Shown: positions 1-64,000 of the stretch, piece after piece | How positions within the stretch are numbered: the first letter of the stretch is position 1 | How the letters are laid out: every line of letters starts with the position of its first letter | Assembly: GCA_963703125.1 (NCBI GenBank) | Contig: OY969790.1 | Location: 2,575,832-2,639,831, forward strand | Source: an uncultured Flavobacteriaceae bacterium | GTDB lineage: Bacteria; Bacteroidota; Bacteroidia; Flavobacteriales; Flavobacteriaceae | Reading direction: 5' to 3' | Length of the DNA: 64,000 nucleotides | Notes under the pieces: generated by a model | Told to the model about the DNA's origin: nothing | Seen by the model: only the letters and a program-made list of their open reading frames with translations | Database searches by the model: none | Made by a program: the position numbers and the translations under genes

Positions 1-678
1 TTTGGCCTTTTTTAATCGGATATCACGATCATGCACTATTCCCGTGACGGCCACCCGGGCACCTGCGGCGCGCGCTACCTCGGCGGACATTAATCCAATG
101 ATCCCACATCCCGTAACTACAACATCTTGGCCTGGTTTGATATTGCATTTGTTGTAAAGGGCATTCACAATGATCGACAAGGGTTCTACCAAGGCACCTT
201 GTGCAGGAGTCAATCCCTCCATTAGATGTACCACACGATCAGACTCCAGCACCACACGCTGACCAAAACCACCATTCCTATGAAAGCCAATAATCTGCTT
301 TTTCGGACAGAGGTTCCATTTGGCAATGCTGCATGCCGGACAATCTTCATCTTGGCAACCCAGCATGGCCAACGGAGTAAAAATATCACCCACTTTGACA
401 TCACCATGGTCACCGGGACCCAATTCCAGAACCTCGGCACTGAACTCATGGCCAATAACCCTGGGACGTTCTACCCAATCAAAGTTTGGTTTCCCGAGCG
501 TAGCACTATTGTCCGAACCGCAAATGCCGGTATATAAAGTCTTGGCCAAAATCTCGCCCTCCTTTAGCTTCGGTATCTCCATTTCTACAACGCTAGTGTT
601 CCTTGTTACCGAACCTTCCGAACCTGGATATATCTTTTCCCTGCCCTGAAGACAAAATCCCTTTATTGATTCACTCAT
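1..678 (-). CDS. Zn-dependent alcohol/polyol dehydrogenase (MDR family); 3' end runs off the window
   Basis: Absent from the ORF track because there is no stop in the window. Manual minus-strand translation from the ATG at 676-678 gives MSESIKGF..LYTGICGSD..VIGHEFSAEV..GCQDEDCPAC..VVVTGCGIIGL. This shows the GHE motif, a Cys-rich Zn motif and a GxGxxG Rossmann motif. Confidence 0.8.
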   Translation of the reverse strand, partial: MSESIKGFCLQGREKIYPGSEGSVTRNTSVVEMEIPKLKEGEILAKTLYTGICGSDNSATLGKPNFDWVERPRVIGHEFSAEVLELGPGDHGDVKVGDIFTPLAMLGCQDEDCPACSIAKWNLCPKKQIIGFHRNGGFGQRVVLESDRVVHLMEGLTPAQGALVEPLSIIVNALYNKCNIKPGQDVVVTGCGIIGLMSAEVARAAGARVAVTGIVHDRDIRLKKAK

Positions 679-757
679 TTTTGTTTATTGTTAACCGTTA
701 TTGGTTGATCGTTTTTTATGGTCTAAGGAAGTTACCACCCACTACATGCACCAACCA

Positions 758-1915
758 CTACTTCCAATGAACCCCTGTATTTTTCCAACTTTTGGATTTG
801 GCCGATTCAAGTACGGCCTCACAAACTTTCTGTGTTTCTTGTGCCTCTTTGAAAGTTGGAGAGCATTGTTTTCCTTCCTCCAAACACTTCAGAAAATCAG
901 CTATTTGATGTACAAAACTGTGTTCATATCCAATAGACAGACCAGGAACCCACCACTTATCCATATACGGATGGTCACCATCGGTAACATGGATAGATCG
1001 CCAGCCACGTTCCTTGGATTCATCTCTGTGATCAAAATATTCCAGACGTGTAAGATCATGCAAATCCCATTTAATGGAAGCATGTTCACCGTTTATTTCA
1101 AATGTATAAAGTGCCTTATGTCCTCGTGCGTATCTCGTTGATTCAAAAACGCCCAGCGAGCCATTATCAAAATGACAGTGGAAGATGCATGCATCGTCAA
1201 TCGTCACTTTCTGAACTTCGCCGGATGCCGTATGCGTTCTTTCTTTAATGAAGGTCTCGGTCATGGCCGAAACATCTTTTATGCCTCCGTTCAACCACAT
1301 GGCGGTATCAATGCAATGTGCCAAAAGATCTCCCGTAACTCCTGAACCGGCAGCATCATTGTCCAGACGCCAAAGCCCTTCGCCACCCTGCGGCAATTCG
1401 GGACTTATGGTCCAATCCTGGAGAAAATTGGCCCGATAATGGAAAATTCTTCCCAGTTTTCCGGCATCTATCAATTGCTTTGCCAAGGTTACGGCAGGCA
1501 GTCGCCTGTAATTGTAATACACCGTATTGGCCACACCTGCTTTTTCCACTGCGTCCACCATGGGCTGTGCTTCGGCAACCGTCCTTGCCAACGGTTTTTC
1601 ACAAAGAATCATTTTTCCTGCCTTAGCAGCCGCTATGGCAATCTCGGCGTGCATATTATTGGGCGTACAGATATCAATTGCATCAATGTCATCCCTTGCA
1701 ATCACCTTGCGCCAGTCCGTTTCCGTGTTTTCGTACCCCCATTGTTCGGCAAAAGCCTTTAGGCGTTCTTCATTGCGGGCACAGACCACCTTCAATACAG
1801 GTCGATAACTTAATTCGGGAAAAAAATCATTGACTCTTTTATATCCATTGGTATGGGTTCGCCCCATGAATCCGTACCCTATTAAACCTATTCTTAGTTC
1901 TTTTTTATTTGACAT
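758..1915 (-). CDS. Gfo/Idh/MocA family oxidoreductase
   Basis: 385-aa ORF. The N-terminal Rossmann motif is [14 protein letters not shown], and EKP is present in LCEKPLA, as is typical for the family. Confidence 0.9.
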
Positions 1916-2005
1916 TATTTCGATTACTAGTTGATCTTATTCGTTGCTGGTTTTTTGTGAATGTTTGACGCTGGCAGGTTGTTATAATCCTGGTCAATTC
2001 ACTAA

Positions 2006-2845
2006 TCACTTCGCTTCATACCACCCGTGCATTTCGCGCACCTTTATCATGGCACCCAAAATATCGTTCCATGTTTTGGGCTTCATCATTACATCATTGG
2101 GAAACATACACCCATCCCAGCAAATATGTTTGAACTTTTTGGTCAATATCCCTTTTTCATCCCGAAGCCAATGGCCCGAATCTACGGCAATATCCAATTT
2201 TCCATTGGGGTCCGAAGCTTGACAATGCCTACCGGTCTTATCATGTGATCCCGAACCGTAAACTGTGCCGTCGTTTTGAGCCACGTGGAAATCAATGGTC
2301 CAAGGGCGAAGCGCGGCACTAACGGTTTTAAGTCCTTCGGTCAAAGTAGCACGATCGTTCCAATCAAAATTTTCGGGTAGTATTCGCTCGTCCGGTTTGT
2401 TATAACCCAATAGGTACAGAAGAGTATGTGCCATATCAGCTTGAAATCCAATATTGGGACGATCAACGGCCTCAAGGGTATTGACCATGGTCTTCCAACC
2501 GTGCATTCCGCCCCAACAAATTTCACCCTCTGCCGCCAATGATTCGCCGTATCCGGCTGCGACATCACATGCTTCACGAAAAGTCTGGGCAATCAGTTTT
2601 GTGTTTCCAGCTGGATCTTTGGCCCAACTTTCTGGATCAACGGAAGAATCGATACGGACGACCCCGTGAGGACGTATTCCCAGTTCCCTTAATTTCTGTC
2701 CAATTTCACACGCCTTGCGAACTTGGGTCACAAACTGCTTTCGTTCCGCTGTGCTACCCATCGCGGAACCACCACCCGTGCCCGCCCAAATAGGGGCGAC
2801 CAGACTTCCAATTTCCAGATTCTTGGCCTGTGCCTTATCGGCCAT
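2006..2845 (-). CDS. Sugar phosphate isomerase/epimerase (xylose-isomerase-like TIM barrel); C-terminal roughly 80 percent of an apparently frameshifted gene
   Basis: 279-aa ORF. The upstream reading frame stays open to 2902, and a matching N-terminal fragment sits in another frame (see 2878-3054). Confidence 0.8.
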
Positions 2846-2877
2846 TTTTTTGATTCCGTCATCTGTGGAATCAATGT

Positions 2878-3054
2878 CTAAATGAGGGTCGCCACGAACA
2901 GGTCAAATCCATCGAATTTAACACCGTTTACTTCCGCATTGGCGGTAAGTTCTATCATAGTGTCGATTGAAATGGGAGGTTCGGAATCTGGTCCTTTTCC
3001 TACCACTCCAGGCCAGGACGCATTGTGGAGTTTGGGGTAATTGTTTGCAGGCAT
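2878..3054 (-). pseudogene. N-terminal fragment (58 aa) of the same TIM-barrel gene, separated from it by a 1-nt frameshift
   Basis: Manual translation from the ATG at 3052-3054 gives [58 protein letters not shown]. The downstream ORF frame reads ..[21 protein letters not shown].. through the same bases. The total span 2006-3054 is 1049 nt, which is not a multiple of 3. Confidence 0.6.
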
Positions 3055-3620
3055 ACTATTAAGATTTTTGATTAAACTTTAAGGTTCAATTGCTTGTTAA
3101 GATAAACAAAGAATATGTATATAACAATATGAAATTTTGGGCGAAGGATGCTGCTCAATCCGCAAAAAACTGCCTCAAAATTTGACAATTTGAACCCATT
3201 GCTACAAATTTAGAGTAGAGCAACCTTTGTACATACCTATATATTGATAAAAGATGATACTTTTTTGCCTCTATTTAGGATTAATTGGGTTTAATCGCTA
3301 TTTTAAGCCTACATATAAATGAAAACACATTCACATTTATAGAACGGACGGTTGTTGAAGCAAAGAAAGTATCAACTTTTAGTAAAAATGAGGAAATGTT
3401 TTGCTTCTTTTCCATCTAGATTTGTTTGTTTTCAGATATACTTAAAATAAAATAGATGCTAATTGTCTAATTAGGTGGTATTTTAAACGTTAATACCTTA
3501 ATACGTTATGAAAATAATTATGATTATCGCAAAAAATGTTTTAAACTTATAGATTCAAATTTGAACTTGTCCTTTGGGCAATTCACTAAACCAATTAACT
3601 TTTTTTAAACAATTTAACCA

Positions 3621-4865
3621 ATGGAAAATACAACCTCTACACTAGCTCCTAATGCCAATAGGCTTTTCTATGCGAGCTGTTTTGCTTTAATTACGACAGC
3701 ATTCTCTTTTAGTATTAGGGCCGGGATCCTCCCTCAATTAGGTGAAGAACTTAGCTTAACCGCCGAGCAATTGGGATATATCAATTCAATGTGGTTTTTA
3801 GGCTTCCCAATTTCAATGGTCATCGGGGGCTTGATTTATCATAAAGTAGGGGGTAAGGCAATCATGCAATTTGCTTTTTTCGCCCACGCCATCGGAATTA
3901 TTATGACTATTTATTCCGGAAGTTATATAGGCTTGTTAATTTCAACATTGTTCATAGGGCTCGGTAACGGTTGTACCGAAGCGGCTTGTAATCCGATGAT
4001 CGCCGATGCCTATGAAGGAACCCGGATGAGTAAAATGATGAATCGTTTTCATATGTGGTTTCCAGGGGGTATAGTTGTGGGTAGTCTTATTTCCAACTTC
4101 ATGACCAAAGGAGGTCTGAGCTGGGAAACCCAAATATGGATCATCATAATTCCGACGTTAATATATGCATATCTGTTTTTTGGCCAACCTTGGCCTAAGG
4201 CAAAAGTTAAAGAAGGCGCTACCCTAGGGGGCAATTTTAAGGCGATGCTTTCACCATTGTTTCTATTTATGGTCGTCTGTATGGCACTTACTGCTGCTAC
4301 GGAATTTATACCTCAGCAATGGTTCAGTTTAATTTTGGCCAAAAGCGGTGCCCAGCCCATGCTTATTTTGGCTTTGGTCACAGGTATAATGGCGGTCGCA
4401 CGTTATTTTGGTGGTGAAATGGTGCATAAGTTCGATCAGACCGGGGTGCTTTTAGGCTCGGCACTATTGGCCACCATAGGGATTTACCTATTCAGCACCC
4501 AAACGGGCATGATGGCCTATGTTGCGGCAATCTTTTTCGCCTTGGGTGTTGCCTATTTCTGGCCTAATATGATAGGATTCATTGCAGATAAAATACCAAA
4601 AAGTGGTGCATTGGGCATGTCCATTCTTGGGGCAGTGGGAATGTTTTCCCAAACCATATTTCAGCCGATAACAGGTCATTGGATCGACCAGGATTTAGAG
4701 GCGGCCGCCGCAAGAGGACTCACTGGTGACGAATTGGAATTGATAGCAGGTCAAGATACGATGCGTACCATTACCATATTTCCGATTATTTTAATAGTAC
4801 TATTTACAATTCTCTATTTCTGGGTTAAAAAGAGGAAAGCGGCTGCTGCAGTTGCTTCATCATAA
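3621..4865 (+). CDS. MFS transporter (sugar/H+ symporter-like)
   Basis: 414-aa hydrophobic ORF with a roughly 12-TM pattern. It is divergent from the oxidoreductase operon. Confidence 0.8.
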   Translation: MENTTSTLAPNANRLFYASCFALITTAFSFSIRAGILPQLGEELSLTAEQLGYINSMWFLGFPISMVIGGLIYHKVGGKAIMQFAFFAHAIGIIMTIYSGSYIGLLISTLFIGLGNGCTEAACNPMIADAYEGTRMSKMMNRFHMWFPGGIVVGSLISNFMTKGGLSWETQIWIIIIPTLIYAYLFFGQPWPKAKVKEGATLGGNFKAMLSPLFLFMVVCMALTAATEFIPQQWFSLILAKSGAQPMLILALVTGIMAVARYFGGEMVHKFDQTGVLLGSALLATIGIYLFSTQTGMMAYVAAIFFALGVAYFWPNMIGFIADKIPKSGALGMSILGAVGMFSQTIFQPITGHWIDQDLEAAAARGLTGDELELIAGQDTMRTITIFPIILIVLFTILYFWVKKRKAAAAVASS

Positions 4866-4924
4866 CCGATGTGTTATAGATGTAATATCAAAACTAAAAC
4901 CTGATAAAGAGCATAGTAATTAAC

Positions 4925-4960
4925 AACCCCTTCCAGGTTATTTGGAGGGGGTTCAATTTT
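4925..4960 (+). terminator. Candidate intrinsic terminator after the MFS gene
   Basis: AACCCCTTCCA (4925-4935) pairs with TGGAGGGGGTT (4943-4953) with one G-T wobble and a 7-nt loop. An A/T-rich tail follows. Confidence 0.5.
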
Positions 4961-4975
4961 AAATAAAGCTGTTCA

Positions 4976-5815
4976 ATGAAAATAGGAATGAACATGTTAC
5001 TCTGGACGAACCATGTCACAGAAGCCCATTTTAATATTGTTGATACCTTGAAAAAGACAGGATATGATGGCATAGAACTGTTTTTAGGCGAGGGCGATGT
5101 ATCCCATTATTCAAAGTTGGGGAACCATTTTTCAAGCATTGGAATGGGAGTCACGGCGGTCGCAAGCTTGGCCCTTGAAGAAAATATTGCGAGTCCGGAT
5201 AAGAAAATACGTGGGGCCGGATTGGATAAACTAAAATGGTCCATTGACGTTGCCAAGGCTGCCAATGTTGAAGTAATATGTGGCCCTTTTCATTCCAGTT
5301 TCGCCTATTTTACACGACAACCTCCGACCGATGTTGAATGTAATTGGAGTATTGAAATGCTACAAAAGGCCGCAGAATATGCGCAAAGCGCCAATATTAT
5401 CCTCGCCCCTGAGGCACTGAACCGTTTTGAGTGCTACCTTTACAATACAATGGCCGATTTACGTACACTGGTCCAGAAGGTCAATCACCCTAACTTAGGG
5501 GCGATGTACGACACACACCACAGTAATATTGAGGAAAAGAGCCAGGCAACAGCAATTAAGACCATCGCACCTTACTTACGTCATGTACATATTAGTGAGA
5601 ACGACCGAGGGACACCGGGAAGCGGTCAAGTAAATTGGATCGATGTATTCAAAACACTCAATGAAATAAGGTACGATGGCTGGTTGACCATTGAAGCCTT
5701 TAGCACTATTATACCTGAGTTTGCCAATGCCATCAATGTATGGCGCGATTATTCGCCTTCCGAGGAGATATATACAAGGGGTCTGGCTTTTATAAAAGAG
5801 GGAATGGGAGTGTAG
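4976..5815 (+). CDS. Ketose 3-epimerase-like sugar isomerase/epimerase (TIM barrel)
   Basis: 279 aa. A metal-binding tetrad pattern is recognisable in PEALNRFE, YDTHH, HVHISENDRG and TIEAF. Confidence 0.8.
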   Translation: MKIGMNMLLWTNHVTEAHFNIVDTLKKTGYDGIELFLGEGDVSHYSKLGNHFSSIGMGVTAVASLALEENIASPDKKIRGAGLDKLKWSIDVAKAANVEVICGPFHSSFAYFTRQPPTDVECNWSIEMLQKAAEYAQSANIILAPEALNRFECYLYNTMADLRTLVQKVNHPNLGAMYDTHHSNIEEKSQATAIKTIAPYLRHVHISENDRGTPGSGQVNWIDVFKTLNEIRYDGWLTIEAFSTIIPEFANAINVWRDYSPSEEIYTRGLAFIKEGMGV

Positions 5816-5885
5816 GTTGGCAGTTGGCGTTTTGGATTTAGGAGTTTTTAATTCTAATTTCGTCTTAACATTTTAACATATAGCG

Positions 5886-7001
5886 ATGATAAAAAAAATA
5901 GGCCTTTTGATACTTGCTTTACTTCTCTTTGCTTGTGGAGGTAAGAAGGAGGCAGAAAAGATTGTTATAAGCCAAGTTGAACCTCCAAAAGAGTGGTTGG
6001 TTTTTGATGGGTCTGATGCAAATGCCAAGCGAATTGTTTTCATTTCCGGGGATGAGGAGTACAGGTCCGAAGAGGGTTTACCGCAATTGGCCAAGATTCT
6101 TTCGAGGCATTACGGATTTAACTGTACCGTATTGTTTGCTCAAGATCCGGAAAATCCAGGAATCATAGACCCGAACTATACAAAAAATATTCCGGGACTG
6201 AATGAGCTTACCTCCGCCGATATGATGATTATTCAGACCCGTTTTAGAGCGCTCCCAGATTCACAAATGCAGTATATAGACGATTATTTAAAGGCGGGAA
6301 AACCGGTTTTGGGCATCCGTACTGCTACCCATGCGTTCAATTTTGATTCCGATTCCACCTCCAACTTTGTGCACTACGGCAATTATTACAAAGGAGACAA
6401 AGCAGAATGGAAAGATGGTTTTGGTCGATTCGTTCTAGGGGAAAATTGGGTCAATCATCATGGGCATCACAAACACCAAAGTACACGGGGAATTATTGTG
6501 GAAAGTGAGAAAACAAACCCAATAACCAACGGATTGCATGATAACGATATTTGGTGCGCCACCGATGTATATGGCGTGCGATTGCCATTGCCTGGAGACA
6601 GCAAACCAATTATTTTGGGACAAGTTGTAAATAGGGCGGGAAAGTATGATGAAAGGGATTTGTTTTACGGCATGAAACCTTCAGATATTGAAATTGCCGA
6701 CAAAAACAGTGAAGGAATGGCCTTGAATAATCCTATGATGCCGGTTGCATGGACCAAAACATATAAACTTCAAAACGGTAATGTGGGCAAGATATTTACT
6801 ACGACGATGGGCTCGGCCACCGATTTGCTTAATGAGGGCGTTCGTAGATTAATTGTCAATGGAGTTTTGTGGGCAATGGATTTGGAAGTGCCTGCAAAAG
6901 CCAATGTTGATTTGGTACAACCCTATAAACCTTCTTCCTTTGGTTTCAAAACCGATGAGTATTGGTCGGAAAAGAAGTTGCGAGTAACTGATTTGGAATA
7001 G
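5886..7001 (+). CDS. ThuA-like / class-I glutamine-amidotransferase-fold lipoprotein
   Basis: 371 aa with a lipobox in LLLFACGG. IVFISGDEEYRSEEGLPQLA resembles ThuA-like domains as I recall them. The family call is not verified by any search. Confidence 0.5.
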   Translation: MIKKIGLLILALLLFACGGKKEAEKIVISQVEPPKEWLVFDGSDANAKRIVFISGDEEYRSEEGLPQLAKILSRHYGFNCTVLFAQDPENPGIIDPNYTKNIPGLNELTSADMMIIQTRFRALPDSQMQYIDDYLKAGKPVLGIRTATHAFNFDSDSTSNFVHYGNYYKGDKAEWKDGFGRFVLGENWVNHHGHHKHQSTRGIIVESEKTNPITNGLHDNDIWCATDVYGVRLPLPGDSKPIILGQVVNRAGKYDERDLFYGMKPSDIEIADKNSEGMALNNPMMPVAWTKTYKLQNGNVGKIFTTTMGSATDLLNEGVRRLIVNGVLWAMDLEVPAKANVDLVQPYKPSSFGFKTDEYWSEKKLRVTDLE

Positions 7002-7672
7002 AATCAACCTCTTCTTATTATAAAAAATCCACCAATAAAGATTCTTTTAGTCTAAATTTCCTATAAAGCATGAATAATAGCTTGATATGATTTTCAAAAA
7101 AAATCAAATAGTTTTAGGTATTTAGGAAACTGAGGTCAAAAGCGTTAAGTTCATTTTTCATTTAAGTGCTTTAAAGAATATTTATGCTTCGGTGATTTTT
7201 CGATAATTTATTGAGAAATTTTGCATAAAGCCTTGAAACATAAAAAACGATTAAATTTTCAAGGTACAAGCTATGTTATTATAAGACTTGTGAAATATCC
7301 CCTTATCATATATGAATTTCTTACTCCTTTTGAAAGAAAATGTATTGAGTTTAACTTAGCTTGACAATTTATTTACCATTAATCAATATTTGACCATTTT
7401 TGGGACAAATGGAACGCCCGTTCATCGATTGGCTCCGCAATATCGGTAATTGACAGATAATCGATAAACGGTGCATAATAACGAAATAACTATATCTACC
7501 CTGAAAAACCAAGTACATTTATCGATGAAATGCTTTGATGGCAATTTCATTTTCTTCCCCCATTAAAATTAACTTGAATTATTTCGAAAAGGAAAATCCT
7601 ATATATAGAGAGCCTATTGAAATAATTTATTTTCACAATAAATCAAAAATCAGGTTAACAAATGCCAAACCA

Positions 7673-9043
7673 ATGACCAATGTGCTACTATTAACTTCCA
7701 ATATTTATTTCTTGGCAATTTTTTCGGCTGTAATGACATTTCTGGTGTCTACCAAGATACCTTTATATCCGGTAATTATCTATGTTGCCGAAAAAAAGAA
7801 ACTAATGGATGTGCCCTTGGAGCGTAGTGCCCATAGCACTCAGGTTCCGAATCTGGGAGGTTTGGGATTGTTCATAACGTTCTCCTTGACCCTGATAGTC
7901 CTAAGTCTTATGACAGATTTGTCTTCGGTGGATTTGATAAAGATCAATGCGCTCATGGCATCGACCATTATCCTTTTATTTTTGGGAATAAAGGATGATT
8001 TAGTCCTGATATCACCACTAAAAAAACTTATAGGTCAATTAGTTTCGGCCGCAATTGTTATTTTCTTATCCGATGTACGTATAGTTAGTCTTGAAGGTCT
8101 CCTGGGTATTGGTGAATTGCCCTATTTTTTATCCGTTGTGTTTTCTGCTTTTGTCTTTATTTTGGTCATCAACGCTATTAATCTCATTGATGGCATTGAT
8201 GGTTTGGCCGCTTCCATGGCAATAGTTGCAAGTTCTGTTTTTGGATTTTTCTTTATTGTCAATGGCCACTACCTGATGACGCTAGTGTCATTTATTTTAG
8301 TTGGTGCACTCGCTGGTTTTTTGAAATATAATTTATCGAAGTCGCATAAAATATTCATGGGCGATTGTGGCTCTATGCTAGTCGGATTCTTATTGGCATA
8401 CCAAGGAATGAATTTTTTAATATATAATTCCCTAGAAACATCTACGCACTCCCTAACAAATGCCCCAATAATCCTATTAGCGATTTTATCATTTCCCCTC
8501 TTGGATACTTTGAGAGTATTCGCAATACGGATAAGGCAAAAACGCAGTCCGTTTAGTGCCGATCGCAATCATATCCACCATCGACTTTTGAATTTGGGAT
8601 TTACCCATATTAATGCAACGCTGCTACTCTCCGTTTGTGCGATTTTCACTATTGGTATAGGGCTTTCCTTAGAAGGGTTGAATTTGCATCTTCAGCTACT
8701 GTTTATTGTTTGCTCAGGTATTTTACTCTATTTATTTCCATTTTTGAAGATATTTGATAGAAGGAAATACTTAAATCTTCAATCGCAAGTGCAGGCCAAA
8801 GTTTCCAAAACCATGGAAGGAATAAAAATCAGCGAAACTATAATGCAATCTCCAGAAAATATAAATAGCGGAAAGGGGTATACAGGTGACATTGTAGTCG
8901 AAGTATTTACCAAATCTGCGAACAACGGTAATAATGGTGAAGTAAAGGAAAAGGTTACAAGCAATCCCAAAATACTATCCAATAGACATACTGTGGTCAG
9001 TGAATTGACGAAATCCCCAAAAAAAGAGAATATTCAATTTTGA
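7673..9043 (+). CDS. Polyprenyl-phosphate HexNAc-1-phosphate transferase (MraY/WecA family, GT4 superfamily) with a roughly 100-aa hydrophilic C-terminal tail
   Basis: The ORF is open from 7535. Family-like sequence begins at MTNVLLL (ATG 7673). The protein is multi-TM, and INAINLIDGIDGLA and MGDCGS motifs are present. Confidence 0.8.
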   Translation: MTNVLLLTSNIYFLAIFSAVMTFLVSTKIPLYPVIIYVAEKKKLMDVPLERSAHSTQVPNLGGLGLFITFSLTLIVLSLMTDLSSVDLIKINALMASTIILLFLGIKDDLVLISPLKKLIGQLVSAAIVIFLSDVRIVSLEGLLGIGELPYFLSVVFSAFVFILVINAINLIDGIDGLAASMAIVASSVFGFFFIVNGHYLMTLVSFILVGALAGFLKYNLSKSHKIFMGDCGSMLVGFLLAYQGMNFLIYNSLETSTHSLTNAPIILLAILSFPLLDTLRVFAIRIRQKRSPFSADRNHIHHRLLNLGFTHINATLLLSVCAIFTIGIGLSLEGLNLHLQLLFIVCSGILLYLFPFLKIFDRRKYLNLQSQVQAKVSKTMEGIKISETIMQSPENINSGKGYTGDIVVEVFTKSANNGNNGEVKEKVTSNPKILSNRHTVVSELTKSPKKENIQF

Positions 9044-9145
9044 AATAAGAACGGTTCATTGGAATTGTACCGCTCATTTTCTGCGCGATGGTAAAAAAAT
9101 TTGGCTCACAGCTCAAATACAAAGAAAATAATTAAGTAGTATAAG

Positions 9146-10021
9146 ATGAAAGGAATAATACTGGCGGGAGGATCAGGCACAAGACTTTACCCTATAACCC
9201 TATCCGTAAGCAAGCAGTTATTGCCTGTTTATGATAAGCCAATGATATATTATCCTCTTTCAGTTTTGATGATAGCGGGGATTCGAGACATTCTAATAAT
9301 AACAACGCCCCATGATCAAAAATCCTTTATTAATTTGTTGGGCGACGGCTCTCAGGTTGGATGTAAATTTCAGTATGCCATACAGCCCGAACCCAATGGT
9401 TTGGCTGAAGCTTTTATTATTGGAGAGGATTTCATCGGTAAAGATAAAGTGGCCCTTATTTTAGGGGATAATATTTTTTATGGCAGTGGGTTGGGGAAAT
9501 TGCTTCGTAGTAAAACTGATATCGAGGGTGCTTCAATTTTCGCTTATCCCGTCAATGACCCTGAACGGTACGGCGTAATAGAATTTGATAAAAATGAAAA
9601 GGCTCTAAGTATAGAAGAAAAGCCAAAACACCCAAAATCTTCTTATGCAGTTCCCGGGCTGTATTTTTATGACAACAAAGTGATTGAATATGCCAAACAA
9701 GTCCAACCATCGGCAAGAGGAGAAAAAGAAATCACAACGCTCAATCAATTGTATCTTAAAACGGGGAAATTGGAAGTGGGTGTTATGACCAGGGGAATGG
9801 CCTGGCTGGATACTGGAACAGTAGATGCAATGGATGACGCTTCCGAATTTGTAAGGGTAATGGAGAAGCGAACCGGAACTAAAATTGCATGTATTGAGGA
9901 AATAGCGTATTTGTATGGCTATATAAACAAGGAACAGGCGATTGAAGCTTCTAAGAGGTATGAGAAGAGCGGATATGGCGAATACATTAGAAAGGTTATT
10001 TCAACAGAATGGAAAAAGTAA
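9146..10021 (+). CDS. rfbA: Glucose-1-phosphate thymidylyltransferase
   Basis: MKGIILAGGSGTRLYPIT at the N-terminus, and the 291-aa length is typical of RmlA. Confidence 0.95.
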   Translation: MKGIILAGGSGTRLYPITLSVSKQLLPVYDKPMIYYPLSVLMIAGIRDILIITTPHDQKSFINLLGDGSQVGCKFQYAIQPEPNGLAEAFIIGEDFIGKDKVALILGDNIFYGSGLGKLLRSKTDIEGASIFAYPVNDPERYGVIEFDKNEKALSIEEKPKHPKSSYAVPGLYFYDNKVIEYAKQVQPSARGEKEITTLNQLYLKTGKLEVGVMTRGMAWLDTGTVDAMDDASEFVRVMEKRTGTKIACIEEIAYLYGYINKEQAIEASKRYEKSGYGEYIRKVISTEWKK

Positions 10022-10425
10022 AGATCATTGATCTTCCAAAAATATTAGATCCAAGAGGAAACTTGAGCTTTCTTGAAAGTGGCAACCATATTCCGTTTGA
10101 GATTAAAAGAACGTATTGGATCTATGATGTTCCCGGTGGTGAGATTAGGGGCGGCCATGCCTTTAAAGAACAAAATGAGTTTATTATAGTGTTATCAGGA
10201 AGTTTAGACATCATTATTTTTGATGGTAAAAAGGAGAAAAAGTTTTCATTGAACAGATCATATTATGGACTTTATATCCCAAACGGACTTTGGCGTCATA
10301 TGGAAAATTTTGCAACCAATACACTTGCCTTAGTAGTCTCAAGTACGTCATTTAACGAAAATGACTATATAAGGGATAAAAATGAATTCCTAAAAGTGAA
10401 ACTAGATGAAAATTTCAGTATTTGA
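10009..10425 (+). CDS. FdtA/QdtA/WxcM-type dTDP-4-keto-6-deoxyhexose 3,4-ketoisomerase-like cupin (variant His motif)
   Basis: 138 aa with LPKILDPRGNLSFLE and RGGHAFKE. It overlaps rfbA by 13 nt. Confidence 0.75.
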   Translation: MEKVKIIDLPKILDPRGNLSFLESGNHIPFEIKRTYWIYDVPGGEIRGGHAFKEQNEFIIVLSGSLDIIIFDGKKEKKFSLNRSYYGLYIPNGLWRHMENFATNTLALVVSSTSFNENDYIRDKNEFLKVKLDENFSI

Positions 10426-10819
10426 TTGTTCACTGATTGAACTACCCCGAATTAAAAATAGGGCGGGCAATATTACGCCAATTGAGAATAACTTGGAAAT
10501 TCCTTTTGAAGCAAAGCGAATATTTTATTTGTACGATATTCCCGGGGGAGAAAGCAGGGGTGCACATGCCCATAAAGAATGTCATCAATTCTTAATAGCT
10601 GCTTCAGGCAGTTTTGAAGTGCAATTGGATGATGGGAAGGTTAAAAAGACAGCGATGCTAAATCAACCTTATCGAGGGTTGCATATACCCCCTGGCATAT
10701 GGGCATCTGAGGTGAACTTCTCCTCCGGGGCTATTTGCTTGGTGTTGGCCTCTCACAAATATTCAGAGAGTGATTATATAAGGAATTATGAATTGTACTT
10801 GACCCTTTTTAATAAATAA
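10406..10819 (+). CDS. FdtA/QdtA-type sugar 3,4-ketoisomerase (canonical HAH motif)
   Basis: 137 aa with RGAHAHKE. It is a paralog of the preceding ORF and overlaps it by 20 nt. Confidence 0.8.
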   Translation: MKISVFDCSLIELPRIKNRAGNITPIENNLEIPFEAKRIFYLYDIPGGESRGAHAHKECHQFLIAASGSFEVQLDDGKVKKTAMLNQPYRGLHIPPGIWASEVNFSSGAICLVLASHKYSESDYIRNYELYLTLFNK

Positions 10820-11107
10820 GTTGGTTGCTGATATGGTCATCATTAATACTAAAAACTGCATTTATTAAAAAGATAAGGTCTTAATGAACGAGTGGGTTAT
10901 GGGTAAGAAATAACTTTAGGCGAGTAATCTGAACAAACATGTTAGCTGCTTAATTGGAGATGTGGAAATTTTTGATGCTTAAATAGTGAAAAAACTTAAA
11001 ATGTAATCTACTGTTGAGCTAAGAATGAACGAAAAATGCTTCTATGACTGATTTGGTTACGCTTTTCGTTATTTTAAAACTCTAAAATAATATAAAACAA
11101 GGATGAA

Positions 11108-11665
11108 ATGAAATTTAGAAAGGAGATTATAGATGGTATTTTGCCTACAAATCATTACGGATATCATTTTAGGTTGGTTGAAATTGAGGATGCAGAATTT
11201 ATTCTGTCTTTAAGAAGTAATGAAAAGCTTTCCAGACATATCAACACAACGAGTGCGGAATTAGATGAGCAAATTAATTGGCTGAAGGAATATAAGGTTC
11301 GTGAAAAAAACGGTGAGGATTTTTACATATTATGTTTAAAAGAAGATAAAGAAACAAAGCAAGGGGTAGTCAGAATTTATAATATTAACGGAACAGAGTT
11401 TGAGATTGGGAGTTGGGTTTTTAAATCAGATGCAGACCCCAATGTAGCTATTTTGGCAGATTTGTTTACTTTTTCATTAGCTTATGAGCAACTGAACTTA
11501 AAAACATGTAACGCTTCTGTGAGAAAGGCCAATAAGCGTGTTTTGTGGTATACTAAATCATTTGATCCCATCTTAAAAATGGAAGATGAATTGAATTTTT
11601 ATTTTGAGATTGGCTATGATAATTATAAAATCCAACGAGATAAACTGCTTAAAATGCTATTATAG
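11108..11665 (+). CDS. GNAT-family N-acyltransferase (RimJ/RimL-like)
   Basis: 185 aa. The layout FRLVEIEDAEFILSLRSNEKLSRHI is typical of GNAT N-termini. Confidence 0.65.
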   Translation: MKFRKEIIDGILPTNHYGYHFRLVEIEDAEFILSLRSNEKLSRHINTTSAELDEQINWLKEYKVREKNGEDFYILCLKEDKETKQGVVRIYNINGTEFEIGSWVFKSDADPNVAILADLFTFSLAYEQLNLKTCNASVRKANKRVLWYTKSFDPILKMEDELNFYFEIGYDNYKIQRDKLLKMLL

Positions 11666-11682
11666 GGAATACAAATATTTTC

Positions 11683-13242
11683 ATGACTATTAAGCATTCG
11701 AAAAATATAGGAATTATGGATACCAAGATGAAAATTAATTTAATAGAATATTTTGAAAGGACTGTTGACTTATTGCCAAACAAATTAGCCGTACAGGACC
11801 AAAACTCTAGTTTGTTGTTTAAAGAACTTCAACAAAAAGCGAAAAATCTTGGTGCCCATATTTCGAATAGAACCTCCAAAATCAATAGGCCGATTGCTGT
11901 GTTTTTACCCAAATCCAATGAAGCCCTTATTGCTCTCATTGCTTCTTTATATAGTGGTAACTGCTATGCACCTCTTGATACGAAAAATCCAATGGCCAGA
12001 ATAAAAACAATATTAAAGGCCATGGAACCCTCATGTATTGTTACCAACAACAATTTTATAGGAACTATTAAAGAATGCGATCTTCATATAGAAGTGCTTA
12101 ACTTGGATGATATTGACCTTAATATTGATAAAAGGGGCAATTTTAATTATGAGGACTGTATTGATACCGATCCGGCTTATATTATGCACACATCTGGGTC
12201 AACAGGTGTTCCCAAAGGGGTTGTTATTTCCCATAGATCAATTATAGATTATACACATTGGTTAATACACACTTTTGACATCACAAAAGATGAAATTATT
12301 GGCAACCAAGCTTCGTTTATTTTCGATAATTCAACCTTGGATATTTATCTAATGATGTTCAAAGGCGCATCGCTCTACCTCATTCCGGACCATGTTTTTG
12401 CTTTTCCAATAAAATTGATTGAATACCTGCAAGTGCACCATATTAATTTTATTTTTTGGGTTCCTTCGGTTATGGTCGGGGTTGCCAATTCAAATGCTCT
12501 TAACAATCTAAAAGTTCCTTTATTAAAGAAAGTTCTGTTTTGTGGCGAAGTTATGCCGACAAAACACTTGAATTATTGGATTAGTATGTTGGATAAAGAT
12601 GTTTTATATGCCAATTTATATGGGCCAACGGAAATAACAGATGTCTGTTCTTATTACATAATAGACCGTGAGTTTCTCGATACAGATGTTTTGCCAATTG
12701 GAAAAGCCTGCCGAAATACGGATATAATAATTCTAAATGATGAAAATAAGGCATGTAAAGTTTTTGAACATGGTGAGTTATGTGTCCGAGGTTCCTCATT
12801 ATCTTCTGGATATTGGAACAATCCTGATAAGACAAATGCGGCTTTTGTACAAAATCCTTTAAATACGTCTTATCCTGAAAAAATCTATCGGACCGGGGAC
12901 ATTGTTTTCATGAATGACAAATCTGAAATTATATATGTTGGAAGGAAAGATTTTCAAATTAAACATTTAGGATATCGAATTGAATTAGGTGAAATAGAGC
13001 ATGCTGTTTTAAGAGTGTTCAAATCTATTGCCGCTTGCGTTCTTTATGATCAAGACAAGAATGAAATTGTTTTGGCATACGAATCCCCCGAAGAAATATC
13101 AGTTGCCGATTTTAGGATTAAGCTGAATAATGAATTGGCAAAATATATGATCCCTAATAGATACGTAAAATTGGAAAAATTGCCAAAATCCCCTAGCGGC
13201 AAGATTGATAGAAGCTTTATCAAAAAAACTTTGATTGCTTGA
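11683..13242 (+). CDS. Adenylate-forming enzyme (DltA-like / amino-acid adenylation domain)
   Basis: Core motifs HTSGSTGVPKGV, YRTGD and PKSPSGKIDR are present. Confidence 0.85.
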   Translation: MTIKHSKNIGIMDTKMKINLIEYFERTVDLLPNKLAVQDQNSSLLFKELQQKAKNLGAHISNRTSKINRPIAVFLPKSNEALIALIASLYSGNCYAPLDTKNPMARIKTILKAMEPSCIVTNNNFIGTIKECDLHIEVLNLDDIDLNIDKRGNFNYEDCIDTDPAYIMHTSGSTGVPKGVVISHRSIIDYTHWLIHTFDITKDEIIGNQASFIFDNSTLDIYLMMFKGASLYLIPDHVFAFPIKLIEYLQVHHINFIFWVPSVMVGVANSNALNNLKVPLLKKVLFCGEVMPTKHLNYWISMLDKDVLYANLYGPTEITDVCSYYIIDREFLDTDVLPIGKACRNTDIIILNDENKACKVFEHGELCVRGSSLSSGYWNNPDKTNAAFVQNPLNTSYPEKIYRTGDIVFMNDKSEIIYVGRKDFQIKHLGYRIELGEIEHAVLRVFKSIAACVLYDQDKNEIVLAYESPEEISVADFRIKLNNELAKYMIPNRYVKLEKLPKSPSGKIDRSFIKKTLIA

Positions 13243-13350
13243 GAAAAAGTTAAAGATGTATAATTATTGCCCCATTAAGTTCTAAAATGGCTAAAACCAT
13301 TTAGTAGCCAATTTGGGACGCATTGAAAAAGTTAAACTAATCGTAAAAAA

Positions 13351-13590
13351 ATGAAAGAAAAAATACTCCATTTATTATCGGAAATAAGACCGGAATGTGA
13401 TTTTGAATCGTCTAATAATTTTATTGAGGAAGGTTTGTTGGACTCTTTTGGCATCGTAAGCCTTGTAGTCTCACTTGATGAAGAATTTGGTATTTCTATT
13501 GATGGTACGGATATTTTACCAGAGAATTTCTTAAGTGTTGAGAGTATTAGCCAATTATTGATTAGAAATAGCGTCAAGAATGAACTTTAA
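13351..13590 (+). CDS. Acyl/peptidyl carrier protein
   Basis: 79 aa with a phosphopantetheine-Ser context in GLLDSFGIVSL. Confidence 0.7.
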   Translation: MKEKILHLLSEIRPECDFESSNNFIEEGLLDSFGIVSLVVSLDEEFGISIDGTDILPENFLSVESISQLLIRNSVKNEL

Positions 13591-14647
13591 GTTTCGCAAT
13601 AAGAAAATCACAGGGATTCTTACGATCTTACCTGAAAATGAGGTTGACTTTGAGGATGAAATTGAAAACTATGATTTTTCAAGAAGTCAATCTATGAAGT
13701 TAAAATTGATAATGGGCTATGGAAAGCGCAAGGTCGTTACAGAGGGTACTACTATCTCTGATTTGTGTGTTTATGGACTAAACTACCTTTTTGAAAGTGG
13801 CCAACTTGATAAAGACTCAATAGATGCAATAGTGTTGGTAACGCAATCTCCAGATTATTTCGTTCCCGCAACTAGTCACATTATTCATGGAAGGTTAGAT
13901 TTAAAAAAGGATATGATTTGTTTAGATATCAATCACGCCTGCTCTGGTTATCCTATAGGCCTTATGCAGGCATTTATGTTATTGGAACAAGATGATATAA
14001 ATAAAGTCTTAGTGCTGAATGCAGATATATTAAGTTCAAAGGTCTCCATTCATGACAGAGGTAGCAGGCCACTTACAGGTGATGGAGCGTCAATTACAAT
14101 TGTCGAAAAAGATTTGGAGAATAGTTTTATCTATGGTGCTGTAATGGCCGATGGAAAAGGATCAGAATCTTTGATGATTCCAGCTGGAGGTTTCAAAATG
14201 CCATCAACTGCCAAGACTGCCGAATTGATGACTGATATTCATGGTAATGTTAGGGCCTTAGATCACTTTGTAATGAAAGGTGATGATGTTTTTAATTTTG
14301 TACAAAGAGAGGTTCCGCCAATGATCGATAATTTACTTCAAAAAGCGGGAATTGATGAGGAGAAAATAGACTACTACTTGTTTCATCAGCCGAACAAGTT
14401 TATGTTAAAAAAACTAGCGGACAAAATGGTGATTCCATATGAAAAGATGCCGAATAATATAGTTGAAAATTTTGGCAATGCCGGAGGGGTCTCTGTACCT
14501 ACTAACATCACCTATAATCTAGGTGATAAACTTTTGAAGAATACTTTTTTGGTTTGTTTGGCCGGTTTTGGAGCTGGGTTAAGCTGGTCATCTTTGATAA
14601 TCAAATTAGGGAAATTGAATTTTTGTGAAACACTTTATTTTAAATAA
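13580..14647 (+). CDS. 3-oxoacyl-ACP synthase III (FabH-like) family protein
   Basis: A Cys-His-Asn triad context is present in NHACSGY, FHQPN and GNAGGVS. Confidence 0.85.
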   Translation: MNFKFRNKKITGILTILPENEVDFEDEIENYDFSRSQSMKLKLIMGYGKRKVVTEGTTISDLCVYGLNYLFESGQLDKDSIDAIVLVTQSPDYFVPATSHIIHGRLDLKKDMICLDINHACSGYPIGLMQAFMLLEQDDINKVLVLNADILSSKVSIHDRGSRPLTGDGASITIVEKDLENSFIYGAVMADGKGSESLMIPAGGFKMPSTAKTAELMTDIHGNVRALDHFVMKGDDVFNFVQREVPPMIDNLLQKAGIDEEKIDYYLFHQPNKFMLKKLADKMVIPYEKMPNNIVENFGNAGGVSVPTNITYNLGDKLLKNTFLVCLAGFGAGLSWSSLIIKLGKLNFCETLYFK

Positions 14648-14652
14648 AATAT

Positions 14653-14868
14653 ATGGAACAATTAATATCAAAAATGAGGGAAATTTTAGAAGTTGATACT
14701 ATTGAAATTAATGATTCACTTTCTTCATTTGATGGGTGGGATTCATTGACCATTTTGATGGTCATTGAATTTTGTTCTAGTGAATATGGAATATCTTTAA
14801 GTGCAGATGAAATTCAAAATTCGCAGACAATCAAAGGTTTGAAAGAACTGATCGATTCAAAATCATAA
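14653..14868 (+). CDS. Second acyl carrier protein
   Basis: 71 aa with GWDSLTILMV (DSL motif). Confidence 0.65.
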   Translation: MEQLISKMREILEVDTIEINDSLSSFDGWDSLTILMVIEFCSSEYGISLSADEIQNSQTIKGLKELIDSKS

Positions 14869-15012
14869 CGGGAAGTAAAATCTATTCGGCATACTTAAAG
14901 TTGGGTGAGATTTCTTTGAAATGATACCATTGCTGCAACCCACTATCGCAAATTTAATACACCTAGTCAAGCTGGAGTGTTCAATCATTGATAAGAGTGT
15001 TTTACAATAGAA

Positions 15013-16137
15013 ATGGACTTACTTAACAATAAAGAAAAGGTGATAAAATTTTTAGATCTTCAAAAAATTAATGCTCAATACGCCTCTGAATTAAAGCAAG
15101 CAGCATATAGAGTTATAGATTCTGGCTGGTATTTGATGGGTAATGAACTTAATTCATTCGAACAAAATTACGCTTCATTCTGTAATGTAAAGTATGCACT
15201 TGGAGTGGCCAATGGTTTAGATGCACTGCGTCTTATTTTCAAAGGCTATATTGAGTTGGGGGTAATGAAAAAGGGAGATGAGGTTATAGTGCCTGCAAAT
15301 ACATATATTGCCTCTGTTCTGGCCATAACAGATAATGGGCTCATACCTATTTTTGTAGAGCCAGATATTCAAACTTTAAATTTAGATTCCAAAAAAATTG
15401 AAGCCGCTATTTCAAAAAGAACCAAGGCTATTTTAACTGTACATCTATATGGACAGATTTCCACCGATCAGAGGATGCTAGACGTATGCCACAAATTTAA
15501 GTTGAAGTTAATAGAGGATGGTGCGCAGTCCCATGGTGCAAAATGGGAAGGTAAAATTTCAGGTGCAATCGGGGATGCAGCAGGGCATAGTTTTTACCCT
15601 GGAAAAAATTTAGGTGCGTTGGGCGATGCAGGAGCTGTTACCACCAATGACAAAGCTTTGGCAGATACCATTATGGCCCTTAGAAATTACGGGTCGCATA
15701 AAAAGTATGAGAATTTGTACCAAGGTTTGAATTCTCGTTTAGATGAAATACAAGCGGCATTTTTAAATGTCAAATTAAAATATATAAATGATGACATTTT
15801 AGGACGAAGAAAGGTAGCGAACTTCTATTTGAACAATATAAGAAATACCTCATTAATACTTCCGAAAGTTATTAATGATAATGGCCATGTTTGGCACCTA
15901 TTTGTGGTCCTTACAGAAAACAGGACCCAATTAAATTCCTATTTAGAGAAGAAAGGTATTCAATCCCTAATACATTACCCGATACCACCTCACAAGCAAG
16001 AGGCTTTTAAAGAGTTTAATAGTTTAAATTTTCCAATTACCGAAAAGATACATAAGGAAGTATTGAGCCTACCCATAAGTGCATGTATGACAACCACGGA
16101 AATTAATTACGTGGTTGAGGCACTAAATAATTATTAA
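15013..16137 (+). CDS. DegT/DnrJ/EryC1/StrS-family PLP aminotransferase (FdtB/QdtB-like nucleotide-sugar aminotransferase)
   Basis: 374 aa with [16 protein letters not shown] (PLP-Lys region). Confidence 0.9.
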
Positions 16138-17621
16138 TGGTCCAAAAAAGCGTTAATAAAGATAGTTATAGGCAAATAATGAAGGCTACTTCCATTTTTG
16201 GAGGTGTTCAGGTTTTTAATATTATAATATCAATAATTAGATCCAAAGTAATTGCCATTTTATTGGGCCCTTCTGGTATGGGTATCATGGGTCTTCTGAC
16301 CTCTACAACAAGTTTGATAAGTTCTTTGACCAATCTTGGTTTAGGTACAAGTGCGGTTAAAGACATTGCGGCAGAAGCGCAAAGTAATGATCCATTGCGG
16401 ATTGCCCAAATCGTTATAGTCGTGCGGCGTTTGGTTTGGGTAACGGGACTGGTTGGTGCGTTGGTCACTTTTTTTGCGGCACCTTGGCTGAGTGACCTTT
16501 CCTTCGGAAATTCCGATTATTCCATTGCCTTTAGATGGCTTTCCCTTACACTTTTGTTAAATCAATTGACCAGCGGTGAGTATGTTTTATTACAAGGCCT
16601 TAGAAAGTTAAAACTTCTTGCCAAAGCCAATTTGGCAGGGTCGGTTTTGGGTCTATTGTCTTCATTGCCCCTTTATTATTATATGGGTATTAAAGGTATT
16701 GTACCGGCTATGATATTAACGGCGTTGCTTACTTTATTTGTGGTGCAATATTATAGTCAAAAGGTAAAAATTAACAAAGTGAATGTCACTTTAAAACAAA
16801 CAAAAATTCAGGCCAGGGATATGATGGTCATGGGCATAATGCTGAGTTTAAGTGGCATTATGATTATGGGTGAATCCTATCTCATAAGGATTTTTATTAG
16901 CAATACAGGGGGTATTGATGAAGTTGGGTTGTATAATGCTGGTTTTGCAATTATTACCACCTATGTGGGGTTGGTTTTTACCGCCATGGGTACCGATTAT
17001 TACCCTCGACTGTCAGGAGTAGCTTCCGATAATCAAAAGGCAATTGTATTGATAAATCAGCAGGCGGAAATAGCGGTTTTAATTTTAGCACCTATTTTGA
17101 CGGTCTTCTTGATTTTTGTTGATTGGGTTGTAATACTTCTATATTCCGAACAGTTCATTGCGGTAAGTGCAATGATTTACTGGGCAGCTTTGGGAATGTT
17201 CTTTAAGGCCGCAAGCTGGTCAATTGCATTTATTTTTCTTGCTAAAAGTGCAGGAAAACTATTCATTTGGAGTGAACTGGCTTCGATTTTAACATTATTG
17301 ATATTGAATTTATTGGGATATTATTTTTGGGGCCTCACAGGATTGGGATTTTCATTTATGCTTTCTTATTTACTCTATCTCATTCAAGTTTATATATTGA
17401 CAAATTTAAAATACGGATTTAAGTTCAGTACAGGGTTTTTGAGAATATTTGGCATTCAATTTATGTTGGCACTTATCTGTTTTGCCACAGTAAAGTTGAT
17501 TCCTACGCCATATACGTTTGTTCTGGGAATCCCAGTAATTATTGGTTCTGCATGGTACTCCCTGAAAGAATTGGACAGAAGATTGGGTTTAAAGAAGATA
17601 TTCAAAAATTTCAAAAAATGA
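16137..17621 (+). CDS. wzx: Wzx-type polysaccharide flippase (MOP superfamily)
   Basis: 494-aa multi-TM protein in a polysaccharide-locus context. Confidence 0.75.
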   Translation: MVQKSVNKDSYRQIMKATSIFGGVQVFNIIISIIRSKVIAILLGPSGMGIMGLLTSTTSLISSLTNLGLGTSAVKDIAAEAQSNDPLRIAQIVIVVRRLVWVTGLVGALVTFFAAPWLSDLSFGNSDYSIAFRWLSLTLLLNQLTSGEYVLLQGLRKLKLLAKANLAGSVLGLLSSLPLYYYMGIKGIVPAMILTALLTLFVVQYYSQKVKINKVNVTLKQTKIQARDMMVMGIMLSLSGIMIMGESYLIRIFISNTGGIDEVGLYNAGFAIITTYVGLVFTAMGTDYYPRLSGVASDNQKAIVLINQQAEIAVLILAPILTVFLIFVDWVVILLYSEQFIAVSAMIYWAALGMFFKAASWSIAFIFLAKSAGKLFIWSELASILTLLILNLLGYYFWGLTGLGFSFMLSYLLYLIQVYILTNLKYGFKFSTGFLRIFGIQFMLALICFATVKLIPTPYTFVLGIPVIIGSAWYSLKELDRRLGLKKIFKNFKK

Positions 17622-17661
17622 AAATTCTTTTGATTGGGGACTATTCTGGGTCCATTCTGAG

Positions 17662-18774
17662 TTGCGAAATGCGTTAAGACAAAAAGGTCATGAGGCCAAA
17701 CTTATCTCTGATGGTGATGGGTATAAAGGTTTTCCCGCGGACCTTGTTTTTAAAAGGCGGCCCTTTCGAAACGATAGGATTGAGAGAGTCCTAATTATCG
17801 TGTCAGAACTTTTGGGGATTTCGGGGATTATGTCATTTGTAAAAAAATGGCCTTCAATAAAGAGTGAAATAATTAACTATGATATTGTACAATTGATTAA
17901 CCCTATAGCATTGACAAATTTCGGTTCAATTGTACATCTTTATTTGTGGTATTATTTAAAAAAACATAATAAGAAAATTTTTTTATGCGCTCTCGGAGAC
18001 GATTATTACTGGGTAAATAACATGCTTAAAAGCGAAACAAAATATAATGTGCTGTCACACTTGGGTGTTTTCAATTTTCATAAAGAGGTTTTTTCCATGA
18101 AATACGTTTACGGTTTTTTATATAAAACCTTGAACAGGTATGCTTTGAAAACCTCGGAATGTGTGATACCCGGTTTATATGATTATCTCAGGGTCTATAA
18201 AAATGACAAATGCAGCAATCTGGTTCCGTTACCGGTAGCTCCATCAAAATTGGGCAAGCCAATTCAACTAAATCCCGAGAATAAAATTGTTATTTTCCAT
18301 GGCTGGCAAAAAGGCAAAGAATTAAAAAAGGGAAACCTTATTTTTGATAGGGTTGCAAAAAAAATATGTGAAGATTACCCTGACCAAACTGAATATAAAG
18401 TTGTTCAAAATGTACCTTATTATCAGTATATTGAATTGTTAAATAGTGCGCATATTGCATTGGACCAATGTTATAGTTATGACAAAGGAATGAACGGGGT
18501 TTTGTTTATGGCGGCTGGAAAAGTAACTTTTACCGGTATGGAAGAATCTGCATTAAGGGAATATCAATATTACGACCCAAATAAGATTTACGGAATTAAT
18601 GCTTTAAATGACGACAAATACTTATATGATAAAATTGCCTCATTGATTGAAAACCCCCGATCAATAGAGGAAATATCAAAAAATGCCATTGAGTTTGTAA
18701 AAAATAACCATTCAAGTGATTATGTGGCCGGATTGTATTTGAATATTTGGAACGGCAATTATGTAACCACCTAA
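17662..18774 (+). CDS. Glycosyltransferase (GT-B fold); possibly frameshifted at its 5' end
   Basis: 370-aa ORF from a TTG start. An ATG at 17618 in another frame encodes MKILLIGDYSG, the expected GT N-terminus (see findings). Confidence 0.7.
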   Translation: MRNALRQKGHEAKLISDGDGYKGFPADLVFKRRPFRNDRIERVLIIVSELLGISGIMSFVKKWPSIKSEIINYDIVQLINPIALTNFGSIVHLYLWYYLKKHNKKIFLCALGDDYYWVNNMLKSETKYNVLSHLGVFNFHKEVFSMKYVYGFLYKTLNRYALKTSECVIPGLYDYLRVYKNDKCSNLVPLPVAPSKLGKPIQLNPENKIVIFHGWQKGKELKKGNLIFDRVAKKICEDYPDQTEYKVVQNVPYYQYIELLNSAHIALDQCYSYDKGMNGVLFMAAGKVTFTGMEESALREYQYYDPNKIYGINALNDDKYLYDKIASLIENPRSIEEISKNAIEFVKNNHSSDYVAGLYLNIWNGNYVTT

Positions 18775-18983
18775 AATTCAAAAATTCGCCATTGGTAAAA
18801 TGTTAAGAATGGAGTATTTGCGCTTTGAAAGGATGTTTTCCAAAAATCACAAGGAGTTTGGGTAGATTGACTAATTATTTAACAAGTTGTATCTGAGTTT
18901 TATGGCTTTGGCCACAAATTAAGCTTTGATTAGTATGTGACCTAAAAGCCAAAATTTCCATTTATGCTTCAAATTATCTAAAA

Positions 18984-20051
18984 ATGAGACCATCCTTATT
19001 ATTAATCAATACAGACCAGTTTGGTTATCATAGCGATAGTTATAAGTACTGTTATTATCTAAAGGAAAAATTTGATATCACCTACTTATGTTTTGACGCC
19101 GGTCAAGAAAAACAATATCAAGAGGGGGTGAGAGTAATTTATGTTAGTTGGAAAGGAAATTATTTTAAAAAAGGATATGACTTTATCCGATTTGCCCTAA
19201 AGTATATCAAAGAAAACGAATTTGATTTTGTTTTTATGCTCTATTTTCCACTTTGCTTTATGGTAAAGGTATTTACAGCTAAAAACATAGTATTGGATAT
19301 TAGAACGGGAAGTGTTAATAAATCGGCTATCAAAAGAACGTTTTTAGATACATTGTTAAGGCTTGAGGCCCTCTATTTTAAAGACATTACTATCATTTCC
19401 AAGAGTCTTTCAGAAAAGTTGGGAATAAACAAATCCAAAATAGAGATTATTCCCTTGGGGTCCGATATTATTTCAAAGAAAGACAAAAATTTTGATTTCC
19501 CAAGACTTTTTTACGTAGGGACCTTGTATAATAGAAATATCCATGAAACGATCATAGGACTTAAAAGATATATAGAATGTAACGCAGTTGAAAAGGTTAC
19601 CTATGACATTTTTGGTTTTGGAACTAAGTTCGAGGAAGATTTGTTGAATAAAACAATCACAGAAAATAGGCTAAATGACATTGTTAAATTTCATGGAAGA
19701 AAGACACATCGTGAAATACAATCATATTTTGATGATTGTAATATTGGTGTTTCCTATGTTCCAATAACCAAATACTTTGATTGTCAACCACCTACAAAAA
19801 CGTATGAATATGTGAATTCGGGTATGATTTGTATTGCGACGGACACTTTTGAGAACAGGAGGTTAATAAATGAAAATAATGGCATATTATGCAAAGATAC
19901 GGCAGAAAGTTTTAGTCTGGGTTTATCCAAAATATTTGGCAATATGGCAAATTATCATTCTGCCGATATTAGAAACACTTTAAAAGAATATAGTTGGGAA
20001 ACGACGGCACTTCGTTTAGATTTATATTTAAATCGCCTTAAGAGCATATAA
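18984..20051 (+). CDS. Glycosyltransferase family 4 (group 1)
   Basis: 355 aa with a C-terminal KTYEYVNSGMICIATD motif of the EX7E type. Confidence 0.75.
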   Translation: MRPSLLLINTDQFGYHSDSYKYCYYLKEKFDITYLCFDAGQEKQYQEGVRVIYVSWKGNYFKKGYDFIRFALKYIKENEFDFVFMLYFPLCFMVKVFTAKNIVLDIRTGSVNKSAIKRTFLDTLLRLEALYFKDITIISKSLSEKLGINKSKIEIIPLGSDIISKKDKNFDFPRLFYVGTLYNRNIHETIIGLKRYIECNAVEKVTYDIFGFGTKFEEDLLNKTITENRLNDIVKFHGRKTHREIQSYFDDCNIGVSYVPITKYFDCQPPTKTYEYVNSGMICIATDTFENRRLINENNGILCKDTAESFSLGLSKIFGNMANYHSADIRNTLKEYSWETTALRLDLYLNRLKSI

Positions 20052-20204
20052 ATCAATGGTTTGCCGCGTAATTTTTTCAGATGGTTTCTCGACCGGGTAA
20101 AATGATACAAAAGATGTTTCCTGTATCTGCCCATATTTAAAAGCCAGAAAGGCCGCTATGTCAAATAAAACAACAGATCATTGAACTACTAAAACCTTTA
20201 TTTG

Positions 20205-21497
20205 ATGCGACTTTTTATTTTTTTAGCCTTTATTATAATTCTTTACACGCAAGGCCTGGGAATGAGATATGGAATTCCTGAGGATTTCTTTAAAATTGTC
20301 TTTTTCGTTTTTCCCCTTACCTTCATTGTTATAAAGACGAAATGGATACGTATGGCACCCGGTTTACTATTTATTGGCCTTTTTGTTATTTGGTCAATAG
20401 TCGCTTCAATTTATAATTCGGAGGGCATTCCACAAGGTTTTATGTTTTCGAGGTACTTGTTGATAGGCTATCTCGTGTTCTTTGGATTATATAACTCTTA
20501 TTTTAGTTTTAATGCCATTAGACTAATTAATAGGGTTATACTCGTGCTATTCTTTTTGCAAGTTGCGGCAGCAATTTTTGAAACCCTTTTTTTGGAAAGG
20601 ATGGAATATAATGTTGGGACGATGGCTTCCGATGGCGGAGGTTTGGCGACCACTTTCCCAATGTATGCTTTTTGTTTTTTCTTTTCTGGGTTTCTGTTTT
20701 TCAAAAAAATCAAATATCTGGTACTTGGGGCCAGTTTATTTATAGTCGGATATGCCAGCGGTAAATTGGGAATTTATTTTCTTCTGCCCTTATTGGCGTT
20801 CATAGGCTATTTGTTTTATTTAAGGTTGGAAAGATTACCATTACTTAATAAGCAGTCACTGAAGCTTGTTATTGGTTTTTTGACATTGGCCATTTTATTT
20901 GCAATTATATTGCCGTCGGCCGATTCACGAACAGCCAAACTTAATTTGGAGAATTTATCACCTTTGGAAAGGGTCCAGGTATTCGTTTCCTTTGCCGAAG
21001 AAGATAATGAAATGGCCGTAGATGGCTATACAATCTCCAGACAGGCCACTTCGCTTAGAATCATAGAAGAAACATTTAAGCGAGAGTTTGATGTTTTTCT
21101 TTTTGGGCAGGGATTTAAGGCCTATCAATCAATAGGCCATATTTTGGGTGAATCTGCTTATGAAGAATATCGTATTGTCTATGGGATAACCGGATGGTCC
21201 TATGATGCCTTGGTAATGGGTTGGCCAGGCGTTTTTTTTCACGTATTGTTTTTTTTTACGATCTTCATGAAATCCCTAGGTGTTTATAAAAGTTACTCAT
21301 TAAATACGTTTGGAAAGATGCTGGTATTTGCATGCCTATTGAACTTTTTCACTTTTTTAATCAACTATTTCTTCTATAATTATAGTTTTACGATAGGAGG
21401 TTGGATAATTTGCACACACCTCTACTTTTCTGCTCTTATCCTAGCACCGCAATATAGATATCTAATCGTTCAAAACGATGAAAAAATGCCATTTTAG
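20205..21497 (+). CDS. wzy: O-antigen polymerase-like (Wzy/O-antigen ligase family) membrane protein
   Basis: About 430 aa with 10 or more hydrophobic segments and one large loop. It sits between GT genes. Confidence 0.55.
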   Translation: MRLFIFLAFIIILYTQGLGMRYGIPEDFFKIVFFVFPLTFIVIKTKWIRMAPGLLFIGLFVIWSIVASIYNSEGIPQGFMFSRYLLIGYLVFFGLYNSYFSFNAIRLINRVILVLFFLQVAAAIFETLFLERMEYNVGTMASDGGGLATTFPMYAFCFFFSGFLFFKKIKYLVLGASLFIVGYASGKLGIYFLLPLLAFIGYLFYLRLERLPLLNKQSLKLVIGFLTLAILFAIILPSADSRTAKLNLENLSPLERVQVFVSFAEEDNEMAVDGYTISRQATSLRIIEETFKREFDVFLFGQGFKAYQSIGHILGESAYEEYRIVYGITGWSYDALVMGWPGVFFHVLFFFTIFMKSLGVYKSYSLNTFGKMLVFACLLNFFTFLINYFFYNYSFTIGGWIICTHLYFSALILAPQYRYLIVQNDEKMPF

Positions 21498-21836
21498 CCT
21501 GGTCAGGACCGTCACTTGAAAGATATGGAAAAAGGATAATGAATGATGGTTTCATGTTAACCAGATCAGCCCAAAAATAAAGGTCATTCAAGATTTGGCA
21601 ATAAAACGATTTTGGTATTTTTCGGCCTATAACCTTGCTTTTTACGATCGTTTTTTAATCTAAATTCGACGTTGACAAAAGGGTGCGATCATTCTGAAAA
21701 TTCAAAAGCATCCATTCAACGAATAGAATACTACTTTGACCTTTTTTTGTTAAAATTTTTACTTATTAACCCTTACTTTGACATGCGTTTAATTTTCTAA
21801 TATGCAATATCAATAGCATAAACTAAACATTCAATA

Positions 21837-22847
21837 TTGAAAAGGTTATTGGAAATTGGACCATATTCCGAAACGGGTGGGGTAAGTGTGCATATTAGAA
21901 GATTGGTTGACCTATTGACACCCGATTTTAAAGTGCAAATTATAGACGAATCCAAACGTAAGTTCAGTGATGGGAAAATATTCAATATAAGAACAAAGAA
22001 TTTTGCAAAATATCTTGGGCTTATATTCTCATCTGACGTAGTTCATATACATACTGCAATTAATTGGTTAAGGTTCATACATGTATTTGTTGCCAAATTG
22101 TTTTTCAGGAAAGTGGTCATAACGATTCACTCCGTAATGCATGTAGAGCATAAGAAGAATAATTTTTTGTTCTTGTCGAGTCTTGCTCTTTCTGACAAAA
22201 TTATTTTGGTTAGCAATCAAATAAAAGAATGCATAGGCAGTTCAAATGGCATTGTGATGCCCGCCTTCATACCGCCAAACTTAAAATCAGAGAAAGATTT
22301 GCCATCAAAAGTTTATGGCTTGTTAGAGGACAACAAAGGCAAAAGAATTGTGATTAGTAATGCCTATCGGTTGGATATCCATAATGGGAATGATTTATAT
22401 GGGTTTGATTTATTGTTGGATGTAGCGAAAACAATCCAAAAAAATGGCGATAATATATTCATGATTTTGGTGATCAGTTCAATTGACAGTGCCGATATAT
22501 ATTTAAAAAAATATACGGATTACATTGTTAATGAATCTTTGGAAAAAACCTTGGCCATTGTTCCGCATTCAATTTCGTTCATAAAATTAATAATGAAAAG
22601 TGATTTGGTTGTGAGGGCTACCAATACAGATGGCGATTCGTTGACTATTCGCGAAGGGCTTTACTTTAATAAAAAGGTTGTTGCGTCGGATGTTGTTTTA
22701 CGGCCTATAGGCACCATAATTTTTCGAAACAGGGATAGTGAAGATTTGTACAATAAAATTGTTGAAAGCTTAAAGAGCCCACCGAATAAAACAGACTCTT
22801 CAAAAATTGACTATCAAAGGTTTTATACGGAAACCTTATCATTTTAG
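21837..22847 (+). CDS. Glycosyltransferase family 4
   Basis: 336 aa from a TTG start. IGPYSETGGVSVHIRRL is at the N-terminus and TIREGLYFNKKVVASD near the C-terminus. Confidence 0.7.
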   Translation: MKRLLEIGPYSETGGVSVHIRRLVDLLTPDFKVQIIDESKRKFSDGKIFNIRTKNFAKYLGLIFSSDVVHIHTAINWLRFIHVFVAKLFFRKVVITIHSVMHVEHKKNNFLFLSSLALSDKIILVSNQIKECIGSSNGIVMPAFIPPNLKSEKDLPSKVYGLLEDNKGKRIVISNAYRLDIHNGNDLYGFDLLLDVAKTIQKNGDNIFMILVISSIDSADIYLKKYTDYIVNESLEKTLAIVPHSISFIKLIMKSDLVVRATNTDGDSLTIREGLYFNKKVVASDVVLRPIGTIIFRNRDSEDLYNKIVESLKSPPNKTDSSKIDYQRFYTETLSF

Positions 22848-23017
22848 TTGAGAAGGAAATACAGATAATAGCTATCACAAATTGTTCCCCCATTTAAATT
22901 TTTACAGCTAAAGGAGGTTTCTAAATCTAAGGAAAGATTAAGTGCGATTTTAATTTTAGTAGATGGTCCAAAATAGGGTTTGAGATTTCAAAAAGGCTCG
23001 CAAGAACCGTAATCAAT

Positions 23018-24898
23018 ATGTGTGGAATAGCAGGATTTGCAAATTTTGAAGATAATATAGGGCTGGCACTTAAGGCCAATGAGATACAGAAACATCGAGG
23101 GCCTGATGCTCAAGAGACCTGGTCCGACGGGTTTATTGCGTTGGCCCACCAGCGATTGTCGATTATTGATTTGGATAAAAGATCAAATCAGCCATTTGGA
23201 AAAGGTGATTATGTAATTATCTACAATGGAGAACTTTATAATTTTAAAGAATTAAGAAAGGAGCATCTCGGGGCAATTGAGTTTAAGACCACTTCAGATA
23301 CTGAAGTTGTACTTGAAATGTATATTAAATTTAAGGAAGATTGCCTGGTCTATTTTAAAGGAATGTTTTCATTCTGCATTTACAATATCCTGGCAAATGA
23401 AGTTTTCTGTGCAAGAGATCATTTTGGTATAAAGCCATTCTATTATTATTACCAGGATAATCAATTCGCTTTTGCATCGGAATTAAAGACTTTGGTGAAT
23501 TTGCCAAATTTCAGCAGATCCATTAACAAGAAGTCTCTGATTGCCAGTCTGAATTATTTATGGATTCCCGGAAATGAAACAATTTTTGAGCAGATTTCCA
23601 AATTACCTCCCGCCCACTATATAAGATTTGATAAACAAGGGGTATTTGAAAAAAAACAGTACTGGAGCTTAGAGACAAAAACGGTACATAAAAACGAAGA
23701 AGCTACAATCGATGATTTGAATTCAGAGTTTGAAAAAACAATTTCAAGGCATATGATAGCCGATGTACCCGTTAGCTCCTTTCTGAGCGGCGGTTTAGAT
23801 TCCTCACTCATTTCGGTGGCGGCTAAAAAAATCAATCAAAACATTTCAACCTATACCATTGGTATGGAAACCAAGGACAAGAAGATCGAAAGCATGCCCG
23901 ATGATCAAAAATATGCCAAAATTTTAGCTGATTTAAATGAATTTGATCACCACGAAATAATTATCAATTCAAACATTACCAGTGAACTGCCGGCAATCGT
24001 ACGAACGTTGGACGAACCTATAGGAGATCCAGCGGCAATAAATACCTATTTGATTTGTAAAGCGGCAAGGGAGAAAGGGGTTAAAGTCCTATTGTCAGGT
24101 ATGGGTGCGGATGAAATATTTTGCGGATATAGAAGGCAGAAAGCACTGATAATGGCCGAAAAATATAAGGCGGTTCCATCAGTAATTAGAAAGCTGATAA
24201 AGCAAGCCACGGATTTCCTTCCCGTAAAAATTGGAAATAGGGGCTTGAGATTGGCAAGATGGTCTAAAAAATTCATATCATTTGCCGAAAAACCAACGGA
24301 AGAGGCCTATCGCATTAGCTATTCCTATTATGGCAAAGAAGAATTGCTCGCATTGTTAAAGAAAGATAGCGAGATACAAATTGAGGAAATATACAATGAG
24401 CATAGAACCATTTTTGGATCGGCTTATAAGGGTGACATTATAAATCAAATGTGCCATACCGACATAAACATGTTTATGGTAGGCCTTAATCTAACGTATA
24501 CCGATAGGGCATCCATGGCAGCATCCGTTGAGGTCAGGGTTCCGTTCATAGATAAAGATTTCATTGAGAATGCTATGAAAATAGATGGAAAGTATAAATA
24601 CCACAACGGGGAATCCAAGTATATTCTTAAAAAGATGGCCGAGAAATATTTACCAAAAAAAATAATCTACAGACCAAAAGCATCTTTTGGTGCCCCAATT
24701 AGATCTTGGATATCGGGGGATTTAAGGCATATGATCGATGAAAACCTTTCTAGGTCCGCCATTGAGAAGAGAGGTTTATTCAATTATGAATTCATAAGCG
24801 GATTAATTGAAAATGACCGGGCCGGTGTTGAGGATAATGCCTATAGAATATATCAATTATTGACCATTGAATTATGGTTTAAAGAATTTATAGATTAA
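23018..24898 (+). CDS. Asparagine synthase (glutamine-hydrolysing)-family amidotransferase
   Basis: MCGIAGF (Ntn Cys2) and the SGGLDSS PP-loop are present. Confidence 0.9.
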   Translation: MCGIAGFANFEDNIGLALKANEIQKHRGPDAQETWSDGFIALAHQRLSIIDLDKRSNQPFGKGDYVIIYNGELYNFKELRKEHLGAIEFKTTSDTEVVLEMYIKFKEDCLVYFKGMFSFCIYNILANEVFCARDHFGIKPFYYYYQDNQFAFASELKTLVNLPNFSRSINKKSLIASLNYLWIPGNETIFEQISKLPPAHYIRFDKQGVFEKKQYWSLETKTVHKNEEATIDDLNSEFEKTISRHMIADVPVSSFLSGGLDSSLISVAAKKINQNISTYTIGMETKDKKIESMPDDQKYAKILADLNEFDHHEIIINSNITSELPAIVRTLDEPIGDPAAINTYLICKAAREKGVKVLLSGMGADEIFCGYRRQKALIMAEKYKAVPSVIRKLIKQATDFLPVKIGNRGLRLARWSKKFISFAEKPTEEAYRISYSYYGKEELLALLKKDSEIQIEEIYNEHRTIFGSAYKGDIINQMCHTDINMFMVGLNLTYTDRASMAASVEVRVPFIDKDFIENAMKIDGKYKYHNGESKYILKKMAEKYLPKKIIYRPKASFGAPIRSWISGDLRHMIDENLSRSAIEKRGLFNYEFISGLIENDRAGVEDNAYRIYQLLTIELWFKEFID

Positions 24899-24899
24899 T

Positions 24900-27038
24900 A
24901 TGAAACAAATTACCCAAAAGCTAGGTTCCGGAGATATGATCATTCAAGAAATTCCTTATCCACAATTAGGCAGGAACATGGTTATGGTCAAAAATCATTT
25001 TTCTATTATAAGTGCCGGTACAGAGGGCTCAACGGTTCTAGCAGCTCGTAAAAGCTTATTGGGAAAGGCCAAGGAACGTCCACAACAGGTAAAACAAGTG
25101 TTGGATACCCTAAAAAAGCAAGGCCCTCTACAGACTTATAGGGCGGTAATGAAAAAGCTGGATGCATATTCACCTCTGGGATATAGCTGTTCGGGTGAGG
25201 TTGTGGAAGTGGGCGAAGGGGTAACCGAAATTCAAGTTGGTGATATGGTGGCATGTGCCGGTGCGGGATACGCAAATCATGCAGAAATGGTGACAATACC
25301 TCTTAATTTATGCGTGAAAATCGATTATAATGCGAATTTAAGGGATGCGGCCTATAATACCTTGGGAGCCATTTCCATGCAAGGTGTGCGCCAAGCCGAT
25401 TTAAGGGTAGCCGAATCCTGTGTGGTGATTGGGTTGGGGCTGCTGGGTCAATTGGCCTGTCTTATTCTAAAGGCCTCGGGGGTTAAGGTTATTGGTGTAG
25501 ATGTTTCAGAGGCAGCGGTAAAAATGGCAATAGACAATCATGCCGTGGATCTGGGGATCGTCCGGGACTCTTCAGGCATTGAGAATCGAATTATGGCGGC
25601 TACCAATGGGGTTGGTGCCGATGCGGTAATTATAGCCGCGGCAACATCCAGTATTGACCCAATCAATTTTGCTGGTGCCATTTCTAGAAAAAAGGGGAAG
25701 GTAATCGTACTGGGCGCAGTACCCACGGGATTTGATAGAGATCCTTATTGGTACCGAAAGGAATTGGAACTGAAAATGGCTTGTTCTTACGGTCCCGGTA
25801 GATATGATATCAATTATGAAGAAAAGGGGATTGATTACCCCATTGCGTATGTTCGATGGACTGAAAGGAGAAACATGGAGGCATTTCAGTACCTGTTGTC
25901 CACTCAAAAAATTGACATTGGTTACCTAACGACCCATACCTTTGACTTTGAAGATGCTCCCCTTGCTTTTGATATGATAGTGAAAAAGACCGAACCCTAC
26001 ATAGGCATCTCGCTAAAGTATGATGTGTCTAAAAAGCATAAAAGAGAATCCATAGTTGTTAATAAAGAAACTATTAATGGAAAGATAGGCCTCTCTTTTA
26101 TTGGTGCAGGAAGTTATGCCCAAGGAAATTTATTACCGAATATTCCAAATTCAAAGGATATTTCCAAAATAGGAATTCTTACAAACTCAGGAACAACTTC
26201 TAAAAGAGTTGCTGAAAGGTTTGGGTTTAGCTTTTGCGCATCTGATGAATTGGATGTATTGGATGATCGGACAAATACCTTGTTTATTGCCACACGGCAT
26301 GACTCGCACGGAGGTTATGTGCTCAAAGGTTTGAAGGCGAACAAAAATGTCTTTGTAGAGAAGCCGCTTTGCTTGCGCGAATCAGAACTGAATGAAATTA
26401 TAGCGGCAAAAAATCTTTCTGGAAAATCTGTCATGATAGGATTCAATCGTCGGTTTTCTCCTTACTCGCAGACAATCAAATTTGAATTGGGCAGCGGACC
26501 CAAATCAATGATATATAGAATAAATGCGGGTACCATACCACCGGATAATTGGATTCAGGATATGGAATTAGGAGGAGGAAGGATACTTGGCGAAGTTTGT
26601 CATTTTATTGATTACCTCACTTTTATTAACGGCAGTTTGCCCTCAATGGTAGGCGCCCATGCCTTACCAGACCCTAATGGTCTGAATGATACATTGAACA
26701 TTCTGTTAAAATTTGAGAATGGTTCTACCGGCGTAATTGCATATTATGCCAATGGCTCAAAATCGCTTTCAAAAGAGTACGTTGAAATTTATGGACAGGG
26801 CAAAACAGCCATACTAAACGATTTCAAGGAATTGAAGATTTATGGCAGCGGAAAACCTTCAAGCAAAAAATCATTGAATCAAAATAAAGGTCAGAAAGAA
26901 ATGGTAACAGCTTATTTTAATGGGTTGGTAAATGATGGAGAAATTCCTATTCCATTTGAGGAAATCGTTTCCGTTACCAATGCGACTTTCAAAGTAATAA
27001 AATCGATTAAGAATAATGGTCAACAGTTTAGTGTCTAA
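24900..27038 (+). CDS. Bi-domain oxidoreductase (N-terminal MDR/Zn-ADH-like plus C-terminal Gfo/Idh/MocA)
   Basis: 712 aa with two Rossmann motifs, VIGLGLLGQL and LSFIGAGSYAQGN. Confidence 0.8.
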   Translation: MKQITQKLGSGDMIIQEIPYPQLGRNMVMVKNHFSIISAGTEGSTVLAARKSLLGKAKERPQQVKQVLDTLKKQGPLQTYRAVMKKLDAYSPLGYSCSGEVVEVGEGVTEIQVGDMVACAGAGYANHAEMVTIPLNLCVKIDYNANLRDAAYNTLGAISMQGVRQADLRVAESCVVIGLGLLGQLACLILKASGVKVIGVDVSEAAVKMAIDNHAVDLGIVRDSSGIENRIMAATNGVGADAVIIAAATSSIDPINFAGAISRKKGKVIVLGAVPTGFDRDPYWYRKELELKMACSYGPGRYDINYEEKGIDYPIAYVRWTERRNMEAFQYLLSTQKIDIGYLTTHTFDFEDAPLAFDMIVKKTEPYIGISLKYDVSKKHKRESIVVNKETINGKIGLSFIGAGSYAQGNLLPNIPNSKDISKIGILTNSGTTSKRVAERFGFSFCASDELDVLDDRTNTLFIATRHDSHGGYVLKGLKANKNVFVEKPLCLRESELNEIIAAKNLSGKSVMIGFNRRFSPYSQTIKFELGSGPKSMIYRINAGTIPPDNWIQDMELGGGRILGEVCHFIDYLTFINGSLPSMVGAHALPDPNGLNDTLNILLKFENGSTGVIAYYANGSKSLSKEYVEIYGQGKTAILNDFKELKIYGSGKPSSKKSLNQNKGQKEMVTAYFNGLVNDGEIPIPFEEIVSVTNATFKVIKSIKNNGQQFSV

Positions 27039-28233
27039 CTCTGAAAAGGCAATACAAGCACTTAAAAACTATTGCGAATTAGAGCAGTTTAGAGGGTGGG
27101 ATCCCTATGACGGTTTAAATTCGAAAATTTTCAATGCCCTTCCTTTGAAGCATTGGGATTTTGCCCGATTGGCATGGATTCAAGGATTTAAAAGGTCTCC
27201 GATAAATTTTAGAAAATGGTTATTGGTGCCTAAGGAACATAATGCCAAAGGGATTGCACTTTTATTGTCGGGTTATTGTAATTTATATCGGTTGGCCGCA
27301 AATGGTTCAAATACTTTTGGGACTAAGGAAGACCTTGAGAGTCAGATAGTTTACTTGGCTGAACTGCTTTTAAAAATGATGAATACCGAATACAGCGGTG
27401 CATGCTGGGGGTATAATTTTGATTGGCAGGCAAGAAGACTTTTTCTATTCCCCAAAAACACCCCTACCGTTGTCGCAACATCCTTCTGTGTCGAAGCCTT
27501 GATTAAGGCCTATGAGATTACCAAACATAAAAAATATCTTGAAACCGCATTGTCTTCCTCAAATTTTGTACTGAAAGATCTTCAAAGAACCCATCATAAG
27601 TCAGGCTTTCTTTTTTCCTATTCCCCTCTGAATGGAAATAACACGGTATTCAATGCAAGTTTACTGGGTTCTAAAATTTTAAGCCAGGTTTACGCATATA
27701 CGCAAGATGAACTTTTATTAGAAACGGCAGCACTTACCATTAGAGCATGCTGCGATTCCCAAGGTGAAGATGGTTCTTGGGTTTATGGGATGTTACCTGT
27801 CCAAAGTTGGATTGATAGTTTTCATACGGGATATAATCTCGAGGCAATTACTGCCTATCAAAAAGTTACCGGTGATTTCCAGTTTAAGGAGAATATTGAT
27901 AAAGGACTCCATTTCTATTTGGGAAATTTTTTCGATTCCGATGGAATCCCCAATTATTATCATAACAAAAGATACCCGATCGATATTCATTGTCCTGGTC
28001 AATTGTTTGTCACTTTGCACAAAACAGACAGTTTCCCTGAAAATGGTGTTTTGGCACAAAAAGTATTGAAATGGACACTGGATCATATGCAGGATCCCAA
28101 GGGATTTTTTTACTATCAATTGAAAAAAGGGGTTAATTCAAAAATTCCCTACATGAGATGGAGCAATTCATTCATGTTTAATGCATTGACATATTATCAA
28201 TTAAATATGGGTTTTGGAAATGGAATCGAATAA
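27016..28233 (+). CDS. Conserved hypothetical protein, possibly (alpha/alpha)6-barrel
   Basis: 405 aa with GWDPYDGLNS, WGYNFDWQ and SFHTGYNLEAI. The fold assignment is from memory only. Confidence 0.3.
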   Translation: MVNSLVSNSEKAIQALKNYCELEQFRGWDPYDGLNSKIFNALPLKHWDFARLAWIQGFKRSPINFRKWLLVPKEHNAKGIALLLSGYCNLYRLAANGSNTFGTKEDLESQIVYLAELLLKMMNTEYSGACWGYNFDWQARRLFLFPKNTPTVVATSFCVEALIKAYEITKHKKYLETALSSSNFVLKDLQRTHHKSGFLFSYSPLNGNNTVFNASLLGSKILSQVYAYTQDELLLETAALTIRACCDSQGEDGSWVYGMLPVQSWIDSFHTGYNLEAITAYQKVTGDFQFKENIDKGLHFYLGNFFDSDGIPNYYHNKRYPIDIHCPGQLFVTLHKTDSFPENGVLAQKVLKWTLDHMQDPKGFFYYQLKKGVNSKIPYMRWSNSFMFNALTYYQLNMGFGNGIE

Positions 28234-28918
28234 ATTAAACGGTGTTGTTACCTACGCACCCCATTCTCGAAAGGCACTTATGGAGTATGCCTTTGAAAAT
28301 AAGAATATACTTGTTGCCGTGAACGCAGAAAAGATATTGCATGCCACGGATGAGATGCGTGCCATAATCAATAGAAATGTCGGATATCCTGACGGAACTG
28401 GTGCGGTATGGGCCTTGAAAAGGAAAGGCCACAAAAATGCCCAAAAAATACCCGGTTGCGAATTTTGGTTGGATATCGTAAACGAACATTACCTGGACAA
28501 AACATTCTATTTGGTTGGTGGCAAGGATGATGTTATTGCGAAAACGGTTTTTAAGCTAAATCATGAATTTCCTGGAATAAAAATATTAAATTATCGAAAT
28601 GGATTTCTACGTGATAACGAAGAACGCATGGCTCTTGTACATGATGTATACGAAAAAAAACCAGATGTTGTTTTTGTCGCCATGGGATCACCAAAGCAGG
28701 AAATCTTGATGGAAGAAATGCATCGGCAACATCCTGCGGTCTATCAGGGATTGGGAGGAAGTTTTGATGTTTTTACAGGCCAAGTAAAACGGGCGCCACG
28801 TTGGTGGGTAAATAACAATATGGAATGGACCTATAGGTTGTTAAGTCAACCGTCAAGGATAAAACGTCAAATTCATCTACTTCGATTTTTTTTTAACTTA
28901 AGACTCAACAAGCTATAA
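28214..28918 (+). CDS. WecB/TagA/CpsF-family (GT26) glycosyltransferase
   Basis: 234 aa with VAMGSPKQE, the family hallmark. Confidence 0.85.
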   Translation: MEMESNKLNGVVTYAPHSRKALMEYAFENKNILVAVNAEKILHATDEMRAIINRNVGYPDGTGAVWALKRKGHKNAQKIPGCEFWLDIVNEHYLDKTFYLVGGKDDVIAKTVFKLNHEFPGIKILNYRNGFLRDNEERMALVHDVYEKKPDVVFVAMGSPKQEILMEEMHRQHPAVYQGLGGSFDVFTGQVKRAPRWWVNNNMEWTYRLLSQPSRIKRQIHLLRFFFNLRLNKL

Positions 28919-28928
28919 ATTTTATCAA

Positions 28929-30026
28929 ATGATGAAAATTACAATTGTTGCCGGTGCCCGGCCAAACTTTGTGAAAATTGCTCCAATTATCCATGCTATT
29001 AAGGTAGCACAAATACAGGGCCATAATATAGCATACAGACTTGTTCATACTGGTCAGCATTATGATAAGAGAATGTCGGGAGATTTCTTTGAGGAATTAG
29101 AGATTCCATTACCTGATGCCAACTTGGAGGCTGGTGGGGGTTCACAAGCGGAACAGACGGCAAATATCATGGTTCGATTTGAACAGGATTTAGTTAAGAA
29201 CCCTGCGGATCTTGTATTGGTCGTAGGAGATGTTACTTCTACAATGGCATGCGCCATTGTGGCGCAAAAGGCACATATCAAGGTTGCACATGTTGAAGGA
29301 GGAATACGGTCAAACGATTGGACCATGCCTGAGGAAATCAATAGATTGGTCACCGATGCAATTACGAATTACTTTTTTACAACTTCTGAAGTGGCCAATA
29401 ATAATTTACTTAAAAGTGGTGTAAAAGAGGAAAGTATTTTCTATGTGGGAAACACCATGATAGATACTTTGATGAAGCAGCGACCTCGGTTTAGAAAACC
29501 AAAGATTTGGGATGATTTAAAATTACAGGAGAAAAACTATTTGATGATGACCCTACACCGTCCTGCAAATGTGGATCAAGAAACGCAATTAAAAGCATTG
29601 CTGGACGAAATTATATACCACAGCAAGGACCTACCACTAATTTTTCCGGTGCATCCTAGGACTGCTAAGATATTGCAAACCTTAGGAGTTAATCACCCTC
29701 GCTTACATATGATTGAACCCCTTGGATATTTGGAGTTTAATTATTTAGTCGAGCGTTCCAAGGCCGTTTTGACTGATTCTGGAGGAATAACTGAGGAAAC
29801 AACTGTAATGAGCATACCTTGTATGACGCTACGTGACAATACCGAACGTCCCGAAACAATTATAGAGGGTACGAATGAGCTTTTAGGAACGGATCCAAAG
29901 GCAATTAGGCCAGCAATGGAAAAGTTGTTCAAGGGTAATTGGAAATTGGGCAAAACCCCTTATTTATGGGACGGAAAAACGGCTGAACGCATTGTCGATA
30001 TTATATTAAGATTCAACGAGATATAA
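28929..30026 (+). CDS. wecB: UDP-N-acetylglucosamine 2-epimerase (non-hydrolysing)
   Basis: MKITIVAGARPNFVKIAPI at the N-terminus, plus HVEGGIRS and DSGGITEE. Confidence 0.9.
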   Translation: MMKITIVAGARPNFVKIAPIIHAIKVAQIQGHNIAYRLVHTGQHYDKRMSGDFFEELEIPLPDANLEAGGGSQAEQTANIMVRFEQDLVKNPADLVLVVGDVTSTMACAIVAQKAHIKVAHVEGGIRSNDWTMPEEINRLVTDAITNYFFTTSEVANNNLLKSGVKEESIFYVGNTMIDTLMKQRPRFRKPKIWDDLKLQEKNYLMMTLHRPANVDQETQLKALLDEIIYHSKDLPLIFPVHPRTAKILQTLGVNHPRLHMIEPLGYLEFNYLVERSKAVLTDSGGITEETTVMSIPCMTLRDNTERPETIIEGTNELLGTDPKAIRPAMEKLFKGNWKLGKTPYLWDGKTAERIVDIILRFNEI

Positions 30027-30205
30027 ATTTAAGCAAATTATAAATTCTTAATATTACCAAGTTATTATTGAATGGATTCTCCGCTCTCGGGAGACATATT
30101 TAAAAATAAAGACTAATAATTTAATGGCAAAGCACCATATGATTTTGTGGACAAGAGTTGCTAATTATCTTTTCTTAATGCAAAATAGTTTGGAAACATA
30201 GTAAA

Positions 30206-32599
30206 ATGAAAGAGACACCCAATATTTTGGATTTTAAGGAGGATGAGAAATTGCTCAACATAAAGGAGGTATTCCTAAAATATTTACACTATTGGCCCTG
30301 GATGCTTGGTGTATCCCTTATTAGCATCGCAATGGGTTTCGCATATACACAAATTGTTCCAAGAACCTATGAGACAACAGCTAAAATAAAAATACTTGAC
30401 GCAACCAAAGAATTAAGTGTAATGCCCGAAGGAATGGCAGTGGTTGGGGGTAATTCTAAAATTAACCTGGACAATCAGATTGAAGTATTAAGGTCATATA
30501 GGTTATTACATAATGTGGTTACCGATTTACATCTGGATATAGCATATTATAAAGTAGAAAATTTTATGACCACTGAAATTTGGAACCCGCCATTCATCAT
30601 AAATAAAATTGACTTTACGGAAAGTGACGGAAATTCTGAAATTTATGAAGTTGCATTGAGCACTGTTGGATTCAATATTACGAGCGTTGATGGTAAAAAG
30701 TTTGTGGTGCCGTTCAATAAATCAGATGCAAGTCATCCAGAGCTACCTTTTAGTATAAGACGGTTGGAGAATACAAACATTGAAAACTATAAGCCGGTAG
30801 TATTCAAGATAATATTGCAAACAACAAAAGATGTTTGTATGGAACTTGAAAAAAACTTACAAGTGCAAGCTGCAAGTCCTAAAAGCGATATTGTGATTTT
30901 GTCGCTAAAAGGACAAAGCAAAGAACGTTCCGAGGCAATTTTAAATGCCATAATCAAAAAATTTGATCAAGATGGTATCACCGATAGGCAATTAGTTTCA
31001 AAAAGGACCCTTGAGGTTATTGATAAGCGGTTTGTTTATTTATCCGGTGAATTGGATTCTATAGAAATGGGCAAACAAGGTTTTAAGCAAGCAAATAATC
31101 TTTCATATATTGAGGCCGATGCAGGCCTTAGTCTTCAACAAAAGGCAAATACCGAAAGTGAGGTGTACAAATTGGAGACACAAATTTCATTATCTAAACT
31201 TCTCCAAGAGACGGTTACAAATGAGGCTGAATACAGTCTATTACCGGCGGAAATAGGTTTGTCTAACAGCAGCTTAAATGGGTTAGTCGCTGAGTACAAT
31301 CAATTGGCGCAGGAAAGAGAGAAACTGGAGCCTACCGTAGGAGTTAATCATCCAACGTTGCAAGCTTTGTCTAATCAATTGGAGCTAGCCAAATTAAATA
31401 TACTTAATACGGTCAATGTTTATAAATCTCAATTGGGAATCTCTCTGGACCAGTTGAACCAGCAAAAGAATTTGGCGGGCGCAAGATTTAATAGAATTCC
31501 TGAAAAAGAAAAAATATTGCGCTCAATAGAAAGACAGCAGGGAATAAAGGAAAACTTATTTTTATTGCTACTTCAAAAACGTGAAGAGGCTGCCATTAAT
31601 TATGCAGTGACCGAACCTTCAATAAAGGTTATTGACTATGGAATAACCAGTAAATACCCTATATGGCCAAAGAAAAGTATAGTTTTGCCTGTTGCCCTGG
31701 CTTTGGGTATGCTACCGCTTTTTTCAATACTGTTTGTACGTTTTTCCCTCGATACTAAAATACATGATCGCTCCGCAATAGAAAGAATGAATCCGGAAAT
31801 TCCTTTTCTTGGGGAAATACCGTTTTTAAGGGATAATAAAAAATTTATTGATACAAATGATAGGTCAGTTTTGGCAGAATCGTTTAGAATATTAAGTACT
31901 AATGCGAATTTTTTATTAACAGATAAAAATGGCGATCAAGGAAAAGTGATTTTCGTTACCTCATCAATTAAAGGGGAAGGTAAAACTCTTTTGGCCATAA
32001 ATTTATCCTTAGCTTTTGCAAGCATGGAAAAGCGCGTATTATTGGTTGGGGCAGATTTAAGGAATCCTCAGTTGCATTCATATTTTGATATAGATAAAAA
32101 TACTCCAGGTCTAACTGATTATTTATCTGAAAGAAAAGTAGAATTTACTGATTATTTGCATAAAGGTTTTGGACAAAACTCTCATCATAAAGTTTATTTT
32201 AGTGGGACAGTTCCATCTAATGCCCCTGTATTATTGTCAGGTCAAAGATTCCGAAATTTTATGGAAACCTCAAAAAAGGAATTTGACTATATAATTGTTG
32301 ATACGGCTCCGACCATGTTGGTCACTGACACCTTATTAATATCGAAATTTGCCGACTTAACACTTTATACACTTAGAGCGGATTTCTCAGATAAACGATT
32401 ATTGGAATTTTCCAAAAATCTAAAAAAGACGGGAAAGTTAAATAATGTAGCATATGTCTTTAATGCCGTTGGGAATGGTCGATCAAAAGATTATAATTAT
32501 GGTTATGGTTATGGGTATAGTGATCAAAAAATTGAGAAGCCCTGGTATATGAGAAAAAAAAAGAAAAATGATGTGGCCCGAAAAACTTCTAAAACCTAA
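30206..32599 (+). CDS. wzc: Polysaccharide co-polymerase / BY-tyrosine kinase (Wzc-like)
   Basis: 797 aa. It has two TM segments flanking a coiled-coil periplasmic domain, Walker A SSIKGEGKT, Walker B IIVDTAP, and a C-terminal Tyr cluster DYNYGYGYGYSD. Confidence 0.85.
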   Translation: MKETPNILDFKEDEKLLNIKEVFLKYLHYWPWMLGVSLISIAMGFAYTQIVPRTYETTAKIKILDATKELSVMPEGMAVVGGNSKINLDNQIEVLRSYRLLHNVVTDLHLDIAYYKVENFMTTEIWNPPFIINKIDFTESDGNSEIYEVALSTVGFNITSVDGKKFVVPFNKSDASHPELPFSIRRLENTNIENYKPVVFKIILQTTKDVCMELEKNLQVQAASPKSDIVILSLKGQSKERSEAILNAIIKKFDQDGITDRQLVSKRTLEVIDKRFVYLSGELDSIEMGKQGFKQANNLSYIEADAGLSLQQKANTESEVYKLETQISLSKLLQETVTNEAEYSLLPAEIGLSNSSLNGLVAEYNQLAQEREKLEPTVGVNHPTLQALSNQLELAKLNILNTVNVYKSQLGISLDQLNQQKNLAGARFNRIPEKEKILRSIERQQGIKENLFLLLLQKREEAAINYAVTEPSIKVIDYGITSKYPIWPKKSIVLPVALALGMLPLFSILFVRFSLDTKIHDRSAIERMNPEIPFLGEIPFLRDNKKFIDTNDRSVLAESFRILSTNANFLLTDKNGDQGKVIFVTSSIKGEGKTLLAINLSLAFASMEKRVLLVGADLRNPQLHSYFDIDKNTPGLTDYLSERKVEFTDYLHKGFGQNSHHKVYFSGTVPSNAPVLLSGQRFRNFMETSKKEFDYIIVDTAPTMLVTDTLLISKFADLTLYTLRADFSDKRLLEFSKNLKKTGKLNNVAYVFNAVGNGRSKDYNYGYGYGYSDQKIEKPWYMRKKKKNDVARKTSKT

Positions 32600-32907
32600 T
32601 AAAAGGAAACGCCCTAATCTCTTTTATGCTAGGAAACATAGTTCATTGAGTAAATTATCATAGGATATTTTCAGCGAAAATAAAGGTATTAATATTAAGA
32701 TGTTGAGGGCCACAAAGTTAAAATTGACAATATGGTTCCGGTAATTCCTATTCTATATTTAATCTATCGCTACGCACTTAATTCTCTGTCATTTCATCCT
32801 ATGTTTGGAAAATACTATAAGGTCTTTATGGCTTTGTTTTAAGGAAAGGCGATTGGATTAGGAATTTGGAAGATGTAAATTCTTTATTTGTAATGAAACG
32901 TTATGTT

Positions 32908-34566
32908 ATGAGAATAGGGATTTTGATTAAGGATTTTGAGCAATTGGCTAATTGGGAGTTGAGAATAATACAAGAGATTATAAATGATAAAGGCTTAGAA
33001 TTGGTTTTGCTGGTTCAGGATGGAAGAAAGGGGGATAGTAGCAAAAATGCCTTTTCGCGCAGATTTCCTTATTTGTTTTCAACAAAAAGCATTCTTATTA
33101 AAATTATTTTCAAACTACAAATCGGCATAGAGGAGAGGTTTTTTCATGAAGATTCTATGTCAAGTTGCAGAAATCAAATAACTCGTTATTTAAAAACAAT
33201 CCCAATCATAAAGACAAGGCCTCAGCGAAAAAATTTCGTGGACCTTTTTTCTTTGGAAGATTCGAATTTAATAAAAGGATATAACCTAGATATCATACTT
33301 AGGCATGAGTTTGGAATAATAAGAGGGGAAATTCTAAATGCCGCCAAATATGGTGTTTGGTCGTTTCATCATGGTGATAATTCAATCAATCGCGGTGGGC
33401 CACCTGGCTTTTGGGAAATAATGTTAAAAGAACAATATGTCGGCGTAACATTGCAGAAATTAACACCTGAATTGGACGGGGGTCTTGTTATAGATAAGGC
33501 TTATTTTAATTTACATTGGTCTTTTGTAAAAACAAGAAACCTGGCCTTTGAGGCATCTGTTTCCTTGTTGCTAAAAAGTATCAATCAATTGAAAAATAAT
33601 AATCTTAATTTAAAAAGATCACCGATTTATTTTAACCCTTTGTACAAGTCCCCCAATATGTACTTTGGACTAAAATACTTAGGACATTTTTATTATCGCT
33701 TATTTCGAAAGATACTTGAAAAAACGTCAAGTTTTTTGTTTGGTACTAGATTCGAGTGTTGGACACTTTTTCTTGGGAAGGGCGAGTTTTTAAATTCAAC
33801 ACTCTTCAGACTGAAGCCTATTAAGTCGCCAAGAAATGAATTTTGGGCCGATCCATTCCTATTTAGAAAAAATGGTGCTGAGTATGTTTTCTTTGAAAAC
33901 TATTCATACAAAAAGAAGATTGGTAAAATTTCTTGTGGTAAGATAATAGAAGGAAAAGTTACAGAAGTGATAGATGTGTTGAACTTAAATTATCATCTAT
34001 CATTTCCTTTTGTAATTGAGGAAGAGGGAGAAATATTTCTAATTCCGGAAACTAGCGAAAATGCCAGATTGGAGGTTTACAAATGTGTTCAATTTCCATC
34101 GCAATGGCAGTTGTATTCAACGGCTTTTGAGGGTGAATTAGTGGCTGATACTGTTTACTACAAGGATAAACAGGGCGGTAGGTGGTTGTTCATGAATAAG
34201 AAAGTAGCGCCAGGAACAACTTTGGAAAACGAACTTTTTATCTATAAAATTGATTCTTTGGAACTCAAAAAAATACAACCCCATTCGCAAAACCCGGTAA
34301 TCATAGATTCTCGAGTAGCCAGAAATGCCGGAGCGATATTTGAGTTTAACAACGAAATATATAGGCCTTCTCAAAGAAATATTGAAGGGGTATATGGCAG
34401 GGCACTAAGCATTAACAAGATTCAGAAATTAACAGTTGATGAATATAAAGAAACCAATGAACTGGTTGTTGAACCAAATTTTCATAAGGGTCTTTCCGCA
34501 ATGCACCACATGCATCAAATTAGTGGAATGTTTGTATTTGATGCGGCTTATAGGCGAAAATTTTAA
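32908..34566 (+). CDS. Formyltransferase-like N-domain fused to a beta-rich C-domain of unknown function
   Basis: The ORF is open from 32866 and the likely start is MRIGILIKDF at 32908. WSFHHGDNSINRGGPPGFWEI resembles the formyltransferase core. The C-terminal half (EFWADPFLF..) is unassigned. Confidence 0.45.
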   Translation: MRIGILIKDFEQLANWELRIIQEIINDKGLELVLLVQDGRKGDSSKNAFSRRFPYLFSTKSILIKIIFKLQIGIEERFFHEDSMSSCRNQITRYLKTIPIIKTRPQRKNFVDLFSLEDSNLIKGYNLDIILRHEFGIIRGEILNAAKYGVWSFHHGDNSINRGGPPGFWEIMLKEQYVGVTLQKLTPELDGGLVIDKAYFNLHWSFVKTRNLAFEASVSLLLKSINQLKNNNLNLKRSPIYFNPLYKSPNMYFGLKYLGHFYYRLFRKILEKTSSFLFGTRFECWTLFLGKGEFLNSTLFRLKPIKSPRNEFWADPFLFRKNGAEYVFFENYSYKKKIGKISCGKIIEGKVTEVIDVLNLNYHLSFPFVIEEEGEIFLIPETSENARLEVYKCVQFPSQWQLYSTAFEGELVADTVYYKDKQGGRWLFMNKKVAPGTTLENELFIYKIDSLELKKIQPHSQNPVIIDSRVARNAGAIFEFNNEIYRPSQRNIEGVYGRALSINKIQKLTVDEYKETNELVVEPNFHKGLSAMHHMHQISGMFVFDAAYRRKF

Positions 34567-34635
34567 AAGATAAAATTGCTGGTAAATTTTATTATATCAA
34601 AACGTTGCTGATAAGATTTTTTAGTTTTTGTTAAT

Positions 34636-35538
34636 TTATTTAAAAGGCTCATCATCCCAAATTTCGATGTCATCTACCCATTGAAACATAGGGGTAGAGC
34701 TACCGTAAATCTGATGGATGAAAATCCCACCTAAATTATCATCATTATAGGTGGTCGGGCCATAGTTCTCGGCAATGATTTCCCCATTTATTTTCATTGA
34801 AGCATATCCATCATCTCCAGTACTCCACTTAAAGAATATTTCAACTTTGAACCATTCCTCTCTTGGAACGGGAACCAAGTAGTTACTTACTGACCAATAG
34901 TATGGATTGGGGTTGGAATCACCTTGAAAGCGCCATCTTTCAACACCAAATTCATCTCGCTCAATATAAGCGATCATTCTGAAACCATTTCCGGCATCCC
35001 AGTTAGCTGTCTTATATTCCCAAATTGCTCGCCAATCATATTTCTTCGAAACGCTAGACGCATCTATTTTCATCCAGAAACTCATATAAAGTTTATCAGG
35101 ATTCCTTTGAATGCTATTAATTTGATAAGGTGCTTGGGTAACACCAGAGTTATAATTTATCCTTTGGAACAAGACTTTGGAAGATTCTCCAGTATGACCA
35201 ACAATACTCTGTATTTCATTATTTATTCCAGCACCATTGTCATCATCGATTATATGGATTCCCCCAAATGTAGAGCCTAATATATCCGGTGGCCAAGCAA
35301 ATCCGGAAATAGAATCGGTACCCTTAATCAATTTATAGCCTGGCCAATTATTGATTTCATAATCGCTCACCGGATCGGTCAGAAAGGTACCCTCTTCAAA
35401 TCCAGAACTAAATAAAAGGTGGGCTTCTGGATTTGGCTTGGGAACATTTTCCTCATCTTTTTTATCGCATGACAAGGTGATAACAACCAAGGCCACTAAA
35501 AGAAATAGCTTCTTCAATTCTTGTTTTTTAGGGTGCAA
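34636..35538 (-). CDS. Secreted lipoprotein, ConA-like jelly-roll / polysaccharide-lyase-like (tentative)
   Basis: 300 aa with a lipobox in ITLSCD. It aligns along its whole length to the C-terminal domain of the 35909-37333 product. Confidence 0.4.
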   Translation of the reverse strand: MHPKKQELKKLFLLVALVVITLSCDKKDEENVPKPNPEAHLLFSSGFEEGTFLTDPVSDYEINNWPGYKLIKGTDSISGFAWPPDILGSTFGGIHIIDDDNGAGINNEIQSIVGHTGESSKVLFQRINYNSGVTQAPYQINSIQRNPDKLYMSFWMKIDASSVSKKYDWRAIWEYKTANWDAGNGFRMIAYIERDEFGVERWRFQGDSNPNPYYWSVSNYLVPVPREEWFKVEIFFKWSTGDDGYASMKINGEIIAENYGPTTYNDDNLGGIFIHQIYGSSTPMFQWVDDIEIWDDEPFK

Positions 35539-35908
35539 ATTTTATAATTGGTCAATCTATGGTTTTCTAGTAATAATCGACTCATCATAAACGTCTTAAA
35601 TAGTATGAATAAATTATTTGGGGAGAATTGATGGGATAGTTCCGAGAAAATTCATAAATACTATGTTTCATTGAATCCCACAATAAATATATAAAATATT
35701 TAAACCATTAGTAGGGAAATACTTGAAAAACAGAAAGATTTAATAGACTACATGACCGTTATGATAAATATCAATAATTGATTCCCGGATGGCTATTAAT
35801 ACCCAGAACTAATTTGAAATAATCAAATGCGTATAAATATAGGCTAGAATATGATTGCAAAAAGAGGGGTTTGTATTTCAAATATATGAAACGTGATCAA
35901 TATTCAAA

Positions 35909-37333
35909 CTAGTATGGAACATTGTCCCAAATTTCTAAATCATCGACCAAACTGGAAATGGGGTACGAATTACCACCATATTGCTGCGTTACAAAAAGAT
36001 AGCCTAAATCGTCATTATTATAAGTCATTCTACCTGTGTGATCAGCAACCATTTCACCGTTTATTTTCCACCAAGCCCTTCCAGTATTGACGCCATCTCC
36101 CCAAGCTATAAAATATTCAATTTTAAACCATTCGTTAAATGGAGGGACTATGGTTTCATTACTTATTGACCAATTGTGACCATTTGGTCCAGCATCACCT
36201 GCCAATCTTGCACGAAGCTTTCCTGTATTACCATCCCTTTCAAAGTAGGCGATAACCCTATAGCCATTGCCGTCGTCCCAGTTATATGTTTTATATTCCC
36301 ATGGTACGGCCCAATCATAGTTCTTATCTAGGCCGGATCCGTCTATCTTCATCCAATAACTTACATATAAGGATTCTGGATTTTCTTTAATATTATTTAT
36401 TTGATAAGGTAATTGCGTCACGGTGGCATCGTAATTAATAACACGATACAAAGCCGTGGTTGATGCCCCCGTATGACCGACTACTGTTTGCAAAACACTA
36501 TTCGACGCAGATCCCCCACCATCATTGACCAGATGGATGCCTCCATAATTCGAGCCCAAAATTAAAGGTGGCCAAGAGAATCCAGTTCCGGAATCCGTTC
36601 CATTGATTGCTTGATAACCTCGGTCTGGCGTGCTTTTTAATCCTAAATTGACCCCTTCGAAACCACTTGCGAAAAGTAAGTTTGCGTTCGGGGAAATCGG
36701 AATGGGAGAAACCGGATCTGGAATAGTCGGTTCTGAGGTTGAATTATCCGTGGGTATAATTACAACTTCAACTGTTCCTACTTCAGTACTTACGGTCTCA
36801 TCCTCATTCACAACTTCAGTTGTGTAAGTAAAGGTATCCGTGACATTTTCATTTGAACCTGGTTCTTCTTCTGACGAAGAAGATGTTGCAGGGGGAGCTT
36901 CAACTGGAGGATTTTGGTCGGAAGGAGTTTCCTCAGATGAAGGAGTCTCTTCTTCTGGCGTTGGTTCTGCCGGACTTTCGTTTGTAGGGGTTTCCGTAAA
37001 ACCTTCTTCCTCTAATATTTCGGTTGGAGGTGTATATGTTATTGTATTATTCTCATTGACTTTTACAGCTCCTAATTTAGGGTTCGAGATTTCTATAATT
37101 TTCACTTCCTCATTCTCAGAAAACCGGTCGTTGGAAAGTACATCCAGAATAATACTGTTCTTGGAATTTGTTTCAAAATAGTCATTGACCACCAGCATCC
37201 CAAACTGCCCATTTTCATCTCTTGAAATAACATAGTCGGTAAGTAAATCAGAATCATTGTTACATGAGATAGTGCAAAAACTTACTAAAAAAAGCAAGTA
37301 AAGCTTGTTTGTGGGGAACTGGATTCTTTTCAT
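35909..37333 (-). CDS. Lipoprotein with a cadherin/Ig-like VLSND domain, a P/E/S/T-rich linker and a lyase-like jelly-roll domain
   Basis: The likely start is MKRIQF.. (37333) with lipobox FCTISCNND. The N-terminal domain reads ILDVLSNDRF..ITYTPP. The acidic P/E/S/T linker is followed by a C-terminal domain paralogous to 34636-35538. Confidence 0.45.
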   Translation of the reverse strand: MKRIQFPTNKLYLLFLVSFCTISCNNDSDLLTDYVISRDENGQFGMLVVNDYFETNSKNSIILDVLSNDRFSENEEVKIIEISNPKLGAVKVNENNTITYTPPTEILEEEGFTETPTNESPAEPTPEEETPSSEETPSDQNPPVEAPPATSSSSEEEPGSNENVTDTFTYTTEVVNEDETVSTEVGTVEVVIIPTDNSTSEPTIPDPVSPIPISPNANLLFASGFEGVNLGLKSTPDRGYQAINGTDSGTGFSWPPLILGSNYGGIHLVNDGGGSASNSVLQTVVGHTGASTTALYRVINYDATVTQLPYQINNIKENPESLYVSYWMKIDGSGLDKNYDWAVPWEYKTYNWDDGNGYRVIAYFERDGNTGKLRARLAGDAGPNGHNWSISNETIVPPFNEWFKIEYFIAWGDGVNTGRAWWKINGEMVADHTGRMTYNNDDLGYLFVTQQYGGNSYPISSLVDDLEIWDNVPY

Positions 37334-37398
37334 AAGTAGCCTTATTTTTGAAAATAGGAAACAATTTGGGTATTGCAATACTATTTAAAAATTTACTA

Positions 37399-37439
37399 TT
37401 TTTCGATTAAGTAAATGTTATTTTCGATGAACTGCACAA
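37399..37439 (-). promoter_or_regulatory. Conserved upstream element with two TTTTCGAT[TG]A repeats 21 nt apart
   Basis: TCGAT occurs at 37403-37407 and 37424-37428, followed by TGCACAA. The block is shared with 38254-38293. Confidence 0.4.
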
Positions 37440-37942
37440 AATGACAACTTTTGATGTACGTTTAGTAAGAACTGTTTAGATTTTTTCAATTTCGTTTTTC
37501 GATTATCTACTTCTTTTTTTAACAAAATACTCTAAACCAACATGTTAAATGGCTTTTTTCACAAACTCAAAACAGAAATGCCAATAAAAGTGGTACTTAA
37601 TATCTCGATGGTCAATATCAGTTCAATTATTTTCACATCCGTAAAATTTTGAATACTACCATTTTGAAGGACGAATATTTAAGATTCAATTTTTGAACTG
37701 TTGATGTGGCAAGTTGGTTACCAAAAGGATTTTCTACTTTTGTAAAGTATAATTTGAGGCAGGTATCCAATTGAATAGGACTAGAACTGATTTGAAGAAG
37801 TATAGTAATATTTAGTTAACTTGAATGCTTTCTAAGAATTTTGAACACAAATAAGCACCTAAGTTGCGGTTATTGATTTTTAAAATCACAAAAGTTTATA
37901 AAGAATGGAGATGCGTGCTTAATTCAATTTATTTTTTGGGAG

Positions 37943-38188
37943 CTATTTTGCTAGAACATTTTCCTCCACTGTATCTACACCTTTGCTACCTTCGAGTGCT
38001 TTGGTATGTACAAGAGTATTTGATGTATGGTCAATTTCCACCTTGTCAAAAGTTTGGGAAGCACTATTAACATCGGTTAGTAGTACATATTCCGCAATCA
38101 AATCATGATCATTGTTGCAAGAAAAAATGCCACTAAGGACCATAAAGAGTGCTCTCAACTTAATGATTTTTAGTGTGGTTCTTCTCAT
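37943..38188 (-). CDS. Small lipoprotein; N-terminal paralog or remnant of the 35909-37333 family
   Basis: 81 aa. GIFSCNNDHDLIAEYV parallels CTISCNNDSDLLTDYV, and the two genes share an upstream element. Confidence 0.35.
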   Translation of the reverse strand: MRRTTLKIIKLRALFMVLSGIFSCNNDHDLIAEYVLLTDVNSASQTFDKVEIDHTSNTLVHTKALEGSKGVDTVEENVLAK

Positions 38189-38253
38189 GTTCGGTATGGG
38201 GTAGAAATGGATGATTTATTAAGGGTTTGGCAAAACTATTTAATTCAATTGGA

Positions 38254-38293
38254 ACATCGATGAAACAAATCATATTTTCGATGAAATGCACAA
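38254..38293 (-). promoter_or_regulatory. Second copy of the conserved upstream element (TCGATGAA repeats 21 nt apart)
   Basis: TCGAT occurs at 38257-38261 and 38278-38282, followed by TGCACAA. Confidence 0.4.
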
Positions 38294-38591
38294 TTATTTT
38301 TTGTTAAAGGACAAGTTTTTTTTGACAACTAAGCTAAATAATCAATTCTTGGATATTGTTCCGTGGATTGTTAGCCAATTCTTGGTAAGAAATTGTGCAA
38401 TAAATGGGATGAAAATAAAACAGGCAATGGTTAGCTGGGAAGGGTAATTATATGCGATTCCTTGTTTTTTGGTAATACCTTATTGATAATCCAGAAACAT
38501 CATAAAAATGGAATTTGGTATATGTCTAAACGGGTTAGTACAAAAAAGATGTTGTAATAGCTGTACTTTGAAAAAATAGACCTGTCCTTAC

Positions 38592-38879
38592 TTAAGGGTT
38601 TTTTCGCAATTCGTTTAGGCTGTCCATTTCTTTCCGAAACCTAAGAATGACCAAGGTATCCATTTCGTGAAAGATACTATCGCGCATTTTAGTCCAGTTC
38701 CCTGAGTTCATTTTCAACGTGAAATTTTGGATGTTTTTAAACCGTTCCACGTTATGCCTATTCGCCTTCCAATAAGCTGCGGTACTTTCACGATGTTTTA
38801 AATCTTGCAAATAAATGCCAATGCAGAAACCGGCTATTATTAAAGTGACAATGATTAAAAGCGTGCTTTTTTTTATCAT
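38592..38879 (-). CDS. Hypothetical membrane-anchored protein
   Basis: 95 aa with a single N-terminal TM segment. No family was recognised. Confidence 0.35.
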   Translation of the reverse strand: MIKKSTLLIIVTLIIAGFCIGIYLQDLKHRESTAAYWKANRHNVERFKNIQNFTLKMNSGNWTKMRDSIFHEMDTLVILRFRKEMDSLNELRKNP

Positions 38880-39088
38880 ACTATTTGGGTCAAGTTCAGG
38901 AGAATGTGTTTTGGGTTCACGTCGTACTCTATTTAAGTACCCTTTACATTGGAATACATTCCCTGCGAAGTTATTAAACTTTTAAGTACGGATTGCGAAA
39001 ATGCTTCCGCAATCAATGCAAAGAACACCTATACCTAGCTTGATTAAAATTAAAATCGATGTTCGGATCGTTTTAAGTGCTCAAATAG

Positions 39089-40699
39089 TTACAATGACAA
39101 TCCCCGTCGCCAAGGAATAAAGTCATTTTGATCTAACAGTCTGGCTTTTGTTTTAATTTTGCCACTGGCCACATCAATAATGAAGTCAAGCATTTCGTCG
39201 GCCATTTCTTCTATGCTTTTTTCCCCTCTAAGAACTGCACCCGTCTCAATATCTATAATATCTGGCATTCTTTCCGCAAGCTCCGTATTGGAAGATACTT
39301 TGATAATCGGGGCGATAGGGTTGCCCGTTGGGGTTCCTAGACCCGTTGTGAAAAGTACGACGTTTGCTCCGGAACCCACCATGGCAGTGGTACTTTCAAC
39401 ATCATTTCCGGGGGTGCAAAGCAAATTCAAGCCCGGTTGTGTGATATATTCACCATAATCCAGGACGTCCTGGATCGGAGAAGTGCCTCCCTTTTTGGCG
39501 GCACCGGCAGATTTCATGGCATCTGTAATTAGTCCATCTTTTATATTTCCAGGGGAGGGATTCATATCAAAGCCGGAACCTGCCTCCACGGCCGATTTTT
39601 CATAGGCTTTCATTAATTTTAAGAACTTTTTACCCTTTTCTTCGTCAACACATCTATTGACCAATTCCTGTTCCACACCGCAAAGCTCGGGAAATTCGGA
39701 TAAGATGGCCGTTCCCCCCAACGCAGCCAATAGATCTGAAACACCGCCCAAGGTTGGATTGGCCGATATTCCTGAAAATCCGTCCGATCCCCCACATTCC
39801 AATCCCACCCGCAACTTGGATAAGGGTGCCGGTTTTCTTTCTGCATTGTTGGCCTTTTTGATAGCTTCAAAGGATTGCTTTATGATAGCCGAAAGCATGT
39901 CATCAACAGTCCCTAACTGCTGTTGCTCAAAGATCAAAACAGGTTTATTGGAAGTAGGATTGATAGCCTTAAGGGCATCTTCAAATACACTTACCTGTAA
40001 GTTCTGACAACCGAGACTCAGAACCGTAGCACCCGCAACGTTTGGATTGTTAACATAACCGGCCAATAATTTGGCCAAACTTTCTGAATCTTGTCGCATG
40101 CCTCCACAACCCCAAGGATGGGTAATGAATTTCACTTCTATATTTTCAAAAACATTACTCGATTTAGAATCAACCTCAATTTCTTCTGCGCCATTATTGA
40201 TTAACGATCTAAGCAATCGCTGGTGCGAACTTGTCTTTTGAATCAAGAGTTCCTTCTCAAAGACTTCTTTTAAAATTTCTATGTTTCTATTCTCGCAAAA
40301 TACCAATGGAAAAAAGAGCCATACATTTTCGGTACCTACTTGCCCGTCTTCCCTATGATATCCTAAAAAGGTCTTGTCCTGCCATTTATCAACATTGGGA
40401 GCCGTCCAGCCAATCGTTTCTGTTTTACCCAAAACTTTTTCGCTTTGGTGTTTTACATTTTCAGTGGTCAAAATGTCCCCTTTCGCTATAAGACTATTTG
40501 CAGACCCAACAAGAACCCCGTACATGATAATTCGATCTCCCGGTTCAAACCTCCTTAGGGCGATCTTATGTTTTGATTTGGTATAGGAAAGAATACGTAT
40601 TTCTTGTCCTTCAAAAGAAACTACATCCCCGGCATTAAGGTTTACCAATGCTACCGCCACATTATCCGAAGGATGGACTTTTAAAATTTTTTTTTGCAT
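39089..40699 (-). CDS. uxaA: Altronate dehydratase
   Basis: 536 aa. The N-terminal SAF-like region reads KVHPSDNVAVAL, and the rest is a UxaA-family body. It is adjacent to uxaB. Confidence 0.9.
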   Translation of the reverse strand: MQKKILKVHPSDNVAVALVNLNAGDVVSFEGQEIRILSYTKSKHKIALRRFEPGDRIIMYGVLVGSANSLIAKGDILTTENVKHQSEKVLGKTETIGWTAPNVDKWQDKTFLGYHREDGQVGTENVWLFFPLVFCENRNIEILKEVFEKELLIQKTSSHQRLLRSLINNGAEEIEVDSKSSNVFENIEVKFITHPWGCGGMRQDSESLAKLLAGYVNNPNVAGATVLSLGCQNLQVSVFEDALKAINPTSNKPVLIFEQQQLGTVDDMLSAIIKQSFEAIKKANNAERKPAPLSKLRVGLECGGSDGFSGISANPTLGGVSDLLAALGGTAILSEFPELCGVEQELVNRCVDEEKGKKFLKLMKAYEKSAVEAGSGFDMNPSPGNIKDGLITDAMKSAGAAKKGGTSPIQDVLDYGEYITQPGLNLLCTPGNDVESTTAMVGSGANVVLFTTGLGTPTGNPIAPIIKVSSNTELAERMPDIIDIETGAVLRGEKSIEEMADEMLDFIIDVASGKIKTKARLLDQNDFIPWRRGLSL

Positions 40700-40722
40700 T
40701 CTGTATATGGCTAATATAAAAC

Positions 40723-42168
40723 TTAGAATCTTTGGCTATAATTTGCGAATCCCGCTTCAATGCCATTGGCATCAATTTCGGATAAAGCCAAAGCTACCGC
40801 TTCCGCTAAATTATCAATTATAGATAAATCTTCTCCCCAATATTCGACTATTCCAAGTACTTTTTTTGCAATGAGAAGATAATCGTTCAACTTCCAAATT
40901 TCCGTAAAGTTCGTTACAATTTCCTCGCTATCGTTCACAGGCAGCGTTTGCTCCTTCCATGTTCCTTTATAAAATCGGATCAATGCCGCAAAGGCAAAAG
41001 TTAGGTTGGTTGGCACTTTTTTATGAAGTTTCATATATTCCAGCAAACTAGGTAATACCCTTACCTTAAACTTTGAGATTGAGTTTAATGCAATACTGGC
41101 TAGGTTATGAATTATAAACGGATTTCTGAAACGGTCGAAGACTTCATCAGCGAAACTATTTAACTCGGTCTTGTCCATATCCAATGTATCAATAATCTCA
41201 TGGAATACTGCGTCTTGTATAAAAGAACCTGTGAACGGATCGTCAACGGATTCCTTGACCGTCTTATTTCCAAAGAGAAGGGAAAAAGGAACCATGGCCG
41301 TATGGGCCCCATTCAAAATCTGCACTTTTCGCATCCGATAGGGTTGCATATCGGATACGATTTTCACATCTAGATTTGTTTTGCCGAACGGTAGTTTTGC
41401 CTTTAATTTTTCATCTCCTTCAATTACCCAAAGAAAGAAGGCTTCGGCGGCAACTATTAAATCATCGTGATATGCCAACTGACTGTTGTACAATTCAATT
41501 TCGTCCTTTGGATAACCCGGAACAATCCTATCAACAAGCGTATTGTGAAAAGAATTATGCTCCAAGACCCAATTTGTAAATGCATCACCCAAGTTCCAAT
41601 TCGATATGTATTTAAGGATGATATCCTTTAAAGCATCTGAATTGTAATTGATAAGTTCACAAGGAATAATTGTCAGACCCTTGCTTGGATCACCCTTAAA
41701 ATATTTGAATCGCTCATAAAGAAGCACCGTCAACTTCGCCGGAAATGAACTGGGAGGGCACATTTCAAGGGAATCGGCTTGTACATATGCTATCCCCGCC
41801 TCCGTAGTATTGGAAATTATGAATTGTAAGGTCTCTACTTTTGCCAAGTCTAGATATTCATCGAAATTGGTGTATGGATCAACTCCTTTGACAATGTTCG
41901 TAATAAGCTCAATCTCTTGAATTGCTTCTCCTTTTTTGACGCCTTTCATAAACAAAGTGTAGAGTCCGTCCTGATCATTGAGCATTTTGACCAGACCTTT
42001 ATCTATCGGTTGAACAACTGCGATACCTCCTTTGAAATCAGCTTTTTTGTTCAATTCTTGAAAAGCATACCCTACAAAGGCCCTTAAAAAATTACCTTCG
42101 CCAAACTGCACTATTTTTATTGGAAGTTTATCTTCCGAACCCGTATTTTTCCTGTTTAATTTTTTCAT
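40723..42168 (-). CDS. uxaB: Tagaturonate reductase (altronate oxidoreductase), mannitol dehydrogenase family
   Basis: 481 aa with VQFGEGNFLRAF at the N-terminus. Confidence 0.85.
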   Translation of the reverse strand: MKKLNRKNTGSEDKLPIKIVQFGEGNFLRAFVGYAFQELNKKADFKGGIAVVQPIDKGLVKMLNDQDGLYTLFMKGVKKGEAIQEIELITNIVKGVDPYTNFDEYLDLAKVETLQFIISNTTEAGIAYVQADSLEMCPPSSFPAKLTVLLYERFKYFKGDPSKGLTIIPCELINYNSDALKDIILKYISNWNLGDAFTNWVLEHNSFHNTLVDRIVPGYPKDEIELYNSQLAYHDDLIVAAEAFFLWVIEGDEKLKAKLPFGKTNLDVKIVSDMQPYRMRKVQILNGAHTAMVPFSLLFGNKTVKESVDDPFTGSFIQDAVFHEIIDTLDMDKTELNSFADEVFDRFRNPFIIHNLASIALNSISKFKVRVLPSLLEYMKLHKKVPTNLTFAFAALIRFYKGTWKEQTLPVNDSEEIVTNFTEIWKLNDYLLIAKKVLGIVEYWGEDLSIIDNLAEAVALALSEIDANGIEAGFANYSQRF

Positions 42169-42186
42169 TGGTTCAAAAACTAATTC

Positions 42187-43482
42187 TTACAAATCGAAGA
42201 GACTTGGCAACCATAAACTCAATTGTGGAAAATAAGTCACCAAGAAAAGGGCAACTATCATGGCAACGAACAATGGCAGTAGGGGTTTAATTACTTTTTC
42301 AATAGTGGTTTTGGCAATACCCACACCAACAAAAAGTACAGAGCCCACCGGTGGGGTGCAAAGGCCTATGCATAAATTTAGAACCATTATAATCCCAAAT
42401 TGAACAGGGTCCATTCCCAATTTTGTTACTACCGGTAAAAATATAGGTGTGAATATTAGGACTGCCGGCGTCATATCCATAAAAATCCCAACAAATAACA
42501 ACAACAAATTAATGATCAACAAAATGATGATGGGATTATCACTTAGGGCCAACAATCCAGAACTGATATCCTGCGGAATATTTTCAAATGACAATGCCCA
42601 GGACATGCTCATTGAAGCAGCGATAAGAAGCATTACGATTGCTGTGGTCGCAGAGGAATCCAAGATTATTTGCGGTAATTTTCTAAGTGTTACCTCCTTG
42701 TAAATAAAACCGAGGACGAGGCTATATAACACCGCAATGGCAGATGCCTCCGTGGCGGTAAAAATCCCTCCCACGATGCCACCTATAACCACTACCAGCA
42801 TAAACAAACTTGGAATGGCATCTACAAAGGTCCGGAAGACATTTTTAAGGCTACTTCGCTTCCCAACCTTATAGCCTTTTTTCTTGGCCCAAACGGATGC
42901 CACGATCATCAAAAGAAGTCCTGTCAGAATTCCGGGTATGTATCCTGCCAAGAACAATGCAGCAATGGAAGCTCCACCACTGGCAAGGGAATAAACAATA
43001 AGCACATTGCTTGGTGGAATAACGAGGCCGGTAGTAGCCGCCGTAATATTCACTGCAGCACCAAACTCCCTTGAATACCCATCCTTTTCCATTTCAGGAC
43101 CTAAAATGCTTCCCATAGCGGATGCCGATGCCATTGCCGATCCAGCGATGGCACCCATGAGCATGGCCGATACAATATTTATTAAGGCGAGGCCGCCAGG
43201 GAAAGAACCAACTAGGGTTTTGGCAAAGGCAATTAAACGATGTGCTATGCCGCCTTTGTTCATTAATTCGCCCGAGAGCACAAAAAAAGGTATTGCCAAT
43301 AGCGCGAAACTGTCCAACCCTGTTCCTATGCGTTGCGATACCGTTGTAAAGGCAGGCATTGCTGGAATACTTACCATCATGGTGAGAAGGGCAGAAATTG
43401 CGATACTCCATGCTACGGGAGTTCCGATAGCCAATAAACCAATGAAACTTAGTACCAAAACTAGGATAGGAATATATTCCAT
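42187..43482 (-). CDS. dctM: TRAP transporter large permease
   Basis: 431 aa, polytopic, in the order P-Q-M. Confidence 0.9.
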   Translation of the reverse strand: MEYIPILVLVLSFIGLLAIGTPVAWSIAISALLTMMVSIPAMPAFTTVSQRIGTGLDSFALLAIPFFVLSGELMNKGGIAHRLIAFAKTLVGSFPGGLALINIVSAMLMGAIAGSAMASASAMGSILGPEMEKDGYSREFGAAVNITAATTGLVIPPSNVLIVYSLASGGASIAALFLAGYIPGILTGLLLMIVASVWAKKKGYKVGKRSSLKNVFRTFVDAIPSLFMLVVVIGGIVGGIFTATEASAIAVLYSLVLGFIYKEVTLRKLPQIILDSSATTAIVMLLIAASMSMSWALSFENIPQDISSGLLALSDNPIIILLIINLLLLFVGIFMDMTPAVLIFTPIFLPVVTKLGMDPVQFGIIMVLNLCIGLCTPPVGSVLFVGVGIAKTTIEKVIKPLLPLFVAMIVALFLVTYFPQLSLWLPSLFDL

Positions 43483-43487
43483 AGCGT

Positions 43488-43949
43488 TTATTTGTTTTTT
43501 ATGATATCCGAAACCTTGTAATAAATAATCAATACGCCACTAATAGGGATAACCAAATATACCAATGCCATCGGAACTTGAAGGGCAGGGGAGTACTGAT
43601 CAAGTGCATAGGTTATATAAACCAATCTTGACCCACCAATAACCATGGCGAACAGGCAAAAAAGTAAAATTAGAACGCTAACGATCAGTTTGAGCTTAAC
43701 TTGTGTCTTGGTGCTTAATCGAGATGGTAGCACATCAATTGCCACATGTAAATTTTGACCAGATACATAGGCCGCTCCAAGAATTCCGAGCCAAATCATG
43801 AGATATCGGGCAAGCTCATCGGTAAAGGAACTGGGCGTGCCTAAAAAATACCGACTAATTACTTGCCATAAAACATTTATGACCATAACGCTCATGATTA
43901 CGATCAATATTTTGGAAAGAACGTTATCTATTTTTCTTCTTAGGTTCAT
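43488..43949 (-). CDS. dctQ: TRAP transporter small permease
   Basis: 153 aa with 4 TM segments, lying between DctP and DctM. Confidence 0.85.
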   Translation of the reverse strand: MNLRRKIDNVLSKILIVIMSVMVINVLWQVISRYFLGTPSSFTDELARYLMIWLGILGAAYVSGQNLHVAIDVLPSRLSTKTQVKLKLIVSVLILLFCLFAMVIGGSRLVYITYALDQYSPALQVPMALVYLVIPISGVLIIYYKVSDIIKNK

Positions 43950-43950
43950 T

Positions 43951-44931
43951 TTAATTGGTTTCCTGTATTTCTTGAATCAATTTATAAAATTCAGTTTCTT
44001 TTTGATATTGACCATATAAACCTTTTACTTTATTTACAAATAACGATTTGTCAGGATGAATAATTTCCACTCCGGCCCCACGTACTGCTTCTAAGGCTTC
44101 CTCTTCTGATTTCATCCATAGTTTTCGTTGATATTTGATAGAATTTTTCACGGCTTTCCTAACCCATTCTTTTTCCTGATCAGAAAGTTCTTCCCATAAG
44201 TGGGTTCCAATTAATAGAACATCCGGTAGTACGGTGTGCTCATCCAATGAATAGAATTTGCAGACTTCATAATGTCGGGAAAGATAAAAACTGGGCGGGT
44301 TGTTTTCGGCCCCATCAACCACTCCTTGCTGTAATGCGGTATACAGCTCGCCCCATGAAATAGGCGTTGCCGAACCACCTAATGTATTCACCATTTCTAC
44401 TGCGGTGACACTTTCCAAAACACGAATCTTTAAGCCCGATAAGTCATCAGGGGTATTGATGGGTCTTTCTTTTGTGTAAAAACTTCTGCTGCCCGCATCA
44501 TAATAACCAAGGCCTTTTAGCCAATATTTTTCACTGTCATCCAGAAGTTTTTCACCTATGGGACCATCCAAAACCTTGAATGAATGTTCCCGGTTCCTAA
44601 ATAAAAAGGGCAGACTAAAAATTCTCATTCTGGGCGCAAAATTTTCCATGGCACCGGCAGAAACCTTGGTCATGTCCAAGCTGCCAATTTGTAGTAGTTC
44701 AATACATTCTCTCTCGGTTCCCAATTGTTGGCTAGGGTAAATTTCCAATGTGAGTTTGCCTCCGGATAATTCTTTAAGGTCTTCACCCATTTTGACCATG
44801 GCCATATGCACCGAATGGCCAACGTCAAGGCCATGGGCCAACTTTATGGTTCTTTTACCGCTTAACTCACTACAACTATTAAAACAAAATAGGACTATTA
44901 GGGAAGCAATCGGAAACAGGAATCTCGACAT
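43951..44931 (-). CDS. dctP: TRAP transporter substrate-binding protein
   Basis: 326 aa with a signal/lipobox in FNSCSE and a DctP-family body. Confidence 0.9.
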   Translation of the reverse strand: MSRFLFPIASLIVLFCFNSCSELSGKRTIKLAHGLDVGHSVHMAMVKMGEDLKELSGGKLTLEIYPSQQLGTERECIELLQIGSLDMTKVSAGAMENFAPRMRIFSLPFLFRNREHSFKVLDGPIGEKLLDDSEKYWLKGLGYYDAGSRSFYTKERPINTPDDLSGLKIRVLESVTAVEMVNTLGGSATPISWGELYTALQQGVVDGAENNPPSFYLSRHYEVCKFYSLDEHTVLPDVLLIGTHLWEELSDQEKEWVRKAVKNSIKYQRKLWMKSEEEALEAVRGAGVEIIHPDKSLFVNKVKGLYGQYQKETEFYKLIQEIQETN

Positions 44932-45239
44932 TACTTATTTATTTTGAATTTTGGAATGCTGCACCAAGAGTTTTTTAAATTTTTAGAGTCCAGTATTTTC
45001 ACCTGAAAACAGGTACAACTATGAAAGTTGTTCCTAAAGATACTAATTATGCGATAGCCTCAACAGTGCTATGTGTTATCTATAGATAAGGACATAAATT
45101 TTGTAGTGGCCAAAAGAACCGATTTTTTAAAATAAAATTCAAATACTGTTTTGAGCAGCTGCATTTTAACCGCTTTAAAAAGTTTTCTTCCAATTTAGTC
45201 CGGAGATCAACTAAAATCCAATTGAATTAAATCAAATTC

Positions 45240-46283
45240 TTATAGGGCAATTACTTTTCTCATATTATTGCTTTCCATGGCGGCCTCTATCACTTTAATG
45301 ACATTCATTCCATCAGTTCCGGTAACTGGAACGGGTTTTCCATTTCTTAGTGCATCATAAATTCCATCGTAATATTCCATATAATTTCCTGGCAAAGAAG
45401 GAATGAGCTCTCTGCTAATTTTTCCATTTTTCACCGTATGTAAAAGTCCTTTTGCGGACTCAGGTTCTACTCCCCAATCGGATGTTCCCGGTATTTTTCC
45501 GGCTTGAAGTGCCTTTTCCTGTACATCGGATTTTGATTTTATAAAAGAACCTTTGGTGCCGTGTAAAATATTTCCCGGCAATGCTTCACGCACAAAGTAA
45601 CTAGACTTTAAGATGACCCGATGGGTATCATAGAACAATTTCAAATCAAAATAGTCCACGACTTTTGAGTTTGGGCGATTTGTGGCCAAGTCGGCAAATA
45701 CGGCCTTGGGCATTCCAAAGAATACCAGTGCTTGGTCAATAAGATGGGAACCAAGGTCGTACAGACTTCCGACTCCTTCGGTTGAAGTTTCTTTGTGAAC
45801 CTTATAGCTTAAATTGGGTTCAAATCGATCGTAATGTAGTTCGGCTTCAATGATTTTTCCGATCCAACCCTCATCCAATATTTTTTTAACGGTCCTAAAG
45901 TCGCTGTCATATCTTCGATTATGATATACGGAGAGCATTACATTTTTTTCTTTGGCCAGATCAATTAATTCTTTTGCCTGGACCGTGGTTGCTGTGAAAG
46001 GCTTTTCGACAATTACATTTTTACCTGAATCAATGACTTGCTTTGTAAATTCATAATGGGTAACACTGGGTGTGTTTACCACGACCAATTCTATAGTGTC
46101 GTCCGCCAACATTTCCTCCAAGGAACGAAACGTTCTTATTTTAGGGTATTTTGACCTTGCGTTATGTTTGGTTCTTTCCCATACACCGTATAAATTAAAT
46201 TCGGGATGCAATTCAATAAAAGGGGCATGAAAAATATTTCCGCTCATCCCAAAAGAGCAAAGGGCCGTATTTATAGGTTGCAT
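45240..46283 (-). CDS. Gfo/Idh/MocA family oxidoreductase
   Basis: 347 aa with EKPF in VIVEKPFT and an N-terminal Rossmann fold. Confidence 0.9.
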   Translation of the reverse strand: MQPINTALCSFGMSGNIFHAPFIELHPEFNLYGVWERTKHNARSKYPKIRTFRSLEEMLADDTIELVVVNTPSVTHYEFTKQVIDSGKNVIVEKPFTATTVQAKELIDLAKEKNVMLSVYHNRRYDSDFRTVKKILDEGWIGKIIEAELHYDRFEPNLSYKVHKETSTEGVGSLYDLGSHLIDQALVFFGMPKAVFADLATNRPNSKVVDYFDLKLFYDTHRVILKSSYFVREALPGNILHGTKGSFIKSKSDVQEKALQAGKIPGTSDWGVEPESAKGLLHTVKNGKISRELIPSLPGNYMEYYDGIYDALRNGKPVPVTGTDGMNVIKVIEAAMESNNMRKVIAL

Positions 46284-46391
46284 AGGTTTGGTTTAAAAAA
46301 ACGATATGGAAAGTTAACCATAAAAGAGGAATTTGAATTTACTATTGCGGCATCATAAGATTTAGGGGCATTGAATTCTCCAAGACATAAC

Positions 46392-46416
46392 AAAAAACCA
46401 CCCGAAGGTGGTTTTT
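46392..46416. terminator. Bidirectional terminator-like hairpin (A6-CCACC-CGAA-GGTGG-T5)
   Basis: Perfect stem with a CGAA tetraloop. It is flanked by A and T runs. Confidence 0.5.
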
Positions 46417-46685
46417 GAAATAGAGCCGGAAGGATTACCCTGCGGTGCTCCTAAATGGCTGCCAATGCTGCAAATAAAAATACCCATCGCTATCACGATG
46501 GGCATTTAAAATCATTCAAAAACGTTCAAACAAGCTTGGCCTTTTTGAATGCCTTTAGCCGCACGGTATTTTTGAGTGTCGTGGAGCTGGAGACGGCCGA
46601 GCGTATAGAAAATGCCCGGTGGGCATTTTCAGCGAAGGAGCGAGCCGGCGCACTGGCGTTCGACTCCCGCTGGCGTAATGAACAA

Positions 46686-46707
46686 AGCCACCCGAAGGTG
46701 GCTTTTT
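46686..46707 (+). terminator. Intrinsic terminator hairpin (AGCCACC-CGAA-GGTGGCT followed by a T-run)
   Basis: Perfect 7-bp stem with the same tetraloop as 46392-46416. A T run reaches 46707. Confidence 0.55.
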
Positions 46708-46928
46708 GAGTGGAGCCGGAGGGTCTAGAACCTAGTTCTTAAAACCGTTATATATAAGGCGTTTTAAGAGTTTTAATTTTTATGCTCACCGAATAGGTGA
46801 CTTTGTCTGAATAAGAGTTATATCTACAAAGACAAATAATTGCAATACATGGTTTTTGAAAACTGTAGTAATCTAAATACCATTTAATTAAATCTATTAG
46901 CCATACTGTTGCACTACATTAAATATTG

Positions 46929-46961
46929 ATTCGTCTATACAAATCTTCCATTCGACTATAC
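46929..46961 (+). promoter_or_regulatory. Phased direct repeats ATTCGTCTATAC / ATTCGACTATAC (21-nt period); candidate LytTR-type operator
   Basis: The two repeats are 11/12 identical and lie 58-90 nt upstream of the ATG at 47019. Confidence 0.45.
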
Positions 46962-47018
46962 TTGTCTATTTTTTGAATCGAATAATTAGTAATTTGTGTT
47001 ATAGATTAATACTCAAAG

Positions 47019-47420
47019 ATGAATATACTATTAATAGAAGACGATCAAATAGAAGTAATGAAGTTGCAAAGAACAGTTTCAAAACTTGGCTTAAAGCATA
47101 CAATTGTTGAAGCTAAAAATGGTGAAGATGCCTTAGAAATTCTTCAATCTGGTCAAAAATTACCTGATATTATTCTTTTGGATTTAAATATGCCGAGAAT
47201 GAACGGAATAGAATTTTTGGATATTTTAAAAAATGACAATCAATTAAAATATTTGCCCACAATAATATTGACAACATCTGAAAATAGGGCAGACTTGCTA
47301 AAATGTTATGAGGCAGGAATTGCTGGATACGTTGTAAAGCCTTTAAAATACGAAGATTACGAATCTAAAATGAGGAAATTAATGGACTACTGGGAAGTAA
47401 ATCAACTGGTTAAAGGCTAA
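47019..47420 (+). CDS. Single-domain response regulator (CheY-like receiver)
   Basis: 133 aa with EDD at the N-terminus, the phospho-acceptor context IILLDLNMP, and VVKP. Confidence 0.9.
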   Translation: MNILLIEDDQIEVMKLQRTVSKLGLKHTIVEAKNGEDALEILQSGQKLPDIILLDLNMPRMNGIEFLDILKNDNQLKYLPTIILTTSENRADLLKCYEAGIAGYVVKPLKYEDYESKMRKLMDYWEVNQLVKG

Positions 47421-47496
47421 TAAAAAACTTCATTTCACAACATAAATTTTACAATTGTCATAATATTCCTACGTTTGTTGAATTAAAATTTAACAG

Positions 47497-48039
47497 ATGA
47501 AAGGTATTGTATTTACTGAATTTTTAGAAATGGTTGAGGGAACTTTTGGTCTTGAAACTGTTGATACCATTATTGAAAACTCAAATTTACCCTCCGAAGG
47601 TATTTATACTTCTGTAGGAACGTATGATTTCAATGAAATGGTAGCCTTAATCACTGCGCTTCATAATAAGACAAAAGTACCGGTAGATGATCTTATTTAC
47701 ACGTTCGGTCATTTTCTTTTCACCAGTCTTGCTAAGGCACATCCAGAAGTGATATCCAATTACTTATCTCCAATGAATCTCTTGTATTCTATAGAAGATC
47801 ATATTCATGTACATGTTAAAAAGTTATATCCAGATGCAGAGCTTCCAAGTTTTACCATTCTAGATAAAACGGATACATCCATATCCATGATCTATAAATC
47901 ATCCAGAGGACTTTATCGGCTGGCGCATGGTCTTATGGAGAAATGTTTTGAACAGTTCAACAAAACGGCCAAAGTTAGTTATGAACTCATAAAGCAAGAC
48001 GGCACTGAAGTTAAATTTGATATTGTCCAAAATGGATAG
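47497..48039 (+). CDS. H-NOX (heme-NO/O2-binding, HNOB) domain protein
   Basis: 180 aa with MKGIVFTEF at the N-terminus. DHIHVHVKKLYPDAELPSF aligns to the sGC-type proximal-His region. The YxSxR motif is present as YKSSR. Confidence 0.85.
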   Translation: MKGIVFTEFLEMVEGTFGLETVDTIIENSNLPSEGIYTSVGTYDFNEMVALITALHNKTKVPVDDLIYTFGHFLFTSLAKAHPEVISNYLSPMNLLYSIEDHIHVHVKKLYPDAELPSFTILDKTDTSISMIYKSSRGLYRLAHGLMEKCFEQFNKTAKVSYELIKQDGTEVKFDIVQNG

Positions 48040-50404
48040 TCAAGAGAAAGAAATTGAGTTATTAAAACGTGCCCTAACTCGCCAAAAAAAAGCAAGGATT
48101 GCGGCAGAGCAGATTCTAGAGAAAAAATCGAAGGAACTCTACGATGTTACACACCATTTAAAAGAGGCGAATGCCAAGCTAGAGAATCTATTGACCGAGA
48201 AGACTTCTGAACTAGATGGAGTGTTTATCAACATTATTGACCCTTATGTGGTGATGGACATGAGTTTTAATGTGGTTAACATGAACACTTCGGCAAAACA
48301 ATTTTTAGGCTATGACCATACGAAAGAGTGTGTTAACTTAACCAAAATGGTTCATGAGGATTTTGTGGAATATACCGCAGAATCAATGAAATCACTTTTA
48401 AAAGTCGGCGTACTTAATAATTACAGGGCCAAAATCAGGACTAAGGATCAAACCGTTAAATGGGTCGAAATAAATAGTAGTCTAATATATAATCAAGAAA
48501 GAAAGCCTATTGCCGCTCAAGGTATAATAAGGGATATAACGAAGGAAATGGAGATAAAGCAGTTGCTGTCTGAGCAAAAGCGACAACTGGATATTATCTT
48601 GGAGAATTCCCCCTTGGGAGTTGTTCTAATAGCTGAAGGTAAATTCATCAAGGTGAATACGGCTTTTATAGATCTAATAGGTTATGGTGAACCTGAATTA
48701 AAAAACCTTACTGTACATGAAATAACCTACCCCGAAGATAAGAATGTGACTAAAGACTTCTTAGCTAAGATGAAAGATGAGGAGATTGACAATTTCACCG
48801 TTACAAAAAGATACTTGCGTAGAGATGGCAGTATTCTATATGCAAGATTATTGGTCAGTGCCGTAAGAAATATTGATGGTGTTGATGATTATCAAGTTGC
48901 CATTATAGAGGATATTCGCAAGGAAATGGAGGCTGAAGAACGATTAAAGGCTTCTGAGAATAGACTTTCTACGCTTATCTTAAATCTACAAATGGGCGTG
49001 TTGTTAGAAGATGAAAACAGAAAAATACAATTGACCAATCAGATGTTCTGTGATCTCTTTCAAATACCTGCCACTCCAGCGCAAATGGTTGGGGCGGATT
49101 GCACTTCGTCTGCCGAGCAGTCAAAATCACAATTTAAAGACCCAGAGGGTTTTGTAAAGAGAATCGACACCATATTAACTAACAAAAAGACTGTCTTATC
49201 CGATGAGTTGGAAATGATAGATGGTAGGGTTTTAGAAAGGGATTATATCCCCATTTTTAACGAAGATATTTATAAAGGTCATCTTTGGTCCTATCAAGAT
49301 ATAACGCTTAAAAAAAATTATGAGGCTACATTAAGTGCCGAAAGAGAGAAGTATAGTAGTATCATCGCCAACATGAACCTTGGGTTATTAGAAGTCGATA
49401 ATAATGATACTATTCAATTAGTGAATCAAAGTTTCTGTGCCATGAGCGGTTTTTCTGAAATTGAACTTTTGGGAAAAAAGGCAGCGGATGTTCTTAGGGT
49501 TAAAGAGAAAGAGGTCATTAAATCAAATGAGGACAAACGATTAAAAGGTGAATCTGATTCTTATGAAGTGCAAATTTTGGATAAATCGGGTGAAATAAAA
49601 CATTGGCTTATAAGTGGCGCCCCCCGTGTGGATAAAAATAATAATGTTATTGGTTCCATTGGTATTCATTTGGATATTACCAAACAAAAGGTATTAGAAT
49701 TGCAAAAGGAACAATTGGTGCAAGAATTGGAAAACAGTAACAAAGGGCTGCAAGAATACGCACATATTGTTTCGCATGACCTTAAATCACCTTTAAGGAG
49801 TATTAGTGCATTATCTACTTGGTTGCAGGAAGACTATAAAGATATTTTAGATGAGACCGGAAACCAACATTTGCAAATGATGCAAGAAAAGGTAGCTTCA
49901 ATGGATAAATTGATCAGTGGTATTTTGGAATATTCCACAGCCAATAGTTCTAATTTGGATAATACAACGGTAGACTTAAATACGGTTATCGATACTATAA
50001 AAGAAACGATTTATATACCGGATCATGTTGAATTATCGGTTCCTCAAAAGTTACCTAATATTATTGCCGACAAAACCAAAATGCATCAGTTGTTTCAAAA
50101 TATACTTTCAAATGCCGTGGTACATATTGAAAATGAAAAAGGGCTGGTAGAAGTTTTGTTTTTGGATAATGCGGACCAATGGCAATTTACCATTGCCGAT
50201 AATGGGGTAGGAATTCCTGAAAAACATCATAAAAAAATATTCGAAATATTTCAATCTGTAGGTAATAATGAACGGTCAACGGGGATCGGATTATCAATAG
50301 TTAAAAAAATAGTGGATCGGTACAATGGTGAAGTTTGGGTTGAAAGTGAGGTGGGCAATGGTACGAAATTCCATTTTACCCTAAAGAAACAAGACCTAGC
50401 CTAA
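48017..50404 (+). CDS. Multi-PAS sensor histidine kinase (HisKA plus HATPase_c, no receiver domain)
   Basis: 795 aa. It has an N-terminal coiled coil, several PAS-like repeats, the H-box IVSHDLKSPLR and the G-box GIGLSIVKK. It overlaps the H-NOX gene by 23 nt. Confidence 0.9.
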   Translation: MILSKMDSQEKEIELLKRALTRQKKARIAAEQILEKKSKELYDVTHHLKEANAKLENLLTEKTSELDGVFINIIDPYVVMDMSFNVVNMNTSAKQFLGYDHTKECVNLTKMVHEDFVEYTAESMKSLLKVGVLNNYRAKIRTKDQTVKWVEINSSLIYNQERKPIAAQGIIRDITKEMEIKQLLSEQKRQLDIILENSPLGVVLIAEGKFIKVNTAFIDLIGYGEPELKNLTVHEITYPEDKNVTKDFLAKMKDEEIDNFTVTKRYLRRDGSILYARLLVSAVRNIDGVDDYQVAIIEDIRKEMEAEERLKASENRLSTLILNLQMGVLLEDENRKIQLTNQMFCDLFQIPATPAQMVGADCTSSAEQSKSQFKDPEGFVKRIDTILTNKKTVLSDELEMIDGRVLERDYIPIFNEDIYKGHLWSYQDITLKKNYEATLSAEREKYSSIIANMNLGLLEVDNNDTIQLVNQSFCAMSGFSEIELLGKKAADVLRVKEKEVIKSNEDKRLKGESDSYEVQILDKSGEIKHWLISGAPRVDKNNNVIGSIGIHLDITKQKVLELQKEQLVQELENSNKGLQEYAHIVSHDLKSPLRSISALSTWLQEDYKDILDETGNQHLQMMQEKVASMDKLISGILEYSTANSSNLDNTTVDLNTVIDTIKETIYIPDHVELSVPQKLPNIIADKTKMHQLFQNILSNAVVHIENEKGLVEVLFLDNADQWQFTIADNGVGIPEKHHKKIFEIFQSVGNNERSTGIGLSIVKKIVDRYNGEVWVESEVGNGTKFHFTLKKQDLA

Positions 50405-50411
50405 AAGTAAC

Positions 50412-51539
50412 ATGAAAATAGAGCAATCAATAAAAATAGTAAACGGGCCATTTGTATATGAAAATGAAAGAATACAACTTAATAATCCTTTGGTTCTAGT
50501 TTTTGGCGATCGTTTCATGTTGGAACAGGAAGAACTGCTTGCTGAGGTGAAATCCATATATCCTACCGGGCATCTGGTTTTCGGTAGCACTTCTGGTGAA
50601 ATCATTGGAGCTACTGTTTTAGATAATTCGTTGACCATGACTGCGATAGAGTTTGAAAAATCTCAATTTTTGGTCAAGAAAAAGAATGTTTCTGATTTTC
50701 AAAATAACGATTTTGAATTGGGGAAATCACTTTTAAGTGAATTTCCTAAAGAAAATCTGAAGAATATATTTTTAGTGTCAGAGGGTAGTTTTGTGAACGG
50801 TAGTTCTTTAATTTCAGGATTTAAGAACGGAAATCAAGAGGTTAATATTTCTGGTGGACTTTGTGGTGATGGGAATCGGTTTCAAAAGACCCTTTGTTCT
50901 TATAATGAACGACCAAAGGAAGGTGAAGTGGTAGCCATTGGTTTTTATGGTGATACCTTAGAAATCAGTAGTGCAAGTTATGGTGGTTGGTCAACCTTTG
51001 GCCCTGAACGTAGCGTTACTAAATCAAAAGGAAATATATTATTTGAATTGGATGGTAAGCCTGCGTTAGATCTCTACAAGGAGTATTTGGGAGAAAAGTC
51101 GAAAGAATTGCCAAAATCAGCATTACTGTATCCACTTAATGTCTGTGTTGATGACCAACAACCCATTGTACGTACCATATTGAATATTAGTGAAACACAG
51201 AATACAATGGTACTTGCTGGGGATATACCAGAAGGTTCCACAGTGCAATTGATGATGTCTACTGTCGATGATATTGCTGAAGGTGCCTCTATAGCTGCTA
51301 AATTGGCCATGGAAAATCGGGTTCATAAACCCGAATTAGCTATCTTAATTAGTTGCGTAGGAAGAAAACTGGTTATGGGGCAACGTACCGAAGAGGAGAT
51401 TGAAGAAGTAGTTTCCATTATTGGAGAAGATACTGTTGTTACCGGTTTCTATTCTTATGGGGAAATGGCACCATTTTCTGGTCAAGAATCTTGTAGATTG
51501 CATAACCAGACCATGACCTTAACCTTAATTAGCGAATAA
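50412..51539 (+). CDS. FIST-domain sensory protein
   Basis: 375 aa. The C-terminal GFYSYGEMAPF..LHNQTMTLTLISE is characteristic of FIST_C. Confidence 0.8.
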   Translation: MKIEQSIKIVNGPFVYENERIQLNNPLVLVFGDRFMLEQEELLAEVKSIYPTGHLVFGSTSGEIIGATVLDNSLTMTAIEFEKSQFLVKKKNVSDFQNNDFELGKSLLSEFPKENLKNIFLVSEGSFVNGSSLISGFKNGNQEVNISGGLCGDGNRFQKTLCSYNERPKEGEVVAIGFYGDTLEISSASYGGWSTFGPERSVTKSKGNILFELDGKPALDLYKEYLGEKSKELPKSALLYPLNVCVDDQQPIVRTILNISETQNTMVLAGDIPEGSTVQLMMSTVDDIAEGASIAAKLAMENRVHKPELAILISCVGRKLVMGQRTEEEIEEVVSIIGEDTVVTGFYSYGEMAPFSGQESCRLHNQTMTLTLISE

Positions 51540-52597
51540 TGCATTCTTTACTGAGCAGACAATTAAGGAAAAAATTACCGGAGCGTTTTAGGGACGACCC
51601 CGGGCTTCAGGATTTTTTGAAATCCGTAGATCAGTCCTATGAGGATTTTGATGATAAGCTTACCATGCTGCAAAGAGCCACTACCATAAGTTCTAAAGAA
51701 CTGTCTGAAGCTAATAAAGAATTGTCCAATGAAGCCGAAAGGCAAAAATTGGTTTTGCAATCATTAAGCGAAGCAATGGTCAGTCTTAATTTAAACTTGG
51801 GTATTGATCAAGAAAAAGATATTGAAATACTACAAAATATTAAGGTGGAGAAATTGGCGGTCCACATTAAAAACTTGGCCATTAAAATTTCAAAGATCAA
51901 TCAAGAAAAGACTGATTTACTTAATGATTTAGAAGCAAGAAACGAATCTTTAAGTAATTATATACAGATTGTTTCGCATGATTTAAAGTCTCCCTTAAGA
52001 AATATCAACACATTAATGAGTTGGATTCTTGAAGAGGAAAAGGACGGTTTTTCGTTCGAGAGTAAAAAGAACTGTGTGCTGGTAACTCAAAATCTTTCTA
52101 AAATGGAGCAGCTCATTAGTGGTATATTAGATCACGCCACCATTGGGGCGGCGCCTGAACATAGAAGTGAGGTTTCCATTGATGAACTGATGATCGAAGT
52201 TAAAAATAATCTTGATGTTCCTGAGAATGTCACCTTAAAATGGACAGAGCATATGCCGACCATAACTATCGAGAAAATTTGGTTGGAGAAGGTATTTTAC
52301 CATCTTATAAACAATGCCTTAACTGCGGTGAAAAATAGGAGTGAGGGTAAAGTTTATGTAGGTTATGAAGAGGATAATAGCTATTGGAAATTTTCAGTTT
52401 CCGATAATGGTATCGGTATAGCAAATCGTTACCATAAAAGTATATTTGAAATTTTTAAAAAGTTAGAAAATGATACTGCCTCTGCAGGGGTAGGTCTTGC
52501 TATTTCGAAGAAAATAGTAAATCTATACCAAGGAGACATTAGTCTTTCATCAAAGGAAGGTGAGGGTAGTACGTTCTTTTTTTCTCTAAAAAAATAA
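51539..52597 (+). CDS. Cytoplasmic histidine kinase (coiled coil plus HisKA plus HATPase_c)
   Basis: 352 aa with H-box IVSHDLKSPLR and G-box GVGLAISKK. Its start overlaps the FIST stop (TAATG). Confidence 0.85.
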   Translation: MHSLLSRQLRKKLPERFRDDPGLQDFLKSVDQSYEDFDDKLTMLQRATTISSKELSEANKELSNEAERQKLVLQSLSEAMVSLNLNLGIDQEKDIEILQNIKVEKLAVHIKNLAIKISKINQEKTDLLNDLEARNESLSNYIQIVSHDLKSPLRNINTLMSWILEEEKDGFSFESKKNCVLVTQNLSKMEQLISGILDHATIGAAPEHRSEVSIDELMIEVKNNLDVPENVTLKWTEHMPTITIEKIWLEKVFYHLINNALTAVKNRSEGKVYVGYEEDNSYWKFSVSDNGIGIANRYHKSIFEIFKKLENDTASAGVGLAISKKIVNLYQGDISLSSKEGEGSTFFFSLKK

Positions 52598-52599
52598 TT

Positions 52600-52920
52600 A
52601 TGAAGCACGAACCAAACATTTCATATATTATTGAACTTTCAGGAGATGACTCAGACTTTCAAGAAAAGTTCATCAACATTTTAAAGGAAGAATTCCCAGA
52701 AGAAAAAGCCGTTTACCTAAACGCTGTTCAGCAAAAGGATTTTACAAACGCGGTGGAAATAGTACATAAACTCAAACATAAATTCAATATTTTAAGCATG
52801 TATGATGCATACGCTTTAGCGGTCACATATGAATTGGAATTGAAAAATAAAGATCTTGGTAACGATAAGGAATTCATTATAGCTTTAAATGTGGTGGATT
52901 CATACTTAAAAACTATTTAG
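52600..52920 (+). CDS. HPt-like histidine phosphotransfer protein (tentative)
   Basis: 106 aa, predicted helical. VHKLKHKFNIL resembles the HPt HxLKG motif. Confidence 0.45.
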   Translation: MKHEPNISYIIELSGDDSDFQEKFINILKEEFPEEKAVYLNAVQQKDFTNAVEIVHKLKHKFNILSMYDAYALAVTYELELKNKDLGNDKEFIIALNVVDSYLKTI

Positions 52921-52922
52921 CA

Positions 52923-53630
52923 ATGAATTGTATAATTATAGACGATGAGACCGCAGCTAGAGCGGTTGTTAGTCATCTTTGTTCCCAAATCACGGAATTA
53001 GATGTAATCGAAGAATTTGACAATGCGATAGACGCCATTAAATTTCTGAACCAACAAGTGATTGATGTGGTGTTCCTGGACATTCATATGCCAGGATTTT
53101 CGGGAATCGATTTTGTTCAAACACTTAAAAACCCGCCCCATATTGTATTGACTACCTCGGATACGGAATTTGCTATCGAGGCATACGAATATGAATCCAT
53201 AGTTGATTATTTGGTAAAGCCAATTACTCTAAACCGTTTTGAGAAGGCAATTAAAAAAATAAGGAACGTAAACGAGAACAGTAAACACAAAGAAAATGTG
53301 GTTCATAAAACACCTTTGAACCAAGAGCTTTATATCAATATAGATCGTAGACTTATCAAATTGAAGTTTGACGAAATTCAATTGATTATGGCACAAGGTG
53401 ACTATATCGATATAACTACCGAGAGTAAAAAATATAGGGTTCATACAACATTGAAGAAAATCAAGGAAAAATTACCGGAAACTATTTTTCTTCAAATTCA
53501 TCGTTCATACATCATTAACTTCACAAAAATCATTGATATCGAGGATAATAGTGTTTTAATTGAAAAAAACGTTGTTCCCATAAGTCGTTCTAGTAGACCA
53601 GAATTAATGAGAAGACTTAATTTGGTATAA
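52923..53630 (+). CDS. LytTR-family response regulator (receiver plus LytTR DNA-binding domain)
   Basis: 235 aa with VVFLDIHMP and YLVKP in the receiver. The C-terminal LytTR pattern is IHRSYIIN..PISRS. Confidence 0.9.
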   Translation: MNCIIIDDETAARAVVSHLCSQITELDVIEEFDNAIDAIKFLNQQVIDVVFLDIHMPGFSGIDFVQTLKNPPHIVLTTSDTEFAIEAYEYESIVDYLVKPITLNRFEKAIKKIRNVNENSKHKENVVHKTPLNQELYINIDRRLIKLKFDEIQLIMAQGDYIDITTESKKYRVHTTLKKIKEKLPETIFLQIHRSYIINFTKIIDIEDNSVLIEKNVVPISRSSRPELMRRLNLV

Positions 53631-53826
53631 TTTTTTCTAAGAGAAATATCTGTCAAAAAATTCAATAGTATTCTCCCTTTGATCTTAGGCCTAGATTCAA
53701 TGAACATGATACACTGAATACTGTAATATTAAAAGGTTTAAGTAATTAAGGCTGATTTTGATTTTGCCCTCTTAGAGGTAAAATTAATTACATTAAAAAT
53801 CAATTGGACTGTTGCAATTATCCAAT

Positions 53827-55899
53827 TTATTGATTTTCAATTCTTGTTTTCATCTTAGTATAGTAAATAGGCTTGTCTAGAAATAGCCATTTCAGTTTGC
53901 ACCCAACTTCAGTAAATTCAAAACCTGCTGCGGTAGCCGATGCAATGTTGCTATACTTTCCATATAGATTGGCACTAAATCTTTTTGAGAATTGATGCTG
54001 TACTGCTGCTTCAGCCCTGAAAATTGTTGTGTTGGGATCTTCTTCGACCTTTTGGAATCCGGTTGCCGCGCTGATCATATAAGTTGTCTTTTCAGAAAAA
54101 TTTCCACGTAGATCAGTAAAGATTTCAACGGCCTGATACTGTTCAGGACTAAAGTAAATAGTGGGTACTTGATTTTTAAACGTAATATATTGATAGTTTA
54201 CGCCCATTTTTAAAGCAGGTTTTTGCAATAGGGTGTAGTATAAAGAAGTAAATAGTAGGTTTCGGGTATTCGAATCACTTTGTTGGGTATGCATTAACTG
54301 TGTGTACCAACCTAAATTAATGTTAGTGCCCAAATTGTAATTTAATCCGTAATGGTGTTGTATAATTTCACGTTCAATAAGTTCCGCATTAAAGTTTTGA
54401 ACTTCTCGCTGATAGCCTAAAGTTAGATTCTGCAATTTTAAGGGCTCTAGCATTAATCTGGCCTCTAAGACCGGTTGGGTATAGGCATCGTCCATAAATC
54501 TGGAATTGTTAAAACCAATAACTGTTTTTAAAATGGTTTTGGGAAAAAGTTTGTACCGTAGACCGGCCAAGACTACATGAGAATTGGCTTTGTTATTGGT
54601 AACCGAATTCTCGGTTGTCCTATAAAAATAGGATACAGTTGTTCTGAATTTAGTGGAAAAGGGTACTTCAACTGTAGTATTGGTGTAAAATGCCACATTA
54701 TTGCCGTTATCAAAAGTATAGGCCGCATGTTCCTCAATACTAGGGGTATGCATTAGATTTAGTTTTTCTATAAAACCTAAAGCGTCCTTTTGATTTTCGT
54801 AAAAGGCGAGGGTTTTGTAAGCCATCTCGTAGGCTGGCAGTATTCTATCAGCTGCAAAAAGAGCGTTTGCCTTACCCAAATTCCCGTCAAAAGACGTACT
54901 ATCCTTTTTTAAAATAGCATCATAACTTTCTAAACTGCTTTTTACATCTCCGGTATATAGTCCCAAGGTTGCTTTTAATCCAAAAACCCAACTGGGAATT
55001 GGTTTATGATTTTCTAAACTATCAATTTGTTGCTTAGCTTGTTTAAATTTTCTGTTCCATATCATCGCTTGTATGTACCTGTCATAAGTACGTTCCTTGA
55101 GTTCCGTATCTGTTATTTTTGAAACTTTGATTTTAGCACGTTCAGCTATTTTAAGCGCTTCTTTGTCCTGTTCTCCAATATGTTCTGCTAATGCTATGCC
55201 GTTTAAGGCTGTAATTGAATCCTTTGGTGAGGTAGCATATCTTTGATACATCACCTTTGCACTATCAACCTGTTTTGTTATTAGATATAGGTTGGCTAGA
55301 TTGAGCAATGCATCTTTGTCTTCAGGAAAATCGATAAAGATTTTATTCAATAGTTCTTCTCCTTGGGTATAGTTCTGTTTATTTACAAACGTATTTGCGT
55401 AGCCCAAATTCATATATTTTCTAGAGGTAAGGGCACTAGTATTTCCAGGTTTGAGCAACAAAGCATTTTCGACCATTTCAAGCGCTGCTCTATACTCCTT
55501 TAAATTACTAAGTGTATTCGCATAGCCAAGAACGGCACCAAATTGATTTGGATTTTCCTTTACCAGTTCTGCATAAAGTGGTCTGGCCTTTTCATATTCC
55601 TCTGCCCACAAAAAAGACTCATTATAATTTATTAGTATTTCGAAGTCGTTGGGGTATTCTTTTAGCAACTGAGCAAATAAGTCAGTTGCCTTTTTTGGTT
55701 CTCCACTTAATCCTACTGCGCGCGCATAGCATAATTGGGCTGTTTTATTGTTAGGGTCGGATTTTAGATATGCTTCAAAAAATTCTTCGGCTTCTGGAAA
55801 ATTTCCCTTCTCCAATAAACCAAAGCCTTTGGTCATATCGGTTTGGGCCCAAATGATAGTAGTTGAAAATAGCAGGATTTGTAAGAGAAGTGTACGCAT
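53827..55899 (-). CDS. Outer-membrane TPR-repeat plus C-terminal beta-barrel protein (PgaA/BcsC/PelB-like export scaffold, tentative)
   Basis: 690 aa with a signal peptide. The N-terminal roughly 380 aa are TPR-like helical repeats. The C-terminal roughly 300 aa show an alternating beta-strand pattern ending in an aromatic-rich terminus. Confidence 0.55.
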   Translation of the reverse strand: MRTLLLQILLFSTTIIWAQTDMTKGFGLLEKGNFPEAEEFFEAYLKSDPNNKTAQLCYARAVGLSGEPKKATDLFAQLLKEYPNDFEILINYNESFLWAEEYEKARPLYAELVKENPNQFGAVLGYANTLSNLKEYRAALEMVENALLLKPGNTSALTSRKYMNLGYANTFVNKQNYTQGEELLNKIFIDFPEDKDALLNLANLYLITKQVDSAKVMYQRYATSPKDSITALNGIALAEHIGEQDKEALKIAERAKIKVSKITDTELKERTYDRYIQAMIWNRKFKQAKQQIDSLENHKPIPSWVFGLKATLGLYTGDVKSSLESYDAILKKDSTSFDGNLGKANALFAADRILPAYEMAYKTLAFYENQKDALGFIEKLNLMHTPSIEEHAAYTFDNGNNVAFYTNTTVEVPFSTKFRTTVSYFYRTTENSVTNNKANSHVVLAGLRYKLFPKTILKTVIGFNNSRFMDDAYTQPVLEARLMLEPLKLQNLTLGYQREVQNFNAELIEREIIQHHYGLNYNLGTNINLGWYTQLMHTQQSDSNTRNLLFTSLYYTLLQKPALKMGVNYQYITFKNQVPTIYFSPEQYQAVEIFTDLRGNFSEKTTYMISAATGFQKVEEDPNTTIFRAEAAVQHQFSKRFSANLYGKYSNIASATAAGFEFTEVGCKLKWLFLDKPIYYTKMKTRIENQ

Positions 55900-56015
55900 T
55901 ATTTCAGGTAAGATTAATACTACAAAACTTAACGTTCGTATTTGTTTTTTATTTCTAATTTCTTGAAGTATAAAGGTAGATAGTCTTCTTTCTAGCCGGA
56001 AGTAGGTTAATTGTT

Positions 56016-56048
56016 ATTCAACTATGCATAATTGCCATCGAACTATTT
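56016..56048 (+). promoter_or_regulatory. Phased repeats ATTCAACTATGC / ATCGAACTATTT (21-nt period) related to the 46929 repeats
   Basis: The first repeat matches ATTCGACTATAC at 10/12 positions. The AACTAT cores at 56020 and 56041 are 21 nt apart. The pair lies 79-111 nt upstream of the ATG at 56127. Confidence 0.35.
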
Positions 56049-56126
56049 TGTGTTGTTATGGTTGGCTAAGTGAGAGATATTTGCTTCATCAATAAAAGAA
56101 AACTTAACCTATTTAAAACATTTATT

Positions 56127-56429
56127 ATGGCATTACAAATTTCAGAAGCAAGAGGAGTATTTTCAGTATTTGGAGAATTGAACAGTTATACTGTAGCAAT
56201 TCTTACAAGACACATGAGTAATTATATTAAAAAGGACCAACGTGTCATTTTAAATTTAGAAAGGGTAAAAAAAATAGATGTTTGCGCGGCCTATACCATT
56301 AAGAAATTATTTATGGATGCAGTAGGTAAGAGCAGTATTTTTTCAATAGTGGCCATGGAAAATAAACAAGTGATGGATGTTTTTAATGAAACACAAATTA
56401 CATATATCGTAAGTAATGATCGGTACTAG
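56127..56429 (+). CDS. STAS-domain protein (anti-sigma-factor-antagonist-like)
   Basis: The likely start is MALQISEARGVFSVFGEL, and the layout LNLERVKKIDVCAAYTIKKL is STAS-like. No partner kinase or phosphatase is present in the window. Confidence 0.5.
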   Translation: MALQISEARGVFSVFGELNSYTVAILTRHMSNYIKKDQRVILNLERVKKIDVCAAYTIKKLFMDAVGKSSIFSIVAMENKQVMDVFNETQITYIVSNDRY

Positions 56430-56748
56430 ATATGTTTAGATCATAGTTTTCCCCCAGCACGTTGTTTTGGGTTGTCTACTTTATTGATTAGGTAGCTATT
56501 CATACAAAGTGCTTTTTTTATGGGATAGCAGATACTACAGTGGTATCTACTTTCCATTTTAATAGTAAAGTAGCACTTCCAGATTTATCGATAGTATTAT
56601 TTAAGATTTTTTAGGTAGGTAAAAGGCTTATCGTCAAAGGAATACCATTCGTCTACAGTAAATATCTATCCATCCTAAACTTCTCATTTTAAAGTATAGA
56701 TCATCGCAAATTTGCTTCAGAAATAAACTTAACCTAAAGTAAAAAAAG

Positions 56749-57987
56749 ATGAAACTAGCAATTGTTACAGCATTCCCACCGAGTAAAGTTACCTTGACCG
56801 AATACGGATATTATTTGGTAAAACATTTTCGATTACAGAAAGAAGTGACCGAAATTATTTTGATTACCGATAAAACACCAGAAGAAAAAGATCTTAATTT
56901 TAATGAGGAAGGGTGTAAGATTACCGTGAAAGAATGCTGGAATTTTAATGACTATTCAAATATTTTTAAAATCAGCAAGGTTTTAACGGACTCAAAACCA
57001 GATGCCGTATTGTTCAATCTTCAATTTTTAAAATTCGGAGATAAAAAAATACCTGCAGCGTTAGGTTTGCTACTGCCTTTTGTTTGCAAATTCAAGGGAA
57101 TTCCAACGATCTCTTTACTGCACAATATTTTAGAGCAAGTAGATTTGGATAATGCTGGTTTTACCTCGAACAAGGTATTACAGAAAGTATATAATTTTAT
57201 CGGTACCACGTTAACAAAATTTGTATTGGCATCAGATGTATTGGCGGTGACCATGAGCCAATATAAAAATATACTTGACAAAAAATACAAAGCAAAGAAT
57301 GTTGCCATAATTCCTCATGGCGCTTTTGACACGCCACCGGAGCCCGATTATACATTAAAACAAGGACCCAAACAAATCATGGCATTTGGCAAGTTTGGAA
57401 CTTATAAAAGAGTAGAAGTTTTAATCGAAGCTGTAGAATTGATTAGAAAAAAAACGAATGAAAATCTTGAAATTGTTATTGCGGGTACAGATAGCCCTAA
57501 TACACCGGGTTATTTACAGAACATAAAAGAAAAGTATGCACACGTAGAACAGTTACGTTTTACGGGGTATGTGGCAGAAGAAGATGTACCCGTTATTTTT
57601 AATGAAAGTGCAATGGTCATTTTCCCCTATACTTCCACAACAGGCAGTTCTGGAGTTTTACACCAAGCGGGTAGTTACGGTAAAGCAGTGGTATTGCCAG
57701 ATTTAGGAGATTTGAGTGTCTTGTTAAAAGAAGAAGGCTATAGAGGTGAATTTTTTGAACCTGAAAGACCGGAATCTTTGGCAAAAGCTATCGAAAAGAT
57801 ATTACAGAATGACTCATATAGGGTCAACCTGGGTAAGGTTAATTATAGTGCGGCTTGTTCGCTACCCATGTCAAAAATTACCCAAATGTATATCGATTAT
57901 TTTGAAGTTATTAAAATGGTCAAGTCCAAAGGATTTAGTTTGGATGTGAATAAAATTGATAAGAAACTACTAAGTCAAAGAGTTTAG
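56749..57987 (+). CDS. Glycosyltransferase family 4 (copy 1 of a paralog pair)
   Basis: 412 aa with FPYTSTTGSSGVLHQAGSYGKAVVLPD. By eye it is about 70 percent identical to the 60671-61900 product. Confidence 0.8.
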   Translation: MKLAIVTAFPPSKVTLTEYGYYLVKHFRLQKEVTEIILITDKTPEEKDLNFNEEGCKITVKECWNFNDYSNIFKISKVLTDSKPDAVLFNLQFLKFGDKKIPAALGLLLPFVCKFKGIPTISLLHNILEQVDLDNAGFTSNKVLQKVYNFIGTTLTKFVLASDVLAVTMSQYKNILDKKYKAKNVAIIPHGAFDTPPEPDYTLKQGPKQIMAFGKFGTYKRVEVLIEAVELIRKKTNENLEIVIAGTDSPNTPGYLQNIKEKYAHVEQLRFTGYVAEEDVPVIFNESAMVIFPYTSTTGSSGVLHQAGSYGKAVVLPDLGDLSVLLKEEGYRGEFFEPERPESLAKAIEKILQNDSYRVNLGKVNYSAACSLPMSKITQMYIDYFEVIKMVKSKGFSLDVNKIDKKLLSQRV

Positions 57988-58004
57988 GTTAGGTGAAGTG
58001 GAAA

Positions 58005-58037
58005 GGGAAGCGACCTGGTTAGTCGCTCCCTTTTTTT
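58005..58037 (+). terminator. Intrinsic terminator
   Basis: GGGAAGCGAC pairs with GTCGCTCCC (one bulge), followed by T7 at 58031-58037. Confidence 0.7.
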
Positions 58038-58190
58038 ACATCTGAACTATTAGCAATAATGATTTTGAATCATTGAATTCAAACCCGATTTTAAAATCGG
58101 AAATCTTTTTCACAATTAAACACCTTAATTATAATATATATAAAATGCTTACGTTTTACGTAAGTTATATCCTACTATAATTTTTTTACT

Positions 58191-59330
58191 ATGAAAATAC
58201 TAACTATAGACGATCAGCAATTAATTCTCTTATCCGTAGAGAAACGTTTAATAGAACTAGGTTACACCGTCAAGACCGCGAATAGTGGTCAAAAAGGGAT
58301 AGAATTGTTCAAGTCATTTGAACCTGACCTTGTTCTTGTAGATATCAATATGCCAGATATGTCTGGTTTGGATGTGGTAAAGCATATTAAAAAAGAGAGT
58401 CAGAGAAATACTCCTGTTCTCATAATGTCCGGTAATACAGAGGAAAATATTATCATGAACGGTTTTACGCTGGGTATCGATGATTACATGAAAAAACCGG
58501 TGAGTTTAGATGAAATGGCCGCTCGTATCAAAAGGCTTATCGGTGCTCCTGAAGTTTCGAACAGCTCTAAGGGTTCATTAGATGCCAGAATGTTGCAGAA
58601 GAATTGTGTAGGTGTAGTTATACCTTGCTATAATGAAGAAGAACGGTTATTGGGAAAAGAATTTAAGGATTTCGCCCACAAAAACCTAGGCTACCATTTA
58701 TGTTTTGTAAACGATGGTAGTACCGATAGAACTCTTGAAATTTTGAGGGAATTAGAAAAAGGAAGCGAGAGTAATATTAGCATTTATAATTGCGAAAAAA
58801 ATGGCGGGAAGGCAGAAGCTGTTCGACAAGGTATGTTGCATTTAGCGCAGGATCCACAACTTGACTACATTGGTTTCTTGGATGCCGATTTGTCGACCGA
58901 TTTTAGGGATTTTGATGATTTAGTGGAAACCTTGGATACCTCCAATTTTAAGATTGTTAGTGGTTCTAGAATGAGCCGCATGGGTGCTGATATTACCAAG
59001 GAATCTGCACGTAAATTGATTAGTATGTCCATCAATCTTATTATCAGGACCATCTTAAAAATGCCTTTTAACGATACGCAATGTGGTGCCAAAGTGATGG
59101 ATAAATCATTGATTCCGCTACTTTTTAATAAACCGTTTATCACCAAATGGTTGTTCGATGTTGAAATGTTCATGAGAATGCGCAAATATTATGGTAAAAC
59201 GAAAGCCAAAGAATTGATTTGCGAACAGCCACTTAAAAGATGGATACATGCAGATGGTTCCAAGTTGTCCATGAAAGACTCCGTGAAAATTGTTGGCCAA
59301 TTGGCCAAGATAGCAATTTCATATCGCTAG
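58191..59330 (+). CDS. Response-regulator receiver fused to a GT2 glycosyltransferase (polyprenyl-phosphate hexosyltransferase-like)
   Basis: 379 aa. The receiver shows IDDQ, LVLVDINMPDMSG and YMKKP. The GT2 part shows VVIPCYNEE, FVNDGSTD, FLDADL and NDTQCGAK. Confidence 0.85.
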   Translation: MKILTIDDQQLILLSVEKRLIELGYTVKTANSGQKGIELFKSFEPDLVLVDINMPDMSGLDVVKHIKKESQRNTPVLIMSGNTEENIIMNGFTLGIDDYMKKPVSLDEMAARIKRLIGAPEVSNSSKGSLDARMLQKNCVGVVIPCYNEEERLLGKEFKDFAHKNLGYHLCFVNDGSTDRTLEILRELEKGSESNISIYNCEKNGGKAEAVRQGMLHLAQDPQLDYIGFLDADLSTDFRDFDDLVETLDTSNFKIVSGSRMSRMGADITKESARKLISMSINLIIRTILKMPFNDTQCGAKVMDKSLIPLLFNKPFITKWLFDVEMFMRMRKYYGKTKAKELICEQPLKRWIHADGSKLSMKDSVKIVGQLAKIAISYR

Positions 59331-59364
59331 AACTATTTAAATAATCCCCTAAGTAAACTTTAAG

Positions 59365-60645
59365 ATGACTGCAATACAATTAGCCGTTAAAAGAATTTCG
59401 CCTCAACAATTATTCATGGGGAGTGCCTTTTTGGTAAATGGCGGCAATTATCTTTACAATTTGTTGTTGGGTAGAATGTTAGGCCCTGAAGCCTTTGCAG
59501 ATGCTGCCCTTCTGGTGACTTTATTGCTCGTATTATCCTTTATTGGGATGACCTTTCAATTGGCGACCACAAAATTTGCCGTTCTTTTTGACGAAGAACG
59601 ATGGACCAATTTTAAGAATACGATGTATCGTTATGCGTTAGTTTTTGGATTGGTTACCGGTACTTTAATCTTGTTTGGCGCTAATTACTTACAGGTCCTT
59701 TTTCGTACGGAGAATCACTGGATGTTCGTGGTATTTGCCATTTTCATGCCACTTTACTTTGTAATGAGTGTAAACCGAGGCAGGTTTCAAGGAAGGCAGG
59801 AGTTCGGAAAATTGGCCACTACCTACCAAACCGAAATGTGGAGCAGATTGTTGCTCACCTTTATATTCCTTTGGATATTACCTTTTCAATCTGCCATTTT
59901 AATCGCATTGGGCATTGGCGTTTCCTTTGTCTTTGGACTCATTCCTTCTGATCTGAAAGAAGTGAATATTCTATCGAAGGCAAAAATGGATAAGGTCGAT
60001 TTTAAGCAAGTATGGATATTTATAGGACTTACCGCTGGTTATGAATTAACCCAAATTATCATAAACAATAGTGATATTCTTCTGGTAAAACATTATTTCA
60101 ATGATACCGATGCCGGACTTTATTCTTCCCTAGCACTTATTGGTAGGGTAGTCTACTTTGTGGCTTGGATGTTCGTTATGCTGTTAATGCCTACCGTAAT
60201 TCAAAAACGAAAGGATGGCGAGGCCACTGCGCCCGTACTTTTTAAATATGTTTTGTTTATTGGAATATTGTCTGCATGTATCGTAGGTGTTTGTTTTTTA
60301 ATGCCAGAATTCATCATTCAGGTAATGTTCGGTGATGCATATTTATCTGTTGCCGGTTTACTTTGGCAGTATGCTTTGGCAACTTCCTTGTTCGCCATAT
60401 CCAACATATTCGCCTATTATTTTTTATCACTTGACCATTACGCTCCGGTTATTCTATCAGGTATTTTGGGATTGTCCCAGGTGCTTTTAATTGTGTTCTT
60501 CCACGATAGTCTTGCCGCTGTAGTACAGGTTCAAATTTTGGCAATGATTCTATTATTGGTAGCCCAACTGGTTTTCTTTTTTATCAAGAATAAAAAAGTT
60601 AGAATAGAGAAAAATACCAACCAATTAACCACCAGTTTGGATTAA
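59365..60645 (+). CDS. MOP-superfamily oligosaccharide flippase-like membrane protein
   Basis: 426 aa with about 12 TM segments. The N-terminal NGGNYLYNLLLGRMLGP is typical of Wzx/polysaccharide biosynthesis proteins. Confidence 0.65.
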   Translation: MTAIQLAVKRISPQQLFMGSAFLVNGGNYLYNLLLGRMLGPEAFADAALLVTLLLVLSFIGMTFQLATTKFAVLFDEERWTNFKNTMYRYALVFGLVTGTLILFGANYLQVLFRTENHWMFVVFAIFMPLYFVMSVNRGRFQGRQEFGKLATTYQTEMWSRLLLTFIFLWILPFQSAILIALGIGVSFVFGLIPSDLKEVNILSKAKMDKVDFKQVWIFIGLTAGYELTQIIINNSDILLVKHYFNDTDAGLYSSLALIGRVVYFVAWMFVMLLMPTVIQKRKDGEATAPVLFKYVLFIGILSACIVGVCFLMPEFIIQVMFGDAYLSVAGLLWQYALATSLFAISNIFAYYFLSLDHYAPVILSGILGLSQVLLIVFFHDSLAAVVQVQILAMILLLVAQLVFFFIKNKKVRIEKNTNQLTTSLD

Positions 60646-60670
60646 AAGCTAAACTAAAATTATAAACATT

Positions 60671-61900
60671 ATGAGATTAGCAATTGTTACCGCCTACCCG
60701 CCAAGTAAAGTTACTTTAGTAGAGTACGGTTATTATTTAGTGAAACATTTTAGATTGCAGGAGCGCGTAACGGAATTGATCTTGATTACCGACCGTACCG
60801 AAGCTTCCAAAGATCTTGATTTTGAAGAAGAAGGGTGTAAGATTACCATAGAAGAATGTTGGAGTTTCAATAGTTACAACAATATATTGAGTATAAACAA
60901 AGCGCTATCTAAAACCAAACCGGATGCCGTGCTGTTCAATCTCCAATTTTTAAAATTTGGGGATAAAAAAGTACCCGCTGCTTTAGGGTTGTTGCTGCCT
61001 TATGTTTGCAAACTGAAAGGTATACCAACAATTTCCCTGCTACACAATATTCTAGAGAAAGTAGATTTGGACAATGCCGGTTTTACCAAAAATCCTATCC
61101 TACAAAAAATATACAATCTCATCGGAACCACGTTGACACGTTTTGTTTTGGCTTCTGATGTACTTGCGGTTACCATTAGTAAATATGTCACCATATTAGA
61201 AGATAAGTACAAAGTAAGAAACGTTGCCCTTGTTCCCCATGGTTCTTTTGAAACGCCACCAGAGCCTTCTTATATTTTACCTAAAGGACCAAAACAAGTG
61301 ATGGCCTTTGGAAAATTTGGAACGTATAAAAAAATAGAGATCCTTATTGAGGCGGTAGAATTGATTCGCGCTAGAAGTACTGAGGATATTGAAATTGTCA
61401 TTGCAGGAACAGATAGTCCCAATACACCTGGATATTTAGATTCCATAAAAGAAAAATACAGTCATGTTCAACAAATTAGGTTTACAGGTTATGTGGCCGA
61501 ACAAGATGTGCCCAAGCTTTTTGGTGAAAGTGCTGTTACTGTTTTTCCTTATACCTCTACAACAGGAAGTTCTGGGGTGCTACACCAAGCGGGTAGTTAT
61601 GGTAACGCTGTTGTATTACCAGATTTAGGTGATTTGAGCACACTGGTAAAGGAAGAAGGATATGTAGGCGAATTTTTTGATGCCTATGATGCATCCTCCT
61701 TGGCCAATGCCATAGAAAGAATATTGGTGAACGATGCGCATAGGATAGAAATAGGTAAAACTAATTTCAAAGCCGCCTGTTCATTGCCGATGTCTGAAAT
61801 AACGAAGATGTATCTTGATTACTTTGAGGCCATAAAGAAGTCAAAGGAACAAGGGTTCAATTTAGATGTTTCCAATAAAAGTTCAGAATTGGTACACTAA
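60671..61900 (+). CDS. Glycosyltransferase family 4 (copy 2 of the paralog pair)
   Basis: 409 aa, collinear with the 56749-57987 product. Confidence 0.8.
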   Translation: MRLAIVTAYPPSKVTLVEYGYYLVKHFRLQERVTELILITDRTEASKDLDFEEEGCKITIEECWSFNSYNNILSINKALSKTKPDAVLFNLQFLKFGDKKVPAALGLLLPYVCKLKGIPTISLLHNILEKVDLDNAGFTKNPILQKIYNLIGTTLTRFVLASDVLAVTISKYVTILEDKYKVRNVALVPHGSFETPPEPSYILPKGPKQVMAFGKFGTYKKIEILIEAVELIRARSTEDIEIVIAGTDSPNTPGYLDSIKEKYSHVQQIRFTGYVAEQDVPKLFGESAVTVFPYTSTTGSSGVLHQAGSYGNAVVLPDLGDLSTLVKEEGYVGEFFDAYDASSLANAIERILVNDAHRIEIGKTNFKAACSLPMSEITKMYLDYFEAIKKSKEQGFNLDVSNKSSELVH

Positions 61901-61923
61901 AAATTATTTTATAAATGTTTAAA

Positions 61924-61954
61924 AAGGAGTCTGCTTAATAGGGACTTCTTTTTT
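61924..61954. terminator. Candidate bidirectional terminator between convergent genes
   Basis: AAGGAGTC (61924-61931) pairs with GACTTCTT (61943-61950) with one G-T pair. A T run follows. Confidence 0.4.
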
Positions 61955-63479
61955 ATTCTACGATAATTTCAAAAACTGGTTTCTTTTTGCCTTCTGTGTT
62001 AATCAAGCCGAAGTAACGCTGAGGATTTTTACGCCACGGTAATCTACCCACTACACTGTTGGGTACTTCATCAAAATCATAAAGTGTCCATAAAACAAAG
62101 GGAATACGTTCCGCATTTAATGTAGCCTGCATTTCAGTATAATATTGAGTCTGGTCTTCAAGTGAACCTAAATATCCATTCCACAGACCATCATAAGAGG
62201 AATAGCCATACTCCTGTAAGACGATGGGTTTGTTGACCACTTTATTTTTTAGTTTTTTATAGGCCGTTAAAAAATCAACTGGTTTCCGATAATAATGGAA
62301 AGAAACAAAATCAATTTCATCAGATAAATTCTCTGCAGCTTCAGGAGTAGACCAACCAATGGTTATGGGAGTTTCAGCATCCCATTTTTGTATTTCAGTA
62401 ATCATTTGAGACAGCCAAGCCAGAACATTTTCTTTTCCCCTTGTTTCAAAATCAAGGTCGGGCTCATTTTTAATATCCCAGGCGATTAGCGCTTGGTGGT
62501 CTTTAAATTCATCAACTATAAATTGGGCATGTCTATGGGTCAAGGTCCAATCTGGTATGGAATAATCACCGTAAAAATCGAACAAGGTTAGAATCACATC
62601 CAAATTAGCGGCCGAGGCAATGTCCATTACTTTCTGCAGTTTTTCTATTTTTTCATTTTCAATATCCGCTTGACCGAAATCTTCATACGGTACAAAAATC
62701 CGTACGGTATTAAGTCCCATTTCATTGATTATTTTAAAGTCGGATGAAATAATGCTGTCATTGAATTTTTTGCCATACATGTCCCAAGGGGAATCCTTAG
62801 GGTAATAGTTGATGCCCTTTATATTTGAAATTTTACGGTTTAGTTCTGAAATTAGGGTTTGATTGTTCGCAATTGGTATGGAATCATTTTCTATCTCCAC
62901 CATATGACGGATGCGCCAAAAACCATCCTCCAATAGCATCATTACTTTATAGCTACGTTCAAATGCCTTTCTTAGAATAGCTTTCTCTCCATAAAAAAAT
63001 TCTTCATATCCTTTTACGTTTTTATCGGTGAACGTGATGATTTTTCCATCCGCACTATAAAAATCCAATTGGGGGTGATGCTCTAGGGTAGTGGTTTTTA
63101 TGGAGTTGTTGTTTTCTTTATTAAAATCGAGAATCCGAAATAACTTCACCCTTGCACTATCGGTATAATAATCGGCTACACCATAATGATTATTGGTGCT
63201 TAGGGCATCGTTTTTAACGAACCAAGATTTTAAATAATCCCGCTCTATTTCTCCCAAGGTTTGTTTTTCCATAGGTCGTCCTTCATTTTCAAAAGGATAC
63301 CATGTGACTTCAGGTCTGTAGCTTGAAGAAAGTTTGGCGGGCAAATGAAGCATAGTACTGCGATCTGCACCGGTATTTAAATAGGAGAAGATTGAACTTA
63401 TGCCATAGATGACCAGAGCGTTGAGTACGACAAAGGTGATGATTAAGAAAATTCGATAAAGCGTTCTATTCGTTTTCAT
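61953..63479 (-). CDS. Membrane-anchored GH5-like (clan GH-A) glycoside hydrolase
   Basis: 508 aa with an N-terminal TM segment. WDIKNEPD (NEP acid/base) and VLQEYGYSS (nucleophile Glu) fit a cellulase-family (beta/alpha)8 fold. Confidence 0.6.
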   Translation of the reverse strand: MKTNRTLYRIFLIITFVVLNALVIYGISSIFSYLNTGADRSTMLHLPAKLSSSYRPEVTWYPFENEGRPMEKQTLGEIERDYLKSWFVKNDALSTNNHYGVADYYTDSARVKLFRILDFNKENNNSIKTTTLEHHPQLDFYSADGKIITFTDKNVKGYEEFFYGEKAILRKAFERSYKVMMLLEDGFWRIRHMVEIENDSIPIANNQTLISELNRKISNIKGINYYPKDSPWDMYGKKFNDSIISSDFKIINEMGLNTVRIFVPYEDFGQADIENEKIEKLQKVMDIASAANLDVILTLFDFYGDYSIPDWTLTHRHAQFIVDEFKDHQALIAWDIKNEPDLDFETRGKENVLAWLSQMITEIQKWDAETPITIGWSTPEAAENLSDEIDFVSFHYYRKPVDFLTAYKKLKNKVVNKPIVLQEYGYSSYDGLWNGYLGSLEDQTQYYTEMQATLNAERIPFVLWTLYDFDEVPNSVVGRLPWRKNPQRYFGLINTEGKKKPVFEIIVE

Positions 63480-64000
63480 GGTATGGTTATGATCATTTTT
63501 TTTGATAAACCTGCAACATTAATTTCTATGCTATAATTTCCAGGTTCAAAATACTCCCGAGTCAGCTTAAAATTACCTTGTCCTAATCTTGATGTTGTAC
63601 GGTCTTCAAGAATCAAAGAATTTTTTGCATCAAAAACCTTTATTTCGATAGGAATACCATCTGGTGCGGTTTGTTCCATAAAGCTTTTAATTTCTTGCAC
63701 TTCTACAGTACTGGACTCTTTATTGAAATTGGTATGATAATCTTTGATCGCAACCCTAAAGGACAAATGTATGATAGAGCTTTCTGCCGTACCGGTGACA
63801 TAGGCTTTTACCTCCCAATCATCTGGTTTGTACGGATGTAAAAATCTGGCTTTTGCGATTCCGTTCAATGTTGTTCCCACTGCTGTGAGTTGTATTCCTT
63901 CGGAATTTGTGGCGACAAACGAAACTAGTGTACCGTCACTGACAATGTTCCCGAATTCATCTTTTATGCTATCGGTGGAAAACAAAATAACCTGATTACC
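63476..64000 (-). CDS. Beta-rich (Ig-like fold?) protein; C-terminal part only, with the N-terminus outside the window
   Basis: The frame stays open to the window edge (..GNQVILFSTDS..). Its stop overlaps the downstream start (ATGA), so it is likely co-transcribed with the GH5-like gene. Confidence 0.35.
   Translation of the reverse strand, partial: GNQVILFSTDSIKDEFGNIVSDGTLVSFVATNSEGIQLTAVGTTLNGIAKARFLHPYKPDDWEVKAYVTGTAESSIIHLSFRVAIKDYHTNFNKESSTVEVQEIKSFMEQTAPDGIPIEIKVFDAKNSLILEDRTTSRLGQGNFKLTREYFEPGNYSIEINVAGLSKKMIITIP

Follow-up and report, generated by a model that had tools for sequence, protein, structure and literature searches.

The surface-polysaccharide locus described here carries an acyl cassette that is a five-gene mini assembly line placed inside a 3-amino-3,6-dideoxy sugar pathway. 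Its most likely role is to assemble, on a carrier protein, an acyl group derived from an amino acid, with which the sugar would be decorated instead of with the usual acetyl. The window, i.e. the whole stretch of DNA analysed, comprises 64 kb, and the source of the locus is a marine flavobacterium. Relatives of the cassette are found in hundreds of Bacteroidota genomes, and no description of it was found in the published literature. The comparative set encompassed 88 related loci, and gene context around KAS III was compared in 80 loci. The features of the locus are:

7535..9043, + strand, WecA/GT4-family initiating phosphoglycosyl transferase, context at the locus start (PF00953, 119.8 bits; TIGR02380 wecA, 151.7 bits, under the model cut-off)
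9146..10021, + strand, RmlA, glucose-1-phosphate thymidylyltransferase (TIGR01207, 460.8 bits vs cut-off 360.65; PF00483, 249 bits)
10009..10425, + strand, FdtA-family paralogue 1 (FdtA1), a variant (PF05523, 165.5 bits)
10406..10819, + strand, FdtA2, FdtA/QdtA-type dTDP-4-keto-6-deoxyglucose 3,4-ketoisomerase (PF05523, 174.5 bits)
10820..11107, no strand, non-coding gap of 288 nt with stops in all frames, preceding the GNAT-to-ACP2 block
11108..11665, + strand, FdhC-like GNAT, predicted dTDP-3-amino-3,6-dideoxyhexose N-acyltransferase (PF13302, 35 bits vs cut-off 25.4)
11683..13242, + strand, stand-alone NRPS/DltA-type alpha-amino-acid adenylating enzyme (TIGR01733, 323.5 bits vs cut-off 317.4; PF00501, 199 bits)
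13351..13590, + strand, carrier protein 1 (ACP1, DltC-like), predicted aminoacyl carrier (PF00550, 25.4 bits vs cut-off 20.8; serine motif LLDSF)
13580..14647, + strand, condensing enzyme of the KAS III family, in a distinct subfamily spread across Bacteroidota (PF08541 and PF08545)
14653..14868, + strand, carrier protein 2 (ACP2), predicted malonyl/product carrier and GNAT acyl donor (PF00550, 28.8 bits vs cut-off 20.8; serine motif GWDSL)
15013..16137, + strand, dTDP-3-keto-6-deoxyhexose 3-aminotransferase, DegT family, QdtB/WlaRG type (PF01041, 324.9 bits)
16137..17621, + strand, Wzx-type flippase, context (PF13440 and PF01943)

The placement of nine genes from RmlA to the aminotransferase, all on the + strand, agrees with the sequence-only reading and has strong profile support, the profile matches not being due to chance. 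The presence of the flippase, the start of which (16137) overlaps the DegT stop, marks a Wzx/Wzy-type polysaccharide locus. Within it the GNAT, adenylase, ACP1, KAS III and ACP2 genes form a compact block with internal gaps of 17, 108, -11 (the ACP1 overlap with the KAS III start) and 5 nt, flanked by gaps of 288 nt and 144 nt. The 288 nt gap gave no Rfam match, and a search of it for remnants of accessory genes found none.

The sugar genes are best explained as a predicted dTDP-3-amino-3,6-dideoxyhexose (Qui3N or Fuc3N) pathway. The aminotransferase, the sole one found among the locus ORFs scanned, matches 7N63 (E 2e-132), WlaRG 5U1Z (1.4e-130) and QdtB 3FRK (2.6e-113) in the PDB, and the lysine motif SFYPGKNLG is seen in its translation. 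FdtA2 matches 5TPU, QdtA 4O9E and FdtA 2PA7, all at about E 1e-29 to 1e-31, while the best matches of FdtA1 are 7N67, 5TPU and FdtA 2PA7. Two FdtA/QdtA-type ketoisomerases had been read from the sequence; both proteins do have the FdtA domain, but in the alignment FdtA1 carries RGGHAF against the canonical RGAHAH of FdtA2, so that the second histidine of the catalytic pair is replaced. This His-to-Phe/Tyr change is kept in all FdtA1 orthologues, each of them accompanied by paralogue 2. As had also been read, RmlB is absent: tblastn of the entire 64 kb with the E. coli protein gave nothing (best E 0.11), and the same query located RmlB next to RmlA in three sister loci (L025, L033 and L071).

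The enzyme predicted to acylate this sugar is the GNAT. Its only significant match among PDB sequences is FdhC (5KTA, E 2.8e-22), and its AF2 model (pLDDT 93.3) retrieves FdhC as the top Foldseek hit (5KTC, E 3.9e-17, TM 0.84, rmsd 1.7 A), the next-best GNAT folds in the same search being at about 1e-9. FdhC belongs to the GNAT superfamily and N-acylates dTDP-Fuc3N with 3-hydroxybutanoyl (5KTC title). The gene lies between the 3,4-ketoisomerase and the 3-aminotransferase, and the best explanation of this position is that it fills the usual acetyltransferase slot. The earlier statement that no left-handed-beta-helix (LbH) acetyltransferase is present holds, as no Hexapep/LbH protein occurs among the locus ORFs scanned and tblastn of the window with PglD-like LbH proteins from sister loci detected no relative. 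Among the fetched KAS III loci the GNAT appears only together with FdtA and a QdtB-like DegT, and it adjoins FdtA in most contexts of its homologues. When the window and the 80 KAS III loci were clustered, GNAT and FdtA without a PglD-like LbH protein were found in six, a PglD-like LbH protein without GNAT or FdtA in 45, and GNAT and PglD-like LbH together in none; cassettes serving other sugars have a PglD-like LbH transferase in the place of the GNAT. The slot between FdtA2 and DegT in related loci always holds the GNAT, with variable acyl-donor genes: the GNAT alone (L087, FdtA-FdtA-GNAT-DegT), with an ACP2-like protein and a FabH-like KAS (L084), with an adjoining ACP2 orthologue and no KAS III (L086), or with the full cassette (the window, L023, L025, L033 and L055).

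The donor genes point to an amino acid as the primer. The adenylase scores about 300-324 bits against the DltA models, under their cut-offs, has LgrA, GrsA and DltA as PDB matches, and keeps Asp235 and Lys517; as judged from these features it is specifically an alpha-amino-acid activator, and an amino-acid-primed, gamma-amino-beta-keto acyl group is therefore the best guess. ACP1 gives weak DltC and AmcB matches. The KAS III protein falls under the cut-offs of all FabH equivalog models. It retains the triad Cys112/His244/Asn274, but in the alignment Trp32, Arg36 and Arg249 are replaced and a 16-residue insertion is present, features by which it is, at the level of sequence, not a housekeeping FabH. 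Neither the triad nor Asn247 varies within the family, for which 384 related genome loci were found.

Comparison of the 80 KAS III loci reveals a constant core of KAS III and ACP2, the latter after KAS III in most loci and adjoining the transferase. The upstream modules are swapped: an amino-acid adenylase with an ACP, an FkbH protein with an ACP (with or without MaoC and SDR), or a ligase with Fe-ADH, LuxE/LuxC and an ACP. All three are types known as generators of ketosynthase starter units. Many loci of the adenylase type have a gene for an Fmt-like formyltransferase or RimI-like GNAT between adenylase and ACP1, as would fit capping of a free alpha-amine that has no other use. The gene directly after ACP2 is in many loci a FabG-like SDR, consistent with this carrier bearing a beta-keto product. 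The closest relative of the window cassette (L023) has a capping enzyme, which the window lacks.

A five-step model is proposed. By homology, the dTDP-3-amino sugar would come from RmlA, an RmlB from another part of the genome, FdtA2, perhaps helped by FdtA1, and the aminotransferase of QdtB/WlaRG type; likewise by homology, the adenylase would activate a small alpha-amino acid and load it on ACP1. KAS III would then condense the aminoacyl-ACP1 primer decarboxylatively with malonyl-ACP2 to give 4-amino-3-oxoacyl-ACP2, as suggested by the intact Cys-His-Asn triad and the gene context in relatives. The GNAT would move the acyl group from ACP2 to the amine at C3 of the nucleotide sugar, as its homology to FdhC and the co-occurrence of GNAT and ACP2 imply, and the product would enter a Wzx/Wzy-type polysaccharide. 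We hold the chances of this model as a whole to be about even. The general claim of the sequence-only reading, that the adenylase, carriers and KAS III build a custom carrier-borne acyl group which the GNAT transfers to a 3-amino-3,6-dideoxyhexose, is supported by two independent lines of evidence, the FdhC match and the context of related loci. Its choice of a beta-keto, hydroxy or amino acyl group can be narrowed: the adenylase type favors the amino-acid-primed gamma-amino-beta-keto form. For a hydroxy product, reduction would have to come from a housekeeping enzyme. Neither a ketoreductase nor an N-capping enzyme is encoded among the locus ORFs scanned, so the acyl group should keep its beta-keto function and a free amine unless enzymes encoded elsewhere (e.g. 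FabG) act. Several points count against the model. An uncapped 4-amino-3-oxoacyl thioester should tend to cyclise to a tetramic acid. We know of no characterised KAS III using an aminoacyl-carrier-protein primer, no reported polysaccharide with a gamma-amino-beta-keto or gamma-amino-beta-hydroxy acyl group, and no specificity code matching that of the adenylase (10 residues, DNLFLCLDVK). In addition, RmlB is not linked to the locus and the donor of FdhC is an acyl-CoA, not an acyl-ACP.

An unlikely alternative is that two separate building blocks are made. KAS III and ACP2 would be a private FabH system converting acetyl-CoA and malonyl-ACP2 to acetoacetyl-ACP2, which housekeeping FabG would reduce to 3-hydroxybutanoyl-ACP2, and adenylase and ACP1 would supply a separately joined amino acid, the result being a composite group, e.g. 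N-(3-hydroxybutanoyl)-alanyl. The 3-hydroxybutanoyl group is that transferred by FdhC (PDB 5KTC title), and the L084 arrangement, which has no adenylase, makes a plain C4 donor in the family plausible. N-[(R)-3-hydroxybutyryl]-L-alanyl and N-acetyl-alanyl groups are documented on 6-deoxyamino sugars (PMC3210612), the N-(3-hydroxybutanoyl)-alanyl substituent being known on Qui4N. However, this route needs two amide-forming transferases and the window encodes one, and the apparent capping of the amine in relatives would be pointless if the amine bore a second acyl group. Moreover, identity between the window-type KAS III and the FabH-like one of L084 is only about 32%; the window-type protein has lost the FabH 'TGIxER' region besides the three residues named above, and nearly always has a starter module directly upstream.

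Less probable still is that the KAS III-like protein does not condense but acts as an acyl shuttle or acyltransferase, taking the aminoacyl group off ACP1, passing it to ACP2 or further along, and leaving the sugar simply N-aminoacylated (e.g. alanyl-Qui3N). KAS III-like acyltransferases acting on sugars exist (the ChlB6 and CerJ type), and some KAS III-like enzymes of antibiotic pathways are non-condensing. Such a role would suit the missing ketoreductase, but it leaves the invariance of His244, Asn274 and Asn247, needed for malonyl decarboxylation, and the FabG-like reductases after ACP2 in relatives, which imply a beta-keto product, without a reason, and would make the second carrier protein superfluous. 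N-(N-acetyl-alanyl) Qui3N is nevertheless a known sugar decoration (PMC3210612). That the GNAT N-acetylates the sugar from acetyl-CoA, or 3-hydroxybutanoylates it from a CoA ester, and that the other four genes modify another polymer residue, a lipid or a small molecule, is improbable: FdhC takes a CoA donor and L087, with no donor genes, indicates that a common CoA thioester can suffice for members of this family of GNATs, yet the cassette sits inside the sugar operon between GNAT and aminotransferase, tightly spaced with the GNAT, the locus encodes no other acyltransferase able to serve it, a PglD-like sugar N-acyltransferase follows the same cassette in the 45 other loci, and an ACP2 orthologue adjoins the GNAT in L086.

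Several known systems come close to the cassette. The FdhC/QdhC 3-hydroxybutanoyltransferases of Acinetobacter nosocomialis O10, E. coli O103, Salmonella O55 and Hafnia alvei accompany the same sugar pathway genes (RmlA-RmlB-FdtA/QdtA-FdtB/QdtB) and, as predicted for the window, it is a small GNAT instead of an LbH protein that acylates dTDP-Fuc3N or dTDP-Qui3N at the C3 amine with a group other than acetyl. To our knowledge, general metabolism supplies these systems with 3-hydroxybutanoyl-CoA, and they lack an adenylase, carrier proteins and KAS III. In the window, by contrast, a dedicated donor factory adjoins the GNAT, which is only about 28% identical to FdhC over the structural alignment (for the genetics of FdhC/QdhC systems, see PMC4869667). 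The wfpC-wfpG genes of Flavobacterium psychrophilum, of the same bacterial family and likewise in a polysaccharide locus, include KAS enzymes and a dedicated ACP that are predicted to assemble a short acyl group, putatively 3,5-dihydroxyhexanoyl on Qui2NAc4N, which a transferase would move from the ACP to a nucleotide amino sugar (PMC6519341). As a precedent for an unusual N-acyl group, cited in the sequence-only reading, this holds up, but the sugar there is a bacillosamine derivative and the transferase is of the PglD type (PMC6519341). It further differs in that a ketoreductase and two KAS are present, an adenylating enzyme and an aminoacyl carrier are missing, the transferase is an LbH protein and the acceptor is a UDP-4-amino sugar.

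In Vibrio cholerae O1, rfbKLMNO of the O-antigen cluster include an ACP and an AMP-forming ligase and provide the tetronate N-acyl group of perosamine. The same set of ligase, Fe-ADH, LuxE/LuxC and ACP lies upstream of KAS III in sister loci (L017-L022, L035 and L040), while the V. cholerae system has no KAS III or amino-acid adenylation and the window has no LuxE/LuxC or Fe-ADH genes. DltA/DltC and stand-alone NRPS A-domain/carrier pairs likewise join a stand-alone adenylating enzyme to a small dedicated carrier. The adenylase and ACP1 have DltA and DltC among their best family matches, and the adenylase shares with DltA the Cys at code position 301; however, the adenylase lies under the DltA equivalog cut-offs with a different specificity code, DltB and DltD are absent, and the predicted destination of the aminoacyl group is a ketosynthase, not an ester on teichoic acid. 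Type II PKS priming (e.g. R1128 ZhuH/ZhuG) also uses a KAS III and a dedicated ACP to make a short beta-ketoacyl-ACP from a selectable starter. PKS starter modules for lactate or glycerate are of the FkbH type, and the FkbH and ACP (with MaoC and SDR) of sister loci resemble them. Unlike PKS priming, the window has no downstream polyketide synthase, and its product would go to a nucleotide sugar, the predicted starter being an alpha-amino acid on a carrier protein.

The block belongs to what is a Wzx/Wzy-type polysaccharide locus, and its nine genes occupy 9146-16137 on the forward strand with the coordinates that the sequence-only reading had given them.

Genes of the block and their family-model matches
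9146-10021, + strand, RmlA (TIGR01207, 460.8 bits against a cut-off of 360.65)
10009-10425, + strand, FdtA1, the first FdtA-type cupin (PF05523, 165 bits)
10406-10819, + strand, FdtA2, the second FdtA-type cupin (PF05523, 174 bits)
11108-11665, + strand, GNAT (PF13302)
11683-13242, + strand, amino-acid adenylation enzyme (TIGR01733, 323.5 against a cut-off of 317.4)
13351-13590, + strand, PP-binding carrier protein ACP1, serine motif intact
13580-14647, + strand, KAS III (PF08541, PF08545)
14653-14868, + strand, PP-binding carrier protein ACP2, serine motif intact
15013-16137, + strand, DegT aminotransferase (PF01041, 325 bits)

A WecA-like initiating transferase is encoded upstream, and genes for a Wzx flippase, glycosyltransferases, an AsnB-type amidotransferase, WecG, WecB and a Wzc-like kinase follow downstream. 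The GNAT, adenylase, ACP1, KAS III and ACP2 genes, here termed the cassette, are separated by 17, 108, -11 and 5 nt and flanked by 288 and 144 nt. The gaps gave no Rfam match, and promoter- and terminator-like sites occur in them at chance frequency. A plasmid origin of the block was rejected, as megablast against plasmids returned no match. Its nearest relatives place the source among marine Flavobacteriaceae. The absence of a left-handed-beta-helix (LbH) transferase and of RmlB, both claimed earlier, was borne out: no hexapeptide protein was found among the scanned ORFs of the locus, the PglD-like LbH proteins of related loci had no tblastn relative in the window, and the best tblastn hit for RmlB in the 64 kb window had an E-value of 0.11, whereas the same query detected RmlB beside RmlA in related loci from other genomes (L025, L033 and L071); RmlB also lies next to RmlA in the related locus L086. 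If the pathway runs, RmlB must therefore come from elsewhere in the genome.

Two further regions of the window carry gene fusions. A 712-aa protein joining a zinc-type alcohol dehydrogenase domain to a GFO/IDH/MocA oxidoreductase domain (24900-27038) is encoded within the polysaccharide locus next to the AsnB-type amidotransferase (23018-24898), and may produce a second modified sugar. The gene at 58191-59330 encodes a family-2 glycosyltransferase that carries a response-regulator receiver domain; it is followed by a second Wzx-like flippase gene (59365-60645), with PAS/FIST histidine-kinase genes upstream (48017-52597), and the 58191-60645 region may represent a second, regulated polysaccharide system.

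The four sugar genes are consistent with synthesis of a dTDP-3-amino-3,6-dideoxyhexose. Very strong matches to three solved structures (7N63, E 2e-132; WlaRG, 1.4e-130; QdtB, 2.6e-113) identify the DegT protein, which contains the SFYPGK lysine motif, as a dTDP-3-keto-6-deoxyhexose 3-aminotransferase of the QdtB/WlaRG type. For each of the two FdtA paralogues, FdtA, QdtA and WlaRB are matches of similar quality (approximately E 1e-30 for FdtA2), and the predicted product is either Qui3N (gluco) or Fuc3N (galacto). FdtA2 has the canonical RGAHAH with its His-x-His catalytic pair, which in FdtA1 is replaced by RGGHAF, so that the second histidine of the pair is missing. The RGGHAF/Y variant is found in the window and in ten related loci (L023, L025, L033, L051, L055, L071, L078, L084, L086 and L087), with FdtA1 proteins 58-86% identical across loci and a canonical FdtA2-type gene always following them. 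FdtA1 may serve as partner in a heterodimer, differ in stereochemistry or form an inactive subunit.

The sole significant sequence relative of the GNAT in the PDB is FdhC (5KTA, 5KTC, 5KTD; phmmer E 2.8e-22 over residues 20-177). An AlphaFold2 model (pLDDT 93) likewise had FdhC as its first Foldseek match (E 3.9e-17, TM 0.84, rmsd 1.7 Å), other GNATs lying near 1e-9, and the title of the top FdhC entry names Coenzyme A and 3-[(R)-3-hydroxybutanoylamino]-3,6-dideoxy-D-galactose as bound products. In Acinetobacter, E. coli O103 and Hafnia, the transfer of 3-hydroxybutanoyl in the Fuc3N and Qui3N pathways is the task of FdhC and QdhC (PMC4869667). With an LbH acetyltransferase absent and an FdhC relative present, the slot of the former is thus taken by the one GNAT lineage known for non-acetyl acylation of such sugars. 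In the window and in most homologues whose context was read, the GNAT is encoded together with fdtA/qdtA and fdtB/qdtB genes, and homology, which also places every gene of the block in its enzyme class, shows the pairing of the GNAT with this sugar. One distant homologue (L082, 38% identity) has different, MBOAT-type surroundings. Its neighbours in L082 and L083 are genes for FkbH, MBOAT, DUF1574, AsnB, NAD synthase, an AMP-binding enzyme and two carrier proteins, an arrangement that resembles Dlt- or alginate-like O-acylation more than a nucleotide-sugar pathway. The adjacency of ACP2 suggests an acyl-ACP donor for the window GNAT, rather than (R)-3-hydroxybutanoyl-CoA, and it is quite probable that the enzyme N-acylates the 3-amino sugar with a group derived from the cassette.

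The adenylase is of the NRPS/DltA type and has LgrA, GrsA and DltA as its best solved relatives. Alignment to GrsA gave the ten-residue code DNLFLCLDVK, in which Asp235 and Lys517 are kept; since these contact the alpha-amine and the carboxylate, respectively, the substrate is expected to be an alpha-amino acid, and the bulky residues F278, L299 and L322 suggest a small side chain. The code matches no specificity code known to us. The DltA models are the next-best family matches after TIGR01733, and an assignment as D-alanine--carrier protein ligase was rejected, as the scores fall below the cut-offs (TIGR01734, 302.9 against 559.85; NF003417, 324.3 against 476). A substrate assignment from the Cys at position 301, common to DltA, was also discarded because the other code positions differ. 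The KAS III protein keeps the catalytic triad of Cys112, His244 and Asn274 as well as Asn247 (E. coli FabH numbering), all invariant in 14 family members, while Trp32, Arg36 and Arg249 are replaced and 16 residues are inserted. These replacements and the insertion, together with scores far under every FabH equivalog cut-off (NF009519, 216.9 against 436; NF006829, 183.6 against 249; TIGR00747, 158.2 against 292), led us to reject a housekeeping FabH; judged by its sequence, the protein is a distinct subfamily and not FabH proper. Among solved structures it is most similar to uncharacterised KAS III proteins from Burkholderia.

A scan for this KAS III subfamily in one genome per species (185,579 species) detected 384 loci, 80 of which were fetched and had their ORFs called, clustered and annotated by cluster. 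Nearly all of the 80 are from Bacteroidota, ranging from marine Flavobacteriaceae to Bacteroides, Prevotella and Odoribacter; L060, from an Aminicenantes MAG, is one of only two with a record not assigned to this phylum. The layout of the cassette is modular across loci. The constant core is a KAS III gene followed by an ACP2-type carrier, and one of three kinds of starter module precedes it. The first, an amino-acid adenylase with ACP1, falls into at least five specificity-code classes, most of which have an Fmt-like formyltransferase or a RimI-like GNAT gene between adenylase and ACP1. The second is FkbH with an ACP, together with a VOC protein or with MaoC and an SDR. The third combines an AMP-ligase and an Fe-ADH with a LuxE/LuxC fusion and an ACP, and is the gene set of V. 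cholerae rfbKLMN. Genes for a GloB-like MBL hydrolase, an AAC(3)-like protein and one or two FabG-like SDRs frequently lie downstream of the core, and a transferase gene comes next. The transferase is a PglD-like LbH protein of the NeuD/PglB/VioB family in 45 loci, which have no FdtA, and the FdhC-like GNAT in six loci including the window, which have FdtA and a QdtB-like DegT and no LbH; no locus among the window and the 80 carries both.

Around further GNAT homologues and in the KAS III loci, the genes found between FdtA2 and DegT show a gradation.

Content of the slot between FdtA2 and DegT
L087: GNAT alone
L084: GNAT, ACP2-like carrier and FabH-like KAS III
L086: GNAT and ACP2 orthologue (63% identical)
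Window: GNAT, adenylase, ACP1, KAS III and ACP2
L023: as in the window, plus a formyltransferase
L025, L033: GNAT, FkbH set, KAS III and ACP2
L071: LpxA/QdtC-like LbH

L086 adjoins L017, a LuxE/LuxC-type KAS III locus without its own ACP2, on the same contig of Maribacter sp. PR1 (JAQPCG010000006, 213-254 kb), where a formyltransferase and a FemAB/Acetyltransf_6-like gene also lie by the GNAT and ACP2 orthologue. With the ACP2 orthologue beside the GNAT in L086 and the KAS III and LuxE/LuxC set in L017, the cassette is thus split over about 10-20 kb in this strain. L034 (KAS III, ACP2 and LbH, no starter module) was judged uninformative, its context being unrelated and apparently rearranged, and a comparison of KAS III phylogeny with starter type was dropped as a test, as co-inheritance of whole cassettes would yield the same pattern.

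In L017-L022, L035 and L040 (Maribacter, Winogradskyella, Formosa and Allomuricauda) the genes ahead of the core encode an ACP, an AMP-ligase, an Fe-alcohol dehydrogenase and a LuxE-LuxC fusion of 827 aa. This is the gene set of the V. cholerae O1 tetronate pathway and suggests a C2-extended hydroxy-acid substituent. FkbH and ACP genes with a glyoxalase/VOC protein, or with a MaoC dehydratase and an SDR, are found in L025 and L033 (with FdtA, GNAT and DegT) and in L026, L028, L030 and L031, and resemble the glycerate/lactate starter modules of polyketide synthases, but are located here in polysaccharide loci. In L044, L058, L059 and L061 (Saccharicrinis, Marinilabiliaceae and Carboxylicivirga) the genes after the cassette encode an acyltransferase-3-like membrane protein, an AsnB homologue, an additional carrier protein of 88 aa and a protein of 421 aa whose HHxxxD motif resembles the one in NRPS condensation domains. 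L044 also has two adenylases in tandem. These loci have the look of a hybrid line of greater length. In L051, L060 and L069 a KAS III gene of the window type is accompanied by a FabH-like one (about 31% identical); each of the two has an ACP and an SDR of its own, which suggests two extension rounds. In the gaps of the window block, tblastn revealed no remnants of the formyltransferase, RimI-like GNAT, SDR, MBL, LbH or FkbH genes of the related loci. After the Wzc-like gene, a 566-aa ORF (32866-34566) with a C-terminal half matching GINT1_N contains a weak methionyl-tRNA-formyltransferase-like stretch (residues ~139-216; PDB 4IQF, E 5e-4; cassette formyltransferases of related loci, E 3e-5); it has no counterpart in the 80 KAS III loci and could be an unlinked capping enzyme for the cassette amine.

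Read most economically, the minimal gene set of the window assigns one job to each gene. The adenylase would load a small amino acid on ACP1, KAS III would use aminoacyl-ACP1 as primer and malonyl-ACP2 as extender to form a 4-amino-3-oxoacyl-ACP2, and the GNAT would pass it on to the amine at C3 of the dTDP sugar. We infer the primer, the extension step and the acyl-ACP donor, and with them the product, and the chances of this specific chemistry, an adenylase-primed 4-amino-3-oxoacyl group, appear evenly balanced. Four observations argue for priming from upstream rather than by acetyl-CoA: the upstream modules are exchangeable and are all of types that generate ketosynthase starter units; relatives contain N-capping enzymes, which imply that the amine of the amino acid is otherwise free; FabG-like reductases come after ACP2 in many relatives and imply a beta-keto product in those relatives; and the window-type KAS III differs in its N-terminal CoA-contact region from the FabH-like KAS III of the adenylase-free L084. 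The weak points of the model are that the FdhC donor is CoA, that an uncapped gamma-amino-beta-keto thioester should be prone to cyclise, that the window lacks the capping enzyme found in its nearest relative, and that no glycan bearing such a group is known to us.

The same genes could make two building blocks, KAS III and ACP2 providing an acetoacetyl or 3-hydroxybutanoyl group to which the amino acid is joined separately. The resulting N-(3-hydroxybutanoyl)-aminoacyl substituent would be of a known type (PMC3210612), but a second amide-forming enzyme would be required, which is absent from the window, and the capping enzymes of the relatives are at odds with this route; we consider it unlikely. 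A KAS III that only moves the aminoacyl group, with no condensation, is improbable given that the decarboxylation residues are invariant in the family and that reductases occur in relatives. That the GNAT draws on a common CoA thioester while the cassette serves another target is very improbable in view of the position of the cassette inside the sugar operon and its co-occurrence with the transferase. A wider proposal, somewhat less likely than not to hold, is that a programmable mini assembly line is common to the polysaccharide loci of Bacteroidota, among them gut Bacteroides, Prevotella and Odoribacter. Its parts would be a starter module that can be exchanged, a single KAS III, an ACP dedicated to it and an N-acyltransferase specific for the sugar, and it would decorate amino sugars with C2-extended acyl groups that the starter defines; in the window this would be a gamma-amino-beta-ketoacyl amide (a statine-like skeleton) with a free amine on Qui3N or Fuc3N.

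The serotype of O-antigens and capsules, phage receptor specificity and immune recognition depend to a large degree on the N-acyl groups that rare amino sugars carry, and for most of the exotic groups we know of no assigned genes. The locus offers a compact and testable five-gene unit joining NRPS-type amino-acid activation, FAS/PKS-type chain extension and nucleotide-sugar tailoring. The KAS III/ACP core occurs in 384 loci, combined with two kinds of transferase and at least three kinds of starter module. Reconstituting one such system biochemically would therefore annotate a large family, predict new glycan chemistry in marine and gut Bacteroidota and provide parts for glyco-engineering of acyl decorations. 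If the proposal is true, an aminoacyl-carrier-primed KAS III would, as far as we know, be a new enzymatic activity, the gamma-amino-beta-ketoacyl group would belong to a substituent class not reported, to our knowledge, from any glycan, and its free amine could make the polymer zwitterionic.

A custom N-acyl group built on a dedicated carrier protein inside a polysaccharide locus is not without precedent. The V. cholerae O1 tetronate genes are known to operate in this manner, and the same has been predicted for wfpC-G of F. psychrophilum (PMC6519341). The window shares KAS III and ACPs with such a Wfp-type module, in which a KAS, an ACP, a ketoreductase and a PglD-like transferase lie beside an amino-sugar aminotransferase, but lacks the ketoreductase and the LbH transferase, whereas many related loci have both an SDR and a PglD-like LbH. 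The window block works like a Wfp-type module but is built differently. Full-text literature searches on the cassette, on amino-acid-primed KAS III and on adenylation/ACP/KAS III genes in polysaccharide loci found only the F. psychrophilum and FdhC precedents and no paper describing the cassette. FdhC-type GNATs were also known beforehand; new are the joining of an FdhC-like GNAT to a donor factory of its own, the amino-acid adenylase/carrier pair that apparently primes a KAS III, and the placing of the window as one variant of a widespread, modular family of Bacteroidota cassettes.

Follow-up and report, generated by a model that had tools for sequence, protein, structure and literature searches.

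Probable attachment-site scars of serial integration at ssrA, with a gene-less cassette and a structured repeat, in an intergenic region of a marine flavobacterium

A GC-rich, hairpin-dense patch in a 64,000-nt stretch of a flavobacterial genome (the whole of which is called the window here) very probably consists of attachment-site scars left by serial integration at the tmRNA gene, ssrA, and represents the far, attR-type border of the integrated DNA. Scars of this type are already known, and the textbook picture is extended here in two ways: by a conserved gene-less cassette, the X unit, and by a structured repeat of about 68 nt that is absent from Rfam.

The patch occupies part of a 735-nt intergenic gap. 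To the left of the gap, a GFO/IDH/MocA oxidoreductase gene (45240-46283) is encoded on the minus strand, and to its right a response-regulator gene starts at 47019 on the plus strand. The initial annotation, made from the letters of the sequence, listed five hairpins here, and a repeat search combined with folding recovered every one of them in place (Table 1). The repeat search returned perfect 10-bp inverted repeats at 46393-46402/46407-46416 and 46608-46617/46621-46630, a 12-bp inverted repeat at 46478-46507, and an AT-rich one at 46507-46557. Compared with shuffled sequences, the folds have z scores between -3.9 and -5.7, except for the AT-rich hairpin at 46513-46551 (z -2.5). On the minus strand, a terminator scan called intrinsic terminators (a GC-containing hairpin that runs straight into a T-run in the transcribed direction) at 46416-46393 and 46507-46478, and the hairpin at 46684-46707, with T-runs or A-runs on both sides, is also a predicted terminator. 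The GC-rich core noted at 46579-46680 is genuine, with 62.7% GC against 39.7% in the genome; a value of 58% is reached by only 1.3% of 100-nt windows genome-wide. Two open reading frames, of 84 aa (46455-46709) and 38 aa (46612-46728), cross unit boundaries, and the alignments A1 and A6 contain indels of 1-2 nt. That no intact tRNA or tmRNA can be folded from the patch agrees with ARAGORN, which found 0 genes in the window, and with Rfam, in which no tRNA or tmRNA model matched 46200-47050 at E up to 10. More broadly, nothing in the whole window reached the gathering threshold in Rfam 15, and the matches at E up to 10 in 46200-47050 were sub-threshold and terminator-driven (STnc130, RefA9, RNAI).

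The two copies of the 40-nt direct repeat (46394-46433 and 46684-46723) have 83% identity, and the degenerate third copy proposed earlier is real, at 46569-46594 (repeat families D2 and D7). The idea that this repeat belongs to a genome-wide family did not hold: whole-genome blastn with the 735-nt gap returned no dispersed copies and only weak matches 22-30 kb rightward. These matches led to ssrA, as the places matched read as the reverse complement of the tmRNA 3' end. The only tmRNA gene of the genome, identified using ARAGORN at c[2652858,2653255] on the minus strand (window-relative 77027-77424, tag peptide GENNYALAA), is located outside the window, 30.3 kb to the right of the patch; on the plus strand, its end reads GGTGGAGCCGGAGGGAGTCGAACCC. 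The 14-mer GTGGAGCCGGAGGG is found exactly twice in 4.04 Mb, at the ssrA 3' end and at 46710, against 0.03 copies expected. Altogether, there are six further copies of the ssrA end, sharing 9-12 of the 12 core bases, at 46420, 46581, 46710, ~68852, ~68983, and ~69149, with at most one core mismatch at 46581, 68852, and 68983, and three at 46420 and 69149. All copies have a single orientation and are confined to the 30.6 kb that follow the 3' end of ssrA.

On the plus strand, a hairpin and a T-run precede every copy of the ssrA end; read in the ssrA sense, a 3' end is followed by a terminator. Thus, what had been described as duplicated terminator modules are successive ssrA tails, and the 40-nt repeat can be assigned to a predicted terminator plus an ssrA end. 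The copy at 46710 is putatively where the integrated DNA on its right begins, a junction of attR type. Upstream of ssrA, synteny of the neighbouring gene, a member of the AlaDH/PNT family, holds in all 15 genera examined, and the 3' side is variable (here and below, the genomes compared represent other genera of the same family). The early suggestion of att remnants was essentially sound, with two corrections: the source is ssrA and not a tRNA gene, and the elements are still integrated, not excised.

Table 1. Positions of the features of the patch and its surroundings, in window coordinates.
Feature	Position	Strand	Description	Folding energy (kcal/mol) and z score
Old X remnant	46366..46391	-	Degenerate right half of an older X unit (GGGGCATTGAATTCTCC...), beside the outermost terminator	
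Outermost terminator hairpin (T0)	46393..46416	-	AAAAACCACC/CGAA/GGTGGTTTTT; perfect 10-bp inverted repeat; minus-strand terminator called by the scan	-12.7, z -3.9; minus-strand terminator entry -13.1, z -4.0
rY	46420..46433	-	Displaced ssrA 3' end ATAGAGCCGGAAGG, 9/12 core bases; orientation as in the live ssrA end	
Y unit, distal arm	46434..46461	-	ATTACCCTGCGGTGCTCC...; kept in region A of this genome, G015, G001, G196, and G052	
Y1 body	46462..46580	-	Terminator 46507-46478, AT-rich hairpin 46513-46551, junction GTATTTTTGAGTGTC	
Hairpin in Y1	46478-46507			-12.5 on +; -18.8 on -
AT-rich hairpin in Y1	46513-46551		Weakest of the set	z -2.5
Candidate Bacteroidetes-type promoter	46544..46574	+	TTTG-N19-TATTTTTG; points into X; predicted start ~46581	
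rX	46581..46594	-	Displaced ssrA 3' end GTGGAGCTGGAGAC, 11/12 core bases	
~68-nt module	46590..46657	+	Structured interspersed repeat; three helices, including hairpin 46608-46630; most of the GC-rich core	
Hairpin in the module	46608-46630			-14.4, z -4.7
GC box	46653..46675	+	Inverted copy of the ssrA T-loop, GTTCGACTCCC (46658-46668), 11/11 bases	
X terminator hairpin	46684..46707	-	AAAGCCACC/CGAA/GGTGGCTTT plus T-run; bidirectional	-13.7 on +; -15.1 on -
rZ	46710..46723	-	Displaced ssrA 3' end GTGGAGCCGGAGGG, 14/14 against the live end; only other exact copy in the genome	
Z arm	46724..46810	-	Far end of ssrA islands, conserved; contains GCTCACCGAATAGGTGAC, an 18-nt motif, at 46784-46801	
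22-kb segment, part in the window	46811..64000	.	Continues to ~68,850 (window-relative); bounded by ssrA-end repeats	

Three unit types, X, Y, and Z, can be told apart by the sequence that follows each copy of the ssrA end. In the X unit this sequence is GAGAC-GGCCGAGCG...; the unit is about 130 nt long and gene-less here (46581-46709 for the copy in the window). In the Y unit it is ATTACC..GGTG.TCC...; this unit is about 160 nt (162) long and also gene-less. In the Z unit it is TCTAGAAC..., with GCTCACCGAATAGGTGAC about 60 nt further on. The order is Y-X-Z in the window and X-Y-Z in a second array (68852-69160). Both unit order and copy number vary between genera: X adjoins ssrA in at least 12 genera, is present in tandem in G196 and G275, and is distal to Y in G052 and G196 and proximal to it in this window.

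Not every unit, however, is an inserted element. The Y1 body has 72-82% identity in 10 other genera, with a tmRNA gene detected by ARAGORN at or beside the match in 8 of the 10, and in alignment A6 the mean column identity is 81%, the junction GTATTTTTGAGTGTC is near-invariant, and TATTTTTG is present in 9/10 genera. Because it is kept beside tmRNA genes across genera and behaves as a vertically inherited trailer, Y1 is read as the conserved native trailer of ssrA, and it is probably functional. A Z arm follows the Y1 trailer in G064 and G279, as it does in the window. In relatives, the distal arm of Y has a T-arm-like GGAGG/CCTCC stem with a foreign loop. Further out, the terminator T0 follows the most distal displaced ssrA end (in the ssrA sense), and the old X remnant beside it was picked up by nhmmer, in which a profile of 14 X units gave a match at 46367-46437 (E-value 1.2e-5).

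The Z arm connects the array to a recombinase. The sequence at 46700-46830 has 71-81% identity in 12 other genera; among 11 Z-arm loci that were fetched, none has ssrA within 1.5 kb, and in one genome (G024) unrelated cargo follows the arm. In this genome, a 430-aa tyrosine integrase with Arm-DNA-bind_5, SAM_5, and Phage_integrase domains is encoded ~190 nt from ssrA, inside a 7.9-kb island (69149 to 77029) that also contains ABM, MBL-fold, AraC, and split HipA genes according to Pfam. Orthologues of this integrase (65-73% identity) are found 27-50 kb from the Z arm, on one contig and in the expected orientation, in three genera (G261, G111, and G112), where their position beside the syntenic AlaDH/PNT-family gene implies that they lie next to ssrA. 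The sequence to the right of 46723 is the conserved far end of islands with this integrase family. The 18-nt motif, also written as the 18-bp GTCACCTATTCGGTGAGC, is present in each of the two Z arms, and a further occurrence separates the integrase gene from ssrA. This placement flanks the core on both sides in a reconstructed attP, and the motif is likely an arm-type site of the integrase.

Between the two arrays lies a 22-kb segment (46710 to 68852) without an integrase. It encodes an H-NOX/FIST phosphorelay, a BcsC-like TPR protein, glycosyltransferases, a flippase, and a 1030-aa protein (all by Pfam), including exopolysaccharide genes. Its base composition deviates from that of the genome (35.7% against 39.7% GC), and by tetranucleotide distance it ranks at the 95.5th percentile, a moderate signal. 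A truncated REC-GT2 gene fragment at its ssrA-proximal end shows later rearrangement. The H-NOX gene is not near ssrA in any of 7 other genera, and the oxidoreductase of the left flank has an orthologue in 1/15 genera, away from ssrA.

The repeats and their identity with ssrA, the families of units, the linkage of the integrase to the Z arm, and the structured repeat are observed; site-specific recombination as the process, and the order of events, are what we infer. As established for genomic islands (PMC4383910), the attP includes a duplicate of the target's 3' end, so that integration leaves a complete gene in place and the old fragment ends up at the distal border of the island. According to that scheme, an element would insert at the ssrA 3' end with its own copy of that end and a terminator; as the element supplies both, the gene would stay intact, and the previous end and terminator would be pushed outward. 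Repeated insertion would generate a nested series, which may be rationalized outward from ssrA as follows: (1–2) the 7.9-kb island with the tyrosine integrase and its Z-type end at ~69149; (3–4) the Y and X units (68983 and 68852) and then the 22-kb integrase-less segment; (5–6) the Z-type end at 46710 and the X unit (46581-46709); (7–8) the native trailer Y1 (46462-46580), and the older scar at 46420 with the outermost terminator at 46393-46416. The patch would be the oldest and outermost part of the array, and the hairpins would be terminators brought along with successive ssrA ends.

Islander-type detection asks for an intact target gene on the replicon with displaced 3' fragments in direct orientation on its 3' side, and this is the arrangement seen here. 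It also asks for an integrase gene inside the island and next to the target; such a gene is present in the 7.9-kb island and absent from the X unit, the Y unit, and the 22-kb segment. The lack of an integrase of their own in these three counts against the model. So do the merely moderate compositional signal of the 22-kb segment, the trailer-like behaviour of Y1, and copies of the module at sites with no visible att repeat, in view of which the module may have entered X secondarily. The three integrase-less units have the makeup of cis-mobilizable elements, with flanking att-type repeats and no integration genes, and there is precedent for ssrA islands that stand in tandem, have short repeats, and in part lack an integrase (PMC3146451).

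The GC-rich core of the patch can be resolved, by sequence comparison, into the ~68-nt repeat inside X and an inverted T-loop-like box. The fold of the repeat, referred to as the module, is well supported by an alignment of 28 copies (A3), in which 96.4% of cells are paired in the RNAalifold structure and compensatory changes are found at 9/16 pairs; for instance, at one pair 15 copies have C-G and 11 have the reverse, G-C. None of 500 shuffles gave as good a fold, and no slid register came close. G-U pairs favour the plus strand, which in X is the strand antisense to ssrA. Rfam searches with the module of the window and with copies from three other genomes returned no family that covers it. 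Outside the module, RNAalifold analysis of 14 full X units found no cross-genus pairing beyond the module and two hairpins.

The X unit as a whole has a body with a mean pairwise identity of 0.70, against 0.77 for ssrA, and the two sets of distances are weakly correlated (Spearman 0.23). An X-type terminator hairpin directly follows ssrA in G019, G196, G137, and others, and is the predicted working ssrA terminator in many genera. In G001 and G015, X carries a 750-nt collagen-like ORF, and the unit is thus able to hold cargo. Its T-loop-like box, GTTCGACTCCC, is inverted relative to the copies of the ssrA end, and the variable T-loop base of the box is that of the host ssrA in 10/10 genera (3 C and 7 A), which suggests gene conversion or a shared constraint; the match is no more than a hint, since a single X lineage may underlie two of the C cases. 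Judging from its constant size, variable position and copy number, occasional cargo, and tree incongruence, X may spread as a small gene-less cassette through an integrase acting in trans.

A bolder and tentative proposal, which we consider rather doubtful in its full form, is that X is a distinct class of ~130-nt gene-less integrative cassette, made of an attP and a terminator, that an ssrA-specific tyrosine integrase inserts in trans at any copy of the ssrA-end core. The ~68-nt module would then be a new structured element, of RNA or single-stranded DNA, with a recognition or accessory role, and the cassette would possibly be transcribed from the candidate promoter at 46544-46574 into an RNA antisense to the tmRNA 3' end.

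In an unlikely reading, compatible with an origin as att scars, X (46581-46707) is a plus-strand small RNA gene, transcribed from the promoter at 46544-46574 to the terminator at 46707 and partly antisense to the tmRNA 3' end. The perfect TTTG-N19-TAnnTTTG match would place the start at the first base of X; however, other genera do not keep the -33 box, and the -7 box, the invariant TATTTTTG, coincides with the first bases of the ssrA trailer. In the 64-kb window, there are 2 full-consensus promoter matches against 2.4 expected by chance. The unit does end in a hairpin and a T-run, its body is nearly as conserved between genera as ssrA, and the module shows covariation and has G-U pairs that favour the plus strand, but no Rfam family matches, pairing is not conserved outside the module and two hairpins in the 14 X units, and the module recurs, as a dispersed repeat, in a wide range of settings that have nothing in common.

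A local origin of the ssrA-end copies and units, in which the ssrA tail was duplicated in tandem or multiplied by unequal crossing-over and the 22-kb segment was brought in by unrelated recombination, is improbable. Duplication would fit the lack of recombinase genes in the units, the tandem X-X arrays in G196 and G275, and, in G019, tandem 116-nt units of a duplicated yidD 3' end and a module, which look duplicated. However, X, Y, and Z are mutually unrelated, the unit order varies (ssrA-X-Y here and ssrA-Y-X in G052 and G196), and the Z arms are linked to an orthologous integrase in three genera. Furthermore, the two X copies of this genome are only 68% alike, less than the window copy and the G196 copy (79%). 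These two copies, which are not each other's closest relatives, were therefore acquired separately and not by local duplication.

Beyond X, the module is truly interspersed, as first became apparent from matches to the left half of X at places far from ssrA. Covariance model R1 detected it in 72/151 sampled genera, rRNA spacers included, with between 1 and at least 32 copies per genome among the 32 candidates scored in each. At least 32 copies are present in G043 and G101, some of those in G043 with identical scores; there, the module makes up one block within a longer mosaic repeat of ~200 nt. In this genome, three more copies lie between tandem ~250-aa paralogous genes. Elsewhere, the module is found in the 16S-23S spacer directly after tRNA-Ile (G077 and G268) and beside a displaced 25-nt tRNA-Asn 3' end (G051). 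Overall, it occupies many sites with unrelated flanks, as dispersed copies with sharp boundaries. The notion of a REP-like family in the patch is thus right for 46590-46657 and wrong for the 40-nt terminator/att repeat, which has no copies outside the ssrA array. A mere cluster of REP/MITE-like repeats in a long intergenic region, unrelated to integration, is largely refuted and highly improbable: the dispersal of the module, the mosaic repeat in G043, and the copies between tandem genes would agree with it, but the terminator/ssrA-end repeat is absent outside the 30.6-kb ssrA array, and its copies match the live ssrA end, share an orientation, and coincide with the junctions of the integrase-bearing island.

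The tRNA-like strings pointed out in the patch have other sources. The acceptor-like TGGAGCCGGAGGG is indeed the exact ssrA 3' end, and the T-loop-like GTTCGACTCCC is indeed identical to the ssrA T-loop, but the latter has the opposite orientation and its flanking stems are unpaired, and the D-loop-like GGCCGAGCG is the start of the dispersed module. Two related structures were tried and rejected: stems drawn around the T-loop-like box have registers that differ between genomes and were dropped, and X drawn as a class II tRNA-like pseudogene (GGAGAC-GGCCGAGCG...TTCGAATCCC) has an unpaired T-stem and takes in GGCCGAGCG, which belongs to an independent module. A decayed tRNA/tmRNA pseudogene, or a fragment of a two-piece tmRNA, would account for the presence of these D-loop-, T-loop-, and acceptor-like strings, but can be dismissed as exceedingly improbable, given that ARAGORN and Rfam detected no such gene even at the relaxed E-value, GGCCGAGCG is paired within the module, the stems beside the T-loop-like box do not pair, and the genome has one intact ssrA.

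Serial integration at ssrA remains the preferred reading, and places the H-NOX and exopolysaccharide cluster of a marine flavobacterium in an ssrA-linked composite island, which bears on how the cluster was acquired. Island finders that need an integrase per unit, such as Islander, are unable to call units of this kind. The layer that escapes them is one of small conserved gene-less cassettes that, as predicted, give ssrA its working terminator in many Flavobacteriaceae. In addition, a widespread structured repeat of ~68 nt exists outside Rfam, is transcribed within rRNA operons in some genera, and is a candidate RNA motif or mobile-element recognition site.

The array shares several features with islands of the Islander/TIGER class (PMC4383910): an intact ssrA, direct displaced 3' fragments, a tyrosine integrase beside the target, and a replacement 3' end borne by the element with its own terminator. 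Unlike these islands, the array has an integrase only in its 7.9-kb member and holds gene-less units of 130-160 nt. Islander keeps a candidate, or resolves a member of a tandem, only when it has its own integrase gene, and also applies a length filter (PMC4383910). A parallel in arrangement is offered by the ssrA islands of Dehalococcoides, in which several tandem islands lie downstream of ssrA with short direct repeats of the ssrA end, a conserved sequence stands beside each repeat, and some members have no integration genes (PMC3146451). These islands use the serine recombinase DsiB, a 20-bp repeat, and an insertion point in the T-loop, and have cis-mobilizable members (PMC3146451). Here, in contrast, the enzyme belongs to the tyrosine recombinases and has an arm-binding domain, the shared core comprises the final 12-14 bases of the gene, and some units are gene-less.

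REP/BIME- and MITE-type repeats, e.g., the E. coli BIMEs and the Neisseria Correia elements, offer a comparison for the module. Like these repeats, the module is short, hairpin-forming, multi-copy, and intergenic, and it forms a block of the G043 mosaic. Unlike them, it is ~85% conserved between genera, has a three-helix fold with covariation, and is also found inside rRNA spacers after tRNA-Ile. In 16 copies from G043, neither terminal inverted repeats nor target duplications were visible. No relevant description of a flavobacterial MITE or repeat came up in a literature search.

Cis-mobilizable elements (CIMEs) were first described for streptococcal ICEs and provide a counterpart for X itself. 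As cited, together with accretion, in PMC3146451, they are att-flanked DNA without recombination genes, movable only through a neighbouring integrase-bearing element, and X resembles them in this respect. However, CIMEs are kilobase-scale deletion derivatives, whereas X is ~130 nt long, keeps a constant size in at least 12 genera, and consists of little beyond a terminator, a structured repeat, and an att core.

The 3' end of ssrA, the tmRNA gene to the right of the window, encodes its terminal CCA in this genome (..CTCCACCA; A5 alignment), and the source of this CCA is the copy carried by the 7.9-kb island, which places a tyrosine integrase beside ssrA. In the same alignment, ssrA of 10 other genera ends in ..CTCCAC, passing directly into an X or Y trailer (the gene-less units of ~130 and ~160 nt, of which X holds the module and Y is the native trailer), so CCA addition is needed. 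In the 7.9-kb island, HipA is split over two overlapping ORFs, one of 111 aa for the N-terminal domain and one of 340 aa for the C-terminal kinase domain, and the gene is probably frameshifted. The 22-kb segment, which carries the H-NOX and polysaccharide genes, has a truncated REC-GT2 copy at its ssrA-proximal end, made up of a partial receiver and GT2 positions 1–55. This copy is a scar of rearrangement and may explain why the segment lacks an integrase.

The module, a ~68-nt three-helix interspersed repeat, is found in several other settings. In this genome, three further copies each occupy a short gap between ~250-aa paralogous genes of a tandem array (N-terminus MIK.FR..R...L...), in the orientation of those genes. 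In G077 and G268, it lies within the 16S-23S spacer, starting 1–3 nt past tRNA-Ile-GAT and ahead of tRNA-Ala; its hairpin is terminator-like, yet this location is inside the rRNA precursor, in which the module must therefore be transcribed. In G043, a genome with at least 32 scored copies, the module is part of a ~200-nt mosaic repeat (16 sites, L108–L123, contig C1), ordered as GTAAACTACCTCGGGGCAAGCCC..., the module, a CCCTGTGAAAT...ATTTCACAAGGG hairpin that is present once or twice, and ...TCTCGATGATCGAGTAA. The near-identity of several of these copies points to recent spread.

The GC content at the ends of the single contig also differs from the 39.7% of the genome, at ~70% over the final ~32 kb and 52–60% over the initial ~10 kb; these ends are either a foreign high-GC block spanning the junction of the circle or an artefact of assembly or contamination.

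Coordinates of the features in this genome (contig C1 and locus L001) and in other Flavobacteriaceae genera
Feature	Sequence	Position	Window-relative
ssrA	L001	13027-13424	
HipA ORFs	L001	8866-10135	72866-74135
Truncated REC-GT2	L001	4130-4759	68130-68759
Module copies	C1	149942-150009, 150844-150913, 151709-151777	outside
Initial high-GC end	C1	1-10,000	outside
Final high-GC end	C1	4,005,900-4,037,919	outside
Spacer module	L039 (G077:C38)	428-502	
Spacer module	L051 (G268:C4)	1499-1573	
Interrupted X	L005 (G001:C6)	1570-2330	
Interrupted X	L003 (G015:C26)	530-1260	
tRNA-Asn locus	L042 (G051:C1)	1211-1640	
yidD-like units	L026 (G019:C1)	8350-8720 (minus-strand view)	

In G001 and G015, the X unit is interrupted by a ~750-nt insert encoding a small protein that looks secreted and contains collagen-like Gly-X-Y repeats, and the ends of X are thus able to bracket cargo. 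In G051, a terminator comes after tRNA-Asn, and next to it are an inverted module and then 25 nt of displaced tRNA-Asn 3' end, beyond which lie a second terminator and two more module copies; this locus resembles a mini-insertion built like X, located at another tDNA. In G019, three 116-nt units stand in tandem, each pairing one module with a duplicate of the final ~50 nt of a yidD-like gene. They share with the ssrA array the design of a duplicated gene end plus a module, but lie at a protein-coding gene.

Follow-up and report, generated by a model that had tools for sequence, protein, structure and literature searches.

A predicted LytTR-type operator conserved upstream of an H-NOX sensor operon in marine Flavobacteriaceae

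The stretch of DNA analysed here, a 64-kb window from an uncultured Flavobacteriaceae bacterium, carries a pair of short direct repeats upstream of an operon that begins with a receiver-only response regulator gene (RR1) and ends with the gene of a LytTR-family response regulator (Table 1). Comparison with orthologous loci indicates that they form a genuine control element, kept throughout marine Flavobacteriaceae at a constant distance from the promoter, and that they are likely the operator of this LytTR regulator, to which they are assigned by association. A LytTR operator made of tandem repeats is of a known kind; new in the present case are the consensus, the rigid geometry at a Bacteroidota promoter and the regulon. 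In Bacteroidota, little has been mapped of transcription-factor sites and of the geometry of activators, and the -33/-7 promoters of this phylum are unlike the E. coli paradigm.

Table 1 Features of the window around the repeats, the operon and its neighbours
Feature	Position	Strand	Sequence, domains and scores
Distal repeat, 12-mer of the preliminary description	46929-46940	+	ATTCGTCTATAC
Proximal repeat, 12-mer of the preliminary description	46950-46961	+	ATTCGACTATAC
Distal LytTR-type box, D	46927-46940	+	TGATTCGTCTATAC; PWM 12.2 bits; predicted -74..-61
Proximal LytTR-type box, P	46948-46961	+	CCATTCGACTATAC; PWM 17.6 bits; predicted -53..-40
Putative sigma-A -7 box	46989-46996	+	GTAATTTG; TTTG 46993-46996; predicted transcription start ~47001
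RR1, receiver-only response regulator, first gene after the boxes	47019-47420	+	Pfam Response_reg, E=2e-23
Conserved internal promoter-like element	47433-47477	+	TTTCACAACA (47433-47442), 27 nt, perfect -7 box TACGTTTG (47470-47477)
H-NOX (haem NO/O2-binding) sensor, predicted	47497-48039	+	Pfam HNOB, E=4.8e-39, full-length alignment
Multi-PAS histidine kinase	48017-50404	+	Pfam PAS x3-4, HisKA, HATPase_c
FIST-domain sensor protein, optional	50412-51539	+	Pfam FIST, FIST_C
Second histidine kinase, HK2	51539-52597	+	Pfam HATPase_c, E=2.7e-20
P106, 106-aa protein, possibly Hpt phosphotransfer protein	52600-52920	+	Weak Hpt match
LytTR-family response regulator, proposed box binder	52923-53630	+	Pfam Response_reg and LytTR (E=2.5e-18)
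TPR/BcsC_C-like gene, convergent	53827-55899	-	
Possible degenerate box pair	56014-56027 / 56035-56048	+	TTATTCAACTATGC / CCATCGAACTATTT, 21 nt apart; 3.1 and -3.5 bits
STAS gene (anti-sigma-antagonist-like)	56127-56429		
Consensus box upstream of glycosyltransferase/exopolysaccharide operon	56645-56658	+	CCATTCGTCTACAG; 24.3 bits, best of the window
GT4 glycosyltransferase	56749-57987		
Receiver-GT2 fusion	58191-59330		
Polysacc_synt_3 flippase	59365-60645		
Second GT4	60671-61900		

The repeats, the operon and the orthologous loci

The preliminary description of this DNA had named a LytTR regulator as the product of the last gene of the operon, which the Pfam domains of this protein bear out, and its reading of the repeats themselves (sequences, coordinates, 11/12 identity, 21-nt spacing and distance of 58-90 nt to the ATG at 47019) proved exact on re-reading. 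Both sequence reading and a repeat finder gave 11 identical positions of 12 between ATTCGTCTATAC and ATTCGACTATAC, with 21 nt from start to start, the former lying 90 nt and the latter 58 nt upstream of the ATG. 12-mer pairs with at most one mismatch at this distance were observed twice in the window, against 0.27 expected from Markov-1 simulations of 64 kb, and 11 such pairs were found over all distances from 13 to 40. Judged from the window alone, the pair is thus suggestive, mildly unusual and not decisive, and because this excess is modest the case for the repeats must rest on other genomes. As a search pattern with two mismatches, the 12-mer gave 12 matches in the window against 8.8 expected, a chance-level and uninformative result, so that a position weight matrix (PWM) built from orthologues was needed.

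A scan with the H-NOX protein, taking one genome per species, provided 80 loci, all from Flavobacteriaceae and from species other than that of the window, with H-NOX protein identities of 69-81%. The genera include Spongiimicrobium, Maribacter, Zobellia, Flagellimonas/Muricauda, Arenibacter, Cellulophaga and others, and the span examined was 16.5 kb per genome, amounting to 1.21 Mb of orthologous loci. RR1 orthologues were found in all loci (68-82% identity), and the common gene order is RR1, H-NOX, PAS histidine kinase, optionally FIST and HK2, Hpt-like protein and LytTR, the FIST gene having no match in many of the orthologous loci. Within the 200 nt upstream of RR1, nearly all loci carry the repeat in a longer form, a 14-mer that starts 2 nt upstream of the coordinates first given, with the consensus CCATTC[GA][TC]C[TG]ACA[CG], in which C6, C9, A11 and A13 are invariant, in the PWM derived from the regions upstream of RR1. 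There are one to three copies per locus, and the spacing of neighbours is exactly 21 nt in 52 of 53 site pairs, the distance that also separates the starts of the boxes D and P in the window. Compared with the consensus, the window boxes are weaker, given that D begins with TG instead of CC and that both have T, not C, at position 12.

In an alignment anchored on the distal box, the position orthologous to D is filled in nearly all loci, and information content peaks at the two boxes and at a TTTG located at +66..+69 from the start of D. Many orthologous promoters have one strong box only, accompanied by weak flanking ones, and some have three boxes in 21-nt phase. The preliminary description had staked its reading on the conservation of the repeats upstream of orthologous operons, and phylogenetic footprinting found them there in 69/69 LytTR-bearing loci; the recurrence of the same repeat at the same place and with the same spacing in all of these makes a chance origin untenable. 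The position U, in phase 21 nt upstream of D, is weakly conserved in orthologues, and a third in-phase box considered for the window at 46906-46919 scored -3.9 bits and was rejected as unsupported.

RR1 was found to have no output domain in Pfam, and the sole DNA-binding domain that Pfam recognises among the cluster proteins is that of the LytTR regulator. This regulator resembles the BtsR and LytR models over its full length, with scores that do not reach the equivalog cut-off, and a PDB sequence search with its LytTR domain gave no significant match (best LytTR-domain match 3d6w, E=0.22). The predicted H-NOX sensor combines the HNOB domain with the haem-pocket YxSxR motif (Y133-x-S135-x-R137); H102, H104 and H106 are readable in the translation, and the proximal His was assigned following the Tt H-NOX numbering. 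The match of P106 to Pfam Hpt (E=0.006, 17.2 bits) is below the cut-off of 24.6 bits and an NCBIfam search with this protein gave zero hits; an HKLKH motif is visible, and its gene directly precedes that of LytTR in nearly all LytTR-carrying orthologous loci, with the exception of L073. The genes downstream of the operon form an exopolysaccharide-type locus.

Promoter geometry and further boxes

The distance from the start of the D box to the TTTG of the putative -7 box is exactly 66 nt, and the same offset is kept in orthologues; of the -7 box in the window, TTTG alone is matched and the TA part is unmatched (4/6). In Flavobacterium the Bacteroidota sigma-A -7 box TAnnTTTG occupies -12..-5 (PMC9723704), and from this placement together with the TTTG we infer the transcription start and the box positions of Table 1. 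With this predicted start, the repeats at RR1 lie just upstream of the core promoter in fixed orientation, as in LytTR-type operators. In the anchored alignment of orthologous RR1 promoters, the stretch from the P box to the -7 box shows no conserved -33 element, as would be expected for an activator-dependent promoter. A scan for E. coli-type -35/-10 elements yielded chance-level results and was set aside as irrelevant to Bacteroidota promoters.

Scanning the whole window with the PWM gave four hits of at least 10 bits, namely D, P, the box at 56645 and a lone 10.8-bit hit at 7418, and sites of at least 12 bits are confined to D, P and the 56645 box. The latter is located 104 nt before the glycosyltransferase ATG at 56749, with a TTTG (56711-56714) at +66, and its orthologous counterparts lie 98-119 nt before GT1/GT4b homologues. 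The possible degenerate pair is located 113 nt before the STAS ATG at 56127, also with a TTTG (56080-56083) at +66, and these offsets are those of the strong boxes before STAS homologues in the loci L002, L048, L015 and L017. In the 1.21 Mb of orthologous loci, the PWM scored 15 bits or more at 166 sites, against about 12 expected (derived from about 3 per 0.3 Mb of simulated sequence). Fifty-eight hits of this strength fall outside RR1 promoters, that is, outside the training set of the PWM, and provide an independent validation set: all but one (57/58) are on the gene-sense strand, and TTTG occurs exactly at +66 in 48/58, compared to a background TTTG frequency of 0.8% per position. The genes that they precede, at a distance of about 100-300 nt, are homologues of STAS, GT1/GT4b and the flippase and, in Zobellia and others, a small membrane ORF of 38 aa directly 3' of the LytTR gene. 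On this comparative evidence, the box is a promoter-coupled element of a small predicted regulon clustered around the LytTR gene and including the adjacent exopolysaccharide locus.

The gap of 76 nt between RR1 and the H-NOX gene contains, just before the latter, the conserved internal promoter-like element, whose pattern TTCACAACA-N18-28-CCTACNTTT is found exactly in 45/80 loci, including all three loci that lack the LytTR gene. Genes are tightly packed from H-NOX through LytTR, and this part of the operon is probably transcribed from its own LytTR-independent promoter. Because of this element, the direct target of the boxes is predicted to be RR1, with the LytTR gene reached only via read-through, on which the predicted LytTR autoregulation would depend. 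The gap between the two genes showed no terminator-like hairpin after RR1, which makes read-through and hence positive autoregulation plausible. The LytTR gene may mainly be transcribed independently of the boxes, which would weaken the autoregulation; an alternative would be feedback through RR1 alone, as a relay intermediate or a phosphate sink. Of the autoregulatory operator proposed in the preliminary description, the operator part has therefore held, autoregulation is plausible but only partly supported given the LytTR-independent element before H-NOX, and the term is too narrow for a site that appears to belong to a small regulon including an exopolysaccharide locus.

Candidate binding protein and competing readings

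Among the loci with readable status, a box of at least 10 bits is present in 69/69 loci with a LytTR gene and in 0/3 without it (Fisher p=1.7e-5), although the three LytTR-less loci may represent a single loss event. In these three, L027 and L035 (Pseudozobellia) and L038 (Euzebyella), the convergent TPR gene comes directly after the Hpt-like gene, and PWM scores upstream of RR1 all stay below 0. Published LytTR sites have repeats of 9-11 nt and spacers of 11-13 nt (PMC4847170), and the site described here likewise consists of direct repeats of at least 9-11 nt with a period of about 21 bp, with a cognate LytTR gene in the regulated locus. We assign the boxes to the LytTR regulator of the operon because it is the only DNA-binding protein of the cluster, because the regulon adjoins its gene and because the architecture is that of published LytTR sites. 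Conservation in orthologues, this architecture, the core likeness to AlgR and the co-occurrence of box and LytTR gene all support the LytTR-operator reading of the preliminary description.

The boxes might instead be bound by a different transcription factor encoded elsewhere, either a LytTR paralogue or an unrelated binder of tandem repeats, with the LytTR regulator of the operon acting on other targets. The 16.5 kb examined per genome leaves room for paralogues elsewhere, and the joint loss of box and LytTR gene may be one event; however, the box-bearing promoters are all within a few kb of the LytTR gene in many genera, the boxes are gone where the LytTR gene is gone, and the repeats are typical of LytTR sites in their length, spacing and position (PMC4847170, PMC4005675), which makes this reading quite improbable. 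Chance similarity in AT-rich intergenic DNA would agree with the modest excess within the window (2 against 0.27 at 21 nt, and 11 pairs over distances of 13-40) and with the chance-level number of single-copy 12-mer matches at two mismatches, but its probability is virtually nil, refuted as it is by the retention of sequence, spacing and position in at least 69 genomes whose proteins are only about 70-80% identical.

It is also highly improbable that an alternative (e.g. ECF-type) sigma factor uses the two boxes as its -35-like and -10-like promoter elements. Their 21-nt start-to-start distance is close to the typical 22-23 nt and a STAS (anti-sigma-antagonist-like) gene is nearby, but both elements have the same sequence as a direct repeat, unlike -35 and -10 elements, and many promoters carry one strong box while some carry three in 21-nt phase. 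A sigma-A-type TTTG, moreover, is located 66 nt downstream in 48/58 independent cases, and the start codon is about 70 nt past the P box. If the LytTR regulator is the binder, it could still repress rather than activate, or the boxes could induce only RR1 as a phosphate sink that damps the relay (negative feedback). The LytTR-independent promoter-like element before the H-NOX gene and the lack of an output domain in RR1 would fit this, and the direction of control is itself inferred. We consider such repression or damping unlikely, since both boxes (-74..-40) are entirely upstream of the core promoter and in fixed helical phase to the -7 box, the missing conserved -33 element completes a classic activator geometry, and read-through is plausible with no terminator-like hairpin between RR1 and H-NOX. 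Operator function for the operon's own LytTR regulator, most probably in activation, is thus the reading that we follow below.

Neither the window nor its 735-nt intergenic region gave tRNA, tmRNA or Rfam matches at or near gathering scores, and the GTTCGACTCC-like stretch at about 46658 is no tRNA. We also discarded the idea that the repeats derive from the boundary of an island or mobile element; the GC-rich hairpin segment at 46390-46730 is repeated only internally, is absent from orthologous loci and is unrelated to the boxes.

Proposed circuit and its relatives

In the proposed mechanism, H-NOX together with the PAS and FIST inputs would modulate the kinases in response to a signal that is probably nitric oxide, and phosphate would be passed on to the LytTR regulator, with RR1 and the Hpt-like protein as possible intermediates. 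The phosphorylated LytTR dimer would then bind the tandem, head-to-tail half-sites D and P on one face of the helix, given that the observed 21-bp phase corresponds to two helical turns. It would recruit sigma-A RNA polymerase to promoters without a good -33 element, using the fixed 66-bp geometry observed here, to activate RR1 and, via read-through, also the H-NOX, kinase, Hpt-like and LytTR genes. With the same box and the same distance to the -7 box, the same regulator would activate the glycosyltransferase operon and probably the STAS gene, and the module would couple an H-NOX (probably NO) signal to the synthesis of matrix polysaccharide. The complete scheme, a family-wide circuit from gas sensor to matrix polysaccharide in which the H-NOX (NO) sensor, with PAS and FIST kinases, feeds a split four-step phosphorelay that runs from kinase through RR1 and the Hpt-like 106-aa protein to LytTR, and which acts through an AlgR-like CCATTCGTC core at a rigid 66 bp (box start to TTTG) from Bacteroidota-type sigma-A promoters, switches on exopolysaccharide synthesis and export and feeds back on the relay through RR1, is put forward tentatively, as a possibility about which we are rather doubtful.

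The link between H-NOX and biofilms has so far been documented mainly in Proteobacteria. In a non-exhaustive literature search, no description of an H-NOX/LytTR system, of H-NOX in Flavobacteriaceae or of this box was found. If the scheme is correct, it would, within the limits of that non-exhaustive search, be the first instance of a LytTR regulator at a -33/-7 promoter for which an operator consensus and an activation geometry are given, as well as a second independent case, beside AlgR, of this core at an exopolysaccharide locus. What is gained is a precise predicted operator, a 14-bp box in 21-bp phase with a fixed 66-bp offset to the -7 box, and a small predicted LytTR regulon conserved in dozens of genera of marine Flavobacteriaceae, including Maribacter and Zobellia. 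This regulon suggests how these surface- and alga-associated bacteria may tie NO, or another diatomic gas, to matrix production.

The arrangement resembles that of the Firmicutes quorum-sensing regulators ComE, AgrA and PlnC, in which a pair of imperfect direct repeats, about 21 bp in period, is likewise located upstream of the regulator's own operon and the boxes recur at few further promoters. The ComE site consists of 9 bp, a 12-mer linker and 9 bp (PMC4005675), and the AgrA repeats lie just upstream of the P2/P3 core promoters (PMC4227749). In contrast to these systems, the present one belongs to Bacteroidota and has a -7 TAnnTTTG in place of -35/-10 elements, its box is different and longer (14 conserved positions), the predicted input is through H-NOX, a PAS kinase and FIST rather than a peptide pheromone, and many of its promoters have one strong box with weak flanking boxes.

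At the protein level, the closest curated model is BtsR (YehT) of E. coli, matched over full length with E=4.6e-39; its score of 134 bits against the equivalog cut-off of 246 bits, however, marks the LytTR regulator as not an orthologue. YpdB and YehT also recognise a direct repeat, its units separated by about 11-13 nt (PMC4847170), but the YpdB box GGCATTTCAT differs from the box described here, and the associated kinases are soluble and PAS/H-NOX-associated, not LytS-type membrane sensors. As in the H-NOX/kinase networks of Shewanella (HnoK) and Vibrio (HqsK-LuxU-LuxO), the H-NOX gene adjoins a histidine kinase gene, and the possible Hpt intermediate resembles LuxU of Vibrio. These networks have their output through response regulators, with biofilm and matrix phenotypes (review PMC8738867), whereas the output predicted here is a LytTR factor and not a c-di-GMP enzyme or a sigma-54 activator.

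The likeness to AlgR of Pseudomonas aeruginosa concerns the core of the box. The AlgR core is CCGTTCGTC, and at algD and algC this regulator has single 9-mer sites of widely varied distance and orientation (-470, -394, -45 and +163; PMC4064291), unlike the 21-bp-phased tandem at fixed promoter distance described here. Both proteins are LytTR response regulators at an exopolysaccharide locus, alginate in the case of AlgR and a predicted GT4/GT2/flippase locus in the present one. The preliminary description had set the TTCGTC of the repeat beside the AlgR core, and the likeness is closer for the family than for the window: the consensus core CCATTCGTC is 8/9 identical to CCGTTCGTC, whereas the window copies TGATTCGTC and CCATTCGAC match it at 6/9 and 7/9 positions. 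We regard this resemblance by core sequence as a lead rather than as membership. The near-identity of the cores opens a test of whether the LytTR recognition code is conserved across phyla, and the exact CCGTTCGTC is present in the orthologues L020, L026, L045, L069 and L001.

A promoter-like element ahead of the H-NOX gene

The gap between RR1, the receiver-only response regulator, and the H-NOX gene contains a conserved promoter-like element (see table), whose TTCACAACA-N18-28-CCTACNTTT pattern is matched exactly in 45 of the 80 orthologous Flavobacteriaceae loci, all LytTR-less ones among them. The element is probably a LytTR-independent promoter of the genes from H-NOX to LytTR, and its TTTCACAACA portion (about -48 to -39) may be a site of another factor.

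Features located in the window
Feature	Position	Description
Promoter-like element	47433-47477	TTTCACAACA, 27 nt, perfect sigma-A -7 box TACGTTTG; RR1-H-NOX gap
Hairpin 1	46393-416	AAAAACCACCCGAAGGTGGTTTTT, then GAGCCGGA[AG]GG
Hairpin 2	46686-709	AAAGCCACCCGAAGGTGGCTTTTT, then GAGCCGGA[AG]GG
Hairpin 3	46478-507	AAATACCCATCG...CGATGGGCATTT
Hairpin 4	46610-30	AAAATGCCCGGTGGGCATTTT
106-aa protein	52600-52920	Sub-threshold Hpt match (E=0.006); HKLKH motif
Receiver domain-family-2 glycosyltransferase fusion	58191-59330	Within exopolysaccharide operon under predicted box control

Surroundings of the LytTR-type boxes

The intergenic region 5' of the boxes is unusually long (735 nt) and includes a cluster of GC-rich hairpins (46390-46735), for which neither tRNA, tmRNA nor Rfam matches were found, nor any conservation of the hairpins in the orthologous loci. 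The cluster possibly represents small unannotated transcripts or remnants of one small repeat element.

Another LytTR-type box lies directly 3' of the LytTR stop codon in Zobellia uliginosa (L039, 13791-14002), with TTTG at +66, upstream of a 38-aa predicted membrane ORF (MKANLLYILSNKGAAIRLIGVLTSVIIGIVLAVMSIWG). At least 12 more loci, such as L030, L041, L052, L068, L006, L024, L033 and L036, carry a box at a like position just 3' of LytTR; these were compared for box position only, the 38-aa ORF and the TTTG offset having been examined in L039 alone. Both the box and the 38-aa ORF are absent from positions 53631-53826 of the window.

Variable inputs and a possible phosphorelay

Comparison of window positions 50412-52597 with the 80 loci (L001-L080) detected no FIST gene in many of them, e.g. 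L001, L009, L011 and L014. In such loci the sole match resembling HK2, the second histidine kinase, overlaps the PAS-kinase gene, and the Hpt-like gene directly follows the PAS kinase. Given this arrangement and the undetected FIST gene, FIST and HK2 behave, at the level of gene content, as an optional second input module that would feed the same LytTR output. The gene of the 106-aa protein stands directly 5' of LytTR in nearly all LytTR-carrying orthologous loci, with L073 as one exception, and its product could form with RR1 a split phosphorelay running from kinase to RR1, from there to Hpt and on to LytTR.

The receiver-glycosyltransferase fusion suggests a second phosphorylation input, post-translational in nature, on polysaccharide synthesis. 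At the same exopolysaccharide locus, the -7 regions of the STAS (56076-56089) and glycosyltransferase (56707-56720) promoters have in common an identical 10-mer, ATTTGCTTCA, an identity exceeding what the TTTG consensus requires.

Follow-up and report, generated by a model that had tools for sequence, protein, structure and literature searches.

The closest described analogues of the locus studied here are the H-NOX/HqsK and NosP/VpsS circuits of Vibrio, in which binding of NO to H-NOX or NosP leads to inhibition of the partner kinase, with signal transfer via the HPt protein LuxU (PMC6769237); there, sensor kinases converge on an HPt protein. FIST_N+FIST_C proteins that stand alone and share a transcription unit with a sensor-less kinase form the NosP class of heme/NO sensors (PMC12570481, PMC8738867), whose partner is the sensor-less kinase (PMC12570481). 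FIST genes near hnoX, in a Bacteroidota-containing "group 1", have already been noted (PMC8738867, PMC7108781), and a crystal structure exists for a flavobacterial H-NOX, that of Kordia algicida (6BDD; PMC7356049). A sequence-only reading of the locus had been aware of no described system of such composition, particularly in Bacteroidota. In view of the Vibrio circuits, with H-NOX and NosP kinases acting on LuxU, the published FIST–hnoX neighborhoods and the Kordia structure, this statement goes too far. The cluster is real and common in marine flavobacteria, and it is a novel arrangement of parts already known rather than a system of a new kind. What is new here is a tandem operator with a 21-nt period upstream of the REC gene.

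Seven tightly packed, co-directional ORFs lie on the + strand of the 64-kb window (the whole stretch of DNA that was analysed), in the order REC, H-NOX, four-PAS histidine kinase (HK1), FIST_N+FIST_C protein, sensor-less kinase (HK2), HPt and REC-LytTR (Table 1). All of them were recovered where the sequence-only reading had placed them, with gaps of at most 76 nt: 76 nt between REC and H-NOX, 7 nt between HK1 and FIST, and 2 nt on either side of HPt. Two overlaps had also been proposed. The one between FIST and HK2 (1 nt, TAATG at 51539) stands, and through it HK2 is translationally coupled to FIST. The H-NOX and HK1 genes also overlap, but the extent first given (48017-48039) shrinks to 8 nt (ATGGATAG) if HK1 starts at the ATG at 48032, which is more likely than the TTG at 48017. 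This junction of hnoX stop and HK1 start is conserved in related loci, and HK1 is an H-NOX-associated kinase.

Every domain call was upheld. Both kinases carry IVSHDLKSPLR and neither has a receiver domain, as originally read and now borne out by sequence and Pfam. The HK1 N-terminus is a coiled coil, followed by four regions with PAS-family matches (about aa 87-171, 194-310, 323-436 and 444-558); its orthologs fall into size classes of ~530, 660 and 785 aa, one PAS domain apart. In HK2, Pfam found no recognised sensor domain; its core is 35% identical to that of HK1, with a near-identical phospho-His (DHp) helix. Residues D8, D9, D55, T85 and K107 of the stand-alone REC align to the CheY catalytic set, and D7, D8, D53, T77 and K99 are present in REC-LytTR. 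The HPt call is weak in Pfam (17.2 bits; gathering score 24.6), and the motif reads HKLKH instead of the usual HxxKG. It is nevertheless supported by H56, invariant in VHKLKHK throughout a 42-member family, by a profile search whose best PDB matches were HPt domains only, and by the predicted fold: the AF2 model (pLDDT 92) gave about 30 top Foldseek matches, all HPt domains (TM 0.77-0.78).

Table 1. Features of the cluster and the adjacent exopolysaccharide (EPS) genes
Feature	Position	Strand	Evidence or remark
Tandem direct-repeat operator	46925..46963	+	Predicted LytTR-regulator binding site, ~90 nt upstream of REC start
Stand-alone receiver (REC), 133 aa	47019..47420	+	Pfam Response_reg 2e-23
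Bipartite element, REC/H-NOX gap	47433..47477	+	Conserved boxes A and B
H-NOX heme sensor, 180 aa	47497..48039	+	Pfam HNOB 4.8e-39
HK1 (coiled coil, 4 PAS, HisKA, HATPase_c; without receiver)	48032..50404	+	Pfam
FIST_N+FIST_C protein, 375 aa, NosP-like	50412..51539	+	Pfam FIST 6.7e-41, FIST_C 3.2e-35
HK2, 352 aa (coiled-coil N-terminus, DHp, HATPase_c)	51539..52597	+	Pfam HATPase_c 2.7e-20, HisKA weak
HPt phosphotransfer protein, 106 aa, predicted phospho-His H56	52600..52920	+	Fold and family
REC-LytTR response regulator, 235 aa, terminal output	52923..53630	+	Pfam Response_reg 1.4e-18, LytTR 2.5e-18
TPR + BcsC_C-like protein	53827..55899	-	Pfam; divergent from EPS biosynthesis genes
Degenerate 21-nt-spaced pair, TGTTATTCAACTATGCAT / TGCCATCGAACTATTTTG	56012..56050	+	PWM scores 0.6, -2.5
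STAS-domain protein, first EPS-block gene	56127..56429	+	Pfam STAS 7.3e-08
Consensus single operator site TACCATTCGTCTACAGTA	56643..56660	+	27.5 bits; 106 nt upstream of GT4 gene
EPS biosynthesis genes	56749..61900	+	Pfam
GT4	56749-57987	+	Pfam
REC-GT2	58191-59330	+	Pfam
Polysacc_synt_3 flippase	59365-60645	+	Pfam
GT4 (second)	60671-61900	+	Pfam

Synteny was assessed in 72 related flavobacterial loci, with downstream neighbors counted over 70. The arrangement is far beyond chance, since REC and HPt occur in the same order in all 72 loci and the LytTR gene in 69; the REC gene lies ~478 nt upstream of hnoX in 72/72. Conservation of gene order extends across dozens of flavobacterial genera, but the conserved unit has five genes, REC-HNOX-HK-HPt-LytTR, not seven. 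The FIST-HK2 pair, found in 39 of the 72 loci and missing from 33, is an optional accessory cassette that varies inside genera: both states occur within Maribacter, Arenibacter, Cellulophaga and Spongiimicrobium. Three genomes (L034, L044, L048) keep REC and HPt and have no LytTR gene. Close relatives carry an additional HK-REC pair next door.

The FIST protein had been described as a poorly characterised sensor; a stand-alone FIST protein with a sensor-less kinase is, however, the published NosP type (PMC12570481, PMC8738867). The second input is therefore probably NO or heme again, rather than an unknown orthogonal ligand. FIST-HK2 shares its full-length architecture and its pairing with a sensor-less kinase with NosP/NosK, but the protein is only NosP-like: the NCBIfam NosP match, although full-length, stays at 54 bits, where the cut-off is 450. 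HK2 is also sub-threshold against the NCBIfam NahK/ErcS "near_NosP" family (82 bits, cut-off 400). The closest relatives with an annotation carry just the name "FIST N-terminal domain-containing protein". Given this score and these generic relatives, binding of NO or heme by the FIST protein is an extrapolation. Of its His residues only H364, within C-x-L-H-N-Q-T-M, is invariant. NosP-like spectra show the Soret band near 420 nm (Fe2+) and near 396 nm (Fe2+-NO) (PMC12889525 Table 1).

It is quite conceivable, if not the outcome we expect, that the cue for FIST-HK2 is not NO but, for example, labile heme, an amino acid or some further small metabolite, and that the operon integrates NO with an unrelated cue. 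The score far under the NosP equivalog cut-off and the generic annotation of relatives favor this possibility, as does the dispensability of the cassette in 33/72 loci, which is expected of an add-on with a distinct function. Borziak & Zhulin (2007) reportedly predicted small-molecule ligands for FIST domains. Additionally, heme itself regulates V. cholerae CdpA by binding to its NosP domain (PMC13654575). Conversely, the architecture and kinase pairing match NosP/NosK (PMC12570481), FIST genes are recurrent near hnoX (PMC8738867), and the place of the cassette within an H-NOX operon points to a physiological cue of a related kind.

The operator upstream of REC consists of the motif TTCCATTCGTCTACA in tandem, the copies being ATTGATTCGTCTATACAA and, at the 21-nt period, TTCCATTCGACTATACTT. 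It is the only paired operator in the 64-kb window (score 31.6 versus a shuffle maximum of 13.5), and in most of 80 loci an unbiased repeat search picked out this motif at this position. Among the 80, 62 have no more than 6 mismatches in 24 positions, whereas 5 of 1600 null cases have no more than 8. The core resembles the site of AlgR, a LytTR-family regulator, matching CCGTTCGTC at 8/9 positions. Of the 159 strong sites in 1.5 Mb of loci, 155, all of them on the + strand, lie upstream of REC or beside EPS genes; those beside EPS genes number 61. The operator is missing from the three loci without a LytTR gene, and the two were probably lost together in a single evolutionary event. The position of the operator near REC, its recurrence at EPS genes and its absence without the LytTR gene predict autoregulation and EPS control by the LytTR regulator.

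The gap between REC and H-NOX holds a bipartite element, box A (TTTCACAACA) and, 34 nt later, box B (TTCCTACGTTTG), which includes the Bacteroidota -7-like TAnnTTTG. Of 81 loci, 77 have both boxes, and in 66 the box starts are 34 nt apart; box A is lost nowhere but in the rearranged L082 and the three loci that lack LytTR. The element may serve as an internal promoter or as a regulatory site. Its promoter-like character and conservation make it doubtful that all seven genes are strictly transcribed as one unit, and REC may be transcribed separately.

We favor, with reasonable confidence, the reading that the cluster is a cytoplasmic multi-step phosphorelay typical of marine Flavobacteriaceae, most likely NO-responsive, with feedback on REC and EPS via LytTR; its ligands, sign of regulation, phosphotransfer order and DNA binding by the LytTR regulator are what we infer, whereas gene content, domain identities, key residues, synteny, the modular nature of the cassette and the conserved operator, with its co-distribution with the regulator and the EPS genes, are observed. 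The H-NOX hemoprotein would bind NO and modulate autophosphorylation of the translationally coupled HK1. With no receiver domain in either kinase, the phosphoryl group would probably follow a His-Asp-His-Asp route from HK1 to the stand-alone REC, the proposed intermediate phospho-acceptor, and on to HPt H56 and D53 of REC-LytTR. Since HK1 is the only kinase of the five-gene core and is not a hybrid, its signal must pass through the REC, HPt and LytTR proteins kept there. Roughly one lineage in two, this one included, has a NosP-like FIST and HK2 cassette inserted between HK1 and HPt; HK2, with its paralogous DHp, would feed the same relay and contribute another input, in all likelihood NO or heme. 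The earlier idea of two inputs converging on one relay thus survives in part: a shared relay is parsimonious for two sensor-kinase pairs in a cluster where stand-alone REC, HPt and LytTR regulator each occur once, but the second input is optional and probably NO or heme again. The phosphorylated LytTR regulator would bind the operator just upstream of the REC promoter, closing a feedback, and also related sites before the adjacent EPS genes. NO would in this way be coupled to matrix/biofilm production by transcription, rather than via c-di-GMP.

A branched wiring seems rather unlikely to us. Here HK1 and HK2 would phosphorylate the LytTR regulator directly, and the stand-alone REC and HPt would form a side branch, acting as a phosphate sink with reverse transfer or as a feedback damper, the REC level being set by the upstream LytTR-dependent operator. 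REC with its own operator-controlled promoter region, and hnoX to lytTR behind a separate promoter-like element, would fit such a feedback-induced modulator, and the three genomes that keep REC and HPt without the LytTR gene indicate that the two can work without this regulator. However, HPt takes phosphate from receiver domains only, sink architectures normally need no HPt, and a His-Asp-His-Asp relay is what the joint conservation of REC and HPt (72/72) next to a non-hybrid kinase indicates.

Independent adjacent two-component systems without convergence, for example H-NOX/HK1 acting on REC and FIST/HK2 on the LytTR regulator, are very improbable. Adjacent signalling genes are common in Bacteroidota, and the extra HK-REC pair of close relatives speaks for this reading. 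Nevertheless, the 33 loci without FIST-HK2 retain HPt and the LytTR regulator behind HK1, so this regulator is not dedicated to HK2; the cluster has a single HPt, its intergenic distances here are 2 to 7 nt or overlapping, and the DHp helices are common to HK1 and HK2.

In the NO-responsive relay that we prefer, the H-NOX protein would be the NO sensor. Its top PDB match is the Kordia algicida H-NOX (6BDE/6BDD, 202 bits). The candidate proximal His and YxSxR motif noted earlier are confirmed as H104, the counterpart of S. oneidensis H103 and Tt H102 in the alignment, and Y133/S135/R137; these residues and P117 are invariant across 19 orthologs. Leu142 replaces Tt Tyr140, which makes the distal pocket apolar, and the single Cys means that there is no 3-Cys zinc site. 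Sensing of O2 (Tt class) or of oxidants via a Zn/Cys site (V. cholerae), both known among H-NOX proteins (PMC8738867), is most improbable, since the distal Tyr140 is Leu142 and W9/N74 are F9/L74 here, and a single Cys agrees with the "group 1" proteins without the 3-Cys site (PMC7108781). HK1 has four PAS domains, whereas the H-NOX kinases studied so far are sensor-less; these domains could sense other signals, which counts against the preferred reading. The 64-kb window encodes no NO-producing enzyme, a further point against it.

In 51 of 70 loci the LytTR gene is followed by the gene for the TPR/BcsC_C-like protein, a probable outer-membrane EPS export component, and in 40 of the 70 EPS genes lie downstream of the cluster. 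REC-GT2 (58191), once suggested as a further relay partner, is not conserved, being a neighbor in only 7/70. The EPS genes in Table 1 are predicted regulon targets. On the EPS side this window has one strong half-site and one degenerate pair, no strong pair, and a strong site occurs in only 29 of the 56 loci with EPS genes in view. TACCATTCGTCTACAGTA is the best single site of the whole window, where only two sites reach at least 14 bits (64 kb, both strands). The degenerate copies precede the STAS start by 115 and 94 nt; this start is an ATG assigned from 100-aa orthologs in L001 and L002, and strong pairs occupy the equivalent position in about 25 other loci.

The seven co-directional ORFs lie where the sequence-only reading had placed them, all on the + strand, and are tightly spaced: REC and H-NOX are 76 nt apart, H-NOX and HK1 overlap, 7 nt separate HK1 from FIST, FIST and HK2 share 1 nt, and each of the last two junctions measures 2 nt. 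Pfam upheld the proposed domain calls for the stand-alone 133-aa receiver (REC), the H-NOX protein, the PAS kinase (HK1), the FIST protein, the second kinase (HK2) and the LytTR response regulator, and it detected no receiver domain in either kinase, as had been supposed. The H-box IVSHDLKSPLR is indeed common to HK1 and HK2; their cores share 35% identity, and their phospho-His helices are near-identical. For HK1, a start at the ATG at 48032, with an 8-nt overlap (ATGGATAG), is more plausible than one at the TTG at 48017. The terminal REC-LytTR regulator scores 67.5 bits for Response_reg and 66.5 bits for LytTR (Pfam) and has D7, D8, D53, T77 and K99 all in place, and the CheY catalytic residues are kept in all three receivers. 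No c-di-GMP domain was found by Pfam in any gene of the cluster.

Features of the H-NOX cluster, with the best single operator site in the window
Feature	Position	Strand	Evidence
REC	47019-47420	+	Response_reg (Pfam)
H-NOX	47497-48039	+	HNOB 4.8e-39 (Pfam)
PAS kinase HK1	48017/48032-50404	+	PAS-family matches in four regions, HisKA, HATPase_c (Pfam)
FIST protein	50412-51539	+	FIST 6.7e-41, FIST_C 3.2e-35 (Pfam)
Kinase HK2	51539-52597	+	HATPase_c, weak HisKA (Pfam)
HPt, small helical protein	52600-52920	+	
REC-LytTR regulator	52923-53630	+	Response_reg, LytTR (Pfam)
Best single operator site	56643-56660		27.5 bits, 106 nt upstream of GT4 gene

The H-NOX protein matches HNOB (PF07700) with 134.3 bits against a cut-off of 25.5, over residues 2-161 for a model of 163 positions. 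The proximal histidine suggested earlier is H104, which aligns with H103 of S. oneidensis and H102 of Tt H-NOX, and the YxSxR motif is formed by Y133/S135/R137; these residues and P117 are invariant across 19-20 H-NOX orthologs. In the same alignment, Y140, W9 and N74 of Tt H-NOX are replaced by L142, F9 and L74. The numbering of the Tt H-NOX sequence used here agrees with the published landmark residues. Judged from these positions, the distal pocket is of the apolar type of NO-selective H-NOX proteins, lacking the Tyr140 hydrogen bond network. The protein has a single cysteine and hence no counterpart of the zinc/3-Cys redox site in Vibrio H-NOX; "group 1" H-NOX proteins have been described likewise, without the 3-Cys site (PMC7108781). 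The nearest solved structure in a PDB search is 6BDE/6BDD (202 bits across 179 residues), of which 6BDD is the Kordia algicida H-NOX (PMC7356049), and the protein is therefore a member of a flavobacterial H-NOX family that has already been crystallised. Kordia algicida also belongs to the Flavobacteriaceae, and its H-NOX likewise has His104 as the proximal histidine and contains KSSR; the two differ at the glycine hinge, which is Ala71 in Kordia and Gly71 here and in close orthologs. The 2018 study of the Kordia protein by Hespen et al. reportedly deals with how flexible the conformation of H-NOX is, leaving aside the operon and the HPt, LytTR and FIST components. In the PDB sequence file, the molecule name of 6BDD/6BDE is "2,4-dihydroxyhept-2-ene-1,7-dioic acid aldolase", evidently a mislabel carried over from genome annotation, and searches by name would miss these entries.

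The small helical protein had been called HPt-like. As a single sequence it reaches 17.2 bits, below the PF01627 gathering score of 24.6 (Pfam), yet the call is borne out by its family, by profile matches to the PDB and by the predicted fold. The family comprises 87 relatives, several of which are already called Hpt by NCBI or JGI, and 11 of the 87 have a precomputed PF01627 match. H56, within VHKLKHK, is invariant in an alignment of 42 members. When the family profile was compared with the PDB, the sole sensible matches were HPt domains (RcsD/YojN at E = 0.009, a Shewanella HPt and BarA), with H56 aligned to the phospho-His of the RcsD/YojN HRLKG motif. The AlphaFold model (AF2; pLDDT 92.1) is a helical bundle that places H56 within helix 48-64. 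Foldseek against the PDB returned HPt proteins throughout the top ~30, with E-values of just ~0.02-1 and TM scores of 0.77 to 3myf and 0.78 to HptB 7c1i. The prediction of an HPt protein thus stands despite the sub-threshold Pfam score.

Conservation of the cluster was assessed by scanning species-representative genomes, one per species, with the H-NOX alignment, which gave at least 588 genomes with a close relative. The window proteins were mapped by tblastn onto the best 80 of these loci, drawn from many Flavobacteriaceae genera, and synteny was counted in the 72 of those best 80 that had enough flank. REC lies ~478 nt upstream of hnoX in all 72, and HPt is likewise present in 72/72; the LytTR regulator is found in 69/72 and the FIST-HK2 pair in just 39/72. 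Kinase, intermediate receiver, HPt and terminal regulator, that is, all four modules of a relay, are therefore present and co-conserved. The expectation of a gene order shared among relatives holds for the five-gene arrangement REC-HNOX-HK-HPt-LytTR; a strict seven-gene unit is ruled out, and FIST-HK2 is a two-gene cassette between HK1 and HPt. Loci with and without the cassette both occur within Maribacter, Arenibacter, Cellulophaga and Spongiimicrobium, which implies repeated gain or loss. A third state, REC-HNOX-HK1-HK2-HPt-LytTR, has HK2 without FIST (related locus L055, 10536-13672, and also L052 and L070; Maribacter chungangensis is an example), and on gene content the sensor-less kinase is retained there without its presumed sensor. 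HK1 itself falls into three size classes that are one PAS domain apart, and close relatives of the window have the same seven genes with other left flanks.

Downstream, a TPR/BcsC-like gene is present in 51/70 loci and exopolysaccharide (EPS) genes in 40/70. The REC-GT2 protein encoded at 58191 had been suggested as a further relay partner; it is downstream in 7/70 loci only, and we dismiss it as a conserved partner. Three loci, L034 and L044 from Pseudozobellia and L048 from Euzebyella, keep REC-HNOX-HK1-FIST-HK2-HPt, with TPR/EPS genes directly after HPt; the LytTR gene, the tandem operator described below and box A, one part of a conserved element in the REC/H-NOX gap, are all missing. In these loci the relay must finish on another acceptor, since the LytTR gene is absent.

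The closest relatives of the window, the metagenome contigs L001 and L002, carry an extra kinase (597 aa) and receiver (136 aa) on the minus strand between the LytTR and TPR genes (11385-13585). At that spot the window has 196 nt only (53631-53826), and the HK2 and HPt of L001/L002 are 99-100% identical to those here; from this comparison, the difference is a recent indel of an entire two-component module. The H-NOX gene is split into two ORFs in L001 (4895-5436, 62 + 96 aa) and in L002 (4892-5435, 62 + 88 aa); L002 also has a split HK1. In the short-read contig L003 the genes are intact. The splits probably stem from homopolymer frameshifts introduced in long-read assembly rather than from pseudogene formation.

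The description of FIST domains as poorly characterised, made in the sequence-only reading, is wrong for a stand-alone FIST_N + FIST_C protein beside a sensor-less kinase; such proteins form the NosP class of heme-dependent NO sensors, which has been investigated in Pseudomonas, Vibrio, Legionella, Shewanella and Burkholderia (PMC12570481, PMC8738867, PMC6769237). The present protein is of this stand-alone form, with FIST_N and FIST_C at 140.7 and 121.6 bits spanning residues 27-354 (Pfam). Against the NCBIfam NosP equivalog NF041558 it scores 54 bits, which does not reach the cut-off of 450, over a full-length alignment (residues 27-352 against model positions 26-352 of 368). A tblastn search of annotated plasmids returned relatives at 25-43% identity with generic FIST annotations and none named NosP; those on Legionella and Azospirillum plasmids (38-43%) are annotated merely as FIST proteins. 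Because the NosP cut-off is missed and the relatives are annotated generically, we term the protein NosP-like and not NosP. Its sequence gave no meaningful match in the PDB. HK2 shows no Pfam domain in residues 1-135 and its start shares 1 nt with the FIST stop; NosK is likewise a kinase without a sensor domain that is encoded with its sensor NosP (PMC12570481), and HK2 is translationally coupled to FIST. Among 41 FIST orthologs, the sole invariant histidine is H364, in the motif C-x-L-H-N-Q-T-M. Together with the invariant C315, C361, M281 and M368 it is a candidate heme ligand, which makes H364 a target for mutagenesis and is no proof of heme. The FIST ligand may be NO, heme or another molecule.

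The region upstream of REC contains a tandem repeat (46925-46963), in which ATTCGTCTATAC and ATTCGACTATAC lie 21 nt apart, ~90 nt ahead of the REC start. An unbiased scan of the 400 nt preceding REC in each of the 80 loci, looking for the best direct repeat of 20-22-nt period, came upon the same motif, (C)CATTCGTCTAC(A), at this position in most cases. The pair occurs with at most 6/24 mismatches in 62/80 loci; shuffled controls reached even 8 or fewer in 5/1600. The three loci that lack the LytTR gene have operator scores at the null level, although they are probably one lineage, so this co-loss counts once. AgrA, PlnC and BtsR sites are typically direct repeats about two helical turns apart. 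The tandem motif agrees with this description of LytTR operators as short direct repeats so spaced, and we regard it as the predicted site of the regulator. The operator core CCATTCGTC equals the binding site CCGTTCGTC of AlgR, itself a LytTR regulator (PMC4064291), at 8/9 positions.

Sites of the same kind are found beside the EPS genes. In the 64-kb window the operator is the sole paired site (scoring 31.6, with shuffles reaching at most 13.5), and a degenerate pair (56012-56050) lies upstream of STAS, at a position conserved elsewhere. A weight-matrix scan of all loci gave 29 more pairs, all on the + strand and all intergenic beside EPS genes; most of these precede the STAS or flippase gene by 100-125 nt, in the TPR-divergent region. 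The 1.5 Mb scanned contain 159 strong single sites, namely 94 upstream of REC, a count that is partly circular because the matrix was trained on REC-upstream sites, 61 beside EPS genes and 4 elsewhere. The initial discovery of the operator and the EPS-side sites are independent of this training. Single-site matches in the window at 2 mismatches (12, with 8.8 expected) are not above chance, and the evidence for the operator is restricted to pairs and high-scoring weight-matrix sites.

The tight spacing had suggested one operon, and no intrinsic terminators were predicted within the cluster. A conserved element in the REC/H-NOX gap makes a single seven-gene transcript doubtful. The 76-nt length of this gap is conserved, and 77/81 loci have in it a bipartite element (47433-47477 in the window) consisting of TTTCACAACA and, 34 nt on, TTCCTACnTT, which holds a -7-like TAnnTTT(G/A). 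Its form suggests a promoter or regulatory site internal to the cluster. REC may thus be under operator control, with hnoX to lytTR perhaps also having a promoter of their own. Upstream of REC, an exact TAnnTTTG is not conserved, with just TTTG found ~30 nt ahead of the ATG. The sigma70 promoter scan (38 hits, 41 expected) and the terminator scan (6 hits, 6.6 expected) stayed at chance level, these models being uninformative for Bacteroidota.

We propose that NO-bound H-NOX would modulate HK1, on the analogy of every studied H-NOX/kinase pair, and that phosphate would then pass from the kinase to D55 of REC, to H56 of HPt and to D53 of the LytTR regulator. Since neither kinase is a hybrid, the separate REC is the sole candidate intermediate, and an HPt can be charged by a receiver alone; this argues for the path from kinase through REC and HPt to LytTR. 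HK2, controlled by FIST, would feed the same REC, and the phosphorylated regulator would bind the tandem operator, thereby regulating the EPS cluster and, as feedback, REC itself. A branched wiring, with REC and HPt serving as a sink or feedback arm, is the main rival. A further-reaching reading, which we hold to be possible rather than probable, is that marine Flavobacteriaceae have a dedicated pathway from NO through LytTR to exopolysaccharide with no c-di-GMP enzyme in the cluster, and a modular front end in which a FIST-kinase "plug-in", repeatedly gained or lost between sister species, docks onto a fixed REC-HPt-LytTR backbone.

The functionally nearest systems are the Vibrio circuits, H-NOX/HqsK of V. 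harveyi and V. parahaemolyticus and NosP/VpsS of V. cholerae, which signal through LuxU (an HPt) to LuxO (PMC6769237). In these, as would be the case here, an accessory hemoprotein (H-NOX or NosP) controls a cytosolic kinase without its own sensor domain, a small HPt carries phosphate to a transcription-factor response regulator, and polysaccharide and biofilm genes are among the outputs (PMC6769237, PMC8738867). However, each Vibrio kinase is a hybrid that includes a receiver of its own, and the output is the sigma54-type LuxO acting via Qrr sRNAs, in contrast to the separate 133-aa receiver and the LytTR regulator with its predicted direct operator. The two Vibrio sensors are also encoded apart from each other, and autoinducer receptors use LuxU as well, whereas both sensor-kinase pairs, REC, HPt and regulator are here in one cluster, with four PAS domains on HK1. 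Given kinases without receivers and a LytTR output, we reject membership in the LuxU/LuxO-type NO quorum-sensing circuit, which the cluster resembles in working only.

In the HnoX/HnoK network of Shewanella oneidensis, with its NosP cross-talk, and in the NosP-NosK-NosR operons of Legionella and Burkholderia, the sensor is likewise co-cistronic with a kinase, NO modulates kinase autophosphorylation, biofilm is the phenotype, and H-NOX and NosP occur together and interact within a single organism (PMC12570481, PMC8738867). Unlike here, the outputs of these systems are c-di-GMP enzymes (EAL, HD-GYP and GGDEF regulators), with no HPt step. AlgZ/AlgR of Pseudomonas aeruginosa (alginate) likewise places a REC-LytTR regulator over exopolysaccharide genes, and in the LytTR family phosphorylation raises DNA affinity (PMC4064291). 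AlgR is, however, fed directly by one membrane kinase, with no HPt and no hemoprotein sensor, and it has scattered single 9-mers as sites instead of a fixed tandem pair.

The sporulation relay of Bacillus subtilis runs from KinA-E through Spo0F and Spo0B to Spo0A, with several non-hybrid kinases converging on a stand-alone receiver. It follows the same four-step logic with each module a separate protein; its components are dispersed in the genome, its signals are unrelated, and Spo0B is a DHp-like dimer, unlike the monomeric four-helix HPt bundle predicted here. Overall, the present cluster stands apart in several ways: its kinases are non-hybrid and the receiver is a separate protein, as in the Spo0F scheme; its output is a LytTR regulator with a predicted operator of its own; c-di-GMP domains are missing; the H-NOX kinase has a PAS array; the two sensor-kinase pairs share one cluster; and the host belongs to the Bacteroidota. 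FIST genes near hnoX in a Cellulophaga-containing group are mentioned in one sentence of a review (PMC8738867; also PMC7108781). Our literature search found no work linking H-NOX with LytTR or with Maribacter, Zobellia, Cellulophaga, Muricauda or Arenibacter.

In Proteobacteria, the control of biofilm switching by NO has been studied in depth and acts via c-di-GMP enzymes or the Vibrio quorum-sensing relay; to our knowledge, next to nothing is known of it in Bacteroidota. Algae and particles are colonised to a large extent by marine Flavobacteriaceae, and in such settings NO could plausibly serve as a cue from the host or the community. The cluster is unsurprising in principle and represents no novel type of signalling, yet it is widespread and unstudied, the H-NOX phosphorelay being conserved in at least several hundred flavobacterial species genomes. 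Its LytTR output with a predictable operator gives a concrete testable regulon, namely its own promoter and the adjacent EPS cluster, and if the proposal is correct, this operator would define the first NO regulon in Bacteroidota. The NosP-like sensor-kinase pair is optional, and sister species with and without the cassette are a natural experiment on dual heme/NO sensing, which also bears on the way in which an existing relay takes up new kinases. Such sisters would then be a ready system for asking why two heme/NO sensors are kept and how their signals are summed.

To the left of the cluster, a GC-rich stretch of ~330 nt (46393-46720) lies between two identical hairpins, CCACCCGAAGGTGG, at 46398 and 46688 (0.01 expected), each followed by GAGCCGGA(A/G)GG. 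Rfam and tRNA scans returned nothing here or anywhere else in the window, and none of the 88 fetched loci contains the stretch. Synteny with L001 and L002 starts right after it, at ~46709, with GTGGAGCCGGAGGGTCTAGAACC, which is similar to the reverse complement of a tRNA 3' end, and to the left of this point the sequences of the window, L001 and L002 are unrelated. The stretch could represent a small insertion, or else a scar of att-like recombination. Further left, the end of a large Wzx/Wzc-type polysaccharide cluster (~7.5-34.5 kb) encodes a 566-aa protein (32866-34566) that matches GINT1_N (Pfam, 6.4e-37), the N-terminal domain of glucosamine inositolphosphorylceramide transferase, which is an unusual match for a bacterial capsule or O-antigen locus.
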